DNA of 64,000 bases from an uncultured Gemmatimonadaceae bacterium (GCA_963740355.1 CAVUDW010000003.1:800001-864000); one strand, 5' to 3'; shown: positions 1-64,000, counted from the stretch's first letter. The notes: generated by a model from the sequence alone, not told the origin. Program-made: numbers and translations.

Positions 1-720
1 CAGCACTTCGATGCGCTCGACTGCGCTCGAGGGGAAGGCGTTCAGGTCGACGCCGCTCGATCCCGGCGCCGAACCGTTGGAGAAGACATTCAGCAGCGCT
101 GTCGTGTGCCGCCGTTGCCCATTGATCAAGACCAGCGAGTGGTCCGGTGACAATCCGCGCAAGGTGAACGGGCGCACGATTTCCGTGGCGTCCGTGACAG
201 CCTGCTTGGGGAAGTTCACCGACGGCGAGAGGTTGGCGAGAATCTGCGTCGTCTCCGTCGATCCGGACCGCCGCAGTTCTTCCACGGTGTACACGTCAAC
301 CGGTACCGCCAGCTCTTCTGCGGCGGCGTGTCGGGCACGTGATCCGACCAGCGTGCGCACCGGTGCCAGCGTATACGCCGAGCGCTTCAACCGGACATCG
401 AGCTCGGTGACTCCTGTCGACGACACGTTCACCGAGAGAGACTCCGGTGCAAAGCCGAGTGCACGGACGCGAATCGTGCGGCGCCCAACCGGCAGTCCGG
501 GCAATGCGTATCGCCCACGCGATGTCGACGTCGTTCGAACGCCACTGCCATCAACCGTGAACTGCGCACCGACGATGACCGCACCGGTGCTGTCCGACAC
601 GCGCCCCTGCACTGTGCCCGTCTGCGCGGCGAGCGGTCTCGCCGTTGCCGCGAGGATGAGCACAACCGCTGCTCCCGCACCCAACATTCGACTGAAAGAC
701 GCTCGCATCCCTGCCCCCAT
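1..720 (-). CDS. TonB-dependent receptor, N-terminal part (runs off the window start)
   Basis: Not in the ORF track. Manual minus-strand translation gives a signal peptide (..ARPLAA/QTG), a CarboxypepD_reg-like domain and plug motifs LRGLSPDHSLVLING..VDLNAFPSSAVERIEVL. Start 720 or 708. Confidence 0.9.
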   Translation of the reverse strand, partial: MGAGMRASFSRMLGAGAAVVLILAATARPLAAQTGTVQGRVSDSTGAVIVGAQFTVDGSGVRTTSTSRGRYALPGLPVGRRTIRVRALGFAPESLSVNVSSTGVTELDVRLKRSAYTLAPVRTLVGSRARHAAAEELAVPVDVYTVEELRRSGSTETTQILANLSPSVNFPKQAVTDATEIVRPFTLRGLSPDHSLVLINGQRRHTTALLNVFSNGSAPGSSGVDLNAFPSSAVERIEVL

Positions 721-1055
721 GCTGTCCAGGTGAACGTGCCCTACATACGCGACTGCCAGCGTCGTACAGTCGCGACCTGCAAAAACCGACAGCACCTGAG
801 TGACGCGACCGACACACGTTGTGCCGCGCTGAGCAACTCGGTGGATGACATATCAACTGGAGGGTGACGTCATCATGGAGCGTTCTGGGCCATCGCGCAA
901 CCGTTACACGCGAGGTGACAGATGACTGATGAGTTTGCTAGCAATCGGCGCCGATTACTTCTCGCACCGTGCTCGCTATGTTGCGAAGCTGCGGGTACCC
1001 GGGCGACTTATTCGCTCCGCGAGACCATTTGATTTTGCGGTCCCAACATCGATTT

Positions 1056-2285
1056 CTACGCGCTTTGACGTTGCTCCGTCGAGCGCTCGCTGGCACTTGC
1101 ACTGCCGCCCGTTGGATCCTCGGGCTCCTCTCCGCCACTACCCACGCACTGACCGCGACCAGTACGCTTCGCCAGCAACAAGCGTTGATCGGCCAGCGTC
1201 ACCAGTGACTTCGGTGCGGGGGCCATGGCGTCGTCAGGGATGCCCGACACACCGGCGCTGAAGTTGAGCCGCACGATCTCGCCACGCCCGATCACGATCG
1301 AGGTCGCCGCCACTTCCTGCCGCAGCACCTCGATGCGAGCGAGCGCGATGGCGCAGGTGGTGCCGGGCATGAGCACGACGAACTCCTCGCCGCCGTACCG
1401 CGCCACGATGTCGGTGCGACGCATGGCTCCCGCCAGCAACTCCGCCACCTGTCGCAGCGCACGATCACCAACCTCGTGCCCATGCTCATCGTTGATGCGC
1501 TTGAAGTGATCGATGTCGATCAGGGCCAACGCCAGCGGGCGATTCTCGCGCGCCGCGACATCCAGCGCCGTCACCAACACCCGATCGAAATGCCCCCGGT
1601 TGAACAGGCCGGTGAGACGATCACGCGAGGCCAGATAAAGCAACTGCTGCGCACGCCGCACGATCGCGACCGATAGGATCGTGGCCACGCCGAGGAGGAG
1701 CATGCGCGTGGCGAGATCGACGATCGAGTACGGCCCAGCGGCGTTGATGTACGACGGATCGTGGAGATTGAACTTCGTCGCGGCGTACAACCAGAGGCTG
1801 CCGAATTCCGCGAGGGTCAGGGCGCCGATGACGATGCAGATCCTGGCGTCATAGCGCAGGCTGGTGGCCACGATCGCGAGGAAATACATCTCGAACGTGA
1901 CCGTCGAGTTGAGCGCGATCATCGGCGACGCGACAATCAGGAAGCTGAGCAGCGCGAGGCTGACCATCGACACGTCGAAGGCACTCGAGGCGAAGCTCAC
2001 CCAGGGGCGCCAGCGACCGCCACGCAGCATCCACCAGATCCCAACCGAGACACACGCGGCGACGACCGTGACCGTGAAGCCGGTGCGATGCATCGCCATC
2101 CACGGGTAGTGCAGCACGTTCCAGGTCGGTGCGATGAGCAGCAATGCCATCGCCACCATGCGAACGCGAGCCACGACGTATTCGCCCTCGACACCTGCCG
2201 CAGCGAGGGCAGCGTCTGGCTGCGCCCACAGCGAGGGTGCCTCAGCGTCTTCCGTCACGCTGTTGAGCGAATTCAAGATGGCCAT
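1056..2285 (-). CDS. Membrane-bound diguanylate cyclase (GGDEF domain)
   Basis: About 5-6 TM segments, then DRLTGLFNR, DIDHFKRIND, RxxD I-site (RRTD) and GGEEF. Start trimmed to ATG 2285 because the longer ORF overlaps the upstream gene. Confidence 0.9.
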   Translation of the reverse strand: MAILNSLNSVTEDAEAPSLWAQPDAALAAAGVEGEYVVARVRMVAMALLLIAPTWNVLHYPWMAMHRTGFTVTVVAACVSVGIWWMLRGGRWRPWVSFASSAFDVSMVSLALLSFLIVASPMIALNSTVTFEMYFLAIVATSLRYDARICIVIGALTLAEFGSLWLYAATKFNLHDPSYINAAGPYSIVDLATRMLLLGVATILSVAIVRRAQQLLYLASRDRLTGLFNRGHFDRVLVTALDVAARENRPLALALIDIDHFKRINDEHGHEVGDRALRQVAELLAGAMRRTDIVARYGGEEFVVLMPGTTCAIALARIEVLRQEVAATSIVIGRGEIVRLNFSAGVSGIPDDAMAPAPKSLVTLADQRLLLAKRTGRGQCVGSGGEEPEDPTGGSASASERSTEQRQSA

Positions 2286-2310
2286 GGACTGAGGGCGAGC
2301 GGAGGCGACC

Positions 2311-2372
2311 TGCGAGGGCTGGGCCGGGCGTGGCGTCAGGCCCCGGTTAAAACCTGACGCGCAACCCTCGCA
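2311..2372 (-). promoter_or_regulatory. Nested stem-loop in the 5' leader of the diguanylate cyclase (candidate cis-regulatory RNA)
   Basis: Minus strand: TGCGAGGGTTG...CAGCCCTCGCA outer stem enclosing GCGTCAGG...CCTGACGC inner stem. Confidence 0.4.
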
Positions 2373-2469
2373 ATAAACTACGCCGCCCACGGATCCCTGC
2401 GCTCGCGTGACCGACGCGTGACACGCGTTGCCGTACCGTGCGTGACATGCGGGCACGTCGAGCGCGTCG

Positions 2470-3939
2470 TCATCGTGCGGCCCCCGACGGGCAGAGCGGT
2501 GCGCCGGACGCCACCCATTCAGCCATCCGCACCTGCGGCAGGTCGCGACTGCGCCAGTCACCGAACCCTGCGCCTTCGTCGCTGGCGCGCTGGCGCCAAT
2601 GCCAGTGCATGCCGGCGAAGAGCGTGCTGCACTCGGATTGGCTGATCCGCGCCGCGGATTCACGCAGTGCGGGCAGCGCGTCGGCCGAGAGCCGGCTGTG
2701 ATACATCGCATCGAAGGCATGGCCGGCCTCGGCGCGAGCGACGTTGACTCGCACCACGATCGCCTCAGGGTTGGCGAGGTTGAGCAGCGCGACCCACACC
2801 ACTGTATTCAGCACCGTCACCGGCGCGAAGAACGATGCACGGCCACGCAGTGTGGTGGCCGCGAAGGTACAGATGGTCGCCAGGACCCACACGATGGCCG
2901 CGCTCGCAAGACTGCGATCGATCGTGAGGCCGAATTCGCTCACGTAGAGCCAGATCCGGGTCGCCGACGAGGCCAGGAGTGTAGCAACGAGTCCGAGCAA
3001 CGCGCCCGCCACCAGTCGGTAGTGGCGACGCTCGCGCGCATCGTCATCACTCATCAGCCACTCAGCCAGCACCAGCGTGCCGATCACCACGCCTGCGGCC
3101 AGGATCAACTGGAAGAATCCGTCTCGTGCATACGTCGCCACCGACAATCCTTCCGTCTCCCGCAGGAACGCCGCGCCACCGAACACGACGCGTGCCTGTG
3201 TGACCACGAAGAGCACCAGAAGCGCCAGGAGCGAGTAGAGCGCCACCGCCACGCTGAGAAACGAGAGGCCCGGTGTGCGAAGCTCGGGAAGCGACGCACC
3301 CATCGCGCTGCCGACACCGGCGCGCAACCATCCCGCCGCCAGCCACGCCAGCAGCAGCGCGATGACGACATGCGACAACCCATCGGCGAAGACCGTCGTC
3401 ATGATCTGGCTCATGACCCCTTCGAACACCTTGTCCGACGCCGCCAGCAGCGCAGTCACGATCAGCAGGGGAGGTGCGGCGAGCACCGCGCCGATGGTCA
3501 GCGCGCGTGCACTGCCTTTTCGTTGCGCGAGGGCCTCGCGTTCGCCGATCCCTTCCTCGAACACACGCGCCGCCCCGCCGATGGTGTTGAAGACGGCGAG
3601 AATGCCGACACGCGCCGACTCCACCATCGTAAGATCGGAAAGGCTTCTGCCTGTGCCATGCCAGATCGTGAGTGCGCCCATACAGATCACCGAGAGCATA
3701 TCGATGGCGTAGAGCATCGGCGAATCACGCCAGGCCAGCCCCATCGCGGCCAACGCCACACCACCGAGCATCAAGGTGCGCTCGGTATCGGGTCGAACAC
3801 CGAGCACGAACACCGAGGTCACGAGCCCGAACATCCAGAGCGCGAAGCCGAATCGCCACATGCCACCGCGCAACAACAGGTCACCGGACACGCCCACCAG
3901 CGTCGCGGCCGTCAGGATCCTCCACGCGCGAGTGTGCAT
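2470..3939 (-). CDS. DUF4173/DUF4153-family multipass membrane protein
   Basis: Polytopic, with family-like motifs LLAASDKVF, YARDGFFQL, RIWLYVSEFGLT, NPEAIVVRVN. Start overlaps the uppS stop. Confidence 0.75.
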   Translation of the reverse strand: MHTRAWRILTAATLVGVSGDLLLRGGMWRFGFALWMFGLVTSVFVLGVRPDTERTLMLGGVALAAMGLAWRDSPMLYAIDMLSVICMGALTIWHGTGRSLSDLTMVESARVGILAVFNTIGGAARVFEEGIGEREALAQRKGSARALTIGAVLAAPPLLIVTALLAASDKVFEGVMSQIMTTVFADGLSHVVIALLLAWLAAGWLRAGVGSAMGASLPELRTPGLSFLSVAVALYSLLALLVLFVVTQARVVFGGAAFLRETEGLSVATYARDGFFQLILAAGVVIGTLVLAEWLMSDDDARERRHYRLVAGALLGLVATLLASSATRIWLYVSEFGLTIDRSLASAAIVWVLATICTFAATTLRGRASFFAPVTVLNTVVWVALLNLANPEAIVVRVNVARAEAGHAFDAMYHSRLSADALPALRESAARISQSECSTLFAGMHWHWRQRASDEGAGFGDWRSRDLPQVRMAEWVASGAPLCPSGAAR

Positions 3940-4619
3940 CAGGCGCTCGCCCGGTGTGAGAGGCTGCCGAACCGACGATCGCGGCGGGCAAAGTCAGCGA
4001 ACACCTCGTCGAGGGTGGCGGGGGTGATGTCGGGCCAGAGCACGTCGATGAACGACAGTTCGGCGTACGCACATTCCCAGAGCAGGAAGTCAGAGAGCCG
4101 GCGTTCACCGCCGGTTCGCAGGAGCAGATCGACCGGCGGCAGCAACTCGGCGGCGTCGGCGGTGGCGGGTGCGGCGCCCGGCGTCGTGCCGGCGCGTGCG
4201 ATGGCATCACGACTCGAATAGTCGATGGCGACGCGGAGGTGCATCGCGCGACCATTGGCCGTGGCGGTTTCGGCATCGCGAATGGCGCTGCGCAGCGCGA
4301 TCGGCAGTCGCGTGCGGCGACCGATCACGGTGACACGAACGCCGGCGCGTGCGAGCGCAGCGGACTGCGACCGGAAGTGCGAGGTGAAGAGCGTGAGCAG
4401 CGTGTTCACCTCCGCTGTCGGTCGGCGCCAGTTGTCGCTGCTGAACGCATACAGCGTGAGTTGCTCGATGCCGGTGCGGGCGCAGTGTTCGACGACGTCG
4501 CGCATGGCGCGCGCGCCGGCGAGGTGTCCGATGGAGCGCCGGTGTCCGCGTTGTTCGGCCCAGCGTCCGTTGCCGTCCATGATGACGGCGAAGTGTTGTG
4601 GCAGAGCACTTTGTTTCAT
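3939..4619 (-). CDS. uppS: cis-prenyltransferase (undecaprenyl diphosphate synthase), short paralog type
   Basis: HFAVIMDGNGRWA, LYAFSSDNWRRP, DLLLRTGGERRLSDFLLWE, RRFG motifs. Start at ATG 4619 after a GGGAG RBS. Confidence 0.92.
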   Translation of the reverse strand: MKQSALPQHFAVIMDGNGRWAEQRGHRRSIGHLAGARAMRDVVEHCARTGIEQLTLYAFSSDNWRRPTAEVNTLLTLFTSHFRSQSAALARAGVRVTVIGRRTRLPIALRSAIRDAETATANGRAMHLRVAIDYSSRDAIARAGTTPGAAPATADAAELLPPVDLLLRTGGERRLSDFLLWECAYAELSFIDVLWPDITPATLDEVFADFARRDRRFGSLSHRASA

Positions 4620-4627
4620 AAAGTCTG
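4605..4627. promoter_or_regulatory. Putative operator, copy 2, overlapping the uppS start codon
   Basis: AGCACTTTG-TTTCA-TAAAGTCTG matches the palindrome at 5825-5847. Confidence 0.6.
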
Positions 4628-4756
4628 TCTCCCAAAAAAGGACGCCGGCGGGCGTCGCGTGAAAACCTGCAAAATTTCTGCCCTGACTTCCGCACCATCT
4701 CGTTCCCTGCACCGTCGATCGCACCTCGCCATCATCCGAGCGCGTATCGGCTGCGC

Positions 4757-5152
4757 TCAGCCCTTTTCTCCGACGCGGCGAATCAGCGCTTCCATGTGCG
4801 ACAGGTATCGCTCCAGCGCGTCCCGCCCCGTGGCCGTCAATCGATATTCCGTGCGCGGGATGCGCCCGTCGTAGCCCTTCGTGCAGGTGACGTAGTGCGC
4901 TTCTTCCAGCTTGCGCGCGTGCACCGAGAGGTTGCCGTCGGAGGTCTCGAGCAGCGCCTTCAACTCGTTGAACGTCAGCACCGCATGCACCGCGAGGGCA
5001 CTGACGATGGCGAGTCGGATGCGCTCATGAATGAGGCGATCGAGCGCCAGCGGCGAACTGACATCGCCGGCCACAGACGCGAGTGCCGTGGGAAGTTCAG
5101 CCGGTGGCGTCACGGCACCCTTCTTCGCGGCAGCCGAGGCGCGCTTAGCCAC
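4757..5152 (-). CDS. Winged-helix transcriptional regulator (ArsR/MarR-like, HTH_34 type)
   Basis: LDRLIHERIRLAIVSAL..FNELK..SDGNLSVHARKLEEA.Y..PRTEYRLT. GTG start overlaps the upstream stop. Confidence 0.85.
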   Translation of the reverse strand: MAKRASAAAKKGAVTPPAELPTALASVAGDVSSPLALDRLIHERIRLAIVSALAVHAVLTFNELKALLETSDGNLSVHARKLEEAHYVTCTKGYDGRIPRTEYRLTATGRDALERYLSHMEALIRRVGEKG

Positions 5153-5789
5153 CGTGCCTCCGTGCAATCCAGATCCCGAATGCGATTTGCCATGCGCCAA
5201 ACCCCAGGGCGAGCAGGACATTGCCTGAGATGCGTGTCGTGAGCAGCGCCAGCGTGCCCATCGCCATCAACCCCGCACCCATCATTGGCACGGCGCGCAC
5301 CGAGAAGGCACCGGCGGTGGTGACGGCTACGCCGTAGAGCAGCAACCAGAGGCCCGGCAGCACGCGCGGCACCGGTGCGGCGTCGAGCCACAGGCTGGCC
5401 GGGTCGACCAGCGCATAGGTCATCACCGCACCGGCCAGCATCGCGGGCCAGAAGCCGAAGAGGAATTTCCGCGCCGGCACACTCATCACGGGGGCGCCAG
5501 TGACGCGCACCCGACGGCGCATCTTCTGCCACATGGCCAGGCCACCGATGATGACGGCGAGGCAAGCTTCGGCCATCCAGACACCGAACCAGCGGCCGGC
5601 GCTGGGTTGCAGCGACGCGTAGCGAGCGGCCGCGATGGCAGTCAGGCCGATGCCCACCAGTCCCCAGCCTGGCACATCCGTAAAGGACGACGCTCCTTCC
5701 ATCGTGCGACGGATGAAGGACAGGTCCTGAATCGCACGGTCGTGCAGCGCCGGCGGATCGGACGGGGGTTGGCGTACCGGGGAGGCCAT
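5145..5789 (-). CDS. Conserved multipass membrane protein, first gene of the regulator-uppS operon
   Basis: RAIQDLSFIRRTME N-terminal motif followed by about 6-7 hydrophobic segments. Start trimmed to ATG 5789, just downstream of a promoter. Confidence 0.75.
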   Translation of the reverse strand: MASPVRQPPSDPPALHDRAIQDLSFIRRTMEGASSFTDVPGWGLVGIGLTAIAAARYASLQPSAGRWFGVWMAEACLAVIIGGLAMWQKMRRRVRVTGAPVMSVPARKFLFGFWPAMLAGAVMTYALVDPASLWLDAAPVPRVLPGLWLLLYGVAVTTAGAFSVRAVPMMGAGLMAMGTLALLTTRISGNVLLALGFGAWQIAFGIWIARRHGG

Positions 5790-5796
5790 GGGTGAA

Positions 5797-5847
5797 TGGA
5801 TACGCGATGGTTTCCGGGCTGTCAAGTACTTTGTGCTGCAAAGCACT
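5797..5847 (-). promoter_or_regulatory. Sigma70-like promoter with overlapping palindromic operator
   Basis: Minus strand TTGACA-N17-TATCCA, 7 nt before the ATG. Palindrome AGTACTTTG-N5-CAAAGCACT (5825-5847) abuts the -35 box. Confidence 0.6.
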
Positions 5848-6098
5848 GGGATCCCCGCCTGCAGCCTCGACGGTTGCATCCGAGGCCCGGGCTGATATAC
5901 CATCATGCGTCCGTCGCCTGCGAGAGCATGTCGTCGGAACAGCTGTCCGGTCACGGGACAGCTTCGCGCACCTTGGCCTGCACGAGTCGCCGACAGACTC
6001 GCGCACTGTCCCATCCAGATCCCCCGCCACTCCCACCGACTCGTCGCGGACACCGGGATCACAGGACGCGTTCATACTCCACCCAGGGAGAATTGGTC

Positions 6099-9000
6099 AT
6101 GCCTCAACACTGGCGCCACACGGTGGCGCTCGCGGTGCTGTTCGCGACCGCCGCTCCGCAATTGCGCGCCCAGCAAAGTGCTGGCGGTACCGTCGTCGTA
6201 CGCGTCACCGGCGCCGCCGACCAGCGGCCGATCGAGTCTGCCCGGGTCTTTCTCGTCGGTACCAACTTCGCGAGCCAGACGTCACCCGACGGGCGCGTGA
6301 CCTTCCGCGCCGTGCCGGCCAACAGCTACACGGTGCGAGTCCTGCGCGTCGGCTACGCCGAGCAGACGAAGCGCGTTGCCGTCGCCGTCGGAAGCACCAG
6401 CAACGTTGACGTGGCGATGAGCGCAGCCGCCGTGAACCTCGCCACCGTCGTCACCACGGCGACCGGTGAGCAGCGTCGCGTCGAAATTGGCAATGCGACG
6501 GCGAACATCGACGTCGCGAGCGTGGTCGAGTCATCGCCAGTGGGGAACCTGAACGACCTGCTCAACTCGCGGGCCCCTGGTGTCACCGTGACCAGTGGCA
6601 CGCAGACCGGGACGGGCGCCCGCATTCGTATTCGCGGCAGCAATTCAGTCAGCCTCTCGAATGAACCGATCTGGATCATCGATGGCATCCGCATGACAAG
6701 CACCAACGCCAACTTTTCCACCGCCACTGGCAATGGTGCGGGCGCGAACACGGGCGGCAACAACGCCAGCCGTATCGGCGACCTCAATCCCGACGAGATC
6801 GAGAGCATCGAGATCGTGAAGGGCCCGTCGGCCGCGACACTCTACGGCACCGACGCAGCCAACGGCGTCATCCTCGTGAAGACGAAGCGCGGTCGCGCCG
6901 GTGCAGCGCGCTGGTCGATCTATGGAGAAGCGGGATCCGTGCGGGATCGCAACAACTACCCCACCGCGTACAGTCTCTGGGGAAAGCGACCGGGCGAAAC
7001 CGTCTCGTCGCGCGCGTTCTGCAACCTGCAGCGCGTTGGCACCGGTGAGTGCATCGCCGACTCGACCAGTGCCCTCAACATCTTCAACGAAAAGGACCTC
7101 ACGCCGCTGGCCACGGGCAACCGTCGGCAGACGGGCCTGCAGGTCTCCGGTGGCAGCGAGGCGGTCCGGTACTTCGTCGCCGCGGAAGATGAGAATGAAA
7201 TCGGCGTCTTGTCGCTCCCACAATTCGAGCGCCAGCGCTTCGACTCGGCGGGAATCCCGCTGCGGAGTTGGGTGGACCGGCCGAACCAGATGAACCGCCG
7301 CTCCTTGCGGGCGAACGTGAATGCGACCGTGAGCCCGAAGCTGGAGCTCGCGTTCTCGAGCAACTTCATCAATATCGCGCAGCGCTATTCACTCGAGTCC
7401 AACTCGACCGCCGGCCTTGGTTCGCAGGTCTTCGGTGGACCCGGCACGCGCGCGAACGGCACCGTCGCCGGGCTGGGCACGCCACTGAACGGCTACCGCG
7501 CGTGGACACCAGGCTACTCGTGGCAGGAGCAGACGGCGCAAGACGTCAATCGATTCATCTGGTCCACGCAGGCGAACTGGCGTCCGTTCACATGGCTGAC
7601 CAACAATGCCACGGTCGGCAACGACTACTCCTCGATCAGTGACGACAACCTCCTGTATCGCGGTGAAGGGCCACCACTGACGGCCACGACGCGTCTTGGC
7701 TCGCGCGGCATCAACCGGAACAGCACCTACAACCTCACCTTCGACTTTGGATCGACGGCGCAGTACAAGCTGTTCGGGCTGAGCATGAAGTCGACCGCTG
7801 GCGCCCAGTACATTGGCTTCCGCGCCTCAATCGCGAGCACCGGATCCACCCAGTTGGCGCCGGCATCACAGAACGTCTCGTCGGGCACGTCGCCCGTCGT
7901 GAACGAATTCACCACGATCACGAAGACGTTCGGCGCCTTCTATGAACAGTCGATCTCGATCAACGATCGCCTCTTCCTGACCGCGGCCGTGCGTAGTGAT
8001 CAGAACTCGGCGTTCGGCACGAACTTCCAGAGCATCGTGTATCCGAAGGCGTCGGTGTCGTACCTGATCTCCGACGAAGAGTGGTTCAAGTCACCGGCGT
8101 GGCTGAATTCCCTCCGGCTCCGGTACGCGTACGGGCAGTCGGGCGTGCAGCCGGGACCGAACGACGCGCTGCTCTACTTCGGCGCCGGGACGACGAACAT
8201 TCAAGCGGCCGACCAGCCCACGCTGGTGCAGGCCGCCCTCGGCAATGCCAACCTGAAGCCCGAGCGTTCCGCCGAGAACGAGGCGGGCTTCGAGGCACAG
8301 ATGTTCGGCAGTCGGCTGAGCCTCGATGCCACGTACTACAGCAAGGTCACGAAGGACGCGTTGATCAGCGCGATCCTGCCTCCCTCGTACGGCTCCGTCG
8401 TCTCGCAGTTCCGCAACCTGGGTTCGGTGAAGAACTCCGGCTGGGAACTCGGCATCACGGCGCAACTGGTGAACAAGTCGTACTTCGGGTGGGACATGAA
8501 TGTGTCCGCATCCGGCAATGCCAATGTCGTGGCCTCACTTGGCGACACGCCTCCGCAGATCGGCACCACCAACCGGACTGTCGCCGGATACCCGATCGCG
8601 GGCTATTGGGCGGCACCGATCACAGGCTGGAAGGACAAGAACGGCGACGGCTTCCTCACGTACTTCGCCGACACGGCACGCAATGAAGTCTTCGTTGCCG
8701 ACTCGGTGGTCTTTCGCGGGTATGCGACGCCGCGATACAACACCACGATCACCAACGGATTCGAGTTCCTCAATCACAAGCTGCGGCTGACCTCCTTGTG
8801 GGACATCCGCAAGGGCAACTTGTGGTACAACAACACGGACCGGATTCGATGCACCCGTCCGAACTGCAGTGGGCGCAACAACCTGGACGCGGAGTTGGTC
8901 GACCAGGCGACCAACATCGCCGCCAACGAAGCGCCGCAACGCACGCTCGATGGCTTTCTGCAGGACGGTGGATTTGTGAGGCTTCGCGAGGCCTCACTGG

Positions 9001-9215
9001 AATACACCTTCTCGCCGGCGCTGGCCGCACGGCTGCTGAAGGCCCGCTCCCTCTCGGTGGTCCTTTCTGGCCGGAACCTGCGTCTCTGGACAAAATATCG
9101 CGGCGTTGATCCGGAGTCGGGCTTCAACACCACCAGCGGCACGGACGCTCCGTCAGAGTTCCAGACGATCGCACCGCCCAGCTACTTCATCTTCCGTTTC
9201 AACCTCGGCTACTAG
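6099..9215 (+). CDS. SusC/RagA-family TonB-dependent outer membrane protein
   Basis: Signal peptide, IRIRGSNS, EPIWIIDG, DLNPDEIESIEIVKGPSAATLYGTDAANGVI, GNANLKPE, aromatic C-terminus. GGGAG RBS before ATG 6099. Confidence 0.95.
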   Translation: MPQHWRHTVALAVLFATAAPQLRAQQSAGGTVVVRVTGAADQRPIESARVFLVGTNFASQTSPDGRVTFRAVPANSYTVRVLRVGYAEQTKRVAVAVGSTSNVDVAMSAAAVNLATVVTTATGEQRRVEIGNATANIDVASVVESSPVGNLNDLLNSRAPGVTVTSGTQTGTGARIRIRGSNSVSLSNEPIWIIDGIRMTSTNANFSTATGNGAGANTGGNNASRIGDLNPDEIESIEIVKGPSAATLYGTDAANGVILVKTKRGRAGAARWSIYGEAGSVRDRNNYPTAYSLWGKRPGETVSSRAFCNLQRVGTGECIADSTSALNIFNEKDLTPLATGNRRQTGLQVSGGSEAVRYFVAAEDENEIGVLSLPQFERQRFDSAGIPLRSWVDRPNQMNRRSLRANVNATVSPKLELAFSSNFINIAQRYSLESNSTAGLGSQVFGGPGTRANGTVAGLGTPLNGYRAWTPGYSWQEQTAQDVNRFIWSTQANWRPFTWLTNNATVGNDYSSISDDNLLYRGEGPPLTATTRLGSRGINRNSTYNLTFDFGSTAQYKLFGLSMKSTAGAQYIGFRASIASTGSTQLAPASQNVSSGTSPVVNEFTTITKTFGAFYEQSISINDRLFLTAAVRSDQNSAFGTNFQSIVYPKASVSYLISDEEWFKSPAWLNSLRLRYAYGQSGVQPGPNDALLYFGAGTTNIQAADQPTLVQAALGNANLKPERSAENEAGFEAQMFGSRLSLDATYYSKVTKDALISAILPPSYGSVVSQFRNLGSVKNSGWELGITAQLVNKSYFGWDMNVSASGNANVVASLGDTPPQIGTTNRTVAGYPIAGYWAAPITGWKDKNGDGFLTYFADTARNEVFVADSVVFRGYATPRYNTTITNGFEFLNHKLRLTSLWDIRKGNLWYNNTDRIRCTRPNCSGRNNLDAELVDQATNIAANEAPQRTLDGFLQDGGFVRLREASLEYTFSPALAARLLKARSLSVVLSGRNLRLWTKYRGVDPESGFNTTSGTDAPSEFQTIAPPSYFIFRFNLGY

Positions 9216-9227
9216 GAGCCACGACCC

Positions 9228-10616
9228 ATGTCATCACTTCGCTTGACGGGGCGGCATCCTTCGCGCCTGCCGATTGCAGCCGCCTTCGCGATCGCCCTGT
9301 CGTTGTCCGGCTGCCAGGGGGTGAACGACCGTTTGCTTGGCGTCACCGACCCCGACATCATCATTCCCAGCAACGTCAATTCTGCAGAAGCAGCCACGGC
9401 GCTGTCATACGGCACGATCAGTACGTTCCGCAACATCACGGGCGCCGCAGAAAGCAGCTGGTTGTTTGGCGGCCTGCTGACCGACGAGTGGTCCACCAGC
9501 TCGACATTCATCGAGAATGACGAGACTGACCAGCGCCGGGTGCGGGAGTTCAACGGGTCCGTGACCACGATGCTGCGCAACCTGTATCGCGTTCGCACGC
9601 GTGCCAATGCAGCACTGGCCGCGATGCAACAGTACAACCCGACCGCGCGGGCATTGATTGCCGAGTTGTACCTCGCCCGTGGCTACGCAGAGTTGCAACT
9701 GGCGTCGGACTTCTGCAATGGAATTCCGATCGGCAACACCACGACGCTGCCACCCGAGAATGGCGCGCCGCTGAGCAACCAGGCCGTCTTCCTGCTGGCA
9801 GCCGCGTCCCTCGACTCGGCACTGACGTTTGCGAGCGGCACCGATGCGCAAAGCGTCTTGATCAACCGGGCGTCGCGCGTGGCACGCGCACGCGTCGCGC
9901 TCGGGTTGGCGGACTTCTCCGGTGCTGCAACCTTCGTTGCCGGTGTCCCGACGGCCTTCGCGTATCAGCACACCTTTTCGCTAACGACCGGTACGAACAC
10001 GCTTTGGGGACAGGGACTCAGCGCGCGGCGGTACAGTGTCGGAGACAGCATCGAAGGCAACGCGAGAAACATCCGCGTCACCAATGCGATTCCGTTCGCC
10101 TCGTCGCGCGACACGCGCCTGCCAGTGACGATTCCATTGACAGGTGCGATCAATGGCCAGGATGGACAGACGTATGCGCGTACGACTGCCATGTGGGGAC
10201 AACTCACGTCGGTCGATGTCGCGAACGGCGTGGATGCGCGACTGATCGAAGCCGAAGTGGCACTGAAGGGTGGCAACACCTCGCTGTGGCTTTCGACACT
10301 CAATGCCTTGCGCGCCGCACCACCGAAACTCGGCGACATCCAGTCTGCCGCGTTGCCTGCCCTGGTCGATCCGGGAACCGCGGAGGCACGATTGACGCTG
10401 CTGTTCCGCGAGAAAGCCTTCTGGACGTTCAGCCGCGGCCAGCGGCTCGGTGACATGCGACGGTTACTCCGCCAGTACGGCCGCACGGAGGCCAACACCT
10501 TTCCGCAAGGCGTACACTACAAGGGAGGCAACTACGGCACCGACGTCAACCTCCCGGTGGTGACGGACGAACGAAACAATCCAAACTTCAAGGGCTGCAC
10601 TGATCGCCTGCCGTGA
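9228..10616 (+). CDS. SusD/RagB-like lipoprotein
   Basis: Lipobox LSGC, directly after SusC. ARLIEAE, GQRLGDMRR and ERNNPN motifs. Confidence 0.88.
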   Translation: MSSLRLTGRHPSRLPIAAAFAIALSLSGCQGVNDRLLGVTDPDIIIPSNVNSAEAATALSYGTISTFRNITGAAESSWLFGGLLTDEWSTSSTFIENDETDQRRVREFNGSVTTMLRNLYRVRTRANAALAAMQQYNPTARALIAELYLARGYAELQLASDFCNGIPIGNTTTLPPENGAPLSNQAVFLLAAASLDSALTFASGTDAQSVLINRASRVARARVALGLADFSGAATFVAGVPTAFAYQHTFSLTTGTNTLWGQGLSARRYSVGDSIEGNARNIRVTNAIPFASSRDTRLPVTIPLTGAINGQDGQTYARTTAMWGQLTSVDVANGVDARLIEAEVALKGGNTSLWLSTLNALRAAPPKLGDIQSAALPALVDPGTAEARLTLLFREKAFWTFSRGQRLGDMRRLLRQYGRTEANTFPQGVHYKGGNYGTDVNLPVVTDERNNPNFKGCTDRLP

Positions 10617-10662
10617 GAGGATCGCTCAGCCATCTTGCAGACACGTGAAGGGTGAGATTCTC

Positions 10663-10694
10663 GAAGCCCCGGCGCCGATTGGCGCCGGGGCTTC
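10663..10694. terminator. GC-rich hairpin between convergent genes
   Basis: GAAGCCCCGGCGCC-GATT-GGCGCCGGGGCTTC, perfect 14-bp stem; U-tract weak. Confidence 0.65.
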
Positions 10695-10748
10695 ATGGCA
10701 TTCGCCAGTCTGAGCACACCGCGACGGGAACGCACAGCCACTTCGGTC

Positions 10749-13139
10749 CTACGCCGCCACCGACGCTTCCTCGAGATCGTCGATATCCAGCGCCCGCCAC
10801 GACGACAGGAAGCCCACCACCTCGTCCGCAGGCAGCGGCCGGCTGACGAGGAACCCCTGAAAGGCGGAACACCCGCGCTCCGACAACATCGCGGCCTCGA
10901 TCTCGTGCTCCACGCCCTCCGCAATCGTGCGCATGCGCAACGCACGCGCCATCGCGAGGATGGTCTCGACCAGCACCTGCGCCTCGCCATCGCGCGACAG
11001 GTCGCGCACGAAGCTGCGATCGATCTTGAGGGTGTCGAAGGGGAACCGCCGCAAGTAGCCAAGGGCGGAATAGCCCGTGCCGAAATCATCGAGCGCGGTG
11101 CGGAAACCAAGCGACCGCAGCTCGCGCAACGCACCGACTGCCGCATCCGCATCGTCGATCAGCGCCGACTCCGTGACTTCCAGTTCGACTCGCCCCGGGC
11201 GCAACAGGTGCGCCGCCGACGCGACTCGCGCCACGAACCCATCCGCCGTCAACTGCGTGGCAGACACGTTGATCGACACCGTCACGCGGCCTGGCCAGTT
11301 CGCAGCCTCGTCGCAGGCGGTCTGCAGCACCCAATCACCGATGTCATGCATCAGGCCGGCCGCTTCGGCGATCGGCACGAATTCCGTCGGCGACACGTCC
11401 CCATGCTCGGCGTTATTCCATCGGAGCAACGCCTCGAAACCGCAGACGCTCTGGTCAACCGCGGCGATCTGCGGCTGGTATTCGAGACGGAATTCGCCGC
11501 GATCCAGTGCGCCGTGCAGCGCCTGCGCCAACGCCAGTCGGCGCCGACTGGTATCGGCCAGCGACGAGTGGAAGAAGCAGTAGCGATTGCCCCCCGCCTG
11601 CTTCGCAGAGTAGAGAGCGAGGTCGGCGTGATTGAGCAGTGTGTCGACGTCACTGCCATCGGCCGGAGCCAGCGCCACACCAATGCTCGCTCGCAGGAAC
11701 TCCGTCTGCCCCAGCACATCGCACGGTTCGTCGAGCGCCTGCAGCACGCGGTCGAGGAGCGCGCTGACTTCTTCCTCATTGGCGCTGCCACGCAGGACCA
11801 TCGCGAACTCGTCGCCACCGAGGCGAGCCACCGTGTCGGTGCGGCGCGCGACGGAGAGCAGCCGCTGCCCAAAGGTCGCCAGCAAGCGGTCGCCCGCCGC
11901 GTGACCTCGACTGTCGTTGATGCGCTTGAAGTCGTCGAGGTCGAAACAGATCACGGCCATCGGCTGCACGACCGTTCCCTGCACCAGCGACTGCAGCAGC
12001 TCACGGAACTGGTGTCGGTTGACGAGGCCCGTCAGGCTGTCGTTGTTGGCCAGCCAACTGAGGCGACGATACGCCATCTGCCGGTCAGTGATGTCGGTCG
12101 CGACACCGCGCCAGCCTGTGACCACTCCACCTTCACCCAGCAGCGGGCGCGCACTGAGCGCCCACCAGGTACGAACATTCCCCGCGGCCAGCGAGACGTG
12201 GATGTCGCGGAACGCACGCTGTTCGTCGAGGCTCGACTGCAGCGCGGCCCACTGCATCATGCTCGCATCGTCATCTGGCAGGCAGCGCTGCAGCACCGTC
12301 CACGCGTGCACACGTGCGAGCTTCGATGCCGGAACACCAAGCACCTGCGTCAGGCGGGGCGACACATGCACGAACCGCCCGCGCGCATCGAGCTCCCACA
12401 GCAGGTCGCTGGCGTGATCCTCGAAATCCTTCAGCAACAGCCCGATCACTTCGTTCTGCCGCTCCGCACACGCCTCGGCCACCAGGCGTGCACCGATCGT
12501 CTTCGCCATCGTCCACACACTGTAGATGACGATGCCGCAGTAGGCCAGCAGCACGAATGCAAACGCGTGCGCGAATTCGAGACTCGAATTCCAGAGCGCC
12601 AGCACAGAGCCGAGTCCGATGGCGAGCACCCATGACGACGCGGCGACCGGTACACTGGAGAGGGCGAACCCACCAGCGCAGATCATCCCGGTCACGACCA
12701 GGCCGAGGTAGAACTGGGACGCCAGATCAAGCTCCGGGTAGAGCACGGCCGGCAACGTCCCCCACGCAGCCCCGAGCACACCCGCTTGCACGGCCGCGTG
12801 CCGCAGTGCTCGTCGCGAGGCGGCGCTTCGCTCCCGGCGCCGACGACTCTGGAACCAGCCGCGCAGCCCGACGCCGGCCATCAGCGCAATGCTTACCGAC
12901 CAGATGAGCAGTACCGTGTGACTGGCGTGCGCCCAGAGCGAGATGTCGATGATGATCGCGTTGAGCACATTGATCACCATCGCCAGCGGTGTGAGCCGCA
13001 GCAGCGCCTCCAGCTGGCGGGCCCGGAAGCGTCTCGCGTCCGATTCTTCGGCATCGTAGGCGCTGAAAAAGTGCCGCAGCCGCCCCAATGTCCGGGCAGC
13101 CGCGGTATGCAGCGGTGAGCGATGTCGAGGCTGGGGCAT
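10749..13139 (-). CDS. Membrane PAS-GGDEF-EAL c-di-GMP enzyme
   Basis: About 5 TM segments, PAS (LWELD..GVATDIT), GGDEF, EALLRW, DDFGTGYS, LKIDRSF, AEGVE. Start uncertain (13139 chosen). Confidence 0.92.
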   Translation of the reverse strand: MPQPRHRSPLHTAAARTLGRLRHFFSAYDAEESDARRFRARQLEALLRLTPLAMVINVLNAIIIDISLWAHASHTVLLIWSVSIALMAGVGLRGWFQSRRRRERSAASRRALRHAAVQAGVLGAAWGTLPAVLYPELDLASQFYLGLVVTGMICAGGFALSSVPVAASSWVLAIGLGSVLALWNSSLEFAHAFAFVLLAYCGIVIYSVWTMAKTIGARLVAEACAERQNEVIGLLLKDFEDHASDLLWELDARGRFVHVSPRLTQVLGVPASKLARVHAWTVLQRCLPDDDASMMQWAALQSSLDEQRAFRDIHVSLAAGNVRTWWALSARPLLGEGGVVTGWRGVATDITDRQMAYRRLSWLANNDSLTGLVNRHQFRELLQSLVQGTVVQPMAVICFDLDDFKRINDSRGHAAGDRLLATFGQRLLSVARRTDTVARLGGDEFAMVLRGSANEEEVSALLDRVLQALDEPCDVLGQTEFLRASIGVALAPADGSDVDTLLNHADLALYSAKQAGGNRYCFFHSSLADTSRRRLALAQALHGALDRGEFRLEYQPQIAAVDQSVCGFEALLRWNNAEHGDVSPTEFVPIAEAAGLMHDIGDWVLQTACDEAANWPGRVTVSINVSATQLTADGFVARVASAAHLLRPGRVELEVTESALIDDADAAVGALRELRSLGFRTALDDFGTGYSALGYLRRFPFDTLKIDRSFVRDLSRDGEAQVLVETILAMARALRMRTIAEGVEHEIEAAMLSERGCSAFQGFLVSRPLPADEVVGFLSSWRALDIDDLEEASVAA

Positions 13140-13447
13140 TCCGGGCGGCGAACGGTGGGAGTGGGTGGGACGATGCTGGTTCGAGAGCCGGGACCTGGGT
13201 GGCAGCTCCGAACTGGCATCCTCCTCCCCGCGAGACGACGGCATGGGCATGCTGGCAACCCCAGCCGTACCACTTGCAGCCACAGGAATGATCAGACGAG
13301 CTCGTGCAATGAGGATCGGCTCATCTCCGCCGATCTTGAGACCTCCACATCCTTGAAAACATTGCCTCGGGCGGCGAACGGGTGCATGGTGCCACAACCT
13401 TCGGCCGTCCCTCGCGGGCGACCGCTCCGACCCACTGCGCACCCCAG

Positions 13448-14455
13448 ATGCCGCCACGCCTCGCCAGCCTCGCCGTCGCCCTGATCCTGACCAGCGCCAG
13501 CGCCTTCGCCCAGCCTGCCCGCTCTGGCAACCCGATCCTGCCGGGGTGGTATGCGGACCCAGAGGTGCACGTCTTCGAGGGGCAGTACTGGATCTTCCCG
13601 ACCTACTCGGCGCCGTACGCGGAGCAGACGTTCATGGACGCGTTCTCGTCCCGCGACCTGGTGACCTGGACGAAACACGCACACGTGCTCGACACGGCCA
13701 ACGTGTCGTGGGCCCGTCGCGCGATGTGGGCACCGTCAATCGTGAAGAAGGGCGAGTGGTACTACCTGTTCTTTGGCGCGAACGACATCCAGAGCGACGC
13801 GGAGAAGGGCGGCATCGGTGTGGCGCGCTCGAAATCACCCGCCGGCCCGTTCGTCGACGTGTTGGGCAAGCCGCTGATCGATGCCTTCCACAATGGCGCA
13901 CAGCCCATCGACCAGATGGTCTTCCAGGATGTCGACGGGTCGTACTACATCGTCTACGGCGGCTGGCGGCACTGCAACATCGCCAGATTGAACGATGACT
14001 TCACTGCCATCGTGCCATTCCCTGACGGCACCAAGTACAAGGAGATCACGCCTGCCGGATATGTGGAGGGGGCGTACATGCTGGTGAAGGATGGCAAGTA
14101 CTACTTCATGTGGTCGGAAGGCGGTTGGACAGGGCCTGACTACGCGGTGGCATACGCCGTCGGCACCTCGCCGTTCGGACCCTTCGAGCGCGTCGGGAAG
14201 ATTCTCCAGCAGGATCCGGCGGTGGCCACTGGTGCTGGCCATCATTCGGTGCTGCATGTTCCAGGCTCAGCGAACTGGTACATGGTCTACCATCGTCGGC
14301 CGCTCAACGAAACGGACCGCAATCACCGTGTCGTGAGCATCGACGAGATGCGCTTCGATGCGCAGGGACACATCCAGCCGGTGGTGATCACGACGACGGG
14401 TGTGACACGCGACCCGATTCGCACTCGCCCGACACAGACACGCAACGTTCCATGA
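13448..14455 (+). CDS. Secreted glycoside hydrolase family 43
   Basis: Signal peptide (SAFA/Q), NPILPGWYADP, WAPS, PIDQMVF, YVEG, GHHS. Confidence 0.9.
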   Translation: MPPRLASLAVALILTSASAFAQPARSGNPILPGWYADPEVHVFEGQYWIFPTYSAPYAEQTFMDAFSSRDLVTWTKHAHVLDTANVSWARRAMWAPSIVKKGEWYYLFFGANDIQSDAEKGGIGVARSKSPAGPFVDVLGKPLIDAFHNGAQPIDQMVFQDVDGSYYIVYGGWRHCNIARLNDDFTAIVPFPDGTKYKEITPAGYVEGAYMLVKDGKYYFMWSEGGWTGPDYAVAYAVGTSPFGPFERVGKILQQDPAVATGAGHHSVLHVPGSANWYMVYHRRPLNETDRNHRVVSIDEMRFDAQGHIQPVVITTTGVTRDPIRTRPTQTRNVP

Positions 14456-15792
14456 CTCCCCCTGCGACACTCCGCTCCATGACATCCTGCCGCATCCTGC
14501 TGGCGTCACTCGCCCTCCCGCTGACACTCGGTGCGCAAGCGGCGCTCACACGTCCCGAAGCCGCGATGCGCGCCGAGATCGAGAAACGACGGGAAGATCA
14601 GGTCGCATACCTGGAGCGGCTGGTGAACATCCCCAGCGGCACGCTGAACGTGGCGGGTGTGCGCGAGGTTGGCCGCGTGATCGGTGCAACGCTCGATTCA
14701 CTCGGCTTCCGCTCGACCTGGGTCGAGGTGCCGGCCGAGATGAAGCGCGCCGGGCATCTCGTCGCCACCCACACCGGCAAGCCGGGCTCTCCGCGAGTGC
14801 TGGTGATCGGGCATCTCGACACCGTCTTCGAAGGCGCCAACCAGCGGTTCGAGCGCGTCGACACGATTGCGAAGGGCGCAGGCTCGAACGACATGAAAGG
14901 CGGCGATGTGATCATCATCTACGCCTTGAAGGCGATGCAGGCCGCAGGCACCCTGAAGGACCTCAACGTCACGGTGGTGATGACCGGTGACGAGGAGTAT
15001 CCGGGTGACCCGCTCTCGGCGGCGCGTGCCGCGCTGGTCGATGCGGCGAAGCAGTCCGACATCGCGCTGGCATTCGAAGGGGGCTCGCGGACACAGGCCA
15101 CCATCGGCCGACGCTCGGCGAGCGGCTGGACCCTGAAGGTGACTGGGCAGCAGGGCCATTCCTCTGGCGTGTTCCGCAGCGGCTACGGCGCGATCTACGA
15201 GGCCGCGCGCATCCTCGATGAATTTCGCCGCGAGTTGGCGAGCGAGGAGAACCTGACCTTCAACCCTGGCACGATCGCCGGCGGCTCGAACGTCGCCTAC
15301 GACACGCTCACGCAGAGCGGCACCACCGCCAGCAAGACGAACATCATCGCACCGATCACCTGGGTACAGGGCGACCTTCGCGCGATGAATCCGGAGCAGA
15401 TCGTGCGCGCGCAAACGAAGATGCGCGAAATCGTCGCCCGCAACCTGAAAGGCACCACCGCCGAGATCACGTTCAGCGACGGATATCCGCCGATGGCCGT
15501 GACTGCGGGCGGCGAGAAGTTGCTCGGTATCTACAGCGGTGTCAGCGAGGCGTTGGGCTACGGGGCACTGACTGCCAGCGACCCCGCGCGCCGCGGCGCT
15601 GGTGACCTCAGTTTCGTGGCACCATACATCGATGGCGTGGAAGGGCTGGGTGCTCTCGGACTTGGATCCCATTCGCCGAACGAATCCGTCAGTCTTCCCG
15701 CCCTCACGATGCAGACGGAGCGCGCGGCACTGATGCTGTACCGGCTGTCGAGGGAAAAGGCGGACGCAGTGCGGCGTCGGCCACGGATGTAA
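14452..15792 (+). CDS. Secreted M20/M25/M40 metallopeptidase (glutamate carboxypeptidase-like)
   Basis: GHLDTV, GSNDMKGG, GDEE, C-terminal GSHS. ATGA overlap with the GH43 gene. Confidence 0.88.
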   Translation: MTPPATLRSMTSCRILLASLALPLTLGAQAALTRPEAAMRAEIEKRREDQVAYLERLVNIPSGTLNVAGVREVGRVIGATLDSLGFRSTWVEVPAEMKRAGHLVATHTGKPGSPRVLVIGHLDTVFEGANQRFERVDTIAKGAGSNDMKGGDVIIIYALKAMQAAGTLKDLNVTVVMTGDEEYPGDPLSAARAALVDAAKQSDIALAFEGGSRTQATIGRRSASGWTLKVTGQQGHSSGVFRSGYGAIYEAARILDEFRRELASEENLTFNPGTIAGGSNVAYDTLTQSGTTASKTNIIAPITWVQGDLRAMNPEQIVRAQTKMREIVARNLKGTTAEITFSDGYPPMAVTAGGEKLLGIYSGVSEALGYGALTASDPARRGAGDLSFVAPYIDGVEGLGALGLGSHSPNESVSLPALTMQTERAALMLYRLSREKADAVRRRPRM

Positions 15793-15867
15793 CGCGAGCG
15801 TCCGGCTGTGTCGCCACGGCGCCGCCACCGATAGACTACACGCACGACTTCCCACCAGCCGACTTCG

Positions 15868-17121
15868 ATGCACAAACGCGACTTCCTCCGCTCCCTTGGC
15901 GCCACCACGATCGCCGCTCTCGTCGGGCCGCGCCTCTGGGCGCAGTACGAGCCGCTGGCGCCGACCGAGCTGGCTGGGGCGGAGGACTTCTGGCTGGCGC
16001 TGCGTGCCAAGTACCGGCTCAAGCCTGACTACATCAATCTCGAGCACGGCTACTACTCGATGCAGTCGACCGAGGTGCTGGAGGCGTTCATTCGCAACGT
16101 GCGCGAGGTGAACTACCAGGCGTCGTACTACATGCGCACCGTGCAGGGCACGAACAAGGACGCGGCGCGCAGCAAGTTGGCCGCGATTGCCGGCTGCTCC
16201 GTTGAGGAGCTGATCATCACGCGCAACACCACCGAGTCACTCGACACGGTGATCAGCGGCTACGACTGGCGGCCGGGCGATGAAGCGGTGATGGCGAGCC
16301 AGGACTACGGCGCGATGCTCGACCAGTTCGCGCTGCAGGCCAAGCGCTACGGCATGATGAATCGCATCGTCTCGATTCCGAATGAGCCGAAGTCGGATGA
16401 CGAGATCGTGCAGTTGTATGCGAACGCCATCACGCCGAAGACACGACTGCTGCTGATCAGCCACCTCGTGAACATCACGGGACAGGTGCTGCCGGTGCGG
16501 AAGGTGGTCGACATGGCGCACGCGAAGGGCGTGGCGGTGGCGGTGGATGGCGCACACGCATTTGCGCACCTCGATTTCAGGATCCCGGATCTTGGCGCGG
16601 ACTATTACGCGGCCAGCCTGCACAAGTGGCTGGGTGTGCCACTGGGCGCCGGCATCCTCTACGTGAAGCAGGATCGCATCGCCGGGCTGTGGCCGATGTT
16701 CGGCGACATGGGTTTTGCCGACACCGACATCCGGAAGCTGAATCACACCGGGACGCACCCGGTGCACACCGATCTCTCGATCCAGAATGCGATCACCTTC
16801 CACGAGAGCATCGGCGTCGCGCGCAAGGAAGCCCGCATGCGCTACCTGCAGCAGTACTGGACGACGAAGGTGCGTGGGACGAAGAACGTGGTCGTGAACA
16901 CGCCCGCGGAGCCGCAGCGGGCTGCAGGCATTGCCAATGTCGGCATCACGAACATGGCACCGGGTGCCATGACGAAGATCCTGCTCGACAAGTACAAGAT
17001 CTGGACCGTCGCCATCGACCGTGAAAACGTGCGCGGGGCACGTATCACGCCGCACCTCTACACCACGACGGCGGAGCTCGACGTGCTGGTGCGCGCGCTG
17101 AAAGAACTCGCGAGCACCTGA
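15868..17121 (+). CDS. Class V PLP-dependent aminotransferase (isopenicillin N epimerase-like) with Tat-like signal
   Basis: RNTTES, VDGAH, SLHKW (PLP lysine); N-terminus KRDFLR plus hydrophobic stretch. Confidence 0.88.
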   Translation: MHKRDFLRSLGATTIAALVGPRLWAQYEPLAPTELAGAEDFWLALRAKYRLKPDYINLEHGYYSMQSTEVLEAFIRNVREVNYQASYYMRTVQGTNKDAARSKLAAIAGCSVEELIITRNTTESLDTVISGYDWRPGDEAVMASQDYGAMLDQFALQAKRYGMMNRIVSIPNEPKSDDEIVQLYANAITPKTRLLLISHLVNITGQVLPVRKVVDMAHAKGVAVAVDGAHAFAHLDFRIPDLGADYYAASLHKWLGVPLGAGILYVKQDRIAGLWPMFGDMGFADTDIRKLNHTGTHPVHTDLSIQNAITFHESIGVARKEARMRYLQQYWTTKVRGTKNVVVNTPAEPQRAAGIANVGITNMAPGAMTKILLDKYKIWTVAIDRENVRGARITPHLYTTTAELDVLVRALKELAST

Positions 17122-17125
17122 GCCG

Positions 17126-17914
17126 GTGGAGGAGACGCCGGTAGCGGTCTGGGTTCCAACGCGGCTGCAGCGCAGCTATCGCTTCCTCAACCGCCTCGTG
17201 GGCGACCGCCGCTCGCAGACTGCGAATCGCCGGCTGGGTGGCATCCTTGCCTTCATCGCCGGCGCCATCAACGCTGGTGGCTTCCTGGCGGTGGGTCGCT
17301 ACACATCACATGTCAGCGGGGTGGTCTCGGCCATCGCGGATGATGTCGCAGTTGGCAGCGTCGCACTCGCACTGGCGGGCGTGGTGAGCGTGGTGACGTT
17401 CATCAGCGGCGCGGCATGCACGGCGATCCTCATCAACTGGGCACGCCGCCGAAACCTGCACAGCGTCTACGCCTTGCCATTGCTCGTCGAAGCGGCGCTC
17501 CTGCTGCTCTTCGGGCTGGCGGGCGCCGGGCTCAAGTCATTCGCACACCTGCTCGTGCCGTCGACGGTCCTCCTGCTGTTCTTCATGATGGGATTGCAGA
17601 ATGCGATCATCACGAAGATGTCCGGTGCCGAGATCCGCACGACGCACATGACCGGCATTGCCACCGATCTTGGCATCGAGCTGGGGAAGTATTTCTACTG
17701 GAATGGCAACGACTCCCCGCTCGACAAACGCTACGTGCGTGCGAATCGCGACCGCCTGGCGGTGCACGCGATGATCCTGACGCTGTTCCTCGTTGGCGGT
17801 ATCGCAGGCGCGCTGGCGTTCAAGTCGGTGGGATACGCCGCCACCATTCCAATTGCGCTGCTGTTGATCGTCCTCGCGCTGCCATCGACACTGGCGGATT
17901 TCGACTGGCACTGA
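17126..17914 (+). CDS. YoaK/DUF1275-family membrane protein
   Basis: LAFIAGAINAGGF, TSHVSG, MGLQNA, RTTHMTG motifs. Confidence 0.85.
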   Translation: MEETPVAVWVPTRLQRSYRFLNRLVGDRRSQTANRRLGGILAFIAGAINAGGFLAVGRYTSHVSGVVSAIADDVAVGSVALALAGVVSVVTFISGAACTAILINWARRRNLHSVYALPLLVEAALLLLFGLAGAGLKSFAHLLVPSTVLLLFFMMGLQNAIITKMSGAEIRTTHMTGIATDLGIELGKYFYWNGNDSPLDKRYVRANRDRLAVHAMILTLFLVGGIAGALAFKSVGYAATIPIALLLIVLALPSTLADFDWH

Positions 17915-17929
17915 GGCGCCGCCCGACGC

Positions 17930-18883
17930 TCAGCGCGGGAGTGCCAGCAGCCCCATTGGCACGCGGCGCCAACCGGGCCAGCGCTGAAGCTTGCCCGTAG
18001 CGTCACGCAGCTGCATCTGCGCGCTGATCCCGCCATCGAGCATCACGGCGCGATTACAACCGAGGGCTCCCATCAGCGCCGCCATCTCTGGCGTGGTCAG
18101 GCCAAATGGGACGGCGCCCAGCGTTGGCCCGAAGACATCGAAGCGTGTCATCACCAGCAGCACCGTGCCATCGCGGAGTGTGCCGATGGCGAGGCGGGCA
18201 TCTCGATGCGTCAGGTCCACACCGCCATTGGCGGTCCGTAGCTGCACCGGCACCGCACCATCGGCCTCGAGCAGTGTCGGAAAACTCTGGAAGGCACTGT
18301 GTACCCCGCGCGTGCGATCGGCGGCGGCGAGCGTGGATGGCGGCTGAAGTCGCACTGCACCACTGGTGTCGAAGACCACCGCCGTGGAGAGCGGCCCAAC
18401 GCCAGGTGGTCGAAATTCGCGACCCTGCATCACCACCCATCCCCACGGCAGTGTGCCGAGCAGCGTCACGTCGAACTGGCCGGCGTTGACGGCGAGGATC
18501 GCCCGCGCACCGACGTCCTCGGTGCGCCAACGCGCAGTGCGAGTGACGTAGCCGTTGACGTCACGCGATTGCCGGAAGGCGGTGTCGAGTGCGAACCGCA
18601 CCCTCGCGGGATCGATGCGCACGATGATACCTCGTGTGCGCCACGCCTCACCATCGCCTCGCAACGGGATCTCGGCAAAGGTGATCCCCGCCTGCGCGCG
18701 TTTCCACTGCAATGCCGCCAGCAGTGCGGCGTCGGGCCCCATCCACCGCACAGGCGCGGCCGAGTCGGGGCGCCAGAGGCCGCGCCAGCCATCGCGCCCT
18801 GCAACAGCAAGCGGCGCCTTCTGGGCGCCGCTTGCTGTACTCGCCAACACGCTCGCGGCGCAGAGCACTGCCCGCAGGCGCAT
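17930..18883 (-). CDS. Secreted phosphodiester glycosidase-family (NAGPA/DUF2233) protein
   Basis: Signal peptide, AVNAGQF, RDARLAIG, LGCNRAVMLDGGIS. Confidence 0.75.
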   Translation of the reverse strand: MRLRAVLCAASVLASTASGAQKAPLAVAGRDGWRGLWRPDSAAPVRWMGPDAALLAALQWKRAQAGITFAEIPLRGDGEAWRTRGIIVRIDPARVRFALDTAFRQSRDVNGYVTRTARWRTEDVGARAILAVNAGQFDVTLLGTLPWGWVVMQGREFRPPGVGPLSTAVVFDTSGAVRLQPPSTLAAADRTRGVHSAFQSFPTLLEADGAVPVQLRTANGGVDLTHRDARLAIGTLRDGTVLLVMTRFDVFGPTLGAVPFGLTTPEMAALMGALGCNRAVMLDGGISAQMQLRDATGKLQRWPGWRRVPMGLLALPR

Positions 18884-18888
18884 GACGA

Positions 18889-19824
18889 TCACTCGCTGCC
18901 GTTGAACGCCTTCCGCAGCGTACCGCGCTGGGCGACGAGCAGGTTGTACTCGGACCGCGAGAAGGTGACCGTGATGGGTGCATCCTTTCGCATGCCAGTG
19001 AGCCATGACGCAATACGCTCCCAGAACATCCGGGCTTGCACATCCGTCATGCCGACCGCGGCACCACTCACGCCACCAGAACTTCCGAGCAAGCCGTTCG
19101 CGGCGCGGCTCACACTGTCGGCGCGTGCACGGAGCAACTCCGTCCGCACCATGCTGGCTGGCTTGCGCGGACGAGCGCCGCACTTGCTGACCGCTGCGCG
19201 ATCGATCGATGCGCTGTCGGTCACCGCCCCGCCCATCGCACGCGCCATCTTCTCCTGCGCTCGCAGGATGGCTGCCTGATCGTTGGCGCGCTGTGCGGCC
19301 GCCATCTCCTGCATGATCGCCATCATCGCCTTCACCTTCGGGTCATTCTGCGCCGCCATCGGATTGGCCTGCATCTTGGCCGACATTTCGCTGGCCGCGC
19401 GCTCATTCTGCTGGTCAAGGGCATTGCTGACGTCGGACCGACAGCGATCATAGGTCTGATCGGCTTGCTCGTACGCGGAGCGCTCACGTTCGTTCTCCGA
19501 CTTGGTCGCCGAATCGCTGATGGCATTGGCTTGCGCCTGCATGGCCTCGTACCGCTGCCGGTTGGAGGCGCGCTGCGACTTCAGCTGCTCCATGGCGGCG
19601 GTGTACCGGTCCAGACGCTCGGCGGTGATCTCCAGCGTCGTTTGGTCGAAGGTGGGATCGATCAGCATGGCGACCTGCGCCTTGTCGTCCACCTTCTGTT
19701 CGACACGACGTTCGGCGGCGCGCCGAAGTGCGCCAAGCTGTGCCTGCGCCGGAACGGCTGCCAGGGTCAGCAGGCCGAGGACGAGGGGTGCGATGCTCCG
19801 ACGGGAAAGCGGCAACGCCGACAT
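18889..19824 (-). CDS. Secreted helical hypothetical protein
   Basis: Signal peptide (PAQA/Q), Ala/Gln/Met-rich helical sequence, one Cys pair; abuts the downstream gene. Confidence 0.7.
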   Translation of the reverse strand: MSALPLSRRSIAPLVLGLLTLAAVPAQAQLGALRRAAERRVEQKVDDKAQVAMLIDPTFDQTTLEITAERLDRYTAAMEQLKSQRASNRQRYEAMQAQANAISDSATKSENERERSAYEQADQTYDRCRSDVSNALDQQNERAASEMSAKMQANPMAAQNDPKVKAMMAIMQEMAAAQRANDQAAILRAQEKMARAMGGAVTDSASIDRAAVSKCGARPRKPASMVRTELLRARADSVSRAANGLLGSSGGVSGAAVGMTDVQARMFWERIASWLTGMRKDAPITVTFSRSEYNLLVAQRGTLRKAFNGSE

Positions 19825-20031
19825 GTGTGGCTCCAGGGCGAAAGGTCGACACCGGCGAGGCCGGAAGTTCATGCGGTAGCAGGGGGCGCCGCCCGAGAGC
19901 GACAGCAGCCCGAGGAAGTAACGCCGGGACTGGGATGATCATCTCACCCCGGCCGATGCCGCACATGGGGAAAATGACCCCTGAACGCCGGTGTGTGAAC
20001 AAGCTGTGCCGCTACGCCGCCCGGGCGGGCG

Positions 20032-20841
20032 TCAGGCCACCGGGCGCAGCATCGTGCTCGCCAGCTCCTTCACGATCTTGGCCGCCACCATCGCGGTCAT
20101 GCCCGTGGGATCGCGACGCGGATTGAACTCGACCACATCCGCGCCGACGATCGGCGAGCGAATACCCTGAATCATGCCGAGGACCTCGCGGACCGTGAGC
20201 CCGCCTGGCTCCCAATGACTCACCCCCGGCGCAAAGGCTGGGTCGAGTCCGTCGATGTCGACCGAGATGTAGACCGGCCCTTCGATCACGGGCCGCAGGC
20301 CGGCTGCCCAGGCACGCATGTCGATGATCTCGACGCCAAACCGATCCGCCTGCTCACGCTGATGTCCTGAAAGTGTGCGGATCCCGACCTGCACCAGACG
20401 ACAGGCAAGCCCTTCTTCCATGATCCGCGCAAATGGGCAGGCATGCGAATACCGATCGCCTTCGAACTCATCGTAGAGGTCTGCGTGGGCGTCGATATGC
20501 AGGATGGTCGGCTGCCGATAGGTGCGGTTCACGGCGCGCAGAATGGGATAGGTCACGGAGTGATCACCGCCGAGTGCGATGATGCGCACGTCGGTGGTCA
20601 TCAGTGCCGCGACCCCCTGCTCGATCGCCATCCGAGCGCTGGAATCCGCCGCCAGCACAAGGTCACCGGCATCGCGCAGGGCACCAGGCTCGGCGAGGTT
20701 CCGCAGCTCCTCGGACCAGTGATTCGCCGAGTCGGAATGCAGTGCGTCTCGGATCAAGGCGGGCGCCTCGGCTGGACCGCGCAGGAACGAGGAACTGGCG
20801 TCGTAGGGCAGGCCAAGCAGGCACGGTGGCAGGACGGTCAT
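20032..20841 (-). CDS. speB: Agmatinase/arginase-family ureohydrolase
   Basis: GGDHS, DAHAD, SHACPF, SVDIDGLDPAFAPG, DVVEFNP. Confidence 0.85.
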   Translation of the reverse strand: MTVLPPCLLGLPYDASSSFLRGPAEAPALIRDALHSDSANHWSEELRNLAEPGALRDAGDLVLAADSSARMAIEQGVAALMTTDVRIIALGGDHSVTYPILRAVNRTYRQPTILHIDAHADLYDEFEGDRYSHACPFARIMEEGLACRLVQVGIRTLSGHQREQADRFGVEIIDMRAWAAGLRPVIEGPVYISVDIDGLDPAFAPGVSHWEPGGLTVREVLGMIQGIRSPIVGADVVEFNPRRDPTGMTAMVAAKIVKELASTMLRPVA

Positions 20842-20970
20842 CGAGAGGCTCGCGGGCTACTGGGACCAAAGAACGGCATTCAAACACAAGGTATCGCCCT
20901 TCACGAAATGATCGCGCGCGCCGTCTACCGAGGGTAGACTCCAAGCATCCCACAGCAGGTGTGTTCATCG

Positions 20971-22319
20971 ATGACAGTTGCCGCACCAGGTGTGCCCCCG
21001 GGCCCGAAAAACCGCTTTCCGGGCGACATGATTCTTCGCATGTCGCGCCAACGGATCGAGCTCCTGCGCACGATGGCCGCGCAATACGGTGACGTGTCGG
21101 AGTTGCAGCTGGGCAAGCAACGCATCGTGCTGCTCACCAATCCAGACGACATTCGCGACGTGCTGGTGACCAACCAGCGCAATTTCCGGAAGGGGCAGGC
21201 GCTGGAGCGGGCCAAGGTGCTGGTCGGCGAAGGGCTGCTGACATCGGAGGGCGAACACCACCTGCGGCAGCGCCGCCTGGTGCAACCCGCCTTCCATCGT
21301 GCACGCATCGCCGCCTACGCTGGTGCGATGACGGGTGCCGCCATGTCGCGCCAGGTATCCTGGCATGATGGGGCAACATTCGATGCCAATCGCGAGATGA
21401 TGCACGTGACGCTCGCGATCGTGGCATCGACGCTCTTCGGTGCCGATGTCGGTGCCGAGAGCAGTGAGATCGGCAATGCACTGGACGATGTCTTCGAGGC
21501 ATTCACGATCGGCTACGGTCCGCTCACGCCACTGCTCGACATCCTGCCAACGCCGCGTCGTCGCCGATTTGCGGCGGGCAAGAAACGCGTCGATGCCACC
21601 ATCGATCGCATCATCGCCGAGCGCCGAAAGAGTGGTCAGGACACGGGTGACCTCCTGTCCATGCTGCTGCACGCCACCGACACCGAGGGCGATGGCACCG
21701 GCATGTCGGACCAGCAACTTCGCGACGAGGCCATCACCCTGTTCATCGCCGGGCATGAGACCACCGCCAACGCACTGACCTGGACCTGGCTCCTGCTGGC
21801 CAGGAATCCCGCGGCGGAGCGCACCTTGCACGAGGAGATCGATCGTGTCGTCGGCGACCGGATGCCGACGATGGACGACCTCGCGCAGCTGCCATTCACG
21901 CGCGGCGTGATCGCGGAATCGATGCGGCTCTATCCGCCAGCGTACATCGTGGGACGGCGGTCGCTCGACACCTACAGCGTCGGGGGATACGACTTCCCTG
22001 CCGGCACGCTCTTTCTCTCGCCGCAGTTCCTCGTCCACCGCGATCCGCGGTGGTGGCCCGACGCGGAGGCGTTCAAGCCCGAACGCTGGCTCGACGCCGA
22101 GGCGACGGCCGCGCGCCCGAAGATGGCCTACTTCCCGTTCGGTGCCGGCACACGCATCTGCGTTGGCGAGCAGTTCGCGTGGATGGAAGCGATGCTCGTC
22201 CTCGTCACGCTCGCACGACGCTGGCGGCTGCGTGTCGACGGCCCTGATCCTGAGCTGGAACCGATCATCACGTTGCGCCCGAAAGGTGGTTGCCAGCGCG
22301 ACTGGAGACGCGGCCCTAG
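20971..22319 (+). CDS. Cytochrome P450 (apparent 1-nt deletion about 10 codons before the natural stop)
   Basis: AGHETT, ESMR, PERW, FPFGAGTRICVG heme motif. Expected ending LPARLETRP* lies in a shifted frame, ending at TAG 22317-22319. Confidence 0.9.
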
Positions 22320-22362
22320 GCCGTCGTCGACGCCGGGAGCGCGCGTCTGGCAGCCATCGCGC

Positions 22363-23787
22363 CTACTGAATCCAGACGTTCGCCTGCCCCAGCAAACGTG
22401 CACGCACGACGAACGCACTTTCGCTGGTGCTGACACTTTCCACCTGAAAGCTGGTGATGCTGCCGCCGAGGATCACGCCGGGTGACACGGTGCGATTCAG
22501 CAATTGCAGCATCTGGGTGCGCACCGAGTCGAGCTGTGCACCAAGCGGCACCCGACCGCCCATCGTCGCCTTGCGAATCGCGCGGCCGATCAATGGCGCG
22601 GCAAGCGTGGCCTTCATCCGTGACATCGCGCCACGACTTTCGAGGTTCCAGTCGAGGTCATCGAGTCGCAGCTCGCGAGAGGTGGGATCCCAGCGCAACC
22701 GCGACATCAATGTCAGCCGGCCACGGAGCGAGCCGCTGACATCGAGCACGATGCGGACGCTGTCGCCGCTCGCCTGCACGTGCACGCTGTCCACGCGTTC
22801 ACTGGTATTCGCCGTTTCGGCCACGAGCAGTTCCGTGGCGCGGCGATTCACCTCTGCAAACGGCAGTTCGACGGAGACAGGTACCACGAATCCGCCGGGA
22901 CTCGTGCCGAGGCTCAGCACCGGCAGCGGCCTGTCGATCGTGGGCGGCTTGGCTCCGGCGATCACCCGTGGACGCGCGTACACCACGATCGCCGTCCTGA
23001 AGCTTGGCCCCACGCCGCTCAGCGGTACCACCCGAATCGCTTCCGGGTCGAGCACCAGCCAGAGGGTGTTGAGCGTGTCGAGTGGTGTGGGCTCGAGAAA
23101 GCTTCGCCAGATGGAATCCGCCAGCGGCCGAAGATCCGCGGCTGCCGGAAGCGCGGTATCGACCTGCGCCGAAAAGTCCTTCAGCTGGCCGTCGATCATC
23201 GATTGCAGCGCTGGTGTGGCATCGACCAGCAGCGCCGTCACTCGGCAGGGATCGAGTAGCGTGGCGGCGAGGGCCGTCTCGCGTGAACCGATCTTCCAGT
23301 CGCGACGCCAATAGAGATTGGTGGCGAGGGAGAGCGTGGCGCGACGGGGCGTCTCCGCACCATAACCGCAGCTGGCGATCCCGGCCCCCGGCACGCCGAC
23401 TCTCGCACGATATCGCAGCGTGGTGTTGATGCTGAAGCGCTCACCGGTCGCGGACAGCGCCAGCGGATCGCGGGTGTAGACGTACTGGTGGCAGACCAGG
23501 CGCGCGACGCTCTTGCAGGCGGCGTCGGCGAGCGAATCACGCACCGGGAACAGCGAGTCGAGCGCCGGCGCCAGGGCACGCAGCACATACGTGACCTGCA
23601 CCGGGATCACAGCGAGCTCAGCTTGCGGCTGGCTTGCCTTGACGACACCGGAGACGGCGGCTGGGAGCTGCGGCACTGTCGTGGCCACTGGTGTCGGCGC
23701 CGGCGCCACCGTGGCCGGCGTGCTGCCGGCACATCCGCCCAGCAAGACGGCAGCCGAGGCGAGGCCAATCCATCGCGGGGCGCTCAT
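22363..23787 (-). CDS. DUF4403-like lipoprotein
   Basis: Lipobox LGGC, Pro/Thr linker, WLVLDPEAI and PRVIAGAKP motifs resembling DUF4403. Confidence 0.65.
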   Translation of the reverse strand: MSAPRWIGLASAAVLLGGCAGSTPATVAPAPTPVATTVPQLPAAVSGVVKASQPQAELAVIPVQVTYVLRALAPALDSLFPVRDSLADAACKSVARLVCHQYVYTRDPLALSATGERFSINTTLRYRARVGVPGAGIASCGYGAETPRRATLSLATNLYWRRDWKIGSRETALAATLLDPCRVTALLVDATPALQSMIDGQLKDFSAQVDTALPAAADLRPLADSIWRSFLEPTPLDTLNTLWLVLDPEAIRVVPLSGVGPSFRTAIVVYARPRVIAGAKPPTIDRPLPVLSLGTSPGGFVVPVSVELPFAEVNRRATELLVAETANTSERVDSVHVQASGDSVRIVLDVSGSLRGRLTLMSRLRWDPTSRELRLDDLDWNLESRGAMSRMKATLAAPLIGRAIRKATMGGRVPLGAQLDSVRTQMLQLLNRTVSPGVILGGSITSFQVESVSTSESAFVVRARLLGQANVWIQ

Positions 23788-24002
23788 GCCTTCCGCAAAA
23801 ACTCGGTCTTGAGGACGAGGCCCTTCACCTTCTCGTGGTTTGCCTCGATCTCCCCGTCACTGCCGTTGAGGCGGATGTTCTTGATCGTGGTGCCGCGCTT
23901 GAGGGTCACGGACGAGCCCTTGACCTTCAAGTCCTTGATCACGAGCACCGTGTCACCATCGGCGAGCGGGTTGCCATTGCTGTCACGGACAACGATGTCC
24001 AT
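23784..24002 (-). CDS. YjdM/PhnA C-terminal-domain protein (no zinc ribbon)
   Basis: RDSNGNPLADGDTVLVIKDLKVKGSS..LKRGT..LKTEFL. Confidence 0.85.
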   Translation of the reverse strand: MDIVVRDSNGNPLADGDTVLVIKDLKVKGSSVTLKRGTTIKNIRLNGSDGEIEANHEKVKGLVLKTEFLRKA

Positions 24003-24128
24003 TCTCGAATTCCTGGTCTGTGCGGAAGTATTCAGCGGCGCTCAGAGGCCGTGAGGCACGGCGCCGACACCCGGAGAATACCCGGGTCGGCTAGCTTCCG
24101 GTATGAGCGATTACCTGCAGGACCGCCG

Positions 24129-24644
24129 ATGAGGATCGTGGGCGGCAAGTACAAGGGCCGCGACCTCACGTCGCCGAATGACTTCCGCGTGCGGCCCACA
24201 GCGGAGCGGGTGCGATCGTTGCTGCTCGATCAGCTGAAGCCCGATCTCGACGGCGCACGCATCCTCGACCTCTTTGCCGGCACCGGCGCACTGGGCCTCG
24301 AGGCGATTTCGCGTGGCGCCAAGTACGCCGACTTCGTCGAGACACGTCCGAGCAGCCTGCACGCGCTGAAGGCCAACATCGGCCTGCTGCGGGTGTCGCA
24401 GAAGTGTCGCGTCTACAAGAAGGATGCGGTGCAGTTCGCCGAGGCCCAGACCGAGCAGCGCTGGGACATCGCCTTCGCCGACCCGCCGTACGACTCGAAG
24501 ATGCTCGACCGAGTCGTCGCGGCCTGGCAGGCGACGAAGTTCTCCCGTGTGCTGGCCTGCGAGCACACCCGCGATCACGCCATCCCACTCGGCGACTACC
24601 GCACTGCAATCGAAGACACCGCGATCACGATCTACCGCGCCTGA
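24129..24644 (+). CDS. rsmD: 16S rRNA m2G966 methyltransferase
   Basis: MRIVGGKYKGR, RPT, LDLFAGTGALGLEAISRGA, DPPY. Confidence 0.92.
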   Translation: MRIVGGKYKGRDLTSPNDFRVRPTAERVRSLLLDQLKPDLDGARILDLFAGTGALGLEAISRGAKYADFVETRPSSLHALKANIGLLRVSQKCRVYKKDAVQFAEAQTEQRWDIAFADPPYDSKMLDRVVAAWQATKFSRVLACEHTRDHAIPLGDYRTAIEDTAITIYRA

Positions 24645-24689
24645 GGGCGTTTACTTGATTCTCCTGCCGACGCGTAAGCGGGGCGCTTT

Positions 24690-24887
24690 CACTGCAAAAC
24701 GCAGAGACGCGGAGACGCAGAGGGTTCTACGCGCGCCGGCAGCCTCCGCGAATTGCGCAATGCGAGAAAGCCTTGGGTACTGCATTTACGGTTGCAGTTC
24801 CCAAGGCTTTCTAGATTGCAGGTTGGCACCGTCGGCACGTCTCGCAGTAAAACTCTCTGCGTCTCCGCGTCTCTGCGTTTAGCAGTG
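24690..24887. repeat. Fold-back intergenic element, family A
   Basis: 41-bp terminal inverted arms (3 mismatches) built on ACGCAGAGACGCGGAGACGCAGAG, plus an inner inverted repeat AGAAAGCCTTGGG..CCCAAGGCTTTCT. Confidence 0.85.
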
Positions 24888-24900
24888 GCAGTTCAGCAGT

Positions 24901-26118
24901 TTACGCCATCTTGGCCTGCAGGCGACGATCGATGGCGTCGAGGAAGTCCTCGGTGGAGAGGTACGGCGAATTCTTGCTGATGAGGATCGCAAGGTCCTTC
25001 GTCATCTCGCCGGATTCGACCGCTTCGATGCAGACGGCCTCCAGCGCGTTCGCGAAGTCGACCAGCGCCGGTGTGCCATCGAGCTTGCCGCGATGGGCGA
25101 GGCCGCGCGTCCAGGCGAAGATCGATGCGATCGGGTTGGTTGACGTCTTGTTGCCCTTCTGGTGTTCGCGGAAGTGGCGCGTGACGGTGCCGTGGGCCGC
25201 TTCGGCTTCCATCGTCTTGCCATCGGGCGTCATCAGCACGCTGGTCATCAGGCCCAGTGACCCGAAGCCCTGCGCCACGATGTCCGACTGCACGTCGCCG
25301 TCGTAGTTCTTGCAGGCCCAGACGTAGCCACCTTCCCACTTCAGTGCAGCCGCCACCATGTCGTCGATCAGGCGATGCTCATAGGTGATGCCCTTGGCGT
25401 CGAAGTCGGCCTTGAACTCTTCCTCGAACACCTTCTCGAAGATGTCCTTGAATGCCCCGTCGTACGCCTTGAGGATCGTGTTCTTGGTGCTGAGGTACAC
25501 CGGGTAGCTGCGCTGCAGGCCGTAGGTGAGGCTGGCGCGGGCGAAGTCACGGATCGAATCGTTGTAGTTGTACATGCCCATCGCCACGCCGCCGTCGGCA
25601 CCGTACTTGGCGACTTCGAACTGTGTCGGGCCGCTGCCGTCTGCCGGCGTCCAGGTCATCGTGACCGTGCCAGCGCCCGGTACCTTGAAGTCGGTCGCCT
25701 TGTACTGGTCGCCATGGGCGTGACGGCCGACCACGATCGGCTTGGTCCATCCCGGCACGAGGCGCGGGATGTTCTGCATGATGATCGGTTCGCGGAAGAT
25801 CACACCACCGAGGATGTTGCGGATCGTCCCGTTGGGGCTCTTCCACATCTTCTTCAGGTTGAACTCCTTCACCCGCGCCTCGTCCGGCGTGATCGTCGCG
25901 CACTTCACCGCCACCCCGTACTTCTTGGTGGCTTCCGCCGAGTCGATCGTGACCTGATCGTTGGTGGCATCGCGATGCTCGATGCCGAGGTCGTAGTAGT
26001 CGAGCTGAATGTCCAGGTAGGGGAGAATCAGCTTGTCCTTGATGAACTGCCAGATGATGCGGGTCATCTCGTCGCCGTCCATCTCGACGACCGGGTTTAC
26101 CACCTTGATCTTGGCCAT
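24901..26118 (-). CDS. icd: NADP-dependent isocitrate dehydrogenase (eukaryote-like subfamily)
   Basis: [49 protein letters not shown]. Confidence 0.97.
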
Positions 26119-26766
26119 GACGCTTTCCTGAGCGTGAGTCGGGCACACCACGCGGCGCGCGGCGGCAGAAGTTCTGGGGGCGGATTCTAGTGGGATGTAA
26201 CGGTGATGCCAATTGTCGGGCCCGCTAGAACGCGACGCGCGCAAGTCAGATCTCTCGACATGAGCAGACGTTGCGCTTCACCAACGCCTCGCCTGTGACG
26301 CACTCCGTGAGCTCCGTGGCCTCCCGCTCACATGCTGTTGACGATCGCCGACGATCCCGGACGTCTGTCACTGCGGTAGATCGTAAACAGCGGTGGGGAG
26401 GGAGCGCATGGAGCTCACGGAGTGCGTCGAGGGCAACGACTCGTGCTGCGCGCGGATTGTCACGTGACAAGTGCCTGCGCCCGCTCAGTCGTGTTGCGCG
26501 CCGCTTCGCTCGAGACGCAGCACGCAATCTTCAGAGAAGTGTCCTAATTGCGTCACGACGTTTGACGGTGCGGTAACGAGCCTGCGACAACACGCGCCGA
26601 AGGTGAAACATCGCGACGAGTGGGGCGTCGGCGCGCACATGTTGGGTACACGCAGCGCAGGCCCGTCGGGACGGGTGTGCGCGAGATGCGATGAAGGTCA
26701 GCTGCGTTGCACTGGATCGGCAGCAACGCGCCTTCCCGTCCCCACCGTTTCGCTCGAGACTCCCCG

Positions 26767-28188
26767 ATGAAGCAGATCGCAGCAGTGTTCACCGCTGGCG
26801 TCGTCGCACTGGCATCAGCCCAGGCGCAGACTGTCAGCAACGCGACGTTCACCAATGGCATCACCGTCGCCGCCAACACCCTCGACCAGTCAACCGGTTC
26901 GGCGTTCGATCGCCGCGTCGGCATGTTTTCTGGTCTGTTCTACGATCCGCTGCGTGGCGAATGGTGGGGCGTGTCGGATCGTGGCCCGGGCGGCGGCACT
27001 CTGCCGTACGAAACCCGCGTGCAACGCTTCACGATCGATGTCGACAAGTCCACCGGACGAATCAGCAATTTCCAGATTCAGGCCACCATCAAGTTCACCA
27101 GCGGTGGTGTTGCGCTCAATGGACTGGCACCGAACCCCGTCTCGACGCTTGGCAAGTCGTTCGATCCGGAAGGCGTCGCCATCAACCCGCTGAATGGCAA
27201 CATCCTGATCTCCGACGAATACGGTCCGTCACTGATCGAGTTCAATCGGAGTGGCGTGGAAGTCCGTCGCTTCACTCCGCCGGCGAACATCATCCCGCGC
27301 AATGCCGTCAGCGGCACACCGAACTTCGCCGATGACGTGGGCAACACTGCCGGTCGCGTGACGAACCGTGGGTTCGAAGGCCTCGCGATCAGCCCCGACG
27401 GCAAGTACGCCTACGCCACGCTGCAGAGCGCGATGTATGACGAGGGTGGCAGTAGCGGCCAGTTCACCCGGATCGTGAAGTTCGACATGGCCACCGGCGA
27501 AGCGGTGGGCCAGTTCGCCTACAAGTTCGAGACGACGGGTGCAGGACGCGGCGTGTCGGAACTGGTGGCACTCGGCAGTGACAAGTTCCTCATCCTCGAG
27601 CGCAACAACCGAGGCGTGGGCATCGGCGCGACCCTCGCGACGGCCGACAAGAGCATCTTCCAGATCGACCTCGCTGGTGCGACCGACATCTCGAACATCT
27701 CGATCACCAACGGCGTCCTGCCGGCCGGAGTGGTGGCCGTGGGCAAGAGCGCCAAGATCATCGACCTCGACGCGAACACGTTGACGGCACTGGGCAACCG
27801 CTCCCCCGAGAAGTGGGAAGGCATCGCCATCGGTCCTCGTCTCGACAACGGGCAGTACCTGATCCTGGCTGGCTCGGACAACGACTACAGCGTGACGCAG
27901 AACGCGCAGGGTGCGCAACTCGATGTCTGGCTCAATTTCCTCGATGCCGATCCGTACGCGACATCGATTCAGTGCCCGCTCGGCCTCACCACGGGCTGTA
28001 TCCGGACCAACGGTGGTGCAGCGGTCGAACTGACGAGCGCCTACGCCCAGCTTCCCGGCGTGCTGCACGCCTACTCGGCCGACATCAATGGCTACGTCAG
28101 TGTCGTCCCCGAGCCGACCACCATCTCGTTGATGGTCCTCGGACTCGGCATCCTCGGCCTGTCCGCACGTCGTCGCAAGCACTCGTAA
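26767..28188 (+). CDS. Esterase-like phytase-domain protein with PEP-CTERM sorting signal
   Basis: Signal peptide, SDRGPG, DPEG, SDEYGP, NRGFEGLA, EKWEG, DND; C-terminal VPEPTT, TM segment and RRRK. Confidence 0.88.
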   Translation: MKQIAAVFTAGVVALASAQAQTVSNATFTNGITVAANTLDQSTGSAFDRRVGMFSGLFYDPLRGEWWGVSDRGPGGGTLPYETRVQRFTIDVDKSTGRISNFQIQATIKFTSGGVALNGLAPNPVSTLGKSFDPEGVAINPLNGNILISDEYGPSLIEFNRSGVEVRRFTPPANIIPRNAVSGTPNFADDVGNTAGRVTNRGFEGLAISPDGKYAYATLQSAMYDEGGSSGQFTRIVKFDMATGEAVGQFAYKFETTGAGRGVSELVALGSDKFLILERNNRGVGIGATLATADKSIFQIDLAGATDISNISITNGVLPAGVVAVGKSAKIIDLDANTLTALGNRSPEKWEGIAIGPRLDNGQYLILAGSDNDYSVTQNAQGAQLDVWLNFLDADPYATSIQCPLGLTTGCIRTNGGAAVELTSAYAQLPGVLHAYSADINGYVSVVPEPTTISLMVLGLGILGLSARRRKHS

Positions 28189-28209
28189 GCACTCGGTCAA
28201 CAGCAAACA

Positions 28210-28377
28210 GCAACAGCCCTGACGCAAAACTGCATCGGGGTAAGGCAACAGCCGCAAAACTGAACAGCCGCAAAACCGATCTGGCAAGTCAGTTTGTCAG
28301 TGGCAGTTTTGCGGCTGTCGCAGTTCCCTGCGGCTTCTGCAGTTTCGCTTCTTTCAGTTTTGCGTCAAGGCAGTTGC
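28210..28377. repeat. Fold-back intergenic element, family B
   Basis: GCAACAGCCCTGACGCAAAACTG...CAGTTTTGCGTCAAGGCAGTTGC arms with internal ACAGCCGCAAAAC / GTTTTGCGGCTGT units. Confidence 0.8.
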
Positions 28378-28394
28378 GTGAAGAACTCAGAGCT

Positions 28395-29165
28395 CTACCA
28401 GGTTGGTCGAGTACTGATGCCGCCGTCGACGAGGATGTCGGCGCCGGTGATCCAGCGTGCAGCGGACGACGCGAGGAAGAGCACGGCATCGGCGACGTCC
28501 TCGGGCTGGCCGAGACGCTCCAGTGGCGCGGCGCTCGTCCATCGGGCGACGCCAGGGGGCCAGTCCTCGGCGAGGCCGGGGCGATCGATGAGGCCCGGCG
28601 AGACCGAGTTCACGCGAATGCCGTGTTGGCCGTACTCCAGTGCGGCGGCGCGCGTGAACATCAACTGGCCCGCCTTCGATGTCGCGTAGTGCCCGTGGCC
28701 TGACGCCGGCGAGTGCCCTTCGATCGAGACGATGTTGACGATCGCGCCCGTCACGCCGCGCGCAATCATTGCGGCCGCGGCGATCCGCGTGGTGAGGAAG
28801 ATGCCCGTGATGTTGGTGGCCAGCATCGCCTGAAACGCTGACAGTGGCATGTCGGCCAGGCTCTGCACGCCTTGATCGGCAGCGTTGTTGACGACGATGT
28901 CCACCGGGCCGAGCGTGTTCGCTATGGAGGCGAACATCGCTTCGCAGTCCGCCTCGCTGGCGATGTCGGCCCCGATGCTCATCGCGAGGCCGCCGGTGGC
29001 AGCAATCCGTTCCACCGTGGCCGCGGCTGAATCGGCATTGCTGTTGTAGTGCACTGCCACCTTCGCGCCGGCCTCGCTCATGCGCTGCGCGATGACACGA
29101 CCAATCCCGCCGGACGCCCCCGTCACCAAAACCACCTTGCCCGTGAGGTCGAGCAGGTCTTTCAC
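28395..29165 (-). CDS. SDR-family oxidoreductase (FabG-like)
   Basis: TGASGGIG, VNNA, YATSK, IRVNSVSPG, VDGG. Confidence 0.92.
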   Translation of the reverse strand: MKDLLDLTGKVVLVTGASGGIGRVIAQRMSEAGAKVAVHYNSNADSAAATVERIAATGGLAMSIGADIASEADCEAMFASIANTLGPVDIVVNNAADQGVQSLADMPLSAFQAMLATNITGIFLTTRIAAAAMIARGVTGAIVNIVSIEGHSPASGHGHYATSKAGQLMFTRAAALEYGQHGIRVNSVSPGLIDRPGLAEDWPPGVARWTSAAPLERLGQPEDVADAVLFLASSAARWITGADILVDGGISTRPTW

Positions 29166-29209
29166 CTTCGGAATGTGCAGTCATCGCGATCGTCGATATC
29201 GGCGGTGGG

Positions 29210-31455
29210 CTACTTGCCCGGATGGTACGTCCGCTCGGTATGTCCCTCGAGCTGCGAACGATAGAAGTACACATCGCGCAGGTCACCCGCGGCGTAGCGC
29301 GCGGCCTGATCGTTGAAGTGCTTCGAACCAGGATTGCCATTCACGCCACCGGCGGTGACCGCCTTGGCACGCACGCTGTCGCCAAACTCCACCACCGCCA
29401 CGAAGCTGTTGCCGTTCGTACCGTACCACTTCTTGGTGCCCGTGATACGGCCGCGCGCCGAACGAGGCGAGCGAGCCCCAGCGGGACGATGTGAATGGCA
29501 CCGCGATGCTTGGCGCCACGTCGCTGAACGGCTGCACGATGTCACCCGTGCGACGCTGGAAGCGATTGATGTCGCCCCAGAACGTCTTCCAGCTGCCGAA
29601 GTTGGCGACGAGTGTATCTGATGCGGCAGCCAGCGCCTGCAGCTTGGCGGCCGGTGTGGTCTTCTTCGCCATGTAGTCGTACACCGACATGTCTTCGCTT
29701 TCTGCATCGGCGCGGGACAGGCGCCACATCTCCTCGCCCCAGAACACGGCCAGCGTGGTTGCCACCGAGTTTTCGGCCCATCGATAGTCCCAGGTGCGCA
29801 ACTGCGAGACCTGCTCGCCCAACTTGGCACGGAGAGGGTCGGTCATTGCGATGTTGTCGTACGCCTTGACCAGCGTCGGGATCAGGTCGGCAAAGGCCGG
29901 CAGGTAGCTGTCGTAGGCCGCATCACGGAGCGTCTCGAGCGTGAAGTCCTTGCGGGCGCTGAGCACGCGCATGGCGTGGATGCCGCGCGGATTCTCCGGA
30001 TAGGTCTCCATGTACTTCGGATAGTGCGGACTGCTTCGGGCTGGCCGCGCCTGCAACCGAGAACGGCCAGTTGTTCGTGTTCTGGATCCAGCCCGTCGAC
30101 GGATTCAGCACGTTCGGGCTGGCGTCGAGCGAGGTGATGCCGCGATACGTGGTTGCCGTGTCGCTGCCATCAACCGGCTTGTTCCAGTCGAACTTCGGGT
30201 TGCGAATCGGGACATGGTTGGCGTGGAAGTACGCGATGTTCCCTTCCGCGTCGGCAAAGATCGTGTTGTTCGACGAGTTCGTGTGCAACTCCATCGTGGC
30301 GCGGAACTCCTTGTAGTTCTTCGCCTTGGTGCGCGTCCAGGACTGCGTGAGGGCCTTCACCGGTTCCTGCATCAGCGCGACGCTGATCCACTTGCCGTCG
30401 GCCTGTCGCACCACCGGCCCATGTTCGGTGCGGTAGACGATGAAGTCACGCGTCGTCATGCCTGACTGGCCCTTGTACGCCACCGTGATCTTCGTGGCCT
30501 TGACCGGGACTTCCTTGCCAGCCACGACATAGGCGTAGCCATTGCCACTCTTCCGCACTTCCTCGGCATACTCGTCGATCACGTCGGCGCCGCTGGAGGT
30601 GTGCATCCAGCCCGCCTTGTCGTTGAAGCCCTGGTAGATGAAGAACTGTCCCCAGGTCGCGGCACCGTACGCGTTCAATCCCTCTTCGCTCACCATCTGC
30701 GCTTCTTCGCGGAAGAAGAACGAGGTGTGCGGATTGATCAGCAGCAGGGCGTGCTTGTTGGCGGTGTTCTGCGGTGCGACGGCGAATCCGTTCGAACCCG
30801 TCGGCTCCTTGGCTGGCGAGAAGCGTTCGGCGCGGAGCGGACTCTCGCCCACGGGAATCTGGCCGCCGATCGCCGGCGGCAGGTCGTAGAACGCCTGCAG
30901 CTCCTTCAACGAGACATCCTCGATGTCGCCGCCGATGCTCCCTTCGCTGAAGGTCAGTGCCATCCACGGCTCGAACTTCGTGAGCACCTTCGCCTTCGTT
31001 TCCGGGTGCATGTGCAGGTAGTAGTTCAGGCCATCGGCCCACGCCGTCGCCAGTGTCTGGAGCCACGGCGGGCTGGCAGCGAACTGCTTCTGCATCTCCA
31101 CCGGATCGATGAAGAGCTTCATGCGCAGGTCGCGCCAGATGGCGGCCTCGCCCTCGGCCTCGGCCAGTCGGCCCATCGCATTGAGGTAGTTGACCTCGAT
31201 GCGATTGAAGTCATCCTCGGCCTGCGCGTAGATCATGCCGAAGACCGCATCGGCGTCGGTCTTGCCGTAGATGTGCGGAATGCCCCAGTCGTCGCGGATG
31301 ATCGTGACACGCGCAGCCTGCTGCTCCCACCGGGCGACATCCGCACCGGCTGTCGTGGTATCGCTGCCGGCATTGCCGCCTGAGGCGGCCGGTTTGCCGG
31401 AGCAGCCGGCAGCCAGCAACAGGACGAGCGTGGGGAGCACCAGGGACGTTCGCAT
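29210..31455 (-). pseudogene. Penicillin acylase-family (S45, Ntn hydrolase) lipoprotein split by two +1 frameshifts (may be sequencing errors)
   Basis: Lipobox AAGC, IRDDWGIPHIYG, G/SNGFAV catalytic Ser, LLINPH. Continues across ORFs 29923-31635, 29283-30056 and 29210-29830, with extra bases near 30026 and 29443. Confidence 0.85.
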
Positions 31456-31602
31456 ACAGGCCTCGGAAAGATCAGGCAAAAAGATCGGGGGAATACCAGC
31501 GATGATGCTCGCCCAACGGCCGCCGTTCTGCAACCGGTGGCGCCAGAGGGCACGGCACGGCACGTTTCGACCAGCGAGACTCACCATCAGCCCCCGCAAT
31601 CG

Positions 31603-33093
31603 ATGCAGCGTTCCACGTTCGCGTTCCGCCGCCACCGTCGTTCCGGCCTTGCCGCCGCGATTCTAGCGCTTGGTCTTGCCAGCGCCGCGCCAGCTGGCGC
31701 GCAAATTCCGCAGGCGGAGTACGGCGCGCGGCGCGACTCGCTGGCGGCCAAGCTTGGCGACGGTGTCCTGGTCGCATTCGGCGGCCGTACGCCGGTCTCC
31801 GACTTCGGGCCGTTCTTCCAGCTCGCCGACTTCCGGTACCTGACGAACTACAACGAGCCGGATGCAGCGCTGGTGATGGTGATCAAGGGCGGCAAGGCCC
31901 GATCGACGCTCTTCATCACGCCCGCTGGCGCCCGACAGGCGTTCTACTACGGCAAGCGACCTGACTCGCTCACCGTGGAGCAGACGCTGGGTATGCATGC
32001 GCGCTCGGCCGGCGTGATCGAGGACGTGGTCGACTCGCTGGTGAAGGGGGTGAAGACGGTCTACACCTTGGCCGACTTTGCGGCGGCAGATTTTGCGATC
32101 CAGGACTCGCTGACGCGTGGCCTGCAGTGGGAGCGCCGGTTTGCCGCCTCGCATCCGAACATCACGATCCGCGATGCCCACCCATACGTCTACCAGATCC
32201 GCGCGAAGAAGACGGAAGCCGAGCTGGCGCTGATCAGGAAGGCAGCCGAGATCAGCTCGGAAGGGCATCGCGCGGCGATGCGCCTCGCCGAGCCGACGAA
32301 GGAGTACGAACTGCAGGCGGCGATCGAGTACGAGTTCATGCGACGCGGTGGCGCCCGTCCGTCGTATGGATCGATCGTGGGCGGAGGGATTCGCGGCACG
32401 CAGCTGCACTACATGCGGAATCGTGGCGATATCAAGCCGGGCGACATGGTCGTGATCGATGCAGCGACAGAGTACGAAGGCTACGCGGCCGACGTCACGC
32501 GCTCGATCCCTGTGAGCGGCACGTATTCGCCCGATCAGCGGCTCATGTACCAGCTGGTGCTTGACGCGCAGCTGGCAGCAGAGCGGAATTCGAAGGTCGG
32601 CATGTCATCGATCGCCGCCCAGGATTCGTCGGAAGATGTGCGCGCCCGCGGCCTGGCCAAGCTGGGCCTGATCGAGGATGTGAATGCGACACTCGACATG
32701 CCCTGGCGCACCGACTGTACCAACTCGCCGCGCACCTGCCGTCAGTCGATGTTCTGGATGATCCACGGCATCAGTCACGGTATCGGCCTCGCGGTGCACG
32801 ACCCGGCGCAGTTCTACACCGGCAATCGCACGTTTCAGGTGGGTGATGCGTTCACGATCGAACCGGGCATCTACATCAGCACCGCGATGCTCGATGCCCT
32901 CCCGGACACACCGAAGAACCGCCAGTTCATCGCGAAAGTCCGCGCCGCCGTCCTCCGTTTCCAGAACACCGGCGTGCGCATCGAGGACGACTACGTCGTG
33001 ACCAAGGACGGCACCGTTCGCATCAGCAACGCACCGCGTGAAATCGAGGAAATCGAGTCCCTGATGCGCAATCGTTCGCGGCCAGTTCCCTGA
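31603..33093 (+). CDS. Secreted Xaa-Pro aminopeptidase (M24B)
   Basis: Signal peptide, FRYLT, LHY, GYAADVTR, HGISHGIGLAVHD, TIEPGIY, GVRIEDD. Confidence 0.92.
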   Translation: MQRSTFAFRRHRRSGLAAAILALGLASAAPAGAQIPQAEYGARRDSLAAKLGDGVLVAFGGRTPVSDFGPFFQLADFRYLTNYNEPDAALVMVIKGGKARSTLFITPAGARQAFYYGKRPDSLTVEQTLGMHARSAGVIEDVVDSLVKGVKTVYTLADFAAADFAIQDSLTRGLQWERRFAASHPNITIRDAHPYVYQIRAKKTEAELALIRKAAEISSEGHRAAMRLAEPTKEYELQAAIEYEFMRRGGARPSYGSIVGGGIRGTQLHYMRNRGDIKPGDMVVIDAATEYEGYAADVTRSIPVSGTYSPDQRLMYQLVLDAQLAAERNSKVGMSSIAAQDSSEDVRARGLAKLGLIEDVNATLDMPWRTDCTNSPRTCRQSMFWMIHGISHGIGLAVHDPAQFYTGNRTFQVGDAFTIEPGIYISTAMLDALPDTPKNRQFIAKVRAAVLRFQNTGVRIEDDYVVTKDGTVRISNAPREIEEIESLMRNRSRPVP

Positions 33094-33105
33094 CCGGCTC
33101 ACGAT

Positions 33106-33321
33106 CAACTGCTTCAACGCAAAACAGAAAACAGCGGTACGGCAACAGCCGCGGGGAACTGCAAAGGCCGCAAAACAGCGACTGATGGATGGCTATCAGA
33201 AGCGGTACAAAATCTGTCGTCGTAGTTTTTGCGGCTGTCCCGTTTTGCGGCCTTTTTGCGGCAGTTGTCGTTCCCTGCGGCTCGTGCTGTATCCCTCTAG
33301 CTGTTTTGCGTCAAGCAGTTG
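33106..33321. repeat. Fold-back intergenic element, family B
   Basis: CAACTGCTTCAACGCAAAACAG...CTGTTTTGCGTCAAGCAGTTG arms with inner GCCGCAAAAC / GTTTTGCGGC units. Confidence 0.8.
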
Positions 33322-33342
33322 CAGTTCGCCGCACCATGTGAT

Positions 33343-34014
33343 TCATGACGTACGCCGAGCGAGAATGATTGCGTTGAAGCCGCCGGAGGTGGCGTGGGAG
33401 CGGGCCTTGTGCACGCTGACGCTGAGGCCTTCGCGCTTGAGGGCTTTCACGAACGCGGGCTCGGAGTCGACTGACCAGTACGCAAGGCAGCCGCCCGGGC
33501 GCAGGGCGGCGATGGCGGCCCGGATGCCCTTCTCGCCGTACAGCTTCTTGTTGCTGCCGGTGGTGAACGACTCGGCGCCGTTGTCGACGTCGAGCAGGAT
33601 CGCATCGAAGCCACCGACATTGGTACGAAGCAGGTTCGCGACGTCATCATGCTTGACCGTCACGCGCGGGTCGCGCATCGCCTCACCGGCCAGCGGCCAT
33701 TCCGGATTGAGATTCCAGTCGATCACCTCGCGCAGGATCTCGGCCACCACAACGCGGGCGTCGGATGCAAGGTGAGAGAGCGCGGCCCTGAGCGTGAAGC
33801 CAAATCCAAGACCACCGATCAGGACCGATGCGTCGGCGCGCGCCTTCAGTGGCGCACACGCCAGCTGCGCCAGCAGTTCTTCCGAGTGCACGCGTCGCGT
33901 CGACATCAGCTCGACGCCGTCCACCACCATCAGGTAGGCGCCGTCGTGGCGGTAAAGCGTCAGCACCGATCCATCGGGCGCTGACGCCGTCCCGAGCCGC
34001 TCCGTGGGCTTCAA
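33343..34014 (-). CDS. Spermidine synthase-like SAM-dependent transferase
   Basis: ELMSTR..SEE.LA, VLIGGLGFGFTL, DAILLDVDNG, LRPGG. Confidence 0.8.
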   Translation of the reverse strand: MKPTERLGTASAPDGSVLTLYRHDGAYLMVVDGVELMSTRRVHSEELLAQLACAPLKARADASVLIGGLGFGFTLRAALSHLASDARVVVAEILREVIDWNLNPEWPLAGEAMRDPRVTVKHDDVANLLRTNVGGFDAILLDVDNGAESFTTGSNKKLYGEKGIRAAIAALRPGGCLAYWSVDSEPAFVKALKREGLSVSVHKARSHATSGGFNAIILARRTS

Positions 34015-34033
34015 ACCGCCACCCGAATCTCTG

Positions 34034-35509
34034 TCACTTCAACTGATCGAGATGCTGCAGCAACTGCTCGAAGAAGGTGACAGCTGTCGCATACCCCTTC
34101 ACGGACATCCGCTCGTTCACACCGTGGATCCGGGTCACATCTCCTTCCTGGAGCGGGACCGCGAGGAACCGGAACACGTTCGACGAATGTGGGCCCCAAT
34201 ACTTCGCATCTGTGCCACCGCCCACGAGATACGGCAACACAGGCACCGACTGTCCAGGAACCATGCCACGCACCGTCGACGCAATCAGCTTGAAGGCTGA
34301 CGAGTTCGGGTCGGAGACCTGCGACGGATCAGTGCGGGCACTGTCGGTCGGTTCGACGGTGATCATCGTGTCCGCGATCACACTCTTCACGCGGGCGATC
34401 ACCGTTTCCTGCGTCTCTCCCGGCCGGATGCGGAAGTTCACGACCGCGGTCGCTTCCGGCGGCAGCACGTTGTCCTTGACGCCGGCCGTGAGCATCGTCG
34501 GCGACGTGGTCGTGTGCAGCATCGCAGCGCTCGTAGGCACTTTCGCCATCGCGCTGGTCACCAGCGGCGCAGTGAGCCAGAGATTCGCCAGCACCATCTT
34601 CCGCGTGAACGGCGAATACGGCGCCATCGCCTCCAGCATGCCACGCGTGGGTCCGTCGAGCGAAGACGGAAACGGATTCGCCTCCAGCGCTGCGATCGCG
34701 CGACTCAGTGCACCAACCGCCGTGCGCGCTGTGGGCATGGAGGAGTGGCCACCCTGCGCGTGCGCCTTCAGCCGCAGCGAGAGATAGCCCTTCTCGGCGA
34801 TGCCGACCACCGCCGCCAGTCCCTTCACGCCGGGGATCGCGCCGGTCGCCATCACGCCACCCTCGTCGATAACCAATGCCGGCTTCACACCGCGCGCCAC
34901 CAACGTGTCGACCATCGCACGCGCGCCGAACCGACCGCCAACTTCTTCGTCATGCCCGAAGGTGAGATACACGGTCCGCGACGGTTTTTCACCGCGGGAC
35001 AACATGTCCTCGACCGCTTCCAGCACTGCCAGCACCGTGACCTTGTCGTCCATCGTGCCGCGGCCCCAGACGTAGCCATCGGCTACATCGCCAGAGAACG
35101 GGCCGTGTGTCCATTCCTTGAGGTTCGATTCGGGCACAGGGACCACGTCCATGTGGCCCATCAACACCACAGGCGCCAACGTCGAATCGCTTCCGGTCCA
35201 CGTGTACAACAGGCTCAGGCCCGCCACCTTTTCCAGTTTGAGCGTGGCGTGAACCTTCGGGAACGACGTCGCGAGGAAATCATGAAAACCGCGGAATGCT
35301 GCGCTATCGATCGGGCCGCCGGACGCCGTCGATACGGTGGCGAACTTCACCGCACCGGAAAGTCGCTGCGCCGCCGTCGCCTCGTTAATCACCACCATCT
35401 TCGTGGCGACTGCCGGTGACGCCGGCGCAGGGAGCATCGCCGCGCGGGCCGCCATCACACCCAGCAGACCGAGCACCAGCACCACCACTCCCAGGAACAG
35501 GCGCTTCAT
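34034..35509 (-). CDS. M20 peptidase (carboxypeptidase S / PM20D1-like)
   Basis: GHMDVVP, WGRGTMDDK, HDEE, GGHSS, GGTD, IHGVNER; N-terminal anchor. Confidence 0.9.
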   Translation of the reverse strand: MKRLFLGVVVLVLGLLGVMAARAAMLPAPASPAVATKMVVINEATAAQRLSGAVKFATVSTASGGPIDSAAFRGFHDFLATSFPKVHATLKLEKVAGLSLLYTWTGSDSTLAPVVLMGHMDVVPVPESNLKEWTHGPFSGDVADGYVWGRGTMDDKVTVLAVLEAVEDMLSRGEKPSRTVYLTFGHDEEVGGRFGARAMVDTLVARGVKPALVIDEGGVMATGAIPGVKGLAAVVGIAEKGYLSLRLKAHAQGGHSSMPTARTAVGALSRAIAALEANPFPSSLDGPTRGMLEAMAPYSPFTRKMVLANLWLTAPLVTSAMAKVPTSAAMLHTTTSPTMLTAGVKDNVLPPEATAVVNFRIRPGETQETVIARVKSVIADTMITVEPTDSARTDPSQVSDPNSSAFKLIASTVRGMVPGQSVPVLPYLVGGGTDAKYWGPHSSNVFRFLAVPLQEGDVTRIHGVNERMSVKGYATAVTFFEQLLQHLDQLK

Positions 35510-36897
35510 GACAGTCTCCCGACCACGTCGTGAATTGCAGCCGCAAGATCCTCCACCAGCGCGTCGATCTGCGGGGCGTGCGTTCGGAAGCTAAGCACGC
35601 AGACTCGACCGATGTATCGACCACCTGCGACCGCACCACTCACCATCACCCGGCCGCGCTTCGATGTTTCGTCCATCACGGCACGCGTCGCCTCGTTCTC
35701 CTGCTCCAGCGTGGCGCCGGGCCAGGTGACATGAAACGGGAAGAGCGACAACTCAGGCGGTGCATCCATCACCACGTGCGGCAGTTGCGCTACGCGCGCA
35801 GCGGCATCGACGGCCAGCGAGCGCTTTTCGGCGATTGCAGCGCGAAAGGCGTCAGCGCCGAAGAGCTTGATCGTGAGCCACATCCGCAGCCCCGGGAAGC
35901 CGCGCGACAGGTCTGGCGAATGCTGGCTCGGATCGTAGAACTCGGCCGGGCTGGGCATCTCCGGCAGGTAGTCCGCCGTCGCCTCGTGCGCCGCACGCAA
36001 GCGCGCACCATCGCGCACCAGCAGCGCGCCGGTGCCGTATGGCAGGAACATGCCCTTGTGCGGATCGAGCGTCAGCGAATCGGCTCGCTCGATGCCACGC
36101 AAGACAGGGCGCGTCTCCTCGCACAGCTGGAAGAACGCGCCATACGCGCCGTCCACGTGAAACCAGAGCTTCTCCGTGGCGCAGATGTCTGCCATCGCGT
36201 CCAGCGCATCAACGGCACCGGTGTTCGTGGTTCCGGCATTTCCGACCACCATGAATGGCGTCAGGCCATCATGTCGATCCTGCTCGATCGACGACTGCAA
36301 CAGGTCCAGCCGGATGTGGTATCGCTCGTCGCATGGGATCGAGCGCACGCGATCAGGCATGATGCCAGCAAGCTTGGCCGCCTTGATCACGCAATGGTGC
36401 GCCTGATCGGACGTGTACAGCACGCCACGACGAATCTCGGCGCCAAGGTATTGCTCGCGCGCGCACAGTACGGCGTTGAACGTCGCCATCGAACCGCCGG
36501 TGGTGAACACCCCCGTCGTCCCGACGGGCAGGCGCATCCACTCGCGCAGCCACTCCAGTGCATTGGCTTCGAGCTGCACCAGTGCCGGGGCGGCCTGCCA
36601 GATCCCTGTGTAGCGATTCGTGGTGTCGGCGATGAAATCAGCGAGGGCCGCCGTATAGAGCCCGCCGCCGGGGATGTATGCGAGGTAGCCGGGTGACGGG
36701 GTGTTGAACGACTGCGGGATGTACTGCGTGAACAGGTCGTCCAGCAGCGACGAGAGTGGCGTGGGCGCCGTCGGCGACGGTTCGCGCATGCGCAGGCAGA
36801 GTTCTTCTGCGTCATGGACGCCGTACAACGGCTGCTGCGGCAGGGAGATGATGTGGTCCACGCAGCGCGCCACGACCTGATCGGCCATGGCGCGCAT
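35506..36897 (-). CDS. Group II PLP-dependent amino acid decarboxylase
   Basis: TTGGSMA, AGTTNTGAVD, WFHVDGAYG, DPHK (PLP lysine). Start uncertain (see findings). Confidence 0.9.
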   Translation of the reverse strand: MRAMADQVVARCVDHIISLPQQPLYGVHDAEELCLRMREPSPTAPTPLSSLLDDLFTQYIPQSFNTPSPGYLAYIPGGGLYTAALADFIADTTNRYTGIWQAAPALVQLEANALEWLREWMRLPVGTTGVFTTGGSMATFNAVLCAREQYLGAEIRRGVLYTSDQAHHCVIKAAKLAGIMPDRVRSIPCDERYHIRLDLLQSSIEQDRHDGLTPFMVVGNAGTTNTGAVDALDAMADICATEKLWFHVDGAYGAFFQLCEETRPVLRGIERADSLTLDPHKGMFLPYGTGALLVRDGARLRAAHEATADYLPEMPSPAEFYDPSQHSPDLSRGFPGLRMWLTIKLFGADAFRAAIAEKRSLAVDAAARVAQLPHVVMDAPPELSLFPFHVTWPGATLEQENEATRAVMDETSKRGRVMVSGAVAGGRYIGRVCVLSFRTHAPQIDALVEDLAAAIHDVVGRLS

Positions 36898-37103
36898 GTC
36901 GTGCGCCGAGAATTCGAGATCGATGATAACGGCTCCGGGCAGGGGGCAGCGATCGCGGGCCGCGGCGACGCTGCTGCAATATCGCGCACGTGCCGCTGAA
37001 TATCCGATCCAGCGTCTCTCCCGCCTCAGACCACGGCTCGCCGCAGCCACGCCAAGCGAGGAGGTAGGTTGCCCTCCGCGCGCCGTGGCGCCTTCTTCCC
37101 GCG

Positions 37104-39029
37104 ATGCGCGAACTCACACTGCGATCGGTCATCCTCGGCGGGCTTCTGACGCTGCTCTTCACCGCCGCCAACGTCTATCTCGGCCTGAAGGTCGGGCTGA
37201 CCTTCGCCACCTCGATCCCGGCCGCGGTCATCTCGATGGCCATCCTGCGACTGCTGCCGGGCGGCACGATCCTCGAGAACAACATCGTGCAGACTATCGC
37301 CTCGGCGGCGGGCACCTTGTCGGCGATCATCTTCGTCCTCCCGGGCCTCGTGATCCTTGGCTACTGGCAGGGCTTCCCCTTCGTGACGACGGCCGCCGTC
37401 TGCGCGACGGGCGGGATCCTGGGCGTGATGTTCTCCGTGCCGTTGCGGCGGGCGCTGGTGACCGGGTCGGACCTGCCCTATCCGGAGGGAATGGCTGCGG
37501 CCGAAGTGCTGCGCGTCGGGTCGGCGGACGCCAGCGGTGCGGAGGAGAACCGAAAAGGGTTGCGCATCATCATTCTCTCATCGCTTGCGTCGGCCGGCGT
37601 GTCGCTGCTGATCGCGATGAAGCTGATGGTGGGCGAGATCAGCAAGTATCTTCGTGTGGGTACCGGTGCGACAGGCGCCGCCACCTCGCTCAGCTTCGCA
37701 CTGCTGGGCGTCGGCCATCTGGTCGGATTGTCGGTGGGCCTCGCGATGCTGACCGGCATCGTGATCACGTGGGTCGGCCTGGTGCCGTACTTCAGCGCCG
37801 GCGCGCCGGGGGCGGACGCTGTCGCGATTGCGAGTGGCGTGTTCCGGGCCAAGGCCCGGTTCATCGGCGCCGGCACCATCGGTGTGGCCGCCATCTGGAC
37901 CTTGCTCAAGATCATCGGCCCGATCATCGCCGGCATTCGTTCAGCGCTGGTGGCCTCGGCCGCGCGCGGCAGTGGCGAGCGCTTGCCGTTGTCGGAGCGT
38001 GACCTCCCCATCAAGCAAGTGGCTGCCGTCATCGTCGCGACGATGGTTCCGATCGCATTTCTTCTCTGGCAATTCATTGCCGACGGCCCGCTGGCCGCGC
38101 ACGCCGGTGTGCTCATCAGCATCACTGTCGTCTACATCCTGCTCGCGGGCATCGTGATCGCATCCGTATGCGGCTACATGGCTGGATTGATTGGTGCATC
38201 GAACAGTCCCATCTCCGGGGTCGGCATCCTGGCGGTCGTGGGCGTGTCGTTGATGATGATCGCGTTCCTCGGTCGCAGCGAGGTGCCGTCGGTGACGGAG
38301 GCGATGGTGGCGTATGCGTTGTTCGCGACGGCGATCGTCTTCGGGATTGCGACGATCTCGAATGACAACCTGCAGGACTTGAAGACAGGGCAGATCGTCG
38401 GTGCGACGCCGTGGCGCCAGCAGGTGGCGCTGGTGATCGGGGTGGTCTTCGGCAGCCTGGCGATTCCCGGCGTGCTGGACCTGCTCAACAACGCCTTCGG
38501 GTTTGCCGGGGCGGTTGGTGCACGCGAGCAGGCACTGGCGGCCCCGCAGGCGCTGCTGATTTCGGCGCTGGCGAAGGGTGTGCTCGGTGGTGATCTCGAG
38601 TGGCCGCTGCTCGGACTCGGCGCCGTGATCGGCGTGGTTGTCGTGCTGGTGGACGAGTTGCTCGGTCGCGCGGGCAAGCTGCGGTTACCGCCCCTCGGCG
38701 TTGGCATGGGCGTGTATCTCCCCATGTCGCTGACGGCGCTGATCGTGGTCGGCGCGGTGCTGGGGACGCGGTATGAGGCGTGGGCCGACCGGCAGCGCGA
38801 TCCCGAGACGGCGCGGCGCTTCGGCGTCCTGGCTGCCACCGGCTTGATCGTCGGGGAGAGCCTCTTTGGCGTCGCCTTCGCCGGCATCGTGGCCGCGACC
38901 GGGAGCGATTCCCCGCTGGCGGTGGTCGGCGCCGGCTTCGCGCCCGTCGCCTTGTGGGGCGGCATGGCGGCGTTCATCGGCCTGATCTGGTGGGTGTACC
39001 GGCAGACGCGGCGGGCAGCGACGAGCTGA
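37104..39029 (+). CDS. OPT-family oligopeptide transporter
   Basis: ANVYLGLKVGLT, ENNIVQTIAS, LPYPEG, SNSPISG, LQDLKTG, APQA. Confidence 0.93.
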   Translation: MRELTLRSVILGGLLTLLFTAANVYLGLKVGLTFATSIPAAVISMAILRLLPGGTILENNIVQTIASAAGTLSAIIFVLPGLVILGYWQGFPFVTTAAVCATGGILGVMFSVPLRRALVTGSDLPYPEGMAAAEVLRVGSADASGAEENRKGLRIIILSSLASAGVSLLIAMKLMVGEISKYLRVGTGATGAATSLSFALLGVGHLVGLSVGLAMLTGIVITWVGLVPYFSAGAPGADAVAIASGVFRAKARFIGAGTIGVAAIWTLLKIIGPIIAGIRSALVASAARGSGERLPLSERDLPIKQVAAVIVATMVPIAFLLWQFIADGPLAAHAGVLISITVVYILLAGIVIASVCGYMAGLIGASNSPISGVGILAVVGVSLMMIAFLGRSEVPSVTEAMVAYALFATAIVFGIATISNDNLQDLKTGQIVGATPWRQQVALVIGVVFGSLAIPGVLDLLNNAFGFAGAVGAREQALAAPQALLISALAKGVLGGDLEWPLLGLGAVIGVVVVLVDELLGRAGKLRLPPLGVGMGVYLPMSLTALIVVGAVLGTRYEAWADRQRDPETARRFGVLAATGLIVGESLFGVAFAGIVAATGSDSPLAVVGAGFAPVALWGGMAAFIGLIWWVYRQTRRAATS

Positions 39030-39409
39030 CCAGCGGTGTGCGGTGCGACGTGTGAGCGAATGAGACGCGATCGCGATCGCGGTTGCGGTTACGGGAGGGG
39101 ACGGGCGTCGATGCGGAGGCTACGGCGCGCGGCGGGCAGGCCGGATCGCGGTCTGGCGACTGGACAGGTGCTTCGGTGGGCCAATCCGCGCGGAGGTGGT
39201 GGCCTTCTCCGCGAGCCTCGGATGAAAAGCGGCGCTCTGCCGACTTCTCGCGGGGCCGTTTTGAAGCGATCTAACACAAGAAATGACGTAAGTGCTTGTG
39301 GTGGCGCGGGATGCAGCCTTTGCTAGCAGAGGGATTCGGCGCTGATCGGTGCGGTCGCGAGATGTATAGCGCTGGCGTTGCAGGGGTCGTCGCGGGCTAT
39401 ACCCTCGCC

Positions 39410-39511
39410 GCAACTACCCACGGTTGCTGCTGACCCGACGACCGGCAGATTGTAATCGAAAGCAACTTTTTCGATGCGGTCGCCGCGCACTAGAACCCTG
39501 TCTCGTTTGCC
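39410..39511 (+). other. Degenerate attC-like hairpin upstream of the GNAT gene
   Basis: GGTTGCTGCTG...CACTAGAACC with a bulged G, inner stems CGACCG/CGGTCG and ATCGAAA/TTTCGAT, ending GTTTGCC a few bases before the ATG. Confidence 0.4.
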
Positions 39512-39519
39512 GCCGATCC

Positions 39520-40023
39520 ATGCCTCCTCGTGACCGTCCGCGATACACACTCGCTCCGTACGCAACCGCGGACTACGGCGCCGTACTGGAGATCTTCCAG
39601 AGCAACACGCCCGATTTCTTTGCCCCTTCGGAACTCGACGAGTTCATCGCCTTCCTGGAGGCACCGCAGAGCGAACTGGTGGTCGCGCGGTCCGCGAAGG
39701 GAGAGGTCGTCGGATTCGGCGCCGCGTATTGCCGGTCGGCCAGCGAGGGAGGCCTCGCGTGGGGCATGGTACATCGGCGCTGGCACCGGAAGGGGGTCGG
39801 CCGGCTGCTGCTCGAGGCCCGGATCGCACGACTCTGGGCGCAGGAAGTGACGCAGATCCGCGTGCACACTTCTCAACACAGTGCCGGTTTCTTTCGGCAG
39901 GCTGGCTTTGCAGCGATCACAGTGACACCGGATGGCTTTGGACCCGGCATTGATCGGGTGACGATGCTGCTCCAACGGACGGCGTCCGCGCAGCAGCACG
40001 GCACGCATGCAGGACGAGAATGA
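39520..40023 (+). CDS. GNAT-family N-acetyltransferase
   Basis: FQSNTPDFF, LAWGMVH..HRKGVGR (motif A), TSQHSAGFF..GF. Confidence 0.85.
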   Translation: MPPRDRPRYTLAPYATADYGAVLEIFQSNTPDFFAPSELDEFIAFLEAPQSELVVARSAKGEVVGFGAAYCRSASEGGLAWGMVHRRWHRKGVGRLLLEARIARLWAQEVTQIRVHTSQHSAGFFRQAGFAAITVTPDGFGPGIDRVTMLLQRTASAQQHGTHAGRE

Positions 40024-40156
40024 TCGGCACATGGGCAACCCGCGTCTCCGCGACCATACTTTCACGGCGCGGCAACGCCGGGTCACGTAGCGCCGCCAAC
40101 TGCCAGCGTATTCGAGTCACGTTCGCCACCTCCCCCCGAAGGCAGGAGCCGCGCCC

Positions 40157-40615
40157 ATGTCCAAGGTCACACCGTTCCTGATGTTCAACGACCAGCTCGA
40201 AGCCGCCATCGCCTTCTACACTGCGACGTTCCCCGACTCCGAGATCCGCAATATCGCACGCACCGGAAGTGACGGCCCGGTCACATCGGCGCAATTCGTC
40301 ATCGGTGGCCAGTCCTTCATGGGCTACAACGGCGGCCCCTACTTCAGCTTCTCGGAGGGGATCTCCCTCTACGTCGACTGCGTCGACCAGCACGAGGTCG
40401 ACGAGTACTGGAACAAGCTCGTTGACGGCGCGACCAAGATGCAGTGCGGATGGATCACGGACCGGTTCGGCCTCACGTGGCAGATCGTGCCGCGACGCTT
40501 CATGGAGCTCATCAGCGACAGTAACCCGGCAAAGGTGCAAGCGGTGATGAACGCGATGATGGCCATGGAAAAACTCGACGTCGCCGCGCTCGAACAGGCC
40601 CACGCCGCGGCCTGA
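40157..40615 (+). CDS. VOC-family (PhnB / 3-dmu-9_3-mt-like) protein
   Basis: VTPFLMF, NGGPYF, QCGWITDRFGLTWQIVP. Confidence 0.9.
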   Translation: MSKVTPFLMFNDQLEAAIAFYTATFPDSEIRNIARTGSDGPVTSAQFVIGGQSFMGYNGGPYFSFSEGISLYVDCVDQHEVDEYWNKLVDGATKMQCGWITDRFGLTWQIVPRRFMELISDSNPAKVQAVMNAMMAMEKLDVAALEQAHAAA

Positions 40616-40654
40616 CGACAGCGGATCCACGAACTGCCGGATTGACTCCCCCCG

Positions 40655-40928
40655 ACGCCACAATCGCCGCCACGATCTCGGCATCGGCCACCCGTCCGTC
40701 GAACAGGTGCACCTGTCGGTTGGCATGCTTCGCGTACCGCTCGTCGTGTGTCACCATGCAGATTGTCGCACCCTTGGCGTTCAGCTGCTGCAACAGCGAC
40801 ATCACCGCCTCGCCATTTTTCGAGTCCAGATTTCCTGTTGGCTCGTCCGCCAGCAGGATGGCCGGATCACCAGCCACCGCCCGCGCCACCGCCACACGCT
40901 GCTGCTGGCCGCCAGACAGCTGCGGTGG
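40655..40928 (-). pseudogene. 3' fragment of an ABC ATP-binding gene, diverged copy of 45557-45832
   Basis: Encodes PPQLSGGQQQRVAVARA..DEPTGNLD..VTHD. Lacks Walker A and the original stop codon. Confidence 0.9.
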
Positions 40929-40931
40929 ACA

Positions 40932-41192
40932 ATTTCGGTGACAGTGCACTCATTGCGCCGATTTGGTTCGCCCGGTGACAGTCTGGACGGATGCGGGACG
41001 GGCTCACATTCGGGCAGGGCCACCAGCTCTTTGTCATATTCTCGCCATTGGTCATCGGCGTACGGACCGTCGACGTTTCCTACCCATCCCGGCGAAGGAC
41101 CGCCCGCAAGGTGCCAGTCGCTCGAGCGGCAAAGAGCGCCGACTGTCACCGTTATGATCAGTAGGCTGCAATGAGTGCACTGTCACCGAAAT
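40932..41192. mobile_element. REP/MITE-like element, family C, with perfect 25-bp terminal inverted repeats
   Basis: ATTTCGGTGACAGTGCACTCATTGC (40932-40956) and its reverse complement (41168-41192); inner pair CGGTGACAGTC (40973-40983) / GACTGTCACCG (41141-41151). Confidence 0.8.
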
Positions 41193-41235
41193 ACGGTGTA
41201 GCCGGTGCCACTCAATCACGAACTGGAGTCTCGAA

Positions 41236-42138
41236 TTGTTGACCCGACGCATCCTCATTCTGGCCACGATCCTCGGCACACTCTGTGGGCTGCCACTGTC
41301 CGCGCAGCGTCCGGTGAAGGTGTTCATCTCGGTCGACATGGAGGGCATCGGTGGCGTGGTCACGTCCGAGCAACTCAGCCCGACGGGATTCGAGTACGCG
41401 AAGTTCCGCGAGTACATGACTGCTGAGGCACTCGCGGCGATCGAGGGTGCGCGACAGGGCGGCGCAACCGAGTTCGTGGTCGCCGACGCGCATGGCAACA
41501 TGCAGAACCTGCTCATCGACAGGTTCCCGGTTGGGGTGAGTATCGTCCGCGGATCACCGCGGCCGCTGATGATGATGCAGGGCATTGACTCGACATTCAG
41601 CGCCGCAATGTTCATCGGGTACCACGCTGCCACCACCAACGCGCAAGGCGTGCGCGCACACACCATTTCCAGCGCGACGTTTTCCGCCGTGAAGTTGAAT
41701 GGTCGACCGATGGCAGAATCAGCCATCAACGCGACGGTCGCCGGGTCCTTCGGCGTGCCCGTGGTGATGGTGTCCGGCGACGAACAGGCCGTGGCCGAGG
41801 TGCAGTCGCTTTTGGGCAACGTGGAAGGGGCTGTCGTCAAACGCTCGATCAGCTTTCACGCAGCCGTGGTCATGACGCCCGAGGCATCCCAGGCCATCAT
41901 CCGCAGCAAGGCGAAGGCGGCAATGCTCCGACTGAGCGAGTTCAAGCCGATGCCGGCGCGCGGGCCATTCATGCTGGAGCTCTCCTTCAAGAGCTATACG
42001 CCGGCTGAAATGATGGCCTACATGCCCGGCGTGGACCGGGTGGACTCACACACGATCCGCTTCCGTGCGGCGTCCATTGTAGACATCTCGCGATTCCTTG
42101 AGTTTGTCACCAGCTATCGCGCGGATCTCACGCCGTAG
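41236..42138 (+). CDS. M55 D-aminopeptidase (DppA family) with signal peptide
   Basis: ISVDMEG, VADAHG, FIGYHA, AHT, VSGD. Confidence 0.9.
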   Translation: MLTRRILILATILGTLCGLPLSAQRPVKVFISVDMEGIGGVVTSEQLSPTGFEYAKFREYMTAEALAAIEGARQGGATEFVVADAHGNMQNLLIDRFPVGVSIVRGSPRPLMMMQGIDSTFSAAMFIGYHAATTNAQGVRAHTISSATFSAVKLNGRPMAESAINATVAGSFGVPVVMVSGDEQAVAEVQSLLGNVEGAVVKRSISFHAAVVMTPEASQAIIRSKAKAAMLRLSEFKPMPARGPFMLELSFKSYTPAEMMAYMPGVDRVDSHTIRFRAASIVDISRFLEFVTSYRADLTP

Positions 42139-42184
42139 CGCGCGGATCACTTCGGGAACAGGAGACCTTCGCATCATCGTGTCG

Positions 42185-42433
<249 letters not shown>

Positions 42434-42530
42434 GTCGCCGCTGGTCTTCAACGTCATGGCGTTCAGCCCGCTGGTGTCAGCGGAGTTGCTGCGACGTCGC
42501 ATCGACGTCCGTCCTCTTATCCGAGTAGCT

Positions 42531-42983
42531 GTGTCAGCGTCGTGGGTTCCAGTCTCGTTCGAGACCTGTGCGTACGTGCAGGGCCCCTTCTATCATGGAA
42601 CGCGCGCCACGCTGTCCGTGGGCGACCTGTTGACGACGGGGCACGAAACGCATTTCGAAAGTGGTCGGGTACTCAAGCACCTGTATTTCGCTGCACTGAT
42701 GGAGCCAGCGATCTGGGGGGCCGAGCTCTCGATTGCTTTGTCCGGGTCGTCCGGGCGCGGCCACATCTATGTGGTGGAGCCAACTGGGCCGTTCGAGGAT
42801 GACCCCAATTTGACCAACAAGCGCTTTCCGGGGAATCCCACGCGGTCCTATCGTTCGCGCGACCCACTGAGAATCGTCGGTGTGGTGTCTGACTGGCAGG
42901 GACACTCTGCTGAAATCATTCGGGGAATGCTGGACTCCCTGGACAACCTGAAGCGCCAGGGTCTGTCCGTGATCGAGGAGTAG
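42531..42983 (+). CDS. arr: NAD(+)-rifampin ADP-ribosyltransferase
   Basis: 150 aa from GTG; QGPFYHGT, HLYF, WGAEL, YVVEPTGPFEDDPNLTNKRFPGNPTRSYRS. Confidence 0.95.
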   Translation: MSASWVPVSFETCAYVQGPFYHGTRATLSVGDLLTTGHETHFESGRVLKHLYFAALMEPAIWGAELSIALSGSSGRGHIYVVEPTGPFEDDPNLTNKRFPGNPTRSYRSRDPLRIVGVVSDWQGHSAEIIRGMLDSLDNLKRQGLSVIEE

Positions 42984-43159
42984 GGCCGGCTCGACCTGGC
43001 ATCGGTTACTGCAGACGAGCGTCTTCAGAAGCGCGCTGCGCGCGAGTCTATGTCGATGTTGCACGCAAATTGCAGGCTGGGCGAGTACCGCTACGAGCCC
43101 GCCCCAGTCCCGCACGTTGTCTCGTGCGACACGTCTTGTTCAACTTCTTCGGAGTACCT

Positions 43160-43375
43160 GTGAACACATCCAAGGTCGTCGGTTTGATTCTTCTCGTTGG
43201 TGGAGCACTTGCTCTAGCCTTCGGAGGCTTCTCGTACACAAAAAACACCAGCGCGGTGAAAGTCGGGCCTGTTGAACTCGCGGTGAAGGAGAAGGAGTCC
43301 GTCAACGTCCCGCTTTGGGCCGGGGTCGCAGCCGTCGTTGCTGGTGGCTTGCTTCTCGCAGTCGGCAAAAAGTAG
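43160..43375 (+). CDS. Small two-TM membrane protein
   Basis: GGAG RBS plus GTG; TM - GGFSYTK..VGPVEL - TM pattern. Confidence 0.7.
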   Translation: MNTSKVVGLILLVGGALALAFGGFSYTKNTSAVKVGPVELAVKEKESVNVPLWAGVAAVVAGGLLLAVGKK

Positions 43376-43421
43376 CTGGCAGCTGCCTTCCATCCGTTCT
43401 GATAACACCGGCAACTGACGC

Positions 43422-43461
43422 AAAACGGCCCCCGCACCGGTATCTCCGATGCGGGGGCCGT
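43422..43461 (-). terminator. Rho-independent terminator
   Basis: ACGGCCCCCGCACCGG-loop-CCGATGCGGGGGCCGT with a T-run on the minus strand. Confidence 0.75.
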
Positions 43462-43475
43462 GCGCCATGTGCTGA

Positions 43476-43622
43476 TTACTTCTTCGATTCCTTCAGGTAT
43501 GGATCGGCGATGAGCAGTTGGAACTGCCCGCGACGGTCGGCGGCGTTTGCGACCTCACCCGGTCCTTTGACGACCAGGTTGTTCTCGCCACGAGTCGTGA
43601 TGTCGATTCGATCCTGATCTAC
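43476..43622 (-). pseudogene. Probable C-terminal fragment of an OmpA/Pal-family gene
   Basis: VDQDRIDITTRGENNLVV....ANAADRRGQF matches the RI..x.GE..A.NRR pattern of OmpA-like domains; no plausible start. Confidence 0.6.
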
Positions 43623-43731
43623 GGGCCGAGCGCGGACGAAAATCCGTCGGCGTAGTTGAAGATGACGGTGATGGTGAGTCGACGAATTGACCTCGCACCA
43701 GCGCGCACTATTGCGCGCTGTTGCGGCTGAA

Positions 43732-44115
43732 TCACCCGCGGCGCGCCACCAACTCGATCTCCACCTGCGCATTCAGTGGCAGCCCCGCCACCGCCACCGT
43801 GGTGCGCGCCGGATGCGGCGCGTCGAAGCGCACGGCGTACGCCCCATTCATCGCTGCAAAGTTGGCCATGTCGGTCAGATAGACGTTGCACTTGATGACG
43901 TCGCCCATCGTCAGCCCGGCGTCCTTGAGCGCTCCCTCGAGGTTGTCGAACACCCGATGCGTCTGCGAGGCGACATCGCCGTCGATCAGCTTGCCGGTGG
44001 CGGGGTCGATCGGCGTCTGGCCGGAGAGATAGAGCAGGTCGCCGGCCCAGATTCCATGTGAGTAGGGGCCGATGGCGGCGGGAGCGGAGGGCGCGTGGAG
44101 GTGGGTGCGGGGCAT
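43732..44115 (-). CDS. RidA/YjgF/UK114-family protein
   Basis: APAAIGPYS, YLSGQ, FAAMNGAY, PARTTVAVAGLP..VEIE. Confidence 0.93.
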   Translation of the reverse strand: MPRTHLHAPSAPAAIGPYSHGIWAGDLLYLSGQTPIDPATGKLIDGDVASQTHRVFDNLEGALKDAGLTMGDVIKCNVYLTDMANFAAMNGAYAVRFDAPHPARTTVAVAGLPLNAQVEIELVARRG

Positions 44116-44341
44116 GGGGCGTTCCGGTGAGTGAGAATGACGGACGACACGGACACGATACTCACGGCGCACCGTGCCGCGTTGCTGCGGGCGAGGCAGG
44201 TGCGGAGTCAACGATACCAGCGTGCCGCCTGTTGCAACGATGGCCGCCCGCCGAGATTGCGTGTCGACGCCGGTGCGCCACCGACGCGACTGATCCGGCT
44301 CAGGTCCGGAACCATCCATATACAGCATTCCGGAGCACCCT

Positions 44342-45505
44342 GTGACGGATTCCACCGCACGACGTGATTTCCTGAAAGCCGGTGCGGCACTCGCATCGCT
44401 GAGCGTGATCCCGGATCGCTTCAGCACCGCGATGGCCGCGCCGCCGGCTGACACCTCAGTGAACATGTCGCATGACGGTCTGGTCCTGACGCCGCGCGAC
44501 TACTCCGCGCTCTTGCAGCGGATCACGGCCGACGGCAGGACCGAGGAGGACTACTACTCGCAAGGTGGCCCGGTCACGCAACTCGAGGCTGCCTGCGCGC
44601 GGCTCCTCGGTAAGGAGGCTGCCGTCTTCATGCCGACGGGTACGCTGGCCAACCACCTCGCCATCCGCGCGTTGGCCGGTGTCGATCGGCGCGTCATCGT
44701 GCAGCACGAAAGTCACCTGTTCAACGACACCGGTGACTGCGCGCAGACCCTGAGTCAGTTGACGCTGATGCCACTGGCACGCGGTCAGGCGACCTTCACC
44801 AAGTCCGATGTCGAAGAGGTCGTGGGCCGCACTGCGTCCGGCCGCGTCGCAACACGCGTCGGGGCGATCTCGATCGAGACGCCGGTGCGTCGCAAGGCCG
44901 GCGAGCAGTTCGCCATCAATGACCTGCGAGAGGTGACGGCGTTCGCGCGACAGCAGGGGATCCGGCTTCATCTCGACGGCGCACGAATGCTGCTCGCGTC
45001 AGCATACTCTGGCATGGCACCCTCGGAGTACGGCGCGATGTTCGACACCGTGTACATCTCGCTGTGGAAGGGCCTCAATGCCGCATCGGGCGCCATTCTC
45101 GCGGGTCCAAAATCGCTGCTCGACGGCATGTATCACACGCGCCGGATGTTCGGCGGCGGGTTGCCGCAAGCGTGGCCCTATGCGGCCGTTGCGCTGCACT
45201 ACCTCGACGGCTTCGTCGACCGCTTTCGAGCAGGTGTGCGGGTCTCAGAGGCGTTCATCTCCGAACTCGGTTCACGCGGCGGCGTGACGGCGGTTCGCAT
45301 TCCGAACGGATCGAACATCTTCCGTATTCCGTCAAATGGGATCGACGTACCTCGCGTCAGGACGGCACTGGCAGCACGCGGGATCGAGATCGCGGCTCCA
45401 CCGGCGGGAGCGACCGCGATCACACTGCAGGTGAATGAATCGTGGTCCCGTCGCAGCGGACCGGAGCTGGCATCGGAATTCCTGCGCGCGATGGGTCGTG
45501 CCTGA
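44342..45505 (+). CDS. Threonine aldolase-like PLP enzyme with Tat signal
   Basis: ARRDFLK signal, FMPTGTLAN, HLDGAR, ISLWKGL. Confidence 0.85.
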   Translation: MTDSTARRDFLKAGAALASLSVIPDRFSTAMAAPPADTSVNMSHDGLVLTPRDYSALLQRITADGRTEEDYYSQGGPVTQLEAACARLLGKEAAVFMPTGTLANHLAIRALAGVDRRVIVQHESHLFNDTGDCAQTLSQLTLMPLARGQATFTKSDVEEVVGRTASGRVATRVGAISIETPVRRKAGEQFAINDLREVTAFARQQGIRLHLDGARMLLASAYSGMAPSEYGAMFDTVYISLWKGLNAASGAILAGPKSLLDGMYHTRRMFGGGLPQAWPYAAVALHYLDGFVDRFRAGVRVSEAFISELGSRGGVTAVRIPNGSNIFRIPSNGIDVPRVRTALAARGIEIAAPPAGATAITLQVNESWSRRSGPELASEFLRAMGRA

Positions 45506-45556
45506 CAGCACGGCGAGGCAACGTCGGGCACATGACCGACGCTGCCTGTCAACGAC

Positions 45557-46270
45557 TTACGCGACGGCTGCCGCCACCGTCTCCGCGTCGGCCACGCGCC
45601 CGTCAAACAGATGTACCTGTCGTTTTGCGTGCTTCGCGTACCGCTCATCGTGCGTCACCATGCAGATCGTCGCGCCATTGGCGTTCAGCTCCTGCAGGAG
45701 AGACATGACCGCCTCGCCGTTTTTCGAGTCCAGGTTCCCAGTAGGCTCGTCGGCCAGCAGGATCGCCGGATCACCCGCCACTGCCCGTGCCACGGCCACA
45801 CGCTGCTGCTGGCCGCCGGAGAGCTGCGGTGGGTAGTGCTTCGAACGGTGCGACATCTCGACACGGGCCAACGCCCGTTCCACGCGTGCCTTCCGGTCAG
45901 CCGCAGTGAGGTCGTTGCGGTAGGTGAGTGGCAGCTCGACATTCTCGGCAACCGTGAGGTCGCCAATCAGGTTGAATGCCTGGAAGATGAAGCCGATCTG
46001 CCGGTTGCGGACGCGCGCCCGCTCTGCCGGCGACAGCGTGGCGACAGCCTGCCCCGCGAGCGTGTAGCTGCCACCACTCGGCGCATCGAGGAGTCCGAGG
46101 ATCGAGAGTAGCGTCGTCTTGCCGCAGCCGGACGGGCCCGCGATCGCAACGTATTCGCCCTCGGAAATCGAGAAGTCGATCGATTGCAACGCGTGCGTCT
46201 CCATCTCATCGGTGACGAACACCTTGCGGATGCCCTGCATCTCGATCAACGGCCGGTCAGTCGCGCTCAT
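45557..46270 (-). CDS. ABC transporter ATP-binding protein (LolD/MacB type)
   Basis: GPSGCGKT, IGFIFQ, LSGGQQQR, LLADEPTGNLD, VTHD. Confidence 0.95.
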   Translation of the reverse strand: MSATDRPLIEMQGIRKVFVTDEMETHALQSIDFSISEGEYVAIAGPSGCGKTTLLSILGLLDAPSGGSYTLAGQAVATLSPAERARVRNRQIGFIFQAFNLIGDLTVAENVELPLTYRNDLTAADRKARVERALARVEMSHRSKHYPPQLSGGQQQRVAVARAVAGDPAILLADEPTGNLDSKNGEAVMSLLQELNANGATICMVTHDERYAKHAKRQVHLFDGRVADAETVAAAVA

Positions 46271-46296
46271 GTTGGTAGCCAGCGTTCGGGGTGAAA

Positions 46297-47541
46297 TCAC
46301 TTGAGCCTCACTCGTGCCGCAGTGGTATAGGCGGACATGTCGGACAGGATGACGCGATCACCAACGGCCAGGCCACCGATGATCTCGACGCTGTTGGCGG
46401 AATTGCGACCCAGTGTGACGGCCACGCGCACGGCTTCGCGACCATCGGGTGTGAGCCGGAAGAGGCTCGTCTGGCCACCGGGAACGGCGATGGCCGGCCG
46501 ACCGGTGTAGCGCACATTCGTGAGCTTCTCGATCTGAATCGTACCGTCCACGCTCAGATCCGGCACAGCCCCCTGCGGCAACGTGCCTTCGAGGGCGACA
46601 TCGATCGTGACACTCCCCTGCTGCGCCGCAGGGTCCTTTCGGATCACATGTCCACGCACGATCCCGTTGCGGGTATCGACGCTCGTCACCTGTCCGATCA
46701 CCACATCCTTGGCCTGCGACTCCGGAATGCGAAGGACCGCCTTCAGTCGGCCAGGCTGCACCACCTTCGCCAGCGTCGTGCCTTCTGGCACCCACTGTCC
46801 CAACTGCAGGGTGAGGTCCTGGAGCACTCCGGCTTCCGGCGCCCGGACTTCGAGCGCCCGCAGGCGCGCCTGCTGATTCGCGGCAATCGCGCGCAGCTGC
46901 GTCACCTGCCCTGCTTGCGTCGCGACCTGCGCATCGATCGACTCGCGCATCAGTTGCAGCCGATCCTGCTCCACGCGCAGTCGCGTCGTCATCTCCTCGG
47001 CTGCCGCGCGCCGATTCGCGACCTCGAAGTTCGCCGCCAATCGAAGGCGCGCCAGCGAATCGACGCCGGCAGCCTCCTGCACCGCGCTGAGATGCTGCGT
47101 CCGCGCGGTTGCGACGACCCCTTCCTGCGTGAGCAAGCCACTCCGCAAGTTTGTCCGCAGCGACAGCAATGCACTCTCTGCCTGTCGCACCTGCTGATCT
47201 GCCTGCATCGACTGCAATTGCAGATCAGGATTGGAGAGCTCGAGCAGCAACTCGCCGGCCTTCACGATCTGCCCCGCTTGCACGTGCACACGCTCGACCC
47301 GCGCCGAGGCTTGCGCCGTGATCCACCGGATCTGCTCAGGGGCCAGCGCACCAGGCGCGCGCACCTCGCGCACGATGTCACCCTGACGCACGGTATCGAC
47401 GAGGATCGCCGCCCGTTCGATGGTGGGGAGCGCGGCATCGAGCCTCGAGATGGCGACGACGCCGACCACCGCCAGCACTGCGCCACCCGCGATCAACAGC
47501 TTGCGGCCGTTTCGCTTCGGTGGGGTTCGAACGATGTCCAT
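46297..47541 (-). CDS. Periplasmic adaptor (MacA/HlyD-family membrane fusion protein)
   Basis: N-terminal TM, lipoyl-like halves (VQAGQIVKAG, VRAPEAG), coiled coil, EIIGGLAVGDRVILSD. Confidence 0.9.
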   Translation of the reverse strand: MDIVRTPPKRNGRKLLIAGGAVLAVVGVVAISRLDAALPTIERAAILVDTVRQGDIVREVRAPGALAPEQIRWITAQASARVERVHVQAGQIVKAGELLLELSNPDLQLQSMQADQQVRQAESALLSLRTNLRSGLLTQEGVVATARTQHLSAVQEAAGVDSLARLRLAANFEVANRRAAAEEMTTRLRVEQDRLQLMRESIDAQVATQAGQVTQLRAIAANQQARLRALEVRAPEAGVLQDLTLQLGQWVPEGTTLAKVVQPGRLKAVLRIPESQAKDVVIGQVTSVDTRNGIVRGHVIRKDPAAQQGSVTIDVALEGTLPQGAVPDLSVDGTIQIEKLTNVRYTGRPAIAVPGGQTSLFRLTPDGREAVRVAVTLGRNSANSVEIIGGLAVGDRVILSDMSAYTTAARVRLK

Positions 47542-47583
47542 GGTCACGGTCGTTCCTTACGAAAGGTTCGCGTGCGAGGCGCC

Positions 47584-50085
47584 TCAATCATGGCGAAGCG
47601 CCTGCATCGGATCAACGAGCGCCGCGCGGCGCGCTGGCACGAAGCCAGCGGCAAGGGCGACGAGGGCCAGCATGATCACGGAGAGCGAGAAGACCGACGC
47701 GTCGAAGCCCTCGAGGCCGAACAACAGCGCGCGCGCCGCCTTGCCGATCCCGATGGCCGCCGAGACGCCGATCACGCCGCCAAGCAGCGTCATCAGGCCC
47801 ACCTGCTTCATCACCATGCCACGTACCCGGGCGGCATTGGCACCAAGGGCCATGCGAACTCCGATCTCGCGGGTCCGCTGCGCCACACTGAACGCCAGCA
47901 TGCCATAGAGCCCGATCCCCGCCAGCAACGTCGCAATCACGGCGAACGCTGCCGAAAGGATGCTGATCATCCGGTCGAGGAAGACATTCTCCCGGATCTG
48001 CTGCGGCATCGACTTCAGTTCCTCCACCGGCACGGTCGGGTCCAGCTTCTTCATCACGGCCGGAATGGCCGACATCAGCTGCGCGATCGGGAGCGACGAG
48101 CGCACGTAGAAATGCAGCGCGCCGATGCTGTGATCCTGCCGCACCGCGTAGTAGAACACCGGTGGAATGGTGTCCTTCACGTCGCTGTACTTCATGTCGG
48201 GAACGAGTCCCACGATCTGCACACTCAGCGAATCCTTCGGTTCGCCGTCCACCATGAACTTGCCGACGGCGTCGCGACCGAGATTGAACTTTTTCGCAAA
48301 GGCCTCGTTCACGACCGCCACCTTTGCCCCGCCATAACCATCCGACTCGGCGATGTCGCGACCGGCGAGCATTCGGACGCCGAGCATCGTGAAGTAGCCC
48401 GGACCGACCTGGTTGAAGCGCGAACCATTGTCGACATCGGGACCGCTGGCGAAGCCCTGCACCTGCACACCCGATCCCCAACTCTCTCCGGACAGCAGCG
48501 GCACTCGGCTCGACGTGACACCGGTCACCCCAGGAATCGTCTTCAACTCTTCCTCGACGCGGGCGAGGTAGATCGCGGCACGCGTGGTATCCATGCCGGC
48601 GCGCACCGGCGACACAGCGAACGTTGCCAGATCGTTGACGGACATGCCAAGGTCGACACGACTGACGTTGCGCAGGCTCTTGAGGAATAGGCCGGCAGAC
48701 ACCAGCAATGCCATCGACAGTGCAATCTGCACGGTGACGAGCGTCGCGCGGAACCGAGCCGCAGCCTTGCCGCCCGTGATCTGGCCTGCGCCCGCACGAA
48801 TGATACCGATCAAGTCAGAACGCGTGCTGTGCAGCGCTGGGAAGAGGCCGAAGATCACCCCGGTGACGAGCGCCAGGCCAGCAGTGAAGACGATCACCTG
48901 CGGTTGCAGGTGGAACTGGATCGAGTTCGCGGAATCAGCCGGCATCAGCGACGCGATGAAACTCAACGTCACCTTCGCCACCACCAGGCTTGCTGCGCCA
49001 CCAATCAGCGCCAGCAACACCGACTCCGTCAGCAGCAACGACAGCAGCTGCCTGCGACTCGCGCCCAGTGCCAGCCGCACACCCATCTCCGCCGAGCGCC
49101 CTGCACCGCGCGCGAGCAGCAGATTCGCAATGTTGGCACAGGCGATGAGTAGCACCACCATCGTCACGCCCATCAGGAGATAGAGCGGCGACTTCGCCTC
49201 CTGATGCACACTACTCTGACCACGCCGACCATCTTCCACGGTCAGCGTCCGGGCACGGAAGCGTGTCTGCGTCTGGTCGCTCATGCCCTCCTGCAGCGGA
49301 AGCTCGACGTCGTTGATGATCGGGCGATAGAGCGCGTTGAGCGCCACCTTCGCCTGCTCGAGCGTGACGTCGGGCTTCCGCCGACCGAACACATACACCC
49401 AGTACGACCGGCGATTCTCGAAGTTCTTGAAGCCGACTTCGAGCTCTGCGCGCATGGAGATCGGCACGTACACCACCGGCTCGAATCCGAGCGTCGTGCC
49501 GTGAAAATCCTTCGGGGCCACACCGATCACCGTAAACGTCTTGCCGTTGATGCGAATCGACTTGCCGATGGCAGATGGCGACTCGCCAAAGCGGTCGCGC
49601 CAGAACTCGTAGCTCAACACGGTGACGAAGTTCGCGCCGATGACGGCATCATCCGACGGCGCCAAGAGTCGACCGGCCGCGGCCTGCAGTTGCAGGGTCG
49701 GGAAATACGATCCCGACACCATCACGCCCCGGCCTGTCAGCGGCTCGCCATCGATGGCCAGGCTCGGGCCGAACCCGCGATGCGCAGCGAGACCCGTCAG
49801 TGACTTTTGCGTCCGCTCGAGGTCGCGGTACATCGGGTAACTCAGCACGACTTCGCAACTGCCGGATTGCGAACACTGGGTCTGCCCGGGTTTCGGCCCT
49901 GGTGCGCCGAGATTGACCAGCTCACCCGGATTCGGCACCGGGAGCGGCCGCAGCAACATCTGGTCGAACAACGAGAAGATCGCGGAATTTGCACCGATGC
50001 CGAGGGCCAGCGAGAGCACGGCGATCGCCGTCACGAACGGCGTCTTGAGCAACATGCGCGCTGCGAGCCGCAGGTTACGGAGCAT
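47584..50085 (-). CDS. Duplicated MacB/FtsX-type ABC permease (ADOP family)
   Basis: [57 protein letters not shown]. Confidence 0.93.
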
Positions 50086-50147
50086 AGATGTGATCCTTGG
50101 CGGATGAGAAGGACGCAGCGCACCCGGATCGGGGGCTCGGCGGTTCT

Positions 50148-50173
50148 GACGTAGCGGGACGCGGAAAGGTTTC
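50148..50173 (-). promoter_or_regulatory. Putative ECF-sigma promoter for the permease operon
   Basis: Minus strand GAAACC-N16-CGTC about 60 nt upstream of the permease ATG. Confidence 0.45.
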
Positions 50174-50265
50174 TTTTGCCCGCTGTGCCCCCCGCCGCGC
50201 GGATCAGTTCACAGCAGATCGGGCAGATGCGGCAGCGCGGGTGGCACTGCCCACCCGTGACCAGG

Positions 50266-51621
50266 TCACGGGAACGGGCGTGGGCGCGGCTGCGGCCAGG
50301 GCCACGGATCGGTCGCACGACGGCCGGCGAGCGAACGCACCGCAGCCTCCCGAACCGAGGCGTCGCTCGACTCGAGCAGCTCGGTCAGCAGCCCTTCCGA
50401 CCGCTCACCCGTCTCGATCAACGCGCGAAGCTGCGCGCGACGCACTTTCGAGTCCTTCTCACGCTTGATCGCGGCATTCAGCGCCGGCACGGCGGCCCGG
50501 TCGCGAATTTCGCCAAGGGCCCACGACGCCTTCAGTCGGATCTCGTCATCGGCATCGCTCAGCGCAGCGATCAATCCCGGCGGTGCGGTGCGCGTCTCGA
50601 TGTTGCCCAGTGCCCATGCCGCCGTGCCACGCACCTCACGGTCGGAATCGCGGGCCAGCACTTCGCCCAACACGCCCGCCGCGTCGGACGCCTCGCGTTC
50701 ACCGAGTGCCCACACCGCCGTCTCGCGCACCTTGGCATCACTGTCCTTCTGCGCCGAGATCTTGAGGCCGGTCACGCCAGCCTGCGAGTCGATGTTGCCG
50801 AGCGCCCAGGCGCACATCTCGCGGACACGCGGATCAGCATCACGCGACAGCACTTCGGCGATGTCCCGTGCGGCGGCTTCGGCCTCGAGATTCCCGAGCG
50901 CCCAGGCGGCTGTGCGGCGCACCGACGCAACGCGATCCTCGCGCAGCACCCGCAGCAACGCAGGCACGGCGCTGCTGGAGTCCATCTGCCCAATCGCACC
51001 GACACTCGCTTCGCGCACCGTGGAATCGGCATCGGCCAGCGTCGCGATGAGCGGACGAAGCGCGCTGCCGTCTTCGAACCGCCCGAGTGCCCACGCGGCA
51101 TTTGCACGAACACCAGCCGATGGATCACGCAGCGCCTTCGTGATCGCGGAGGTCGCGGCCTTCGGCTCCAGCAATCCGAGGCCGAGCACCGCCGTTTCGC
51201 GCACGGATGAATCGGAATCCGACAGGCGTGTCAGCAGCCCCGCAATCGCTTCGTTGCCACCAACTCGACCAAGGATGCGGACGGAGATCGCCCGCACGCA
51301 GCGGTCCATCGAGGAAACGTTCTCCAGCAGCAACTGCACATCGGGACCTGACGCCATCTCACTCCGTTCTTCGTCATCGTGCGAGAGTCGCACCGGCGGC
51401 AGTGGCGTGTGTGGCGCCGTGAGGTGCCCGCCGCCGTACCAGCCGCGCTGACCGATCGCATCAGCAGCCAACGAGCAGACGGTTTCTGGCGCACCGCGTG
51501 CAGCAGTCAACAGCGCTCGCAGATCGTTCGCGATCGCGGCTGGCGCATGCGCCTCGGCGACGGACCCACGTGAACAGGCGATGATCGCTCCAGCGATCAC
51601 AAGGGCAAAGCTTCGAACCAT
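50266..51621 (-). CDS. HEAT-repeat lipoprotein or secreted protein
   Basis: Lipobox-like IIAC; about 10 repeats of VRxxAxWALG; C-terminus PWPWPQPRPRPFP. Confidence 0.88.
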   Translation of the reverse strand: MVRSFALVIAGAIIACSRGSVAEAHAPAAIANDLRALLTAARGAPETVCSLAADAIGQRGWYGGGHLTAPHTPLPPVRLSHDDEERSEMASGPDVQLLLENVSSMDRCVRAISVRILGRVGGNEAIAGLLTRLSDSDSSVRETAVLGLGLLEPKAATSAITKALRDPSAGVRANAAWALGRFEDGSALRPLIATLADADSTVREASVGAIGQMDSSSAVPALLRVLREDRVASVRRTAAWALGNLEAEAAARDIAEVLSRDADPRVREMCAWALGNIDSQAGVTGLKISAQKDSDAKVRETAVWALGEREASDAAGVLGEVLARDSDREVRGTAAWALGNIETRTAPPGLIAALSDADDEIRLKASWALGEIRDRAAVPALNAAIKREKDSKVRRAQLRALIETGERSEGLLTELLESSDASVREAAVRSLAGRRATDPWPWPQPRPRPFP

Positions 51622-51640
51622 GAGAACTCCCGAGTGGATT

Positions 51641-51658
51641 GTGTTGATTTTTCAGCAC
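51641..51658. promoter_or_regulatory. Putative BlaI-family operator upstream of the HEAT lipoprotein gene
   Basis: GTGTTGA-TTTT-TCAGCAC palindrome, matching three copies at 54346-54392. Confidence 0.7.
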
Positions 51659-51782
51659 TTCAGGGCAAAGGAACAGCGCGATATACGCGCGTTCCCGTCA
51701 TGCAGTGTTCGACTATTCCGAGCGATCCGAACGAAACGAGCGGTACGAGTAATCGAGCGAATATCTGGCGACGCGACGTCGC

Positions 51783-53924
51783 TTACGGGAACGGACGCGG
51801 TCGGGGGCGCGGCTGCGGCCAGGGTTCGGAACCCTGTCCCGCCAAGGATCGAATCGCGAGCGCCCGCAATGGCGCATTGCCCGACTCGATCAATCGCTGG
51901 AGTGGTGCGACGGCCTTTTCGCCCATCACACCGATGGCGCGCACCATCGCCCACTTCACATCGGCGTCCATCTCCTTGTTGAGCGCTGATTCGATCGCAG
52001 CCGCAGTCTCGCCGTCTTCGATCTCATACAGGGCCCAGGCTGCGGTGGAGCGCACACGCGCGTTCCGGTCGGACAGCAGCGACACCAACGCCGCCGGTGC
52101 ACGCTTTGGGCTTGCGTTGCCGATGCCCCAAGCGGCGAGTTCGCGCACCTCTGCATCCTCATCGTCAAGCACCGACACCAGTGCATCGATCGATTCAGTG
52201 GACCGGCCACTGGCGCCATCACCCAGCGACCAGACCGCAGTCTGCTTCACCGACCGCTCGCGCTCCTGGCGAATGGCATCCGCCAGCGCAGCGGCGACGA
52301 TCGGCTTGTCAGCAGCGTCAGACAACGCCCATGCGGCCATCTCGCGTACCGAAGCACTCGGATCGCGCCTCACGGCATACACGAGCGCCTCGAGCGCGGC
52401 ACTGTTGTCAGTGAAATCATTCAGGCCCCACGCTGCCGTTCGACGGAGTGACGCCGATGTGTCCGTGCGCAGGATGCGAGCGAGGACACTGGCTCGCGCA
52501 CTGCTGTCCGACCGGGTTCGCACCGCGCGCATTTCGCGCAGCAACTCGTCTCGACGTTCCGTGCTCGATGATTCCGACGGGCTCTCGACGGCCACTGCCA
52601 ATGGAGCGGCCGCGGCGCGCGGTGCTGCTGATGCCTGCGGCGCCATCACGGCGTTGGCCGGACCCGAGACGGAGTTCGCCGCGCGTAGCGTCATCGTGTC
52701 GGCTCGCACCACTTCCCTTGTCGCCGTCCGTACGCGCCCGGAATCCTGCGCAACCATCGGCGCCTCATTCGAGCCCGCGTTTTGCGGCGGCGCTGGCTGC
52801 GGCGCGGTGGCGATGCGCGGCACCGCCGATCCCGTCACGATGGCAAACATCATCACACCACCGGCCAGCGTGCTGGCCTGCATCCGAGTCGGCGCTGAGC
52901 GCATCAGCGACGGATCGAGAATCGCAAGCATTCTGCCCTCGAACTCCGAGCGGGTCGCCATCGCCATCGCCACCGACGGTGTCGCGTGGTTGCGGACCGA
53001 AGTCACGATGTCGAGCAGGTGTTCCGCGTAGTCACTGGCACGCGTGCCGCAGCCGAGCGCGAGATCGTCGCACGCGCGCTCACCTTCGGCGCGCAGGCGT
53101 CGGGCCGCCGTCCAGGCGAGCGGGTGAAACCAATACAGCGCGCAAACGACACGACCAAGTGTGTGGCCCACCATGTCGCGACGACGGATGTGCGCGAGTT
53201 CGTGCAGCAATACCGCTGCTCGGCGATCACTGGTCCAGTTCTCACAGTCGGCAGGCAGCACGATCGTCGGGTGACGCAAGCCGCAGGCGAATGGCATCGT
53301 GACGTTGTCGGCGCGCAACAACTCTGGAATCGCACCAAGCTCGAGCCGGTCCGCGATGTCGATCATCGTGCCCTGCCACTCGTGTGCCGTCAGTGGCGTG
53401 GCCGTGCGCACGATGCGACGTACGCTGTATGCGCCATACGCCAGCCAGCCAAGCACCGAGGCCGCGACGACGGCCCAGGCGAGAACCACCATCGATACGA
53501 GCGAAAGTGGCGTTGAACTTTCACTCGAGCCGAGGGCACTGGCGGGCGCGGAGGTCGGCGCGGCTCCGTCGGCCGCTGTTGGCTCATTGCGCGTGACACC
53601 GGCAGGAACGCGAGTCGAGAGTGCGGCATCCGGGTTGCTGCTCCCGGTGGCAGCGACCGGCTCCGAGACCGTCGAGACCACTGGAGCGAAGCCCCATGAC
53701 GCGGGCAACACGGCGAATCGGACGGGGCTCCACACGGCGAGCATCGGCAGCGCCAACAGTGCGAGCAACGACGCAACCCAGACCAGGTGTCGCGACGTCG
53801 CCGAGGCACGCTGCATGAGCGTCGTCAGCGCGAGCGCGACCAGCAGGACGGCGGTCGCCTTCAGCACCACCAGTCCGGCCGGCACCAGTGCCACGGCTCG
53901 CGGATCGAGGAATTCGCTTTGCAT
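51783..53924 (-). CDS. BlaR1/MecR1-type M56 metalloprotease with C-terminal HEAT-repeat domain
   Basis: RHLVW, HELAHIRRRD, WFHPLAW, ERACD; last TM, low-complexity linker, HEAT repeats, C-terminus PWPQPRPRPRPFP. Confidence 0.92.
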   Translation of the reverse strand: MQSEFLDPRAVALVPAGLVVLKATAVLLVALALTTLMQRASATSRHLVWVASLLALLALPMLAVWSPVRFAVLPASWGFAPVVSTVSEPVAATGSSNPDAALSTRVPAGVTRNEPTAADGAAPTSAPASALGSSESSTPLSLVSMVVLAWAVVAASVLGWLAYGAYSVRRIVRTATPLTAHEWQGTMIDIADRLELGAIPELLRADNVTMPFACGLRHPTIVLPADCENWTSDRRAAVLLHELAHIRRRDMVGHTLGRVVCALYWFHPLAWTAARRLRAEGERACDDLALGCGTRASDYAEHLLDIVTSVRNHATPSVAMAMATRSEFEGRMLAILDPSLMRSAPTRMQASTLAGGVMMFAIVTGSAVPRIATAPQPAPPQNAGSNEAPMVAQDSGRVRTATREVVRADTMTLRAANSVSGPANAVMAPQASAAPRAAAAPLAVAVESPSESSSTERRDELLREMRAVRTRSDSSARASVLARILRTDTSASLRRTAAWGLNDFTDNSAALEALVYAVRRDPSASVREMAAWALSDAADKPIVAAALADAIRQERERSVKQTAVWSLGDGASGRSTESIDALVSVLDDEDAEVRELAAWGIGNASPKRAPAALVSLLSDRNARVRSTAAWALYEIEDGETAAAIESALNKEMDADVKWAMVRAIGVMGEKAVAPLQRLIESGNAPLRALAIRSLAGQGSEPWPQPRPRPRPFP

Positions 53925-53926
53925 GG

Positions 53927-54322
53927 CTACCTCCCGCTCTGGCGAGCGCCGGCGATCCGGGCACGCAGCGTCTGGAGTTCCGCGTCCGTGAGGCCGGTGT
54001 CCGACATTCGGAGCAGCGCGGTCACGGCATGCTCTGTGGAGCCCGCGAAATAGGTCCGGACGACATGGTCGAGCACATCGGCCTGCGCCTGCTCGGTGGG
54101 CGCCGCCGGGAAGTAGACATACCTCGGTCCGTCTTCCTTGAACGCGATGAGGGCCTTTTCGCCCAGGATGCGCAAAATCGAGCGGACGGCCGAGTAGGTG
54201 GGCGGATCGGGGAGCTCCGCCATGATCTCCGCCACGGTCGATTCTCCTCGACGGTGGAGGATGTCCATCACCTGCCGTTCGCGTCGGGTGAGGTCTTCGG
54301 TTGGCTTTGGCGTGGGCGTCAT
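53927..54322 (-). CDS. BlaI/MecI/CopY-family transcriptional repressor
   Basis: LTRRERQVMDIL, YSAVRSILRIL, RYVY, YFAGS; 2 nt upstream of the M56 gene. Confidence 0.92.
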   Translation of the reverse strand: MTPTPKPTEDLTRRERQVMDILHRRGESTVAEIMAELPDPPTYSAVRSILRILGEKALIAFKEDGPRYVYFPAAPTEQAQADVLDHVVRTYFAGSTEHAVTALLRMSDTGLTDAELQTLRARIAGARQSGR

Positions 54323-54345
54323 GACGGCAGGGGCTCGGGGCTATG

Positions 54346-54410
54346 CTGAATTTTCAGTCTGTTGAATTTTCAACTGTGCTGATTATTCAGCAGAGCCGCC
54401 GCCCTGTCAA
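54346..54410 (-). promoter_or_regulatory. Sigma70-like promoter with three tandem palindromic operators
   Basis: Minus strand TTGACA-N17-AATAAT; palindromes CTGAATTTTCAG (54346-57), GTTGAATTTTCAAC (54361-74) and TGCTGATTATTCAGCA (54377-92). Confidence 0.8.
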
Positions 54411-54715
54411 GCCCCCGCCGTTCTCTCCGGTCTCTGGGCGACCACTGTCCCGTCCCCGACGCGCCGCGTGATCCACCCCTCCTCCTGCAGCCGACTGAGC
54501 GCCCCTTCGACGGTATTCCGCGACACGGCGAGGTCCGCCACCAGCGCCCGGGACGACGGCAGCCGAGCTCCGGGCAGCAGTCGCCCGGACTCGATCCGCT
54601 CGCGCAACTGCAGGTAGATCTGCCGATAGAGCGCGGTCCCCGCCTCTGCATCGGCCCGCGACAGCTTGAGCGGCGGACCGGTTCCGATCGGCACTCTCTT
54701 CTTCGGTGCTGTCAT
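54407..54715 (-). CDS. GntR-family winged-helix domain only (MocR/GabR-like N-terminus)
   Basis: LYRQIY..IESGRLLPGARLPSSRAL..VSRNTV..LQEEGWI; GGAGG RBS; no effector domain. Confidence 0.8.
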   Translation of the reverse strand: MTAPKKRVPIGTGPPLKLSRADAEAGTALYRQIYLQLRERIESGRLLPGARLPSSRALVADLAVSRNTVEGALSRLQEEGWITRRVGDGTVVAQRPERTAGA

Positions 54716-54741
54716 CCTCCACCTCATCGCTTCAAAACTTC

Positions 54742-55028
54742 GAACTGCTCGAACGCAGCACGGCAACAGCGAACTGCATTAACGCGGAACAGCTGAACGG
54801 CGATACTGCAACAGCCGCAGAACAGAACAGCCGCAGAACTGCAACTGCAGACGGCGAGGTAAAGGGCCTTGGAAACGGGAGGTCGGCGAGCGAGAAGTTC
54901 TCACGAAGAATCAGAAACTCCCGCCGTGCGAGACTGAAATTTCCAAGGGCAGTTTTGCGGAAGTTCGCAGTCTTGCGGCTGTCGCTTCATCCGTGTGCTG
55001 TTTTGCGATCAAGCAGTAGCAGTTGCAA
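54742..55028. repeat. Fold-back intergenic element, family B (degenerate)
   Basis: Left side has AACTGC and ACAGCCGCAGAAC units; right side has GTTTTGCGG, TTGCGGCTGT and GCTGTTTTGCGATCAAGCAGT; inner CCTTGGAAA/TTTCCAAGG. Confidence 0.7.
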
Positions 55029-55042
55029 TTGCCCTTCGTCTA

Positions 55043-56371
55043 TCATCTCGCGCCCGGAACGAGCGCCTGGTACACGAGGGTCATGAAGCGCGACGAGATG
55101 TCGCTGGAGTTGGGGAGCTGCTGGATCATGAACACTATCACCAGCCGTTCCTTGGGATCCACACTGTAGTTCGAGCCGTAGGCGCCGCCCCAGCCGTAGG
55201 AACCGACGGAGCGGAAGCCGTCGGCGCCGAGGCGGTCGACGGTCGAGAAGCCGAGCCCAAAACCCATGCCATCATTGGAGAAAAGCGTGCCCACCTGGTT
55301 GGTGGACATCAGCTCCACCGTGCGCGGTGCGAGAATCCGTGCGCCATCGAGCACGCCGCCATTCAACATCATCTGCAGCAGGCGTGAGTAGTCACGCGCC
55401 GTCGACAGCAGGCCGGCGCCACCCGAAAAGCTTTTACGCGGGCCTTCCACGTAATCGCCCTGTCCGCGCGGACCGTCGGGGGCGCGCACGCTGTGCCGGG
55501 TGGAGTCGCTCATGTACACGGTCGTGATGCGCGAACGCTTCGACTCGGGCAGGTAGAAGTGCGTGTCGGTCATCCGCAGCGGCGTCGTGATGCGCGTGCG
55601 GAAGAACTCATCCAGCGGCATCCCTGACACGCGCTCCACGACGCAGCCGAGGATGTCGGTGTTGTATCCGTAGACGAACGCTGCGCCAGGCTGCGCCACG
55701 AACGGCAACGTGCCAAGACGATCCATCGAGGAGCAGGTCGGCTCGCTCTTGTCGGCCGTGTACCACCCCCACCCCGCCGCCGGTCCGAGTGACTGTGCGC
55801 GGTAGGCCTCTGCCACACGCTGATCCGTGCCGTACGAAATGCCTGCGGTGTGCGTCAGCAGGTCCTTGATCGTGATCGGGCGCCGCGCTGGCACCGCGCT
55901 GGTCGCCCCCTCTGCCATCACCGTGGTGTTGGCGAAGGTCGGCATGTAGGTGCTCACCCGATCGCCCAACGTCAGCTTTCCTTGCTCGACCAGCGAAAGG
56001 ATCGCGATGCTGGTGAGGGCCTTGGTCTGCGAGGCGATGCGGAAGATTGCGTCCGGTGTCATGCGACGCGATGACGCCTTGTCTGCATATCCCACTGCGC
56101 GCTCGTAGATCAATTTGCCGTCTCGCATCACCAGGCCGACGGCACCGGTGATGCTGTTGTCGGCGACGGCACCTTCCAGGAGCGAGTCGAGCCGCGCAAG
56201 TCGTGCACGCGACACGCCGGCGACCGTGGCGGCGCGCGCCTCCGGTGCTGCGAATCCAGCCTGGGCCCGCGCTGTGGAAACCAGTGGCGCCGCAACCAGC
56301 GCGAACGCGAAGCCGACGTTGCGCAGGCTGGCCGCAACGACACGAGTGACGCGATAGAATGAAGGAGTCAT
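55043..56371 (-). CDS. Beta-lactamase-family serine hydrolase (S12 / esterase-like)
   Basis: FRIASQTK (SxxK), LLTHTAG, FVYGYN, SGGAGLLSTARDY, WGGA. Start uncertain. Confidence 0.9.
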   Translation of the reverse strand: MTPSFYRVTRVVAASLRNVGFAFALVAAPLVSTARAQAGFAAPEARAATVAGVSRARLARLDSLLEGAVADNSITGAVGLVMRDGKLIYERAVGYADKASSRRMTPDAIFRIASQTKALTSIAILSLVEQGKLTLGDRVSTYMPTFANTTVMAEGATSAVPARRPITIKDLLTHTAGISYGTDQRVAEAYRAQSLGPAAGWGWYTADKSEPTCSSMDRLGTLPFVAQPGAAFVYGYNTDILGCVVERVSGMPLDEFFRTRITTPLRMTDTHFYLPESKRSRITTVYMSDSTRHSVRAPDGPRGQGDYVEGPRKSFSGGAGLLSTARDYSRLLQMMLNGGVLDGARILAPRTVELMSTNQVGTLFSNDGMGFGLGFSTVDRLGADGFRSVGSYGWGGAYGSNYSVDPKERLVIVFMIQQLPNSSDISSRFMTLVYQALVPGAR

Positions 56372-56417
56372 GCCGGCCACAATGCCCCCCTGCACCGCCT
56401 TCAGCAAGGCACGACCC

Positions 56418-57638
56418 ATGCGCTGGCTTCCCGCGTCCCTGCTCGCCCTCAGCGCGTGTGCCGCACGCGGCCACTCGACGCCCTACAGCAATCCACACGT
56501 ATCGGAACCCATCGGCACCGTGCGCGAGATGTACGACGGACGGCTGACGCCAGAGCTGGCCGCACAGACGTTTCGCAACATCGATCGCCTCTTCCCCTCG
56601 CGCATCGTCGCCAACGGCGCCACGGTCTCGCCCCTGCCGCCGGCCGCCGCACCGCTGGTGTCAGTCGACTTCACCGCGGCCGGAAAGACCTACTCGATCG
56701 ATGACTACATGCGCATCAATCGAGTGAGCGGCCTGCTGGTACTGAAGGACGGACGTGTGGCACTGGAGCGATACGCCCTCGGCGCCACGCCGCAGACGCA
56801 CTGGATGTCCATGTCGATGGCGAAGTCCGTGACCTCGACACTGATCGGGATCGCGCTCGAGGAGGGTCGCATCACGACGCTCGATGATCCGGTCACGAAG
56901 TACGTTCCGTCGCTGGCTGGCAGTGCGTACGACGGCGTCAGTGTGCGGAACGTGCTGATGATGGCCTCGGGCGTCCGATGGAACGAGACCTACACCGATC
57001 CAAATTCTGATCGGCGTCACCTGCTCGAAGCACAGATTGCTCAGCGACCCGGCGCCGCGCTGGCCCTCATGGCGTCCCTCCCACGCGCCGCGGCCCCCGG
57101 CTCGAAATGGAATTACAGCACCGGTGAGACGCTCGTCGCCGGCGAACTGCTCCGCGGTGCGATCAATACATCGTTATCAGGATACCTGAGCGAAAAGATC
57201 TGGAAGCCGGCGGGAATGGAGAGTGCCGCGACCTGGTGGCTCGATTCGCCCAACGGCCACGAAATCGCTGGCAGCGGCATGACCGCCACGCTGCGCGACT
57301 GGGGACGCTTCGGGCTGTTCGTCCTCAACGACGGTGTCATCAACGGGCGCAAGCTGTTGCCCGACAACTGGTTCGCCGAGGCCGGCACCCCGCGCACGCT
57401 GGTCAACGGGCAGTCTCAGCAGTACGGCTACATGTGGTGGCCAACGCCCGCCGCGCCAGGCTCCATCAATGACGGTGCCTTCAGCGCGGAGGGGATTTTC
57501 GGGCAGTGGACATACATCAATCCCAGCCAGCATCTCGTGATCGTACAATTGGCCGCACAAACGGTCCCATCTGGCGGCGATCTGCTGAATCCTGAGGATT
57601 TCTTCGGCGCAATCGCGACCGCACTCGCAGCACGGTGA
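56418..57638 (+). CDS. Beta-lactamase-family serine hydrolase lipoprotein (NylB-like)
   Basis: Lipobox LSAC, SMSMAKS (SxxK), WNYST, YGYMWW, GIFGQ. Confidence 0.9.
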   Translation: MRWLPASLLALSACAARGHSTPYSNPHVSEPIGTVREMYDGRLTPELAAQTFRNIDRLFPSRIVANGATVSPLPPAAAPLVSVDFTAAGKTYSIDDYMRINRVSGLLVLKDGRVALERYALGATPQTHWMSMSMAKSVTSTLIGIALEEGRITTLDDPVTKYVPSLAGSAYDGVSVRNVLMMASGVRWNETYTDPNSDRRHLLEAQIAQRPGAALALMASLPRAAAPGSKWNYSTGETLVAGELLRGAINTSLSGYLSEKIWKPAGMESAATWWLDSPNGHEIAGSGMTATLRDWGRFGLFVLNDGVINGRKLLPDNWFAEAGTPRTLVNGQSQQYGYMWWPTPAAPGSINDGAFSAEGIFGQWTYINPSQHLVIVQLAAQTVPSGGDLLNPEDFFGAIATALAAR

Positions 57639-57740
57639 TGGCGCATCGGTGTCGACGGTAGTTTTCATGCCGACGGCCAACGCCACACGCCTCGGCCGCG
57701 TACAAAACTCATGCGACCTGCAGCCACGACGCCACGACCC

Positions 57741-58400
57741 ATGCGCCCGATCATCGCCCTTGCGAGCGCCTTCTGCGCCGCCACTTGCCTCGCGACATCA
57801 CAGCTCTCCGCGCAGGCCGCACCACCGCAATACGTCACCGCCAAGGTTCGTGCCGACAGCGCACGGTATCCGTATACCGAAGCCGACGTGTCGTTCATGT
57901 CGGGAATGATCGGCCACCATGCACAGGCCATCGTGATGGCGAAGTGGGCGCCAAGCCACGGCGCCGATCCAGCCGTGCAGCGTCTCGCCGAACGCATCAT
58001 CAACGCGCAGGAAGACGAGATCGCGACCATGTCACGCTGGCTCGCGGATCGACAGAAGCCGGTGCCCGAAGCCAAGCCGATGTCGCACGACATGCCCGGC
58101 ATGGCTGGCATGGACCACTCGGCAATGATGATGCCCGGCATGCTGACCGATGCGCAGATGAAGGAACTCGACGCAGCGCGCGGCCCGGAATACGACCGGC
58201 TTTTCCTCACCTACATGATCCAGCACCACAAGGGTGCCACGGCGATGGTCACGAAGCTGTTCGGCACCACCGGTGCAGGCCAGGACGAGACGGTGTTCAA
58301 GTTCGCGTCCGACGTGAACGTCGACCAGACCACCGAGATCGCGCGCATGCAGCGCATGCTGTTCGAGTTCGAGTTGAAGCGCGCTGGCGCACCTGACTGA
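57741..58400 (+). CDS. DUF305-domain secreted protein
   Basis: FMSGMIGHHAQA, Q..EI..M, Met/His-rich linker, MIQHHKGA, DQTTEIARM. Confidence 0.9.
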   Translation: MRPIIALASAFCAATCLATSQLSAQAAPPQYVTAKVRADSARYPYTEADVSFMSGMIGHHAQAIVMAKWAPSHGADPAVQRLAERIINAQEDEIATMSRWLADRQKPVPEAKPMSHDMPGMAGMDHSAMMMPGMLTDAQMKELDAARGPEYDRLFLTYMIQHHKGATAMVTKLFGTTGAGQDETVFKFASDVNVDQTTEIARMQRMLFEFELKRAGAPD

Positions 58401-58479
58401 TCGCGTGCACCACAGAATGTCCGAGTTGTCGATGTCGCAGCTCTGCAGTTCCCCCACGGCTTTTCCAAGGAAATCAGAC

Positions 58480-60468
58480 ATGGCCGCACGTTTGTCCGTA
58501 CGCTTGACCGCGGTGCCACTGGCGACCGCATTCCTCGCTGCGGTGGCGGTTGCGCCGTCAGCAGCGGCGCAGATGCCGCGGGGTGCACAGGTCACGGCGG
58601 CATCCGCCCCGACGCCCGACCCCCGCGTGGGGCTCCGCGCCGGTCTGTACGATGCCGCAGAAGCGACATGGAACATGAACGTCATCTCGAGGACGCGCCC
58701 GCCGGAGAAGTTCGCGCCGTCGACGAACTCCGACCTCGCCTTCACGGGCAAGTACGCGATCCAGGGCAGCTACAACGGCTACCAGATCTGGGACATCTCG
58801 AATCCCGCATCGCCGGTGCTGACGACAGCCTACTACTGCCCGGCCTCGCAGAGCGACGTGTCGGTGTACAAGAACCTGCTCTTCGTGTCGGGCGAAGGCC
58901 TCACCGGCCGTATCGACTGCGGCGAGCAGGGAGTGCGCGACACGGTCAGCAAGGATCGCCTGCGTGGCGTGCGCATCTTCGACATCTCCGACATCAAGAA
59001 CCCGCGGAACGTCGGCAATGTGCAGACCTGCCGCGGCTCGCACACGCACACCGTGCTGGTGGATCCGAAGGACACCGAGAACGTCTACATCTACATCTCG
59101 GGCTCATCCAGCGTTCGCTCACCGAACGAACTTCCTGGCTGCGTCAGCGCGACGCCCGACCAGAATCCGAACTCGGCGCTGTTCCGCATCGAAGTGATCA
59201 AGGTGCCGGTCGCGCACCCGGAGCGCTCGGCGATTGTGAGCTCCCCGCGCATCTTCAACGACCTGACCGCGCCTGCGCGTCATGGTGAAGCAGCGGAAGA
59301 CATCGCCGCCGCCGCCAAGGCACTGGCCGACGCAAAGGCCAAGGGCATGTTCACCGGCATGGTGTTCGGCAGCGAGCGCGTGTTGCCCAACAACATGGTG
59401 CGACCGATGCTCGATAGCGTCGTCAAGGCGCGCGGTGGTGCCGGAACGGCAACCAGTGCCGATAGCGCCGCCCTGCGTGCCGCACTGCCGACGATTCTCG
59501 CCGCACGGAGCGGCGAACGTCCCGGCGGCAACCGCAATGCAGGACCGACACAGTGCCATGACATCACCGTCTATCCGGCGATCGGCCTCGCTGGTGGTGC
59601 CTGCGGGGGCTACGGACTGCTGCTCGACATTCGCAATCCTGCCGCGCCTGTGCGTATCGGCGCGGTCGCCGACTCGAACTTCTCGTTCTGGCACTCGGCC
59701 ACGTTCAACAATGATGGCACCAAGGTGCTCTTCACCGACGAATGGGGCGGTGGTGGCCAGCCGAAGTGCCGCAGCACGGACAAGCATGAGTGGGGCGCGG
59801 ATGCACTCTTCACGCTGAAGGACGGCGTGATGACATTCCAGAGCTACTACAAGATGCCGGCCGCGCAGACTGTGAATGAGAACTGCGTCGCGCACAACGG
59901 TTCCCTGATTCCGATTCCGGGTCGCGATGTGTTCGTGCAATCGTGGTATCAGGGTGGCATCTCGATCTTCGACTGGACCGACATCACCAAGCCGACGGAA
60001 ATCGCCTACTTCGATCGTGGCCCGGTCGACTCGACGCGCATGGGCAACGGCGGCACTTGGTCGGTGTACTGGTACAACGGCTTGATCGTGAGCTCGGAGA
60101 TCTCGCGCGGTCTCGACATCATGGAGCTGACGCCGAGTGCGTTGGTCACGCAGAACGAGATCGATGCCGCCAAGACAGTGCACTTCGACTACCTCAATGC
60201 ACAGGGCCAGCCGAAGCTGATCTGGCCGCCGAGCTTTGCGAAGGCGCGCGCCTTTGCCGACCAGCTCGAGCGTTCCAATGGTCTCTCGACGGCTCGGCTC
60301 GCCTCGGTGCGTGCAGCGTTGACGGCAGCCGAGAAGCTCTCAGGCAGCGCTCGCAACACGGCGCTATCGCGACTCTCGTCGCAGTTGCACACTGAGGCGA
60401 CGTCATCCAGCGACGCACCGAAGGCGCACATGCTTGCCACCGCAGTCGGAGAGTTGGCCGCGAAGTAG
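58480..60468 (+). CDS. Secreted LVIVD-repeat beta-propeller protein, paralog 1
   Basis: Signal peptide; NSDLAF, IWDISNP, IFDISD, TCRGSHTHT, CHDITV, WHSATF, CVAHNG. Confidence 0.85.
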   Translation: MAARLSVRLTAVPLATAFLAAVAVAPSAAAQMPRGAQVTAASAPTPDPRVGLRAGLYDAAEATWNMNVISRTRPPEKFAPSTNSDLAFTGKYAIQGSYNGYQIWDISNPASPVLTTAYYCPASQSDVSVYKNLLFVSGEGLTGRIDCGEQGVRDTVSKDRLRGVRIFDISDIKNPRNVGNVQTCRGSHTHTVLVDPKDTENVYIYISGSSSVRSPNELPGCVSATPDQNPNSALFRIEVIKVPVAHPERSAIVSSPRIFNDLTAPARHGEAAEDIAAAAKALADAKAKGMFTGMVFGSERVLPNNMVRPMLDSVVKARGGAGTATSADSAALRAALPTILAARSGERPGGNRNAGPTQCHDITVYPAIGLAGGACGGYGLLLDIRNPAAPVRIGAVADSNFSFWHSATFNNDGTKVLFTDEWGGGGQPKCRSTDKHEWGADALFTLKDGVMTFQSYYKMPAAQTVNENCVAHNGSLIPIPGRDVFVQSWYQGGISIFDWTDITKPTEIAYFDRGPVDSTRMGNGGTWSVYWYNGLIVSSEISRGLDIMELTPSALVTQNEIDAAKTVHFDYLNAQGQPKLIWPPSFAKARAFADQLERSNGLSTARLASVRAALTAAEKLSGSARNTALSRLSSQLHTEATSSSDAPKAHMLATAVGELAAK

Positions 60469-60623
60469 CTCGACATTCCAGAAACTCGCCGGCGCGTCGA
60501 CCGTACGTCGCAACGCCGGGCCCTCTGGACGACTGGTTGAACGAAGCCGTCCCCGTGCCAAGATTGTCCCGGCACGAGGACGGCTTCGTCTTTGTGGCAC
60601 ACACACCTTCACTGCAAATCGAT

Positions 60624-62636
60624 ATGGCATCACGAGCAGAAAGTCGTCGCGCGGCCCCCGCCCTGCGGACGGCGCTGCCGCTCGGCATGGCGCTCCCCGT
60701 GCTCCTGGCGCTCGGCGCCTGCACTCCGTCCACGGCCGCACGCGGTGGCCTGTCTCCATCCGCGATGTCTGGTGCGGCACCCTCGCCTGATCCGCGCGTT
60801 GGCCTGAGGGCTGGCCTGCACGACGCCGCCGAGGCCACCTGGAACGTGCGCGTGGTCTCCCGCACGCAGCCGCAGGGCAAGTTCATCGGCTCGACGAATT
60901 CGGATCTCGCGTTCAATGGCAACTACGCGATTCAGGGCAGCTACAACGGCTACCAGGTCTGGGATATCTCCAACCCCGCGAAGCCGACGCTCGCCATCGG
61001 GTACTACTGCCCGGCCTCGCAGAGCGACGTCTCGACGTACCGGAACCTGTTGTTCGTGTCGGGTGAGGGTAACACCGGCCGACTGGACTGCAGTGATGTC
61101 GGCGTCCGCGATACGGTGAGCAAGGATCGCCTGCGCGGCATTCGCATCTTCGACATCACCGACATGAAGGCCCCGAAGTATGTGGGCAACGTGCAGACCT
61201 GCCGCGGTTCGCACACGCACACGGTGCTCGAGGATCCGAAGGACAAGGAAAACATCTACATCTACGTCTCGGGCTCGGCCGGCGTGCGCTCGCCGAACGA
61301 GTTACCTGGTTGCGTGCATGAGGCGCCTGGCGCCAACCCGAACTCGGCACTCTTCCGCATCGAAGTGATCAAGGTGCCTCTCGCGCACCCTGAGCAGGCT
61401 GCGATCGTGAGTTCGCCGCGCATCTTCAACGACCTCACGGCGCCGATCGTGCACGCCGAAGCGCGTGAAGACATCGAGGCAGCGAAGAAGGAAGCGGCTG
61501 ACGCGCGTGCGAAGGGCATGTTCACCGTGTACCTGTTCGGGCAGGAGCGTGTGCTCCCGCCGCAGTTCTCGAAGCCGATGCTCGACAGTGTGACGGCCTC
61601 GCACGGCCGCACCGTGGCCACCAAGGCTGACAGCGCTGAATTGCAGGCTGCGTTGCCAGCCATGATGGCGAAGCGTTTCGGCGAGGGGGATTCTGGTCCG
61701 GGCCCGAAGCCAGGCCCAACGCAGTGCCACGACATCACGGTCTATCCAGCCATCGGCCTCGCTGGTGGTGCGTGTGAGGGCTACGGCCTGTTGCTCGACA
61801 TCAGCAACCCCACCGGACCGTCACGCATCGGCGCCGTGGCCGACTCGAACTTCTCGTACTGGCACTCGGCCACCTTCAACAACGACGGCACCAAGGTGCT
61901 GTTCAGCGATGAGTGGGGCGGTGGTGGCCAGGCCAAGTGCCGCGCGTCGGATCGCAAGGAATGGGGTGCCGACGCCATCTTCACGCTCGTGAACGGCAAG
62001 ATGCAGTTCCAGAGCTATTACAAGATGATGGCGCCACAGACGGTCAACGAAAATTGCGTGGCACACAATGGCTCGCTGATCCCGATCCCGGGTCGTGACG
62101 TCATGGTGCAGTCGTGGTATCAGGGCGGCATCTCGATCTTCGACTGGACCGATCCCAGGAACGCACACGAGATTGCCTACTTCGATCGGGGCCCGGTTGA
62201 CTCGACGCGCATGGGCAACGGCGGCACCTGGTCGGTGTACTGGTACAACGGTGTGATGGTGAGCTCGGAAATCGCACGCGGGCTCGACATCCTCGAGCTG
62301 ACACCGAGCGCACACATCTCGCAGAACGAGATCGACGCAGCGAAGACGGTGAAGTTCACCCACCTCAACGCGCAGGGTCAGCCGAAGCTGGTCTGGCCGC
62401 CGAGTTTCGCGCTGGCACGGGCGTACGTCGACCAGCTGGAACGCTCGAAGGGCCTCACGGACGCGCGGATCTCCGCCGTCCGCAAGGCGCTCGAGAGCGC
62501 CGAGAAGGCAGACGGTGCCGCCCGCACCAACGCCCTCGGCCTCCTCGCCGCCCAACTCGGCAGCGACGCCACCAGCTCGTCTGACGCCAACAAGGTCCGC
62601 ATGCTGGCGACGGCGGTGACCGACCTGGCGAAGTAG
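60624..62636 (+). CDS. LVIVD-repeat beta-propeller lipoprotein, paralog 2
   Basis: Lipobox LGAC; colinear with and highly similar to 58480-60468. Confidence 0.85.
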   Translation: MASRAESRRAAPALRTALPLGMALPVLLALGACTPSTAARGGLSPSAMSGAAPSPDPRVGLRAGLHDAAEATWNVRVVSRTQPQGKFIGSTNSDLAFNGNYAIQGSYNGYQVWDISNPAKPTLAIGYYCPASQSDVSTYRNLLFVSGEGNTGRLDCSDVGVRDTVSKDRLRGIRIFDITDMKAPKYVGNVQTCRGSHTHTVLEDPKDKENIYIYVSGSAGVRSPNELPGCVHEAPGANPNSALFRIEVIKVPLAHPEQAAIVSSPRIFNDLTAPIVHAEAREDIEAAKKEAADARAKGMFTVYLFGQERVLPPQFSKPMLDSVTASHGRTVATKADSAELQAALPAMMAKRFGEGDSGPGPKPGPTQCHDITVYPAIGLAGGACEGYGLLLDISNPTGPSRIGAVADSNFSYWHSATFNNDGTKVLFSDEWGGGGQAKCRASDRKEWGADAIFTLVNGKMQFQSYYKMMAPQTVNENCVAHNGSLIPIPGRDVMVQSWYQGGISIFDWTDPRNAHEIAYFDRGPVDSTRMGNGGTWSVYWYNGVMVSSEIARGLDILELTPSAHISQNEIDAAKTVKFTHLNAQGQPKLVWPPSFALARAYVDQLERSKGLTDARISAVRKALESAEKADGAARTNALGLLAAQLGSDATSSSDANKVRMLATAVTDLAK

Positions 62637-62654
62637 TTCTTCTTCGCGGTAGGC

Positions 62655-62695
62655 AAACAGCGCGGCTGACAGATCATTGTCAGCCGCGCTGTTTT
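62655..62695 (+). terminator. Rho-independent terminator
   Basis: AAACAGCGCGGCTGACA-GATCAT-TGTCAGCCGCGCTGTTTT just after the LVIVD stop codon. Confidence 0.8.
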
Positions 62696-62744
62696 GCTTC
62701 TTCTAAGGACTAATCGAACGCCAACCCCAATCGCAACAGCAACT

Positions 62745-62931
62745 GCGAAACGCAGAGACTCAAAGGCGCAGAGGGCACTCTCGAAGCGCCAGCGAATACA
62801 GCGCGCAATCACCGCAGACTATTGAGAACCAACAGAGCGGGCGCCTTTCCCAAATAAGGTGTGGTTGGATGGTCTACCGATGCTGGTCCGCGGTGTAGAA
62901 CACTCTGCGTCTCCGCGCCTTTGCGTTTCGC
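62745..62931. repeat. Fold-back intergenic element, family A
   Basis: GCGAAACGCAGAGACTCAAAGGCGCAGAG...CTCTGCGTCTCCGCGCCTTTGCGTTTCGC, the same 9-bp unit scheme as 24690-24887. Confidence 0.8.
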
Positions 62932-62940
62932 CGTGGCCCT

Positions 62941-63534
62941 TCAGACGTTGCCGACCTTCCCTCCGACCGACGCCCACAGCGCGCGTTCGACCATCACCGG
63001 TGTCCACGAGGCGCCGAGTGCTGAGGCGCGGGTGCGGAGCTGATCGGCGTACTTGGCGTAGTAGCCGAGTGTCCACTTGACCGGGCCGAGATCGGGAACC
63101 TGCGCGGCCACGAGCTCGTCAAAGAATGGATAGACGGTCGGCATCAGCGCTGCGACGACCGCGGAGGCCGTGGCAGGCCCGACACCATCGAGCTTGGCGA
63201 TCTCGCCGATCGGTTGCGTCGGATGCGGACAGCGCGAGAGGCCGCGCACGGTCGTCTCGATCACGTCATCGGGCGGATTGTTCTTGACGCGCACCAGGTT
63301 CGGAGCGCGCCACACGCCGCGATACATCTTCCACTCCGTGACCCGGATCAGGTCAGGCAGCGTGATGTGCACGAGGCGCTGCGTCGTGAACGTGGCGGGA
63401 AACTCTTCACGGTACCAGGTGTCCAGCGCGGGCAGCTTCGGCACGCCCTGCCGCGCGATGACGTCGGGATACGCGTCGAGCGCCTCCTGCCAGGTCGCAG
63501 TTGCACTCGCGCCCCAGAGATCGCGTGTCGTCAC
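62941..63534 (-). CDS. Helix-hairpin-helix (DNA glycosylase-like) protein
   Basis: LDTWY, EWKMYRGVWR, LDGVGPATASA (HhH), YPFFDE, VERALW. Confidence 0.75.
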   Translation of the reverse strand: MTTRDLWGASATATWQEALDAYPDVIARQGVPKLPALDTWYREEFPATFTTQRLVHITLPDLIRVTEWKMYRGVWRAPNLVRVKNNPPDDVIETTVRGLSRCPHPTQPIGEIAKLDGVGPATASAVVAALMPTVYPFFDELVAAQVPDLGPVKWTLGYYAKYADQLRTRASALGASWTPVMVERALWASVGGKVGNV

Positions 63535-63571
63535 GCGGTCTCCAGGGCGGTGAGTGCGGCGGAGGGTGCCA

Positions 63572-64000
63572 TCACGGAACTGCGGTGCACCCCTCGGCCT
63601 TCGCGCAGTTCGGATCCAGCGGCGGCAGGTGCAGGCGCGCCAGTTCCTTGTTCACCGCCACCAGGTCGGTGGCCCAGATCTGCGACAGGCGCGTGGTATA
63701 GCGACCCAATTCCGTCGACAGGATACCGAAGATCTCCGGCATGTTGGTCGTCGGGCGACCATCACCACGCTCGGCCATCGAGAGCAGCGTGGCAAGGCGG
63801 TTGTTGACGCGGATCGGGAAGTTGAGCGGATCCTGACCGCTCTGGTTCCGCACCTGGTACGTGCTGTCCTCCACCACACTGGCGTTCGCGACCAGCGTAC
63901 TGCCGGTGGCCTTGAGCGCCGCATCGTCGGCCGCCTTCTTCTGGCGATCGGCGAGCTGCGCCTTCACGCGACGGATCGCGATCACGGCGTTGTTGGCTTC
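63572..64000 (-). CDS. C-terminus of a large BNR/VPS10-type glycosyl hydrolase-like protein (runs off the window end)
   Basis: YQVRNQSGQDPLNFPIRVNNRL..GDGRPT helical tail typical of this family; frame open to the window edge. Confidence 0.7.
   Translation of the reverse strand, partial: EANNAVIAIRRVKAQLADRQKKAADDAALKATGSTLVANASVVEDSTYQVRNQSGQDPLNFPIRVNNRLATLLSMAERGDGRPTTNMPEIFGILSTELGRYTTRLSQIWATDLVAVNKELARLHLPPLDPNCAKAEGCTAVP

Follow-up and report, generated by a model that had tools for sequence, protein, structure and literature searches.

A predicted autoregulated BlaI/BlaR1-type cassette with a HEAT-repeat sensor and an exported sensor paralogue in Gemmatimonadota

Results

Six co-oriented genes occupy one part of a contig from an uncultured Gemmatimonadaceae bacterium (Table 1). 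The window, meaning the whole stretch analysed, spans 64,000 nt (GCA_963740355.1 CAVUDW010000003.1:800001-864000) of a 5.45 Mb genome. All six open reading frames lie on the minus strand, as the sequence-only reading of this DNA had stated, with intergenic gaps of at most 180 bp, the value reached between HEAT2 and the ADOP gene. The blaI stop codon and the M56-HEAT start codon overlap by 4 nt, which we read as translational coupling, and the adaptor stop overlaps the ABC ATPase start by the same length.

The last three genes encode a MacB-type permease, an adaptor and an ATPase, the full set of parts found alongside the outer-membrane factor in MacAB-TolC type exporters. The permease is an ADOP-family protein (TIGR03434, 808.6 bits against a cut-off of 622.3) with MacB_PCD and FtsX domains, and the adaptor matches TIGR01730 (108.6 bits, cut-off 94.9) and HlyD/HlyD_3. 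The MacB equivalog PRK10535 scored 96 bits, below its cut-off of 966. No outer-membrane factor gene lies at 45000-55000 of the window; the genome holds 41 OEP-domain matches, the nearest at contig position 879230, beyond the window, and the outer-membrane partner is possibly encoded elsewhere.

Table 1. Genes and sequence features of the locus (positions counted from the first nucleotide of the window)
Feature	Position	Strand	Basis or detail
blaI, BlaI/MecI/CopY-family winged-helix repressor, 131 aa	53927-54322	-	PF03965, 81.5 bits
M56-HEAT sensor-protease, 713 aa	51783-53924	-	Peptidase_M56, then HEAT_2, HEAT, Arm
HEAT2, exported HEAT solenoid, 451 aa	50266-51621	-	HEAT_2 match, 9e-57
ADOP-family duplicated MacB-type permease, 833 aa, neighbour outside the conserved cassette	47584-50085	-	TIGR03434
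Periplasmic adaptor (membrane-fusion protein), 416 aa, neighbour	46297-47547	-	TIGR01730, HlyD_3
MacB/LolD-type ABC ATPase, 247 aa, neighbour	45557-46300	-	ABC_tran
Sigma-70-like blaI promoter: TTGACA, 17 nt spacer, AATAAT	54382-54410	-	11/12 matches
Three-palindrome operator array, 16-17 bp spacing	54342-54394	.	cores 54346-54357, 54362-54373, 54379-54390
Codons for sensor C-terminal tail EPWPQPRPRPRPFP	51786-51827	-	
Terminator-like GC hairpin and T-rich run, between M56-HEAT and the HEAT2 operator	51676-51690	-	
Single operator before HEAT2	51640-51659	.	core 51644-51655; matrix score 31.1
Codons for HEAT2 tail DPWPWPQPRPRPFP	50269-50310	-	
Two adjacent 8-bp GC stem-loops, overlapping and directly 3' of the HEAT2 stop codon	50231-50272	-	

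The second gene encodes a BlaR1-like zinc protease with a complete active site. Residues 20-334 match Peptidase_M56 (121.2 bits against a cut-off of 31), and a profile search gave a weak Peptidase_M48 match (E = 0.002). A HELAH zinc motif sits at residue 241. Six residues (H241, E242, H245, D250, E282 and D286) are invariant in 116 homologues and align with H201, E202, H205, D210, E242 and D246 of BlaR1; the intact HExxH noted at first reading is thus accompanied by every BlaR1 catalytic residue. Structures in the PDB that match the protease are BlaR1 entries only (8exp and others, E = 2e-8). Sequences that match the sensor fall into at least 2551 clusters at 90% identity.

In the place of a penicillin sensor, this protein carries a HEAT-repeat domain. 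Hydropathy marks four hydrophobic segments (residues 9-38, 44-74, 136-165 and 350-368), with the zinc protease domain between the third and fourth, followed by a variable linker, HEAT repeats at about 473-697 and a Pro-X tail at about 700-713. A conserved WSPxRxxxLP motif marks where the outer loop starts. Because this four-segment layout matches that of BlaR1, the HEAT domain would lie outside the cytoplasmic membrane, an orientation that we infer from BlaR1 and from the exported paralogue. A profile search of the sensor found no transpeptidase domain (PF00905), and the NCBIfam models fell below their cut-offs (blaR1_generic 81 bits against 400; MecR1 22.5 against 1200), in agreement with the original proposal that HEAT repeats replace the penicillin-binding sensor. 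The repressor itself matches Penicillinase_R over residues 11-123, well above the Pfam cut-off of 22.6 bits. BlaI and M56-HEAT are supported as a predicted BlaI/BlaR1-type proteolytic switch with an outward-facing HEAT domain.

The operators point to a very small regulon. A conserved palindrome, TGYTGA-W4-TCARCA, occurs both at the blaI promoter and upstream of HEAT2, confirming that HEAT2 shares an operator with the sensor operon. Four sites occur in total, three of them in the blaI array, whose first operator contains the -10 hexamer of the blaI promoter, the sole promoter-like site within 45000-55000. We scanned the whole genome with a matrix trained on 123 sites (training range 21.7 and above). 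The HEAT2 operator gave the top score in the genome, and the array sites scored 29.1, 28.6 and 17.8. Genome-wide, only the sites at 51640, 54375 and 54358 of the window fall inside the training range; elsewhere in the genome none does, and the best site outside the cassette scores 17.1. Operators recur in the same places in related loci, in tandem upstream of blaI in 42 of 50 and upstream of HEAT2 in 43 of 50, as does the order of hairpin then operator between M56-HEAT and HEAT2. The predicted regulon is the cassette itself, with HEAT2 as the sole exported paralogue of the sensor; operon structure and induction alike are predictions from sequence.

BlaI, M56-HEAT and HEAT2 travel together. We surveyed 79 genome loci, 50 of them with a complete M56-HEAT and tail. 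BlaI lies upstream of M56-HEAT in 41 of 46 loci, and HEAT2 lies downstream in 36 of 40, bearing the tail in 35 of those 36. Three of the four apparent HEAT2 misses keep the operator after the M56-HEAT stop codon, and the stretch past that operator, read by eye, resembles the start of a HEAT2 gene. The three genes also occur together in 5 of 5 genomes examined from other Gemmatimonadota families. The neighbourhood survey thus upholds the co-occurrence expected for these three genes: the conserved unit is BlaI, M56-HEAT and a HEAT2 with its own predicted promoter. The cassette is common in Gemmatimonadota.

Other candidate partners were rejected. A PF00144 beta-lactamase-family gene appeared in only 3 and 2 of 50 loci with two queries, and DUF5916 lay downstream in 5 of 20 loci (with CBM9 too in 4), a clade feature only. 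PADLOC returned generic HEAT and ABC matches only. We found no published description of the cassette in the literature searched, and it appears to be a previously undescribed variant within the BlaI/BlaR family.

Both HEAT proteins display a conserved tryptophan ladder on their predicted binding face. The AF2 model of HEAT2 is a two-helix alphaRep/PBS-HEAT solenoid with repeats of about 31 residues, matching alphaRep in PDB profile searches (E = 9e-103) and alphaRep/PBS-HEAT structures in comparison (TM-score on target 0.78-0.89; Z = 24.4, rmsd 3.1 Å over 245 residues). Tryptophan is 100% conserved in five of the six W-bearing HEAT2 repeats and 91% conserved in the sixth (W304), and 100% conserved in five repeats of the sensor; the W+4 residue is mostly N, Q, R, D or E in both. 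The invariant Trp, the W+4 residue and the W-4/-3 residues map onto alphaRep variable positions 22, 26 and 18/19, which lie on the concave, target-binding face according to part of PMC3754942. Such a conserved, repeat-specific concave surface points to a defined ligand.

An analogy with importin-alpha, drawn from the sequence at the outset, survives in part. The W-x-x-x-N/Q motif is present, but the fold is a two-helix alphaRep/PBS-HEAT solenoid rather than an armadillo. As a fold relative, importin-alpha was a weak candidate (TM 0.39-0.45, rmsd 8-10 Å), the repeats here having two helices each.

The sensor domain has an exported paralogue, HEAT2, with a predicted operator of its own. Sensor residues 473-697 and HEAT2 residues 214-434 are 38% identical, repeat for repeat, and an ESM Atlas search with the sensor domain returned generic HEAT clusters only. 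In a quick tree, sensor domains and HEAT2 proteins mostly form parallel clades; in one exception (loci L059/L063), the sensor domain clusters with its cognate HEAT2. The HEAT2 signal peptide contains a lipobox (IIAC), and C49 and C108 are invariant. Its description as a lipoprotein holds as to export and, in this lineage, the lipobox, but a loose lipobox pattern occurs in only 15 of 120 homologues, most orthologues having a plain signal peptide or anchor.

The two proteins also share a C-terminal tail, the most conserved stretch in both. The sensor ends in EPWPQPRPRPRPFP and HEAT2 in DPWPWPQPRPRPFP, with a near-invariant consensus of PWPxPxPxPRPxP. No other open reading frame in the genome bears it, in keeping with the common tail reported earlier for this pair. 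Of 120 homologues of each protein, 118 M56-HEAT and 117 HEAT2 sequences carry the tail, and W702, P703, P705, P707, P709, R710 and P711 are invariant in 116 M56-HEAT sequences. Variants exist: Longimicrobiales-type relatives carry a related Pro-Arg tail, and some clades have a Pro-Arg tail lacking Trp, an acidic P-D tail or no tail. In the AF2 model of HEAT2, tail pLDDT is 59-72. Among the VIA-align rows, 6s9p_B and 6sa7_B, designed armadillo proteins fused to their own target peptide, reach model residue 451, a range that gives end residues only and does not imply placement of the tail in the groove.

Discussion

We consider it fairly probable that positions 50266-54410 form a self-contained, autoregulated three-gene switch with HEAT2 as its effector and the exporter as an unrelated neighbour. 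HEAT2 is the sole non-regulatory product of the predicted regulon and is therefore read as the effector. BlaR1 cleaves BlaI directly, as stated in part of PMC9834060. By analogy with BlaR1/BlaI, the HEAT domain would bind a ligand outside the cytoplasmic membrane and activate the protease, the protease would cut BlaI, and both the blaI and the HEAT2 promoters would open. Induced periplasmic HEAT2 might then bind the same ligand, soak it up and damp the signal. A sensor with a decoy, one part of what had been suggested for the locus, is thus plausible.

The repeat surface suggests what the ligand may be. An extended polymer of repeating units is probable, with a Pro- or Arg-rich peptide as the likeliest kind, and would lie on the Trp/Gln-Asn ladder. 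Repeat proteins with Asn/Gln ladders bind polyproline-II peptides, and armadillo proteins hold extended peptides rich in Lys/Arg, each repeat binding one unit (both from portions of PMC10115654). The Pro-X tail may sit in the groove as a tethered stand-in for the ligand, by analogy with the EL1 loop of BlaR1, described in a section of PMC9834060 as a tethered competitive occupant of the sensor cleft. The tail-less and P-D clades, however, argue against one universal tail-groove mechanism.

These ideas can be joined into one detailed account, which as a whole is decidedly unlikely. The groove would receive Pro/Arg/Trp-rich peptides, for example proline-rich or indolicidin-like antimicrobials from competitors. 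At rest the tail would fill the groove, as EL1 does in BlaR1 and as in importin-alpha, whose own IBB segment autoinhibits it. Binding of such a peptide would displace the tail, turn the protease on and flood the periplasm with HEAT2, giving resistance through sequestration; the sensor would have evolved from the sponge.

The neighbouring exporter tests how far the switch might extend. In the six-gene sensing-and-export system first proposed, the HEAT sensor would detect a periplasmic peptide and derepress an operon that includes the MacAB-like exporter, expelling the threat. Co-orientation and short gaps fit this scheme, and read-through from HEAT2 into the ADOP gene is possible, the stem-loops past HEAT2 (-31.3 kcal/mol, z = -2.26) having no U tract and the gap being only 180 bp. 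The window and its closest relative, L001, are the two closest loci in the survey and both have an exporter beside the cassette, with proteins 77-83% identical in amino acids. Yet the L001 exporter lies upstream of the cassette with two opposite-strand genes between, and L001 is the only one of 50 loci with all three exporter genes near the cassette. Raw counts, which leave background density unaccounted for, place an ADOP gene within 10 kb of 11 of the 50 tail-bearing loci, a point for the scheme, but an adaptor near only 2 and a similar ATPase near only 6. The two stem-loops past the HEAT2 stop codon also count for a separate exporter unit, the matrix scan found no operator before the ADOP gene, and an Rfam scan of 44000-56000 gave no match at E up to 0.1 and no riboswitch before the exporter. 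The same-genus genome G287 has an intact ABC-MFP-ADOP block and lacks the cassette, and gene content downstream of HEAT2 differs widely among loci. A six-gene system is thus very unlikely and the exporter's proposed membership is not borne out; the exporter looks like a separate transcription unit and a chance neighbour in this lineage. Adjacency in two loci and the ADOP count may still reflect a loose functional link between cassette and exporter.

Other readings keep the three genes and change what they do. HEAT2 could act as co-sensor or anti-sensor by binding to the HEAT domain of M56-HEAT, for example by exchanging tails between grooves, so that the switch would report how much HEAT2 there is, how it is folded or where it lies, and not free ligand. 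Tail and groove residues common to both proteins suit this idea, as does co-inheritance of the pair; the L059/L063 grouping fits a need for sensor and HEAT2 to match, which such partnership explains as well as a sponge does. Given the lipobox of close relatives, HEAT2 could be a lipoprotein that is trafficked as NlpE or RcsF is, but the lipobox is poorly conserved, and a co-sensor under the repressor that it relieves would close a positive loop that drives nothing else. We judge this unlikely. Trp- and Arg-rich segments favour membrane interfaces, and the tail, given its conservation, could instead be an interfacial anchor that lays the solenoids on the membrane surface, tethers the sensor at both ends and makes the switch respond to a disturbed envelope or membrane instead of a soluble ligand. 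Clades with Trp-less, acidic or missing tails speak against an anchor, as does the defined ligand to which the concave surface points, leaving it distinctly improbable. Finally, M56-HEAT might be no switch at all but a housekeeping protease with HEAT2 or other exported proteins as its substrates, and BlaI an ordinary autoregulator. M48/M56-type proteases include quality-control enzymes, and the weak Peptidase_M48 match is compatible with that role; on the other hand, the active site would face the cytoplasm as in BlaR1, and the translational coupling and frequent co-occurrence of BlaI with M56 tie protease to repressor, so that we find this account barely credible.

Most genomic BlaI/BlaR-like pairs have no penicillin sensor, according to part of PMC13492132, and this cassette lends itself unusually well to interpretation: it is abundant, its predicted regulon is tiny, and its likely ligand-binding face and tail are sharply conserved. 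A ligand search could draw on reporters driven by the HEAT2 promoter, on HEAT2 itself as bait and on tail deletions that probe autoinhibition. If HEAT2 is an induced periplasmic sponge, it would represent a new type of inducible resistance, in a soil phylum that has received little study, and a natural counterpart to engineered peptide-binding repeat proteins.

Relation to known systems

The neighbouring exporter resembles MacAB-TolC in its MacB periplasmic core and FtsX domains, its separate LolD/MacB-type ATPase and its adaptor, but its permease is duplicated and carries no fused ATPase. The HEAT proteins share the 31-residue two-helix repeat and VRxxAAxALGxIG consensus of alphaRep and the PBS-lyase HEAT-like proteins (MTH187, YibA, CpcE/F and deoxyhypusine hydroxylase). 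Unlike these natural relatives, which are cytoplasmic, they are predicted to be exported or to face outward, and unlike alphaRep they have an invariant Trp at variable position 22, a Pro-X tail, a conserved cysteine pair and an N-terminal cap. With importin-alpha and designed armadillo proteins they share an AAWAL(G/S)N-like motif in which one helical turn separates Trp from an amide residue, and M56-HEAT also matches the Pfam Arm model. Armadillo repeats, however, have three helices and about 42 residues against two and about 31 here, and the cassette proteins are not family members.

Among regulators, CenIR of Clostridioides difficile, a non-canonical BlaIR, likewise pairs a BlaI-like repressor with an M56 protease lacking a transpeptidase sensor. 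The outer domain of CenR, as partly described, is short and disordered, whereas that of M56-HEAT is a HEAT solenoid. Bona fide transpeptidase-type BlaR makes up only about 6% of M56 homologues in the relevant part of PMC13492132, and M56 joined to HEAT is absent from the architectures with at least 100 entries that its Fig. 7 legend names.

The closest known systems are BlaR1/BlaI and MecR1/MecI of Staphylococcus aureus and Bacillus licheniformis. The cassette has the same Penicillinase_R repressor with palindromic operators on its own promoter, and the same M56 zinc protease with four predicted membrane segments, all BlaR1 catalytic residues and a C-terminal domain predicted, from BlaR1, to lie outside. 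The logic is similar too, since the resistance protein that BlaR1/BlaI induces is a relative of the sensor domain. In M56-HEAT, a HEAT solenoid takes the place of the penicillin-binding domain with SxxK, and the operators read TGYTGA-W4-TCARCA, unlike the TACA/TGTA type of BlaI/MecI. The host is a member of the Gemmatimonadota with two membranes, the Pro-X tail is an addition, and the only predicted output is a paralogue of the sensor domain itself.

Gene layout of the locus

Six consecutive, co-oriented ORFs occupy window 45557-54322 on the minus strand, as a sequence-only reading of this DNA had proposed when it joined all six into one sensing-and-export system. Pfam and NCBIfam models assign them to a repressor (blaI), a BlaR1-like sensor-protease (M56-HEAT), an exported HEAT-repeat protein (HEAT2) and a three-gene exporter (table). 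The blaI and M56-HEAT reading frames share 4 nt. Two PF00144 hydrolases lie just upstream of blaI, and L001, the closest related locus, has one PF00144 gene divergent from blaI; as a conserved partner of the cassette this family was rejected, such a neighbour occurring in just 3/50 and 2/50 related loci in two queries. The stop of the GntR-type ORF adjoins the -35 hexamer of the blaI promoter, and a faint match to it lies in the same-genus genome G287, beside that genome's own PF00144 genes.

Features of the locus and its surroundings (window coordinates)
Feature	Coordinates	Strand	Assignment
D-aminopeptidase	41236-42138	+	M55
Arr-domain ORF	42324-42983	+	rifampin ADP-ribosyltransferase, PF12120, E = 8e-41; 2.6 kb from exporter
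RidA-family protein	43732-44466	-	
Beta-eliminating lyase	44342-45505	+	
ABC ATPase	45557-46300	-	MacB/LolD-type
Adaptor (MFP)	46297-47547	-	TIGR01730, 108.6 vs cut-off 94.9
ADOP permease	47584-50085	-	TIGR03434, 808.6 bits vs cut-off 622.3
HEAT2	50266-51621	-	HEAT_2, 9e-57
M56-HEAT	51783-53924	-	Peptidase_M56, 121.2 bits, residues 20-334, then HEAT_2/HEAT/Arm
blaI	53927-54322	-	Penicillinase_R, 81.5 bits
GntR-type short ORF	54407-54766	-	119 aa, HTH domain only
Serine hydrolase	55043-56419	-	PF00144, beta-lactamase family
Serine hydrolase	56370-57638	+	PF00144, beta-lactamase family
DUF305 protein	57711-58400	+	

A BlaR1-type protease with a HEAT-repeat sensor

M56-HEAT carries the intact HExxH motif expected of a BlaR1-like protease (HELAH at residue 241), and HEAT repeats do stand in place of the penicillin-binding sensor: Pfam and NCBIfam detected no transpeptidase domain, and the NCBIfam blaR1_generic model scored 81 bits vs 400 required. 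Searched against the PDB, a profile of the N-terminal 370 residues, built from 20 family members, matched BlaR1 alone (E = 2e-8; 8exp and related entries). H241, E242, H245, D250, E282 and D286, which align with BlaR1 H201, E202, H205, D210, E242 and D246, are all invariant in 116 homologues. Hydropathy predicts four membrane segments (9-38, 44-74, 136-165 and 350-368), and the protease falls between segments three and four, the same layout as in BlaR1. Since BlaI resides in the cytoplasm and HEAT2, the paralogue, bears a signal peptide and a pair of invariant cysteines, the sensor's HEAT domain is most probably periplasmic. A motif R-x-E-F-E-G-R-M-L at residues 325-333 (E329, G330 and R331 invariant, E327 and F328 nearly so) lies 42-45 residues past D286, about the position of BlaR1 autocleavage at S283/F284 and R293/R294. 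The HMMER alignment to BlaR1 ends before this motif, which by analogy may be an autocleavage loop.

The conserved unit comprises three genes

Of 8000 scored candidates, at least 2551 clusters are homologues of the sensor; each of the top 120 combines PF05569 with HEAT families, and those with names are Gemmatimonadota. With one genome taken per species, 576 stretches encoded relatives, and the best 80 of these gave 79 loci, analysed by our own ORF and start-codon calls and phmmer. Fifty of the 79 hold a complete, tail-bearing M56-HEAT. Co-occurrence in other genomes was borne out there for the cassette: BlaI is the immediate upstream neighbour in 41 of the 46 loci that extend far enough, and a second HEAT gene follows directly in 36 of the 40 that continue for at least 1700 bp, 35 of them bearing the tail. 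The latter count is a floor, since of the four loci that seem to lack the gene, three (L051, L053, L057) keep the operator after the stop codon and, read by eye, what looks like a HEAT2 start next. Genomes from other Gemmatimonadota families (5/5) also encode BlaI and M56-HEAT together with a small, exported protein of HEAT repeats. Paired tail matches to a strict DNA pattern, 1.2-1.6 kb apart on one strand, were counted in at least 27 of 301 sampled genomes among the matches listed. The tally behind the patchy distribution described next includes the unpublished genomes G157 and G182, as may this count and that for the other families; none of the individual claims depends on either genome.

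The distribution of the cassette is patchy, with no match in G287 (100% complete). In two near-identical loci a phage-type integrase gene directly follows HEAT2 (L048:12544-13563 and L056:13886-14905), a hint, together with the patchiness, of possible mobility of the cassette between genomes. A separate clade (L064-L075, L114-L117) has tail-less M56-HEAT proteins of 768-911 aa. In most of these loci the next gene, usually overlapping or abutting the stop codon, encodes a small HEAT protein (228-300 aa) that is exported; the L117 sensor ends in an acidic ...DPDPDPDPDF run, and the window's operator motif was not found in this clade.

Shared operators predict a regulon confined to the cassette. 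A promoter (TTGACA-17-AATAAT) precedes blaI, three YTGA-W4-TCAR palindromes overlap or follow it, and a fourth stands in front of HEAT2, just past a terminator-like hairpin, in agreement with the operator proposed to be common to the sensor and second HEAT genes. Among related loci the operator precedes blaI in 42/50, usually in pairs spaced by 17 bp, and HEAT2 in 43/50. Nine other matches occur in 810 kb: six adjoin the cassette where the ORF call was extended, and three depart from the flanking consensus. A matrix of 123 sites (training range 21.7-33.6), scanned across the window's whole genome, scored within that range only at 51640 (31.1), 54375 (29.1) and 54358 (28.6); the operator at 54342 scores 17.8, under the range, and the top score outside the cassette is 17.1. 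Three loci (L059, L061, L063) have two tandem operators and a separate TTGACA box at the HEAT2 gene.

The exporter is not part of the conserved unit, contrary to the six-gene proposal. Of the 50 loci, 11 have an ADOP gene within 10 kb of the cassette, 2 an adaptor and 6 a similar ATPase, in varying orientations. All three are present only in L001 (77-83% identical to the window's), where they lie upstream of the cassette with a PF00144 gene and a small ORF, both on the opposite strand, between. In G287, ABC-MFP-ADOP form one intact block (68% nucleotide, 62-77% amino-acid identity) adjoining a divergent glycosyltransferase-like gene, and nothing there matches window 50070-54455. The matrix scan found no operator in front of the ADOP gene. 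Past the HEAT2 stop lie two GC stem-loops (z = -2.26); as they have no U tract, read-through from HEAT2 into the exporter is possible. Genes downstream of HEAT2 vary across loci, including a decarboxylase, esterase-type hydrolases, an M28 peptidase, a nuclease, a kinase, integrases and others, with DUF5916 in 5/20 tested (with CBM9 in 4 of the 5). These DUF5916 proteins, of ~850 aa and on the same strand, belong to one subclade (L003, L004, L040, L047, L055).

Paralogous HEAT domains and a shared tail

Sensor residues 473-697 align repeat for repeat with HEAT2 214-434 (38% identity; RRTAAW, REMAAW and so on). A quick maximum-likelihood tree of 38 pairs places 36/38 sensor domains to one side of a single branch (SH-aLRT 95). 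Its two halves contain the same subclades, which indicates an old duplication inherited together. The exception, L059/L063, groups its sensor domain with its own HEAT2 and suggests re-duplication or gene conversion in that subclade.

AlphaFold models HEAT2 (36 orthologues; pLDDT 86.6, pTM 0.84) as a solenoid of two helices per repeat over residues 95-431. The closest structures are alphaRep proteins, two-helix HEAT-like repeats (E = 9e-103 by profile, TM on target 0.78-0.89, Z = 24.4), followed by YibA, CpcE/F and deoxyhypusine hydroxylase. The likeness to importin-alpha held for the W-x-x-x-N/Q motif only, and that fold matches loosely (TM 0.39-0.45, rmsd 8-10 A). By alignment, the family Trp occupies alphaRep position 22, W+4 position 26 and W-4/-3 positions 18/19, and positions 18, 19, 22, 23, 26 and 30 are the variable, target-binding ones of alphaRep's concave face (PMC3754942). 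The Trp is 100% conserved in five of the six HEAT2 repeats carrying it (91% in the sixth, W304) and in five sensor repeats. Positions near it are specific to each repeat yet kept across orthologues, the signature of a defined, putative ligand-binding surface.

M56-HEAT and HEAT2 both end in ...PWPxPxPxPRPFP, and the expected sharing of this tail proved exclusive: they are the only such ORFs among 25,616 in the 5.45 Mb genome. The tail is present in 118/120 sensor and 117/120 HEAT2 homologues, with W702, P703, P705, P707, P709, R710 and P711 invariant in 116 sequences; in the HEAT2 model it is coil (pLDDT 59-72). A related Pro-Arg run closes the longer M56-HEAT proteins that the sources name Longimicrobiales, and a Pro-X tail occurs in 27/120 longer relatives, all 27 listed with PF05569. 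Other clades lack it or have an acidic P-D version. That HEAT2 is a lipoprotein fits the lipobox IIAC found here and in L001, but not the family at large, as even a loose pattern occurs in just 15/120 homologues.

Proposed mechanism and comparison with known systems

Judged by sequence, the components of a BlaR1/BlaI switch are present, its operators, candidate binding surface and tail are conserved, and sensor and output are paralogues. BlaR1 cuts BlaI directly (PMC9834060); by analogy, ligand binding outside would activate the M56-HEAT protease, which would cut BlaI and so open both promoters. The regulon suggests HEAT2 as the effector, most simply an induced periplasmic binder of the sensor's ligand. 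In armadillo proteins each repeat takes up one unit of an extended Lys/Arg-rich peptide, designed helical repeats hold polyproline-II peptides via Asn/Gln and aromatic ladders (both PMC10115654), and importins bind Pro-Arg dipeptide repeats (PMC9734553, PMC7814465). Given these precedents and the repeat surface, the ligand is probably an extended repeating peptide, of which the tail may be a tethered mimic. In BlaR1 the outer loop EL1 is tethered and competes with antibiotic for the sensor cleft (pLDDT 60-75 in AlphaFold; PMC9834060). We hold a three-gene switch with an independent exporter to be fairly probable; the finer points of the mechanism are each much less so, ranging from improbable to tentative.

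Literature searches found no paper on M56 combined with HEAT, and a 2026 survey of 254 M56 architectures names those with at least 100 entries, HEAT not among them (PMC13492132). New in the present analysis are the operator matrix, the regulon predicted across the genome, the placing of the Trp ladder on alphaRep's binding positions, the distribution of the tail and its variants, the tree of co-inheritance and the evidence for exporter independence. Whereas BlaR1 is defined by its penicillin-binding sensor, M56-HEAT has no such domain; because that sensor was tested for and is absent, the cassette is not a strict BlaR1 system, and it takes its place within the BlaI and M56 families.
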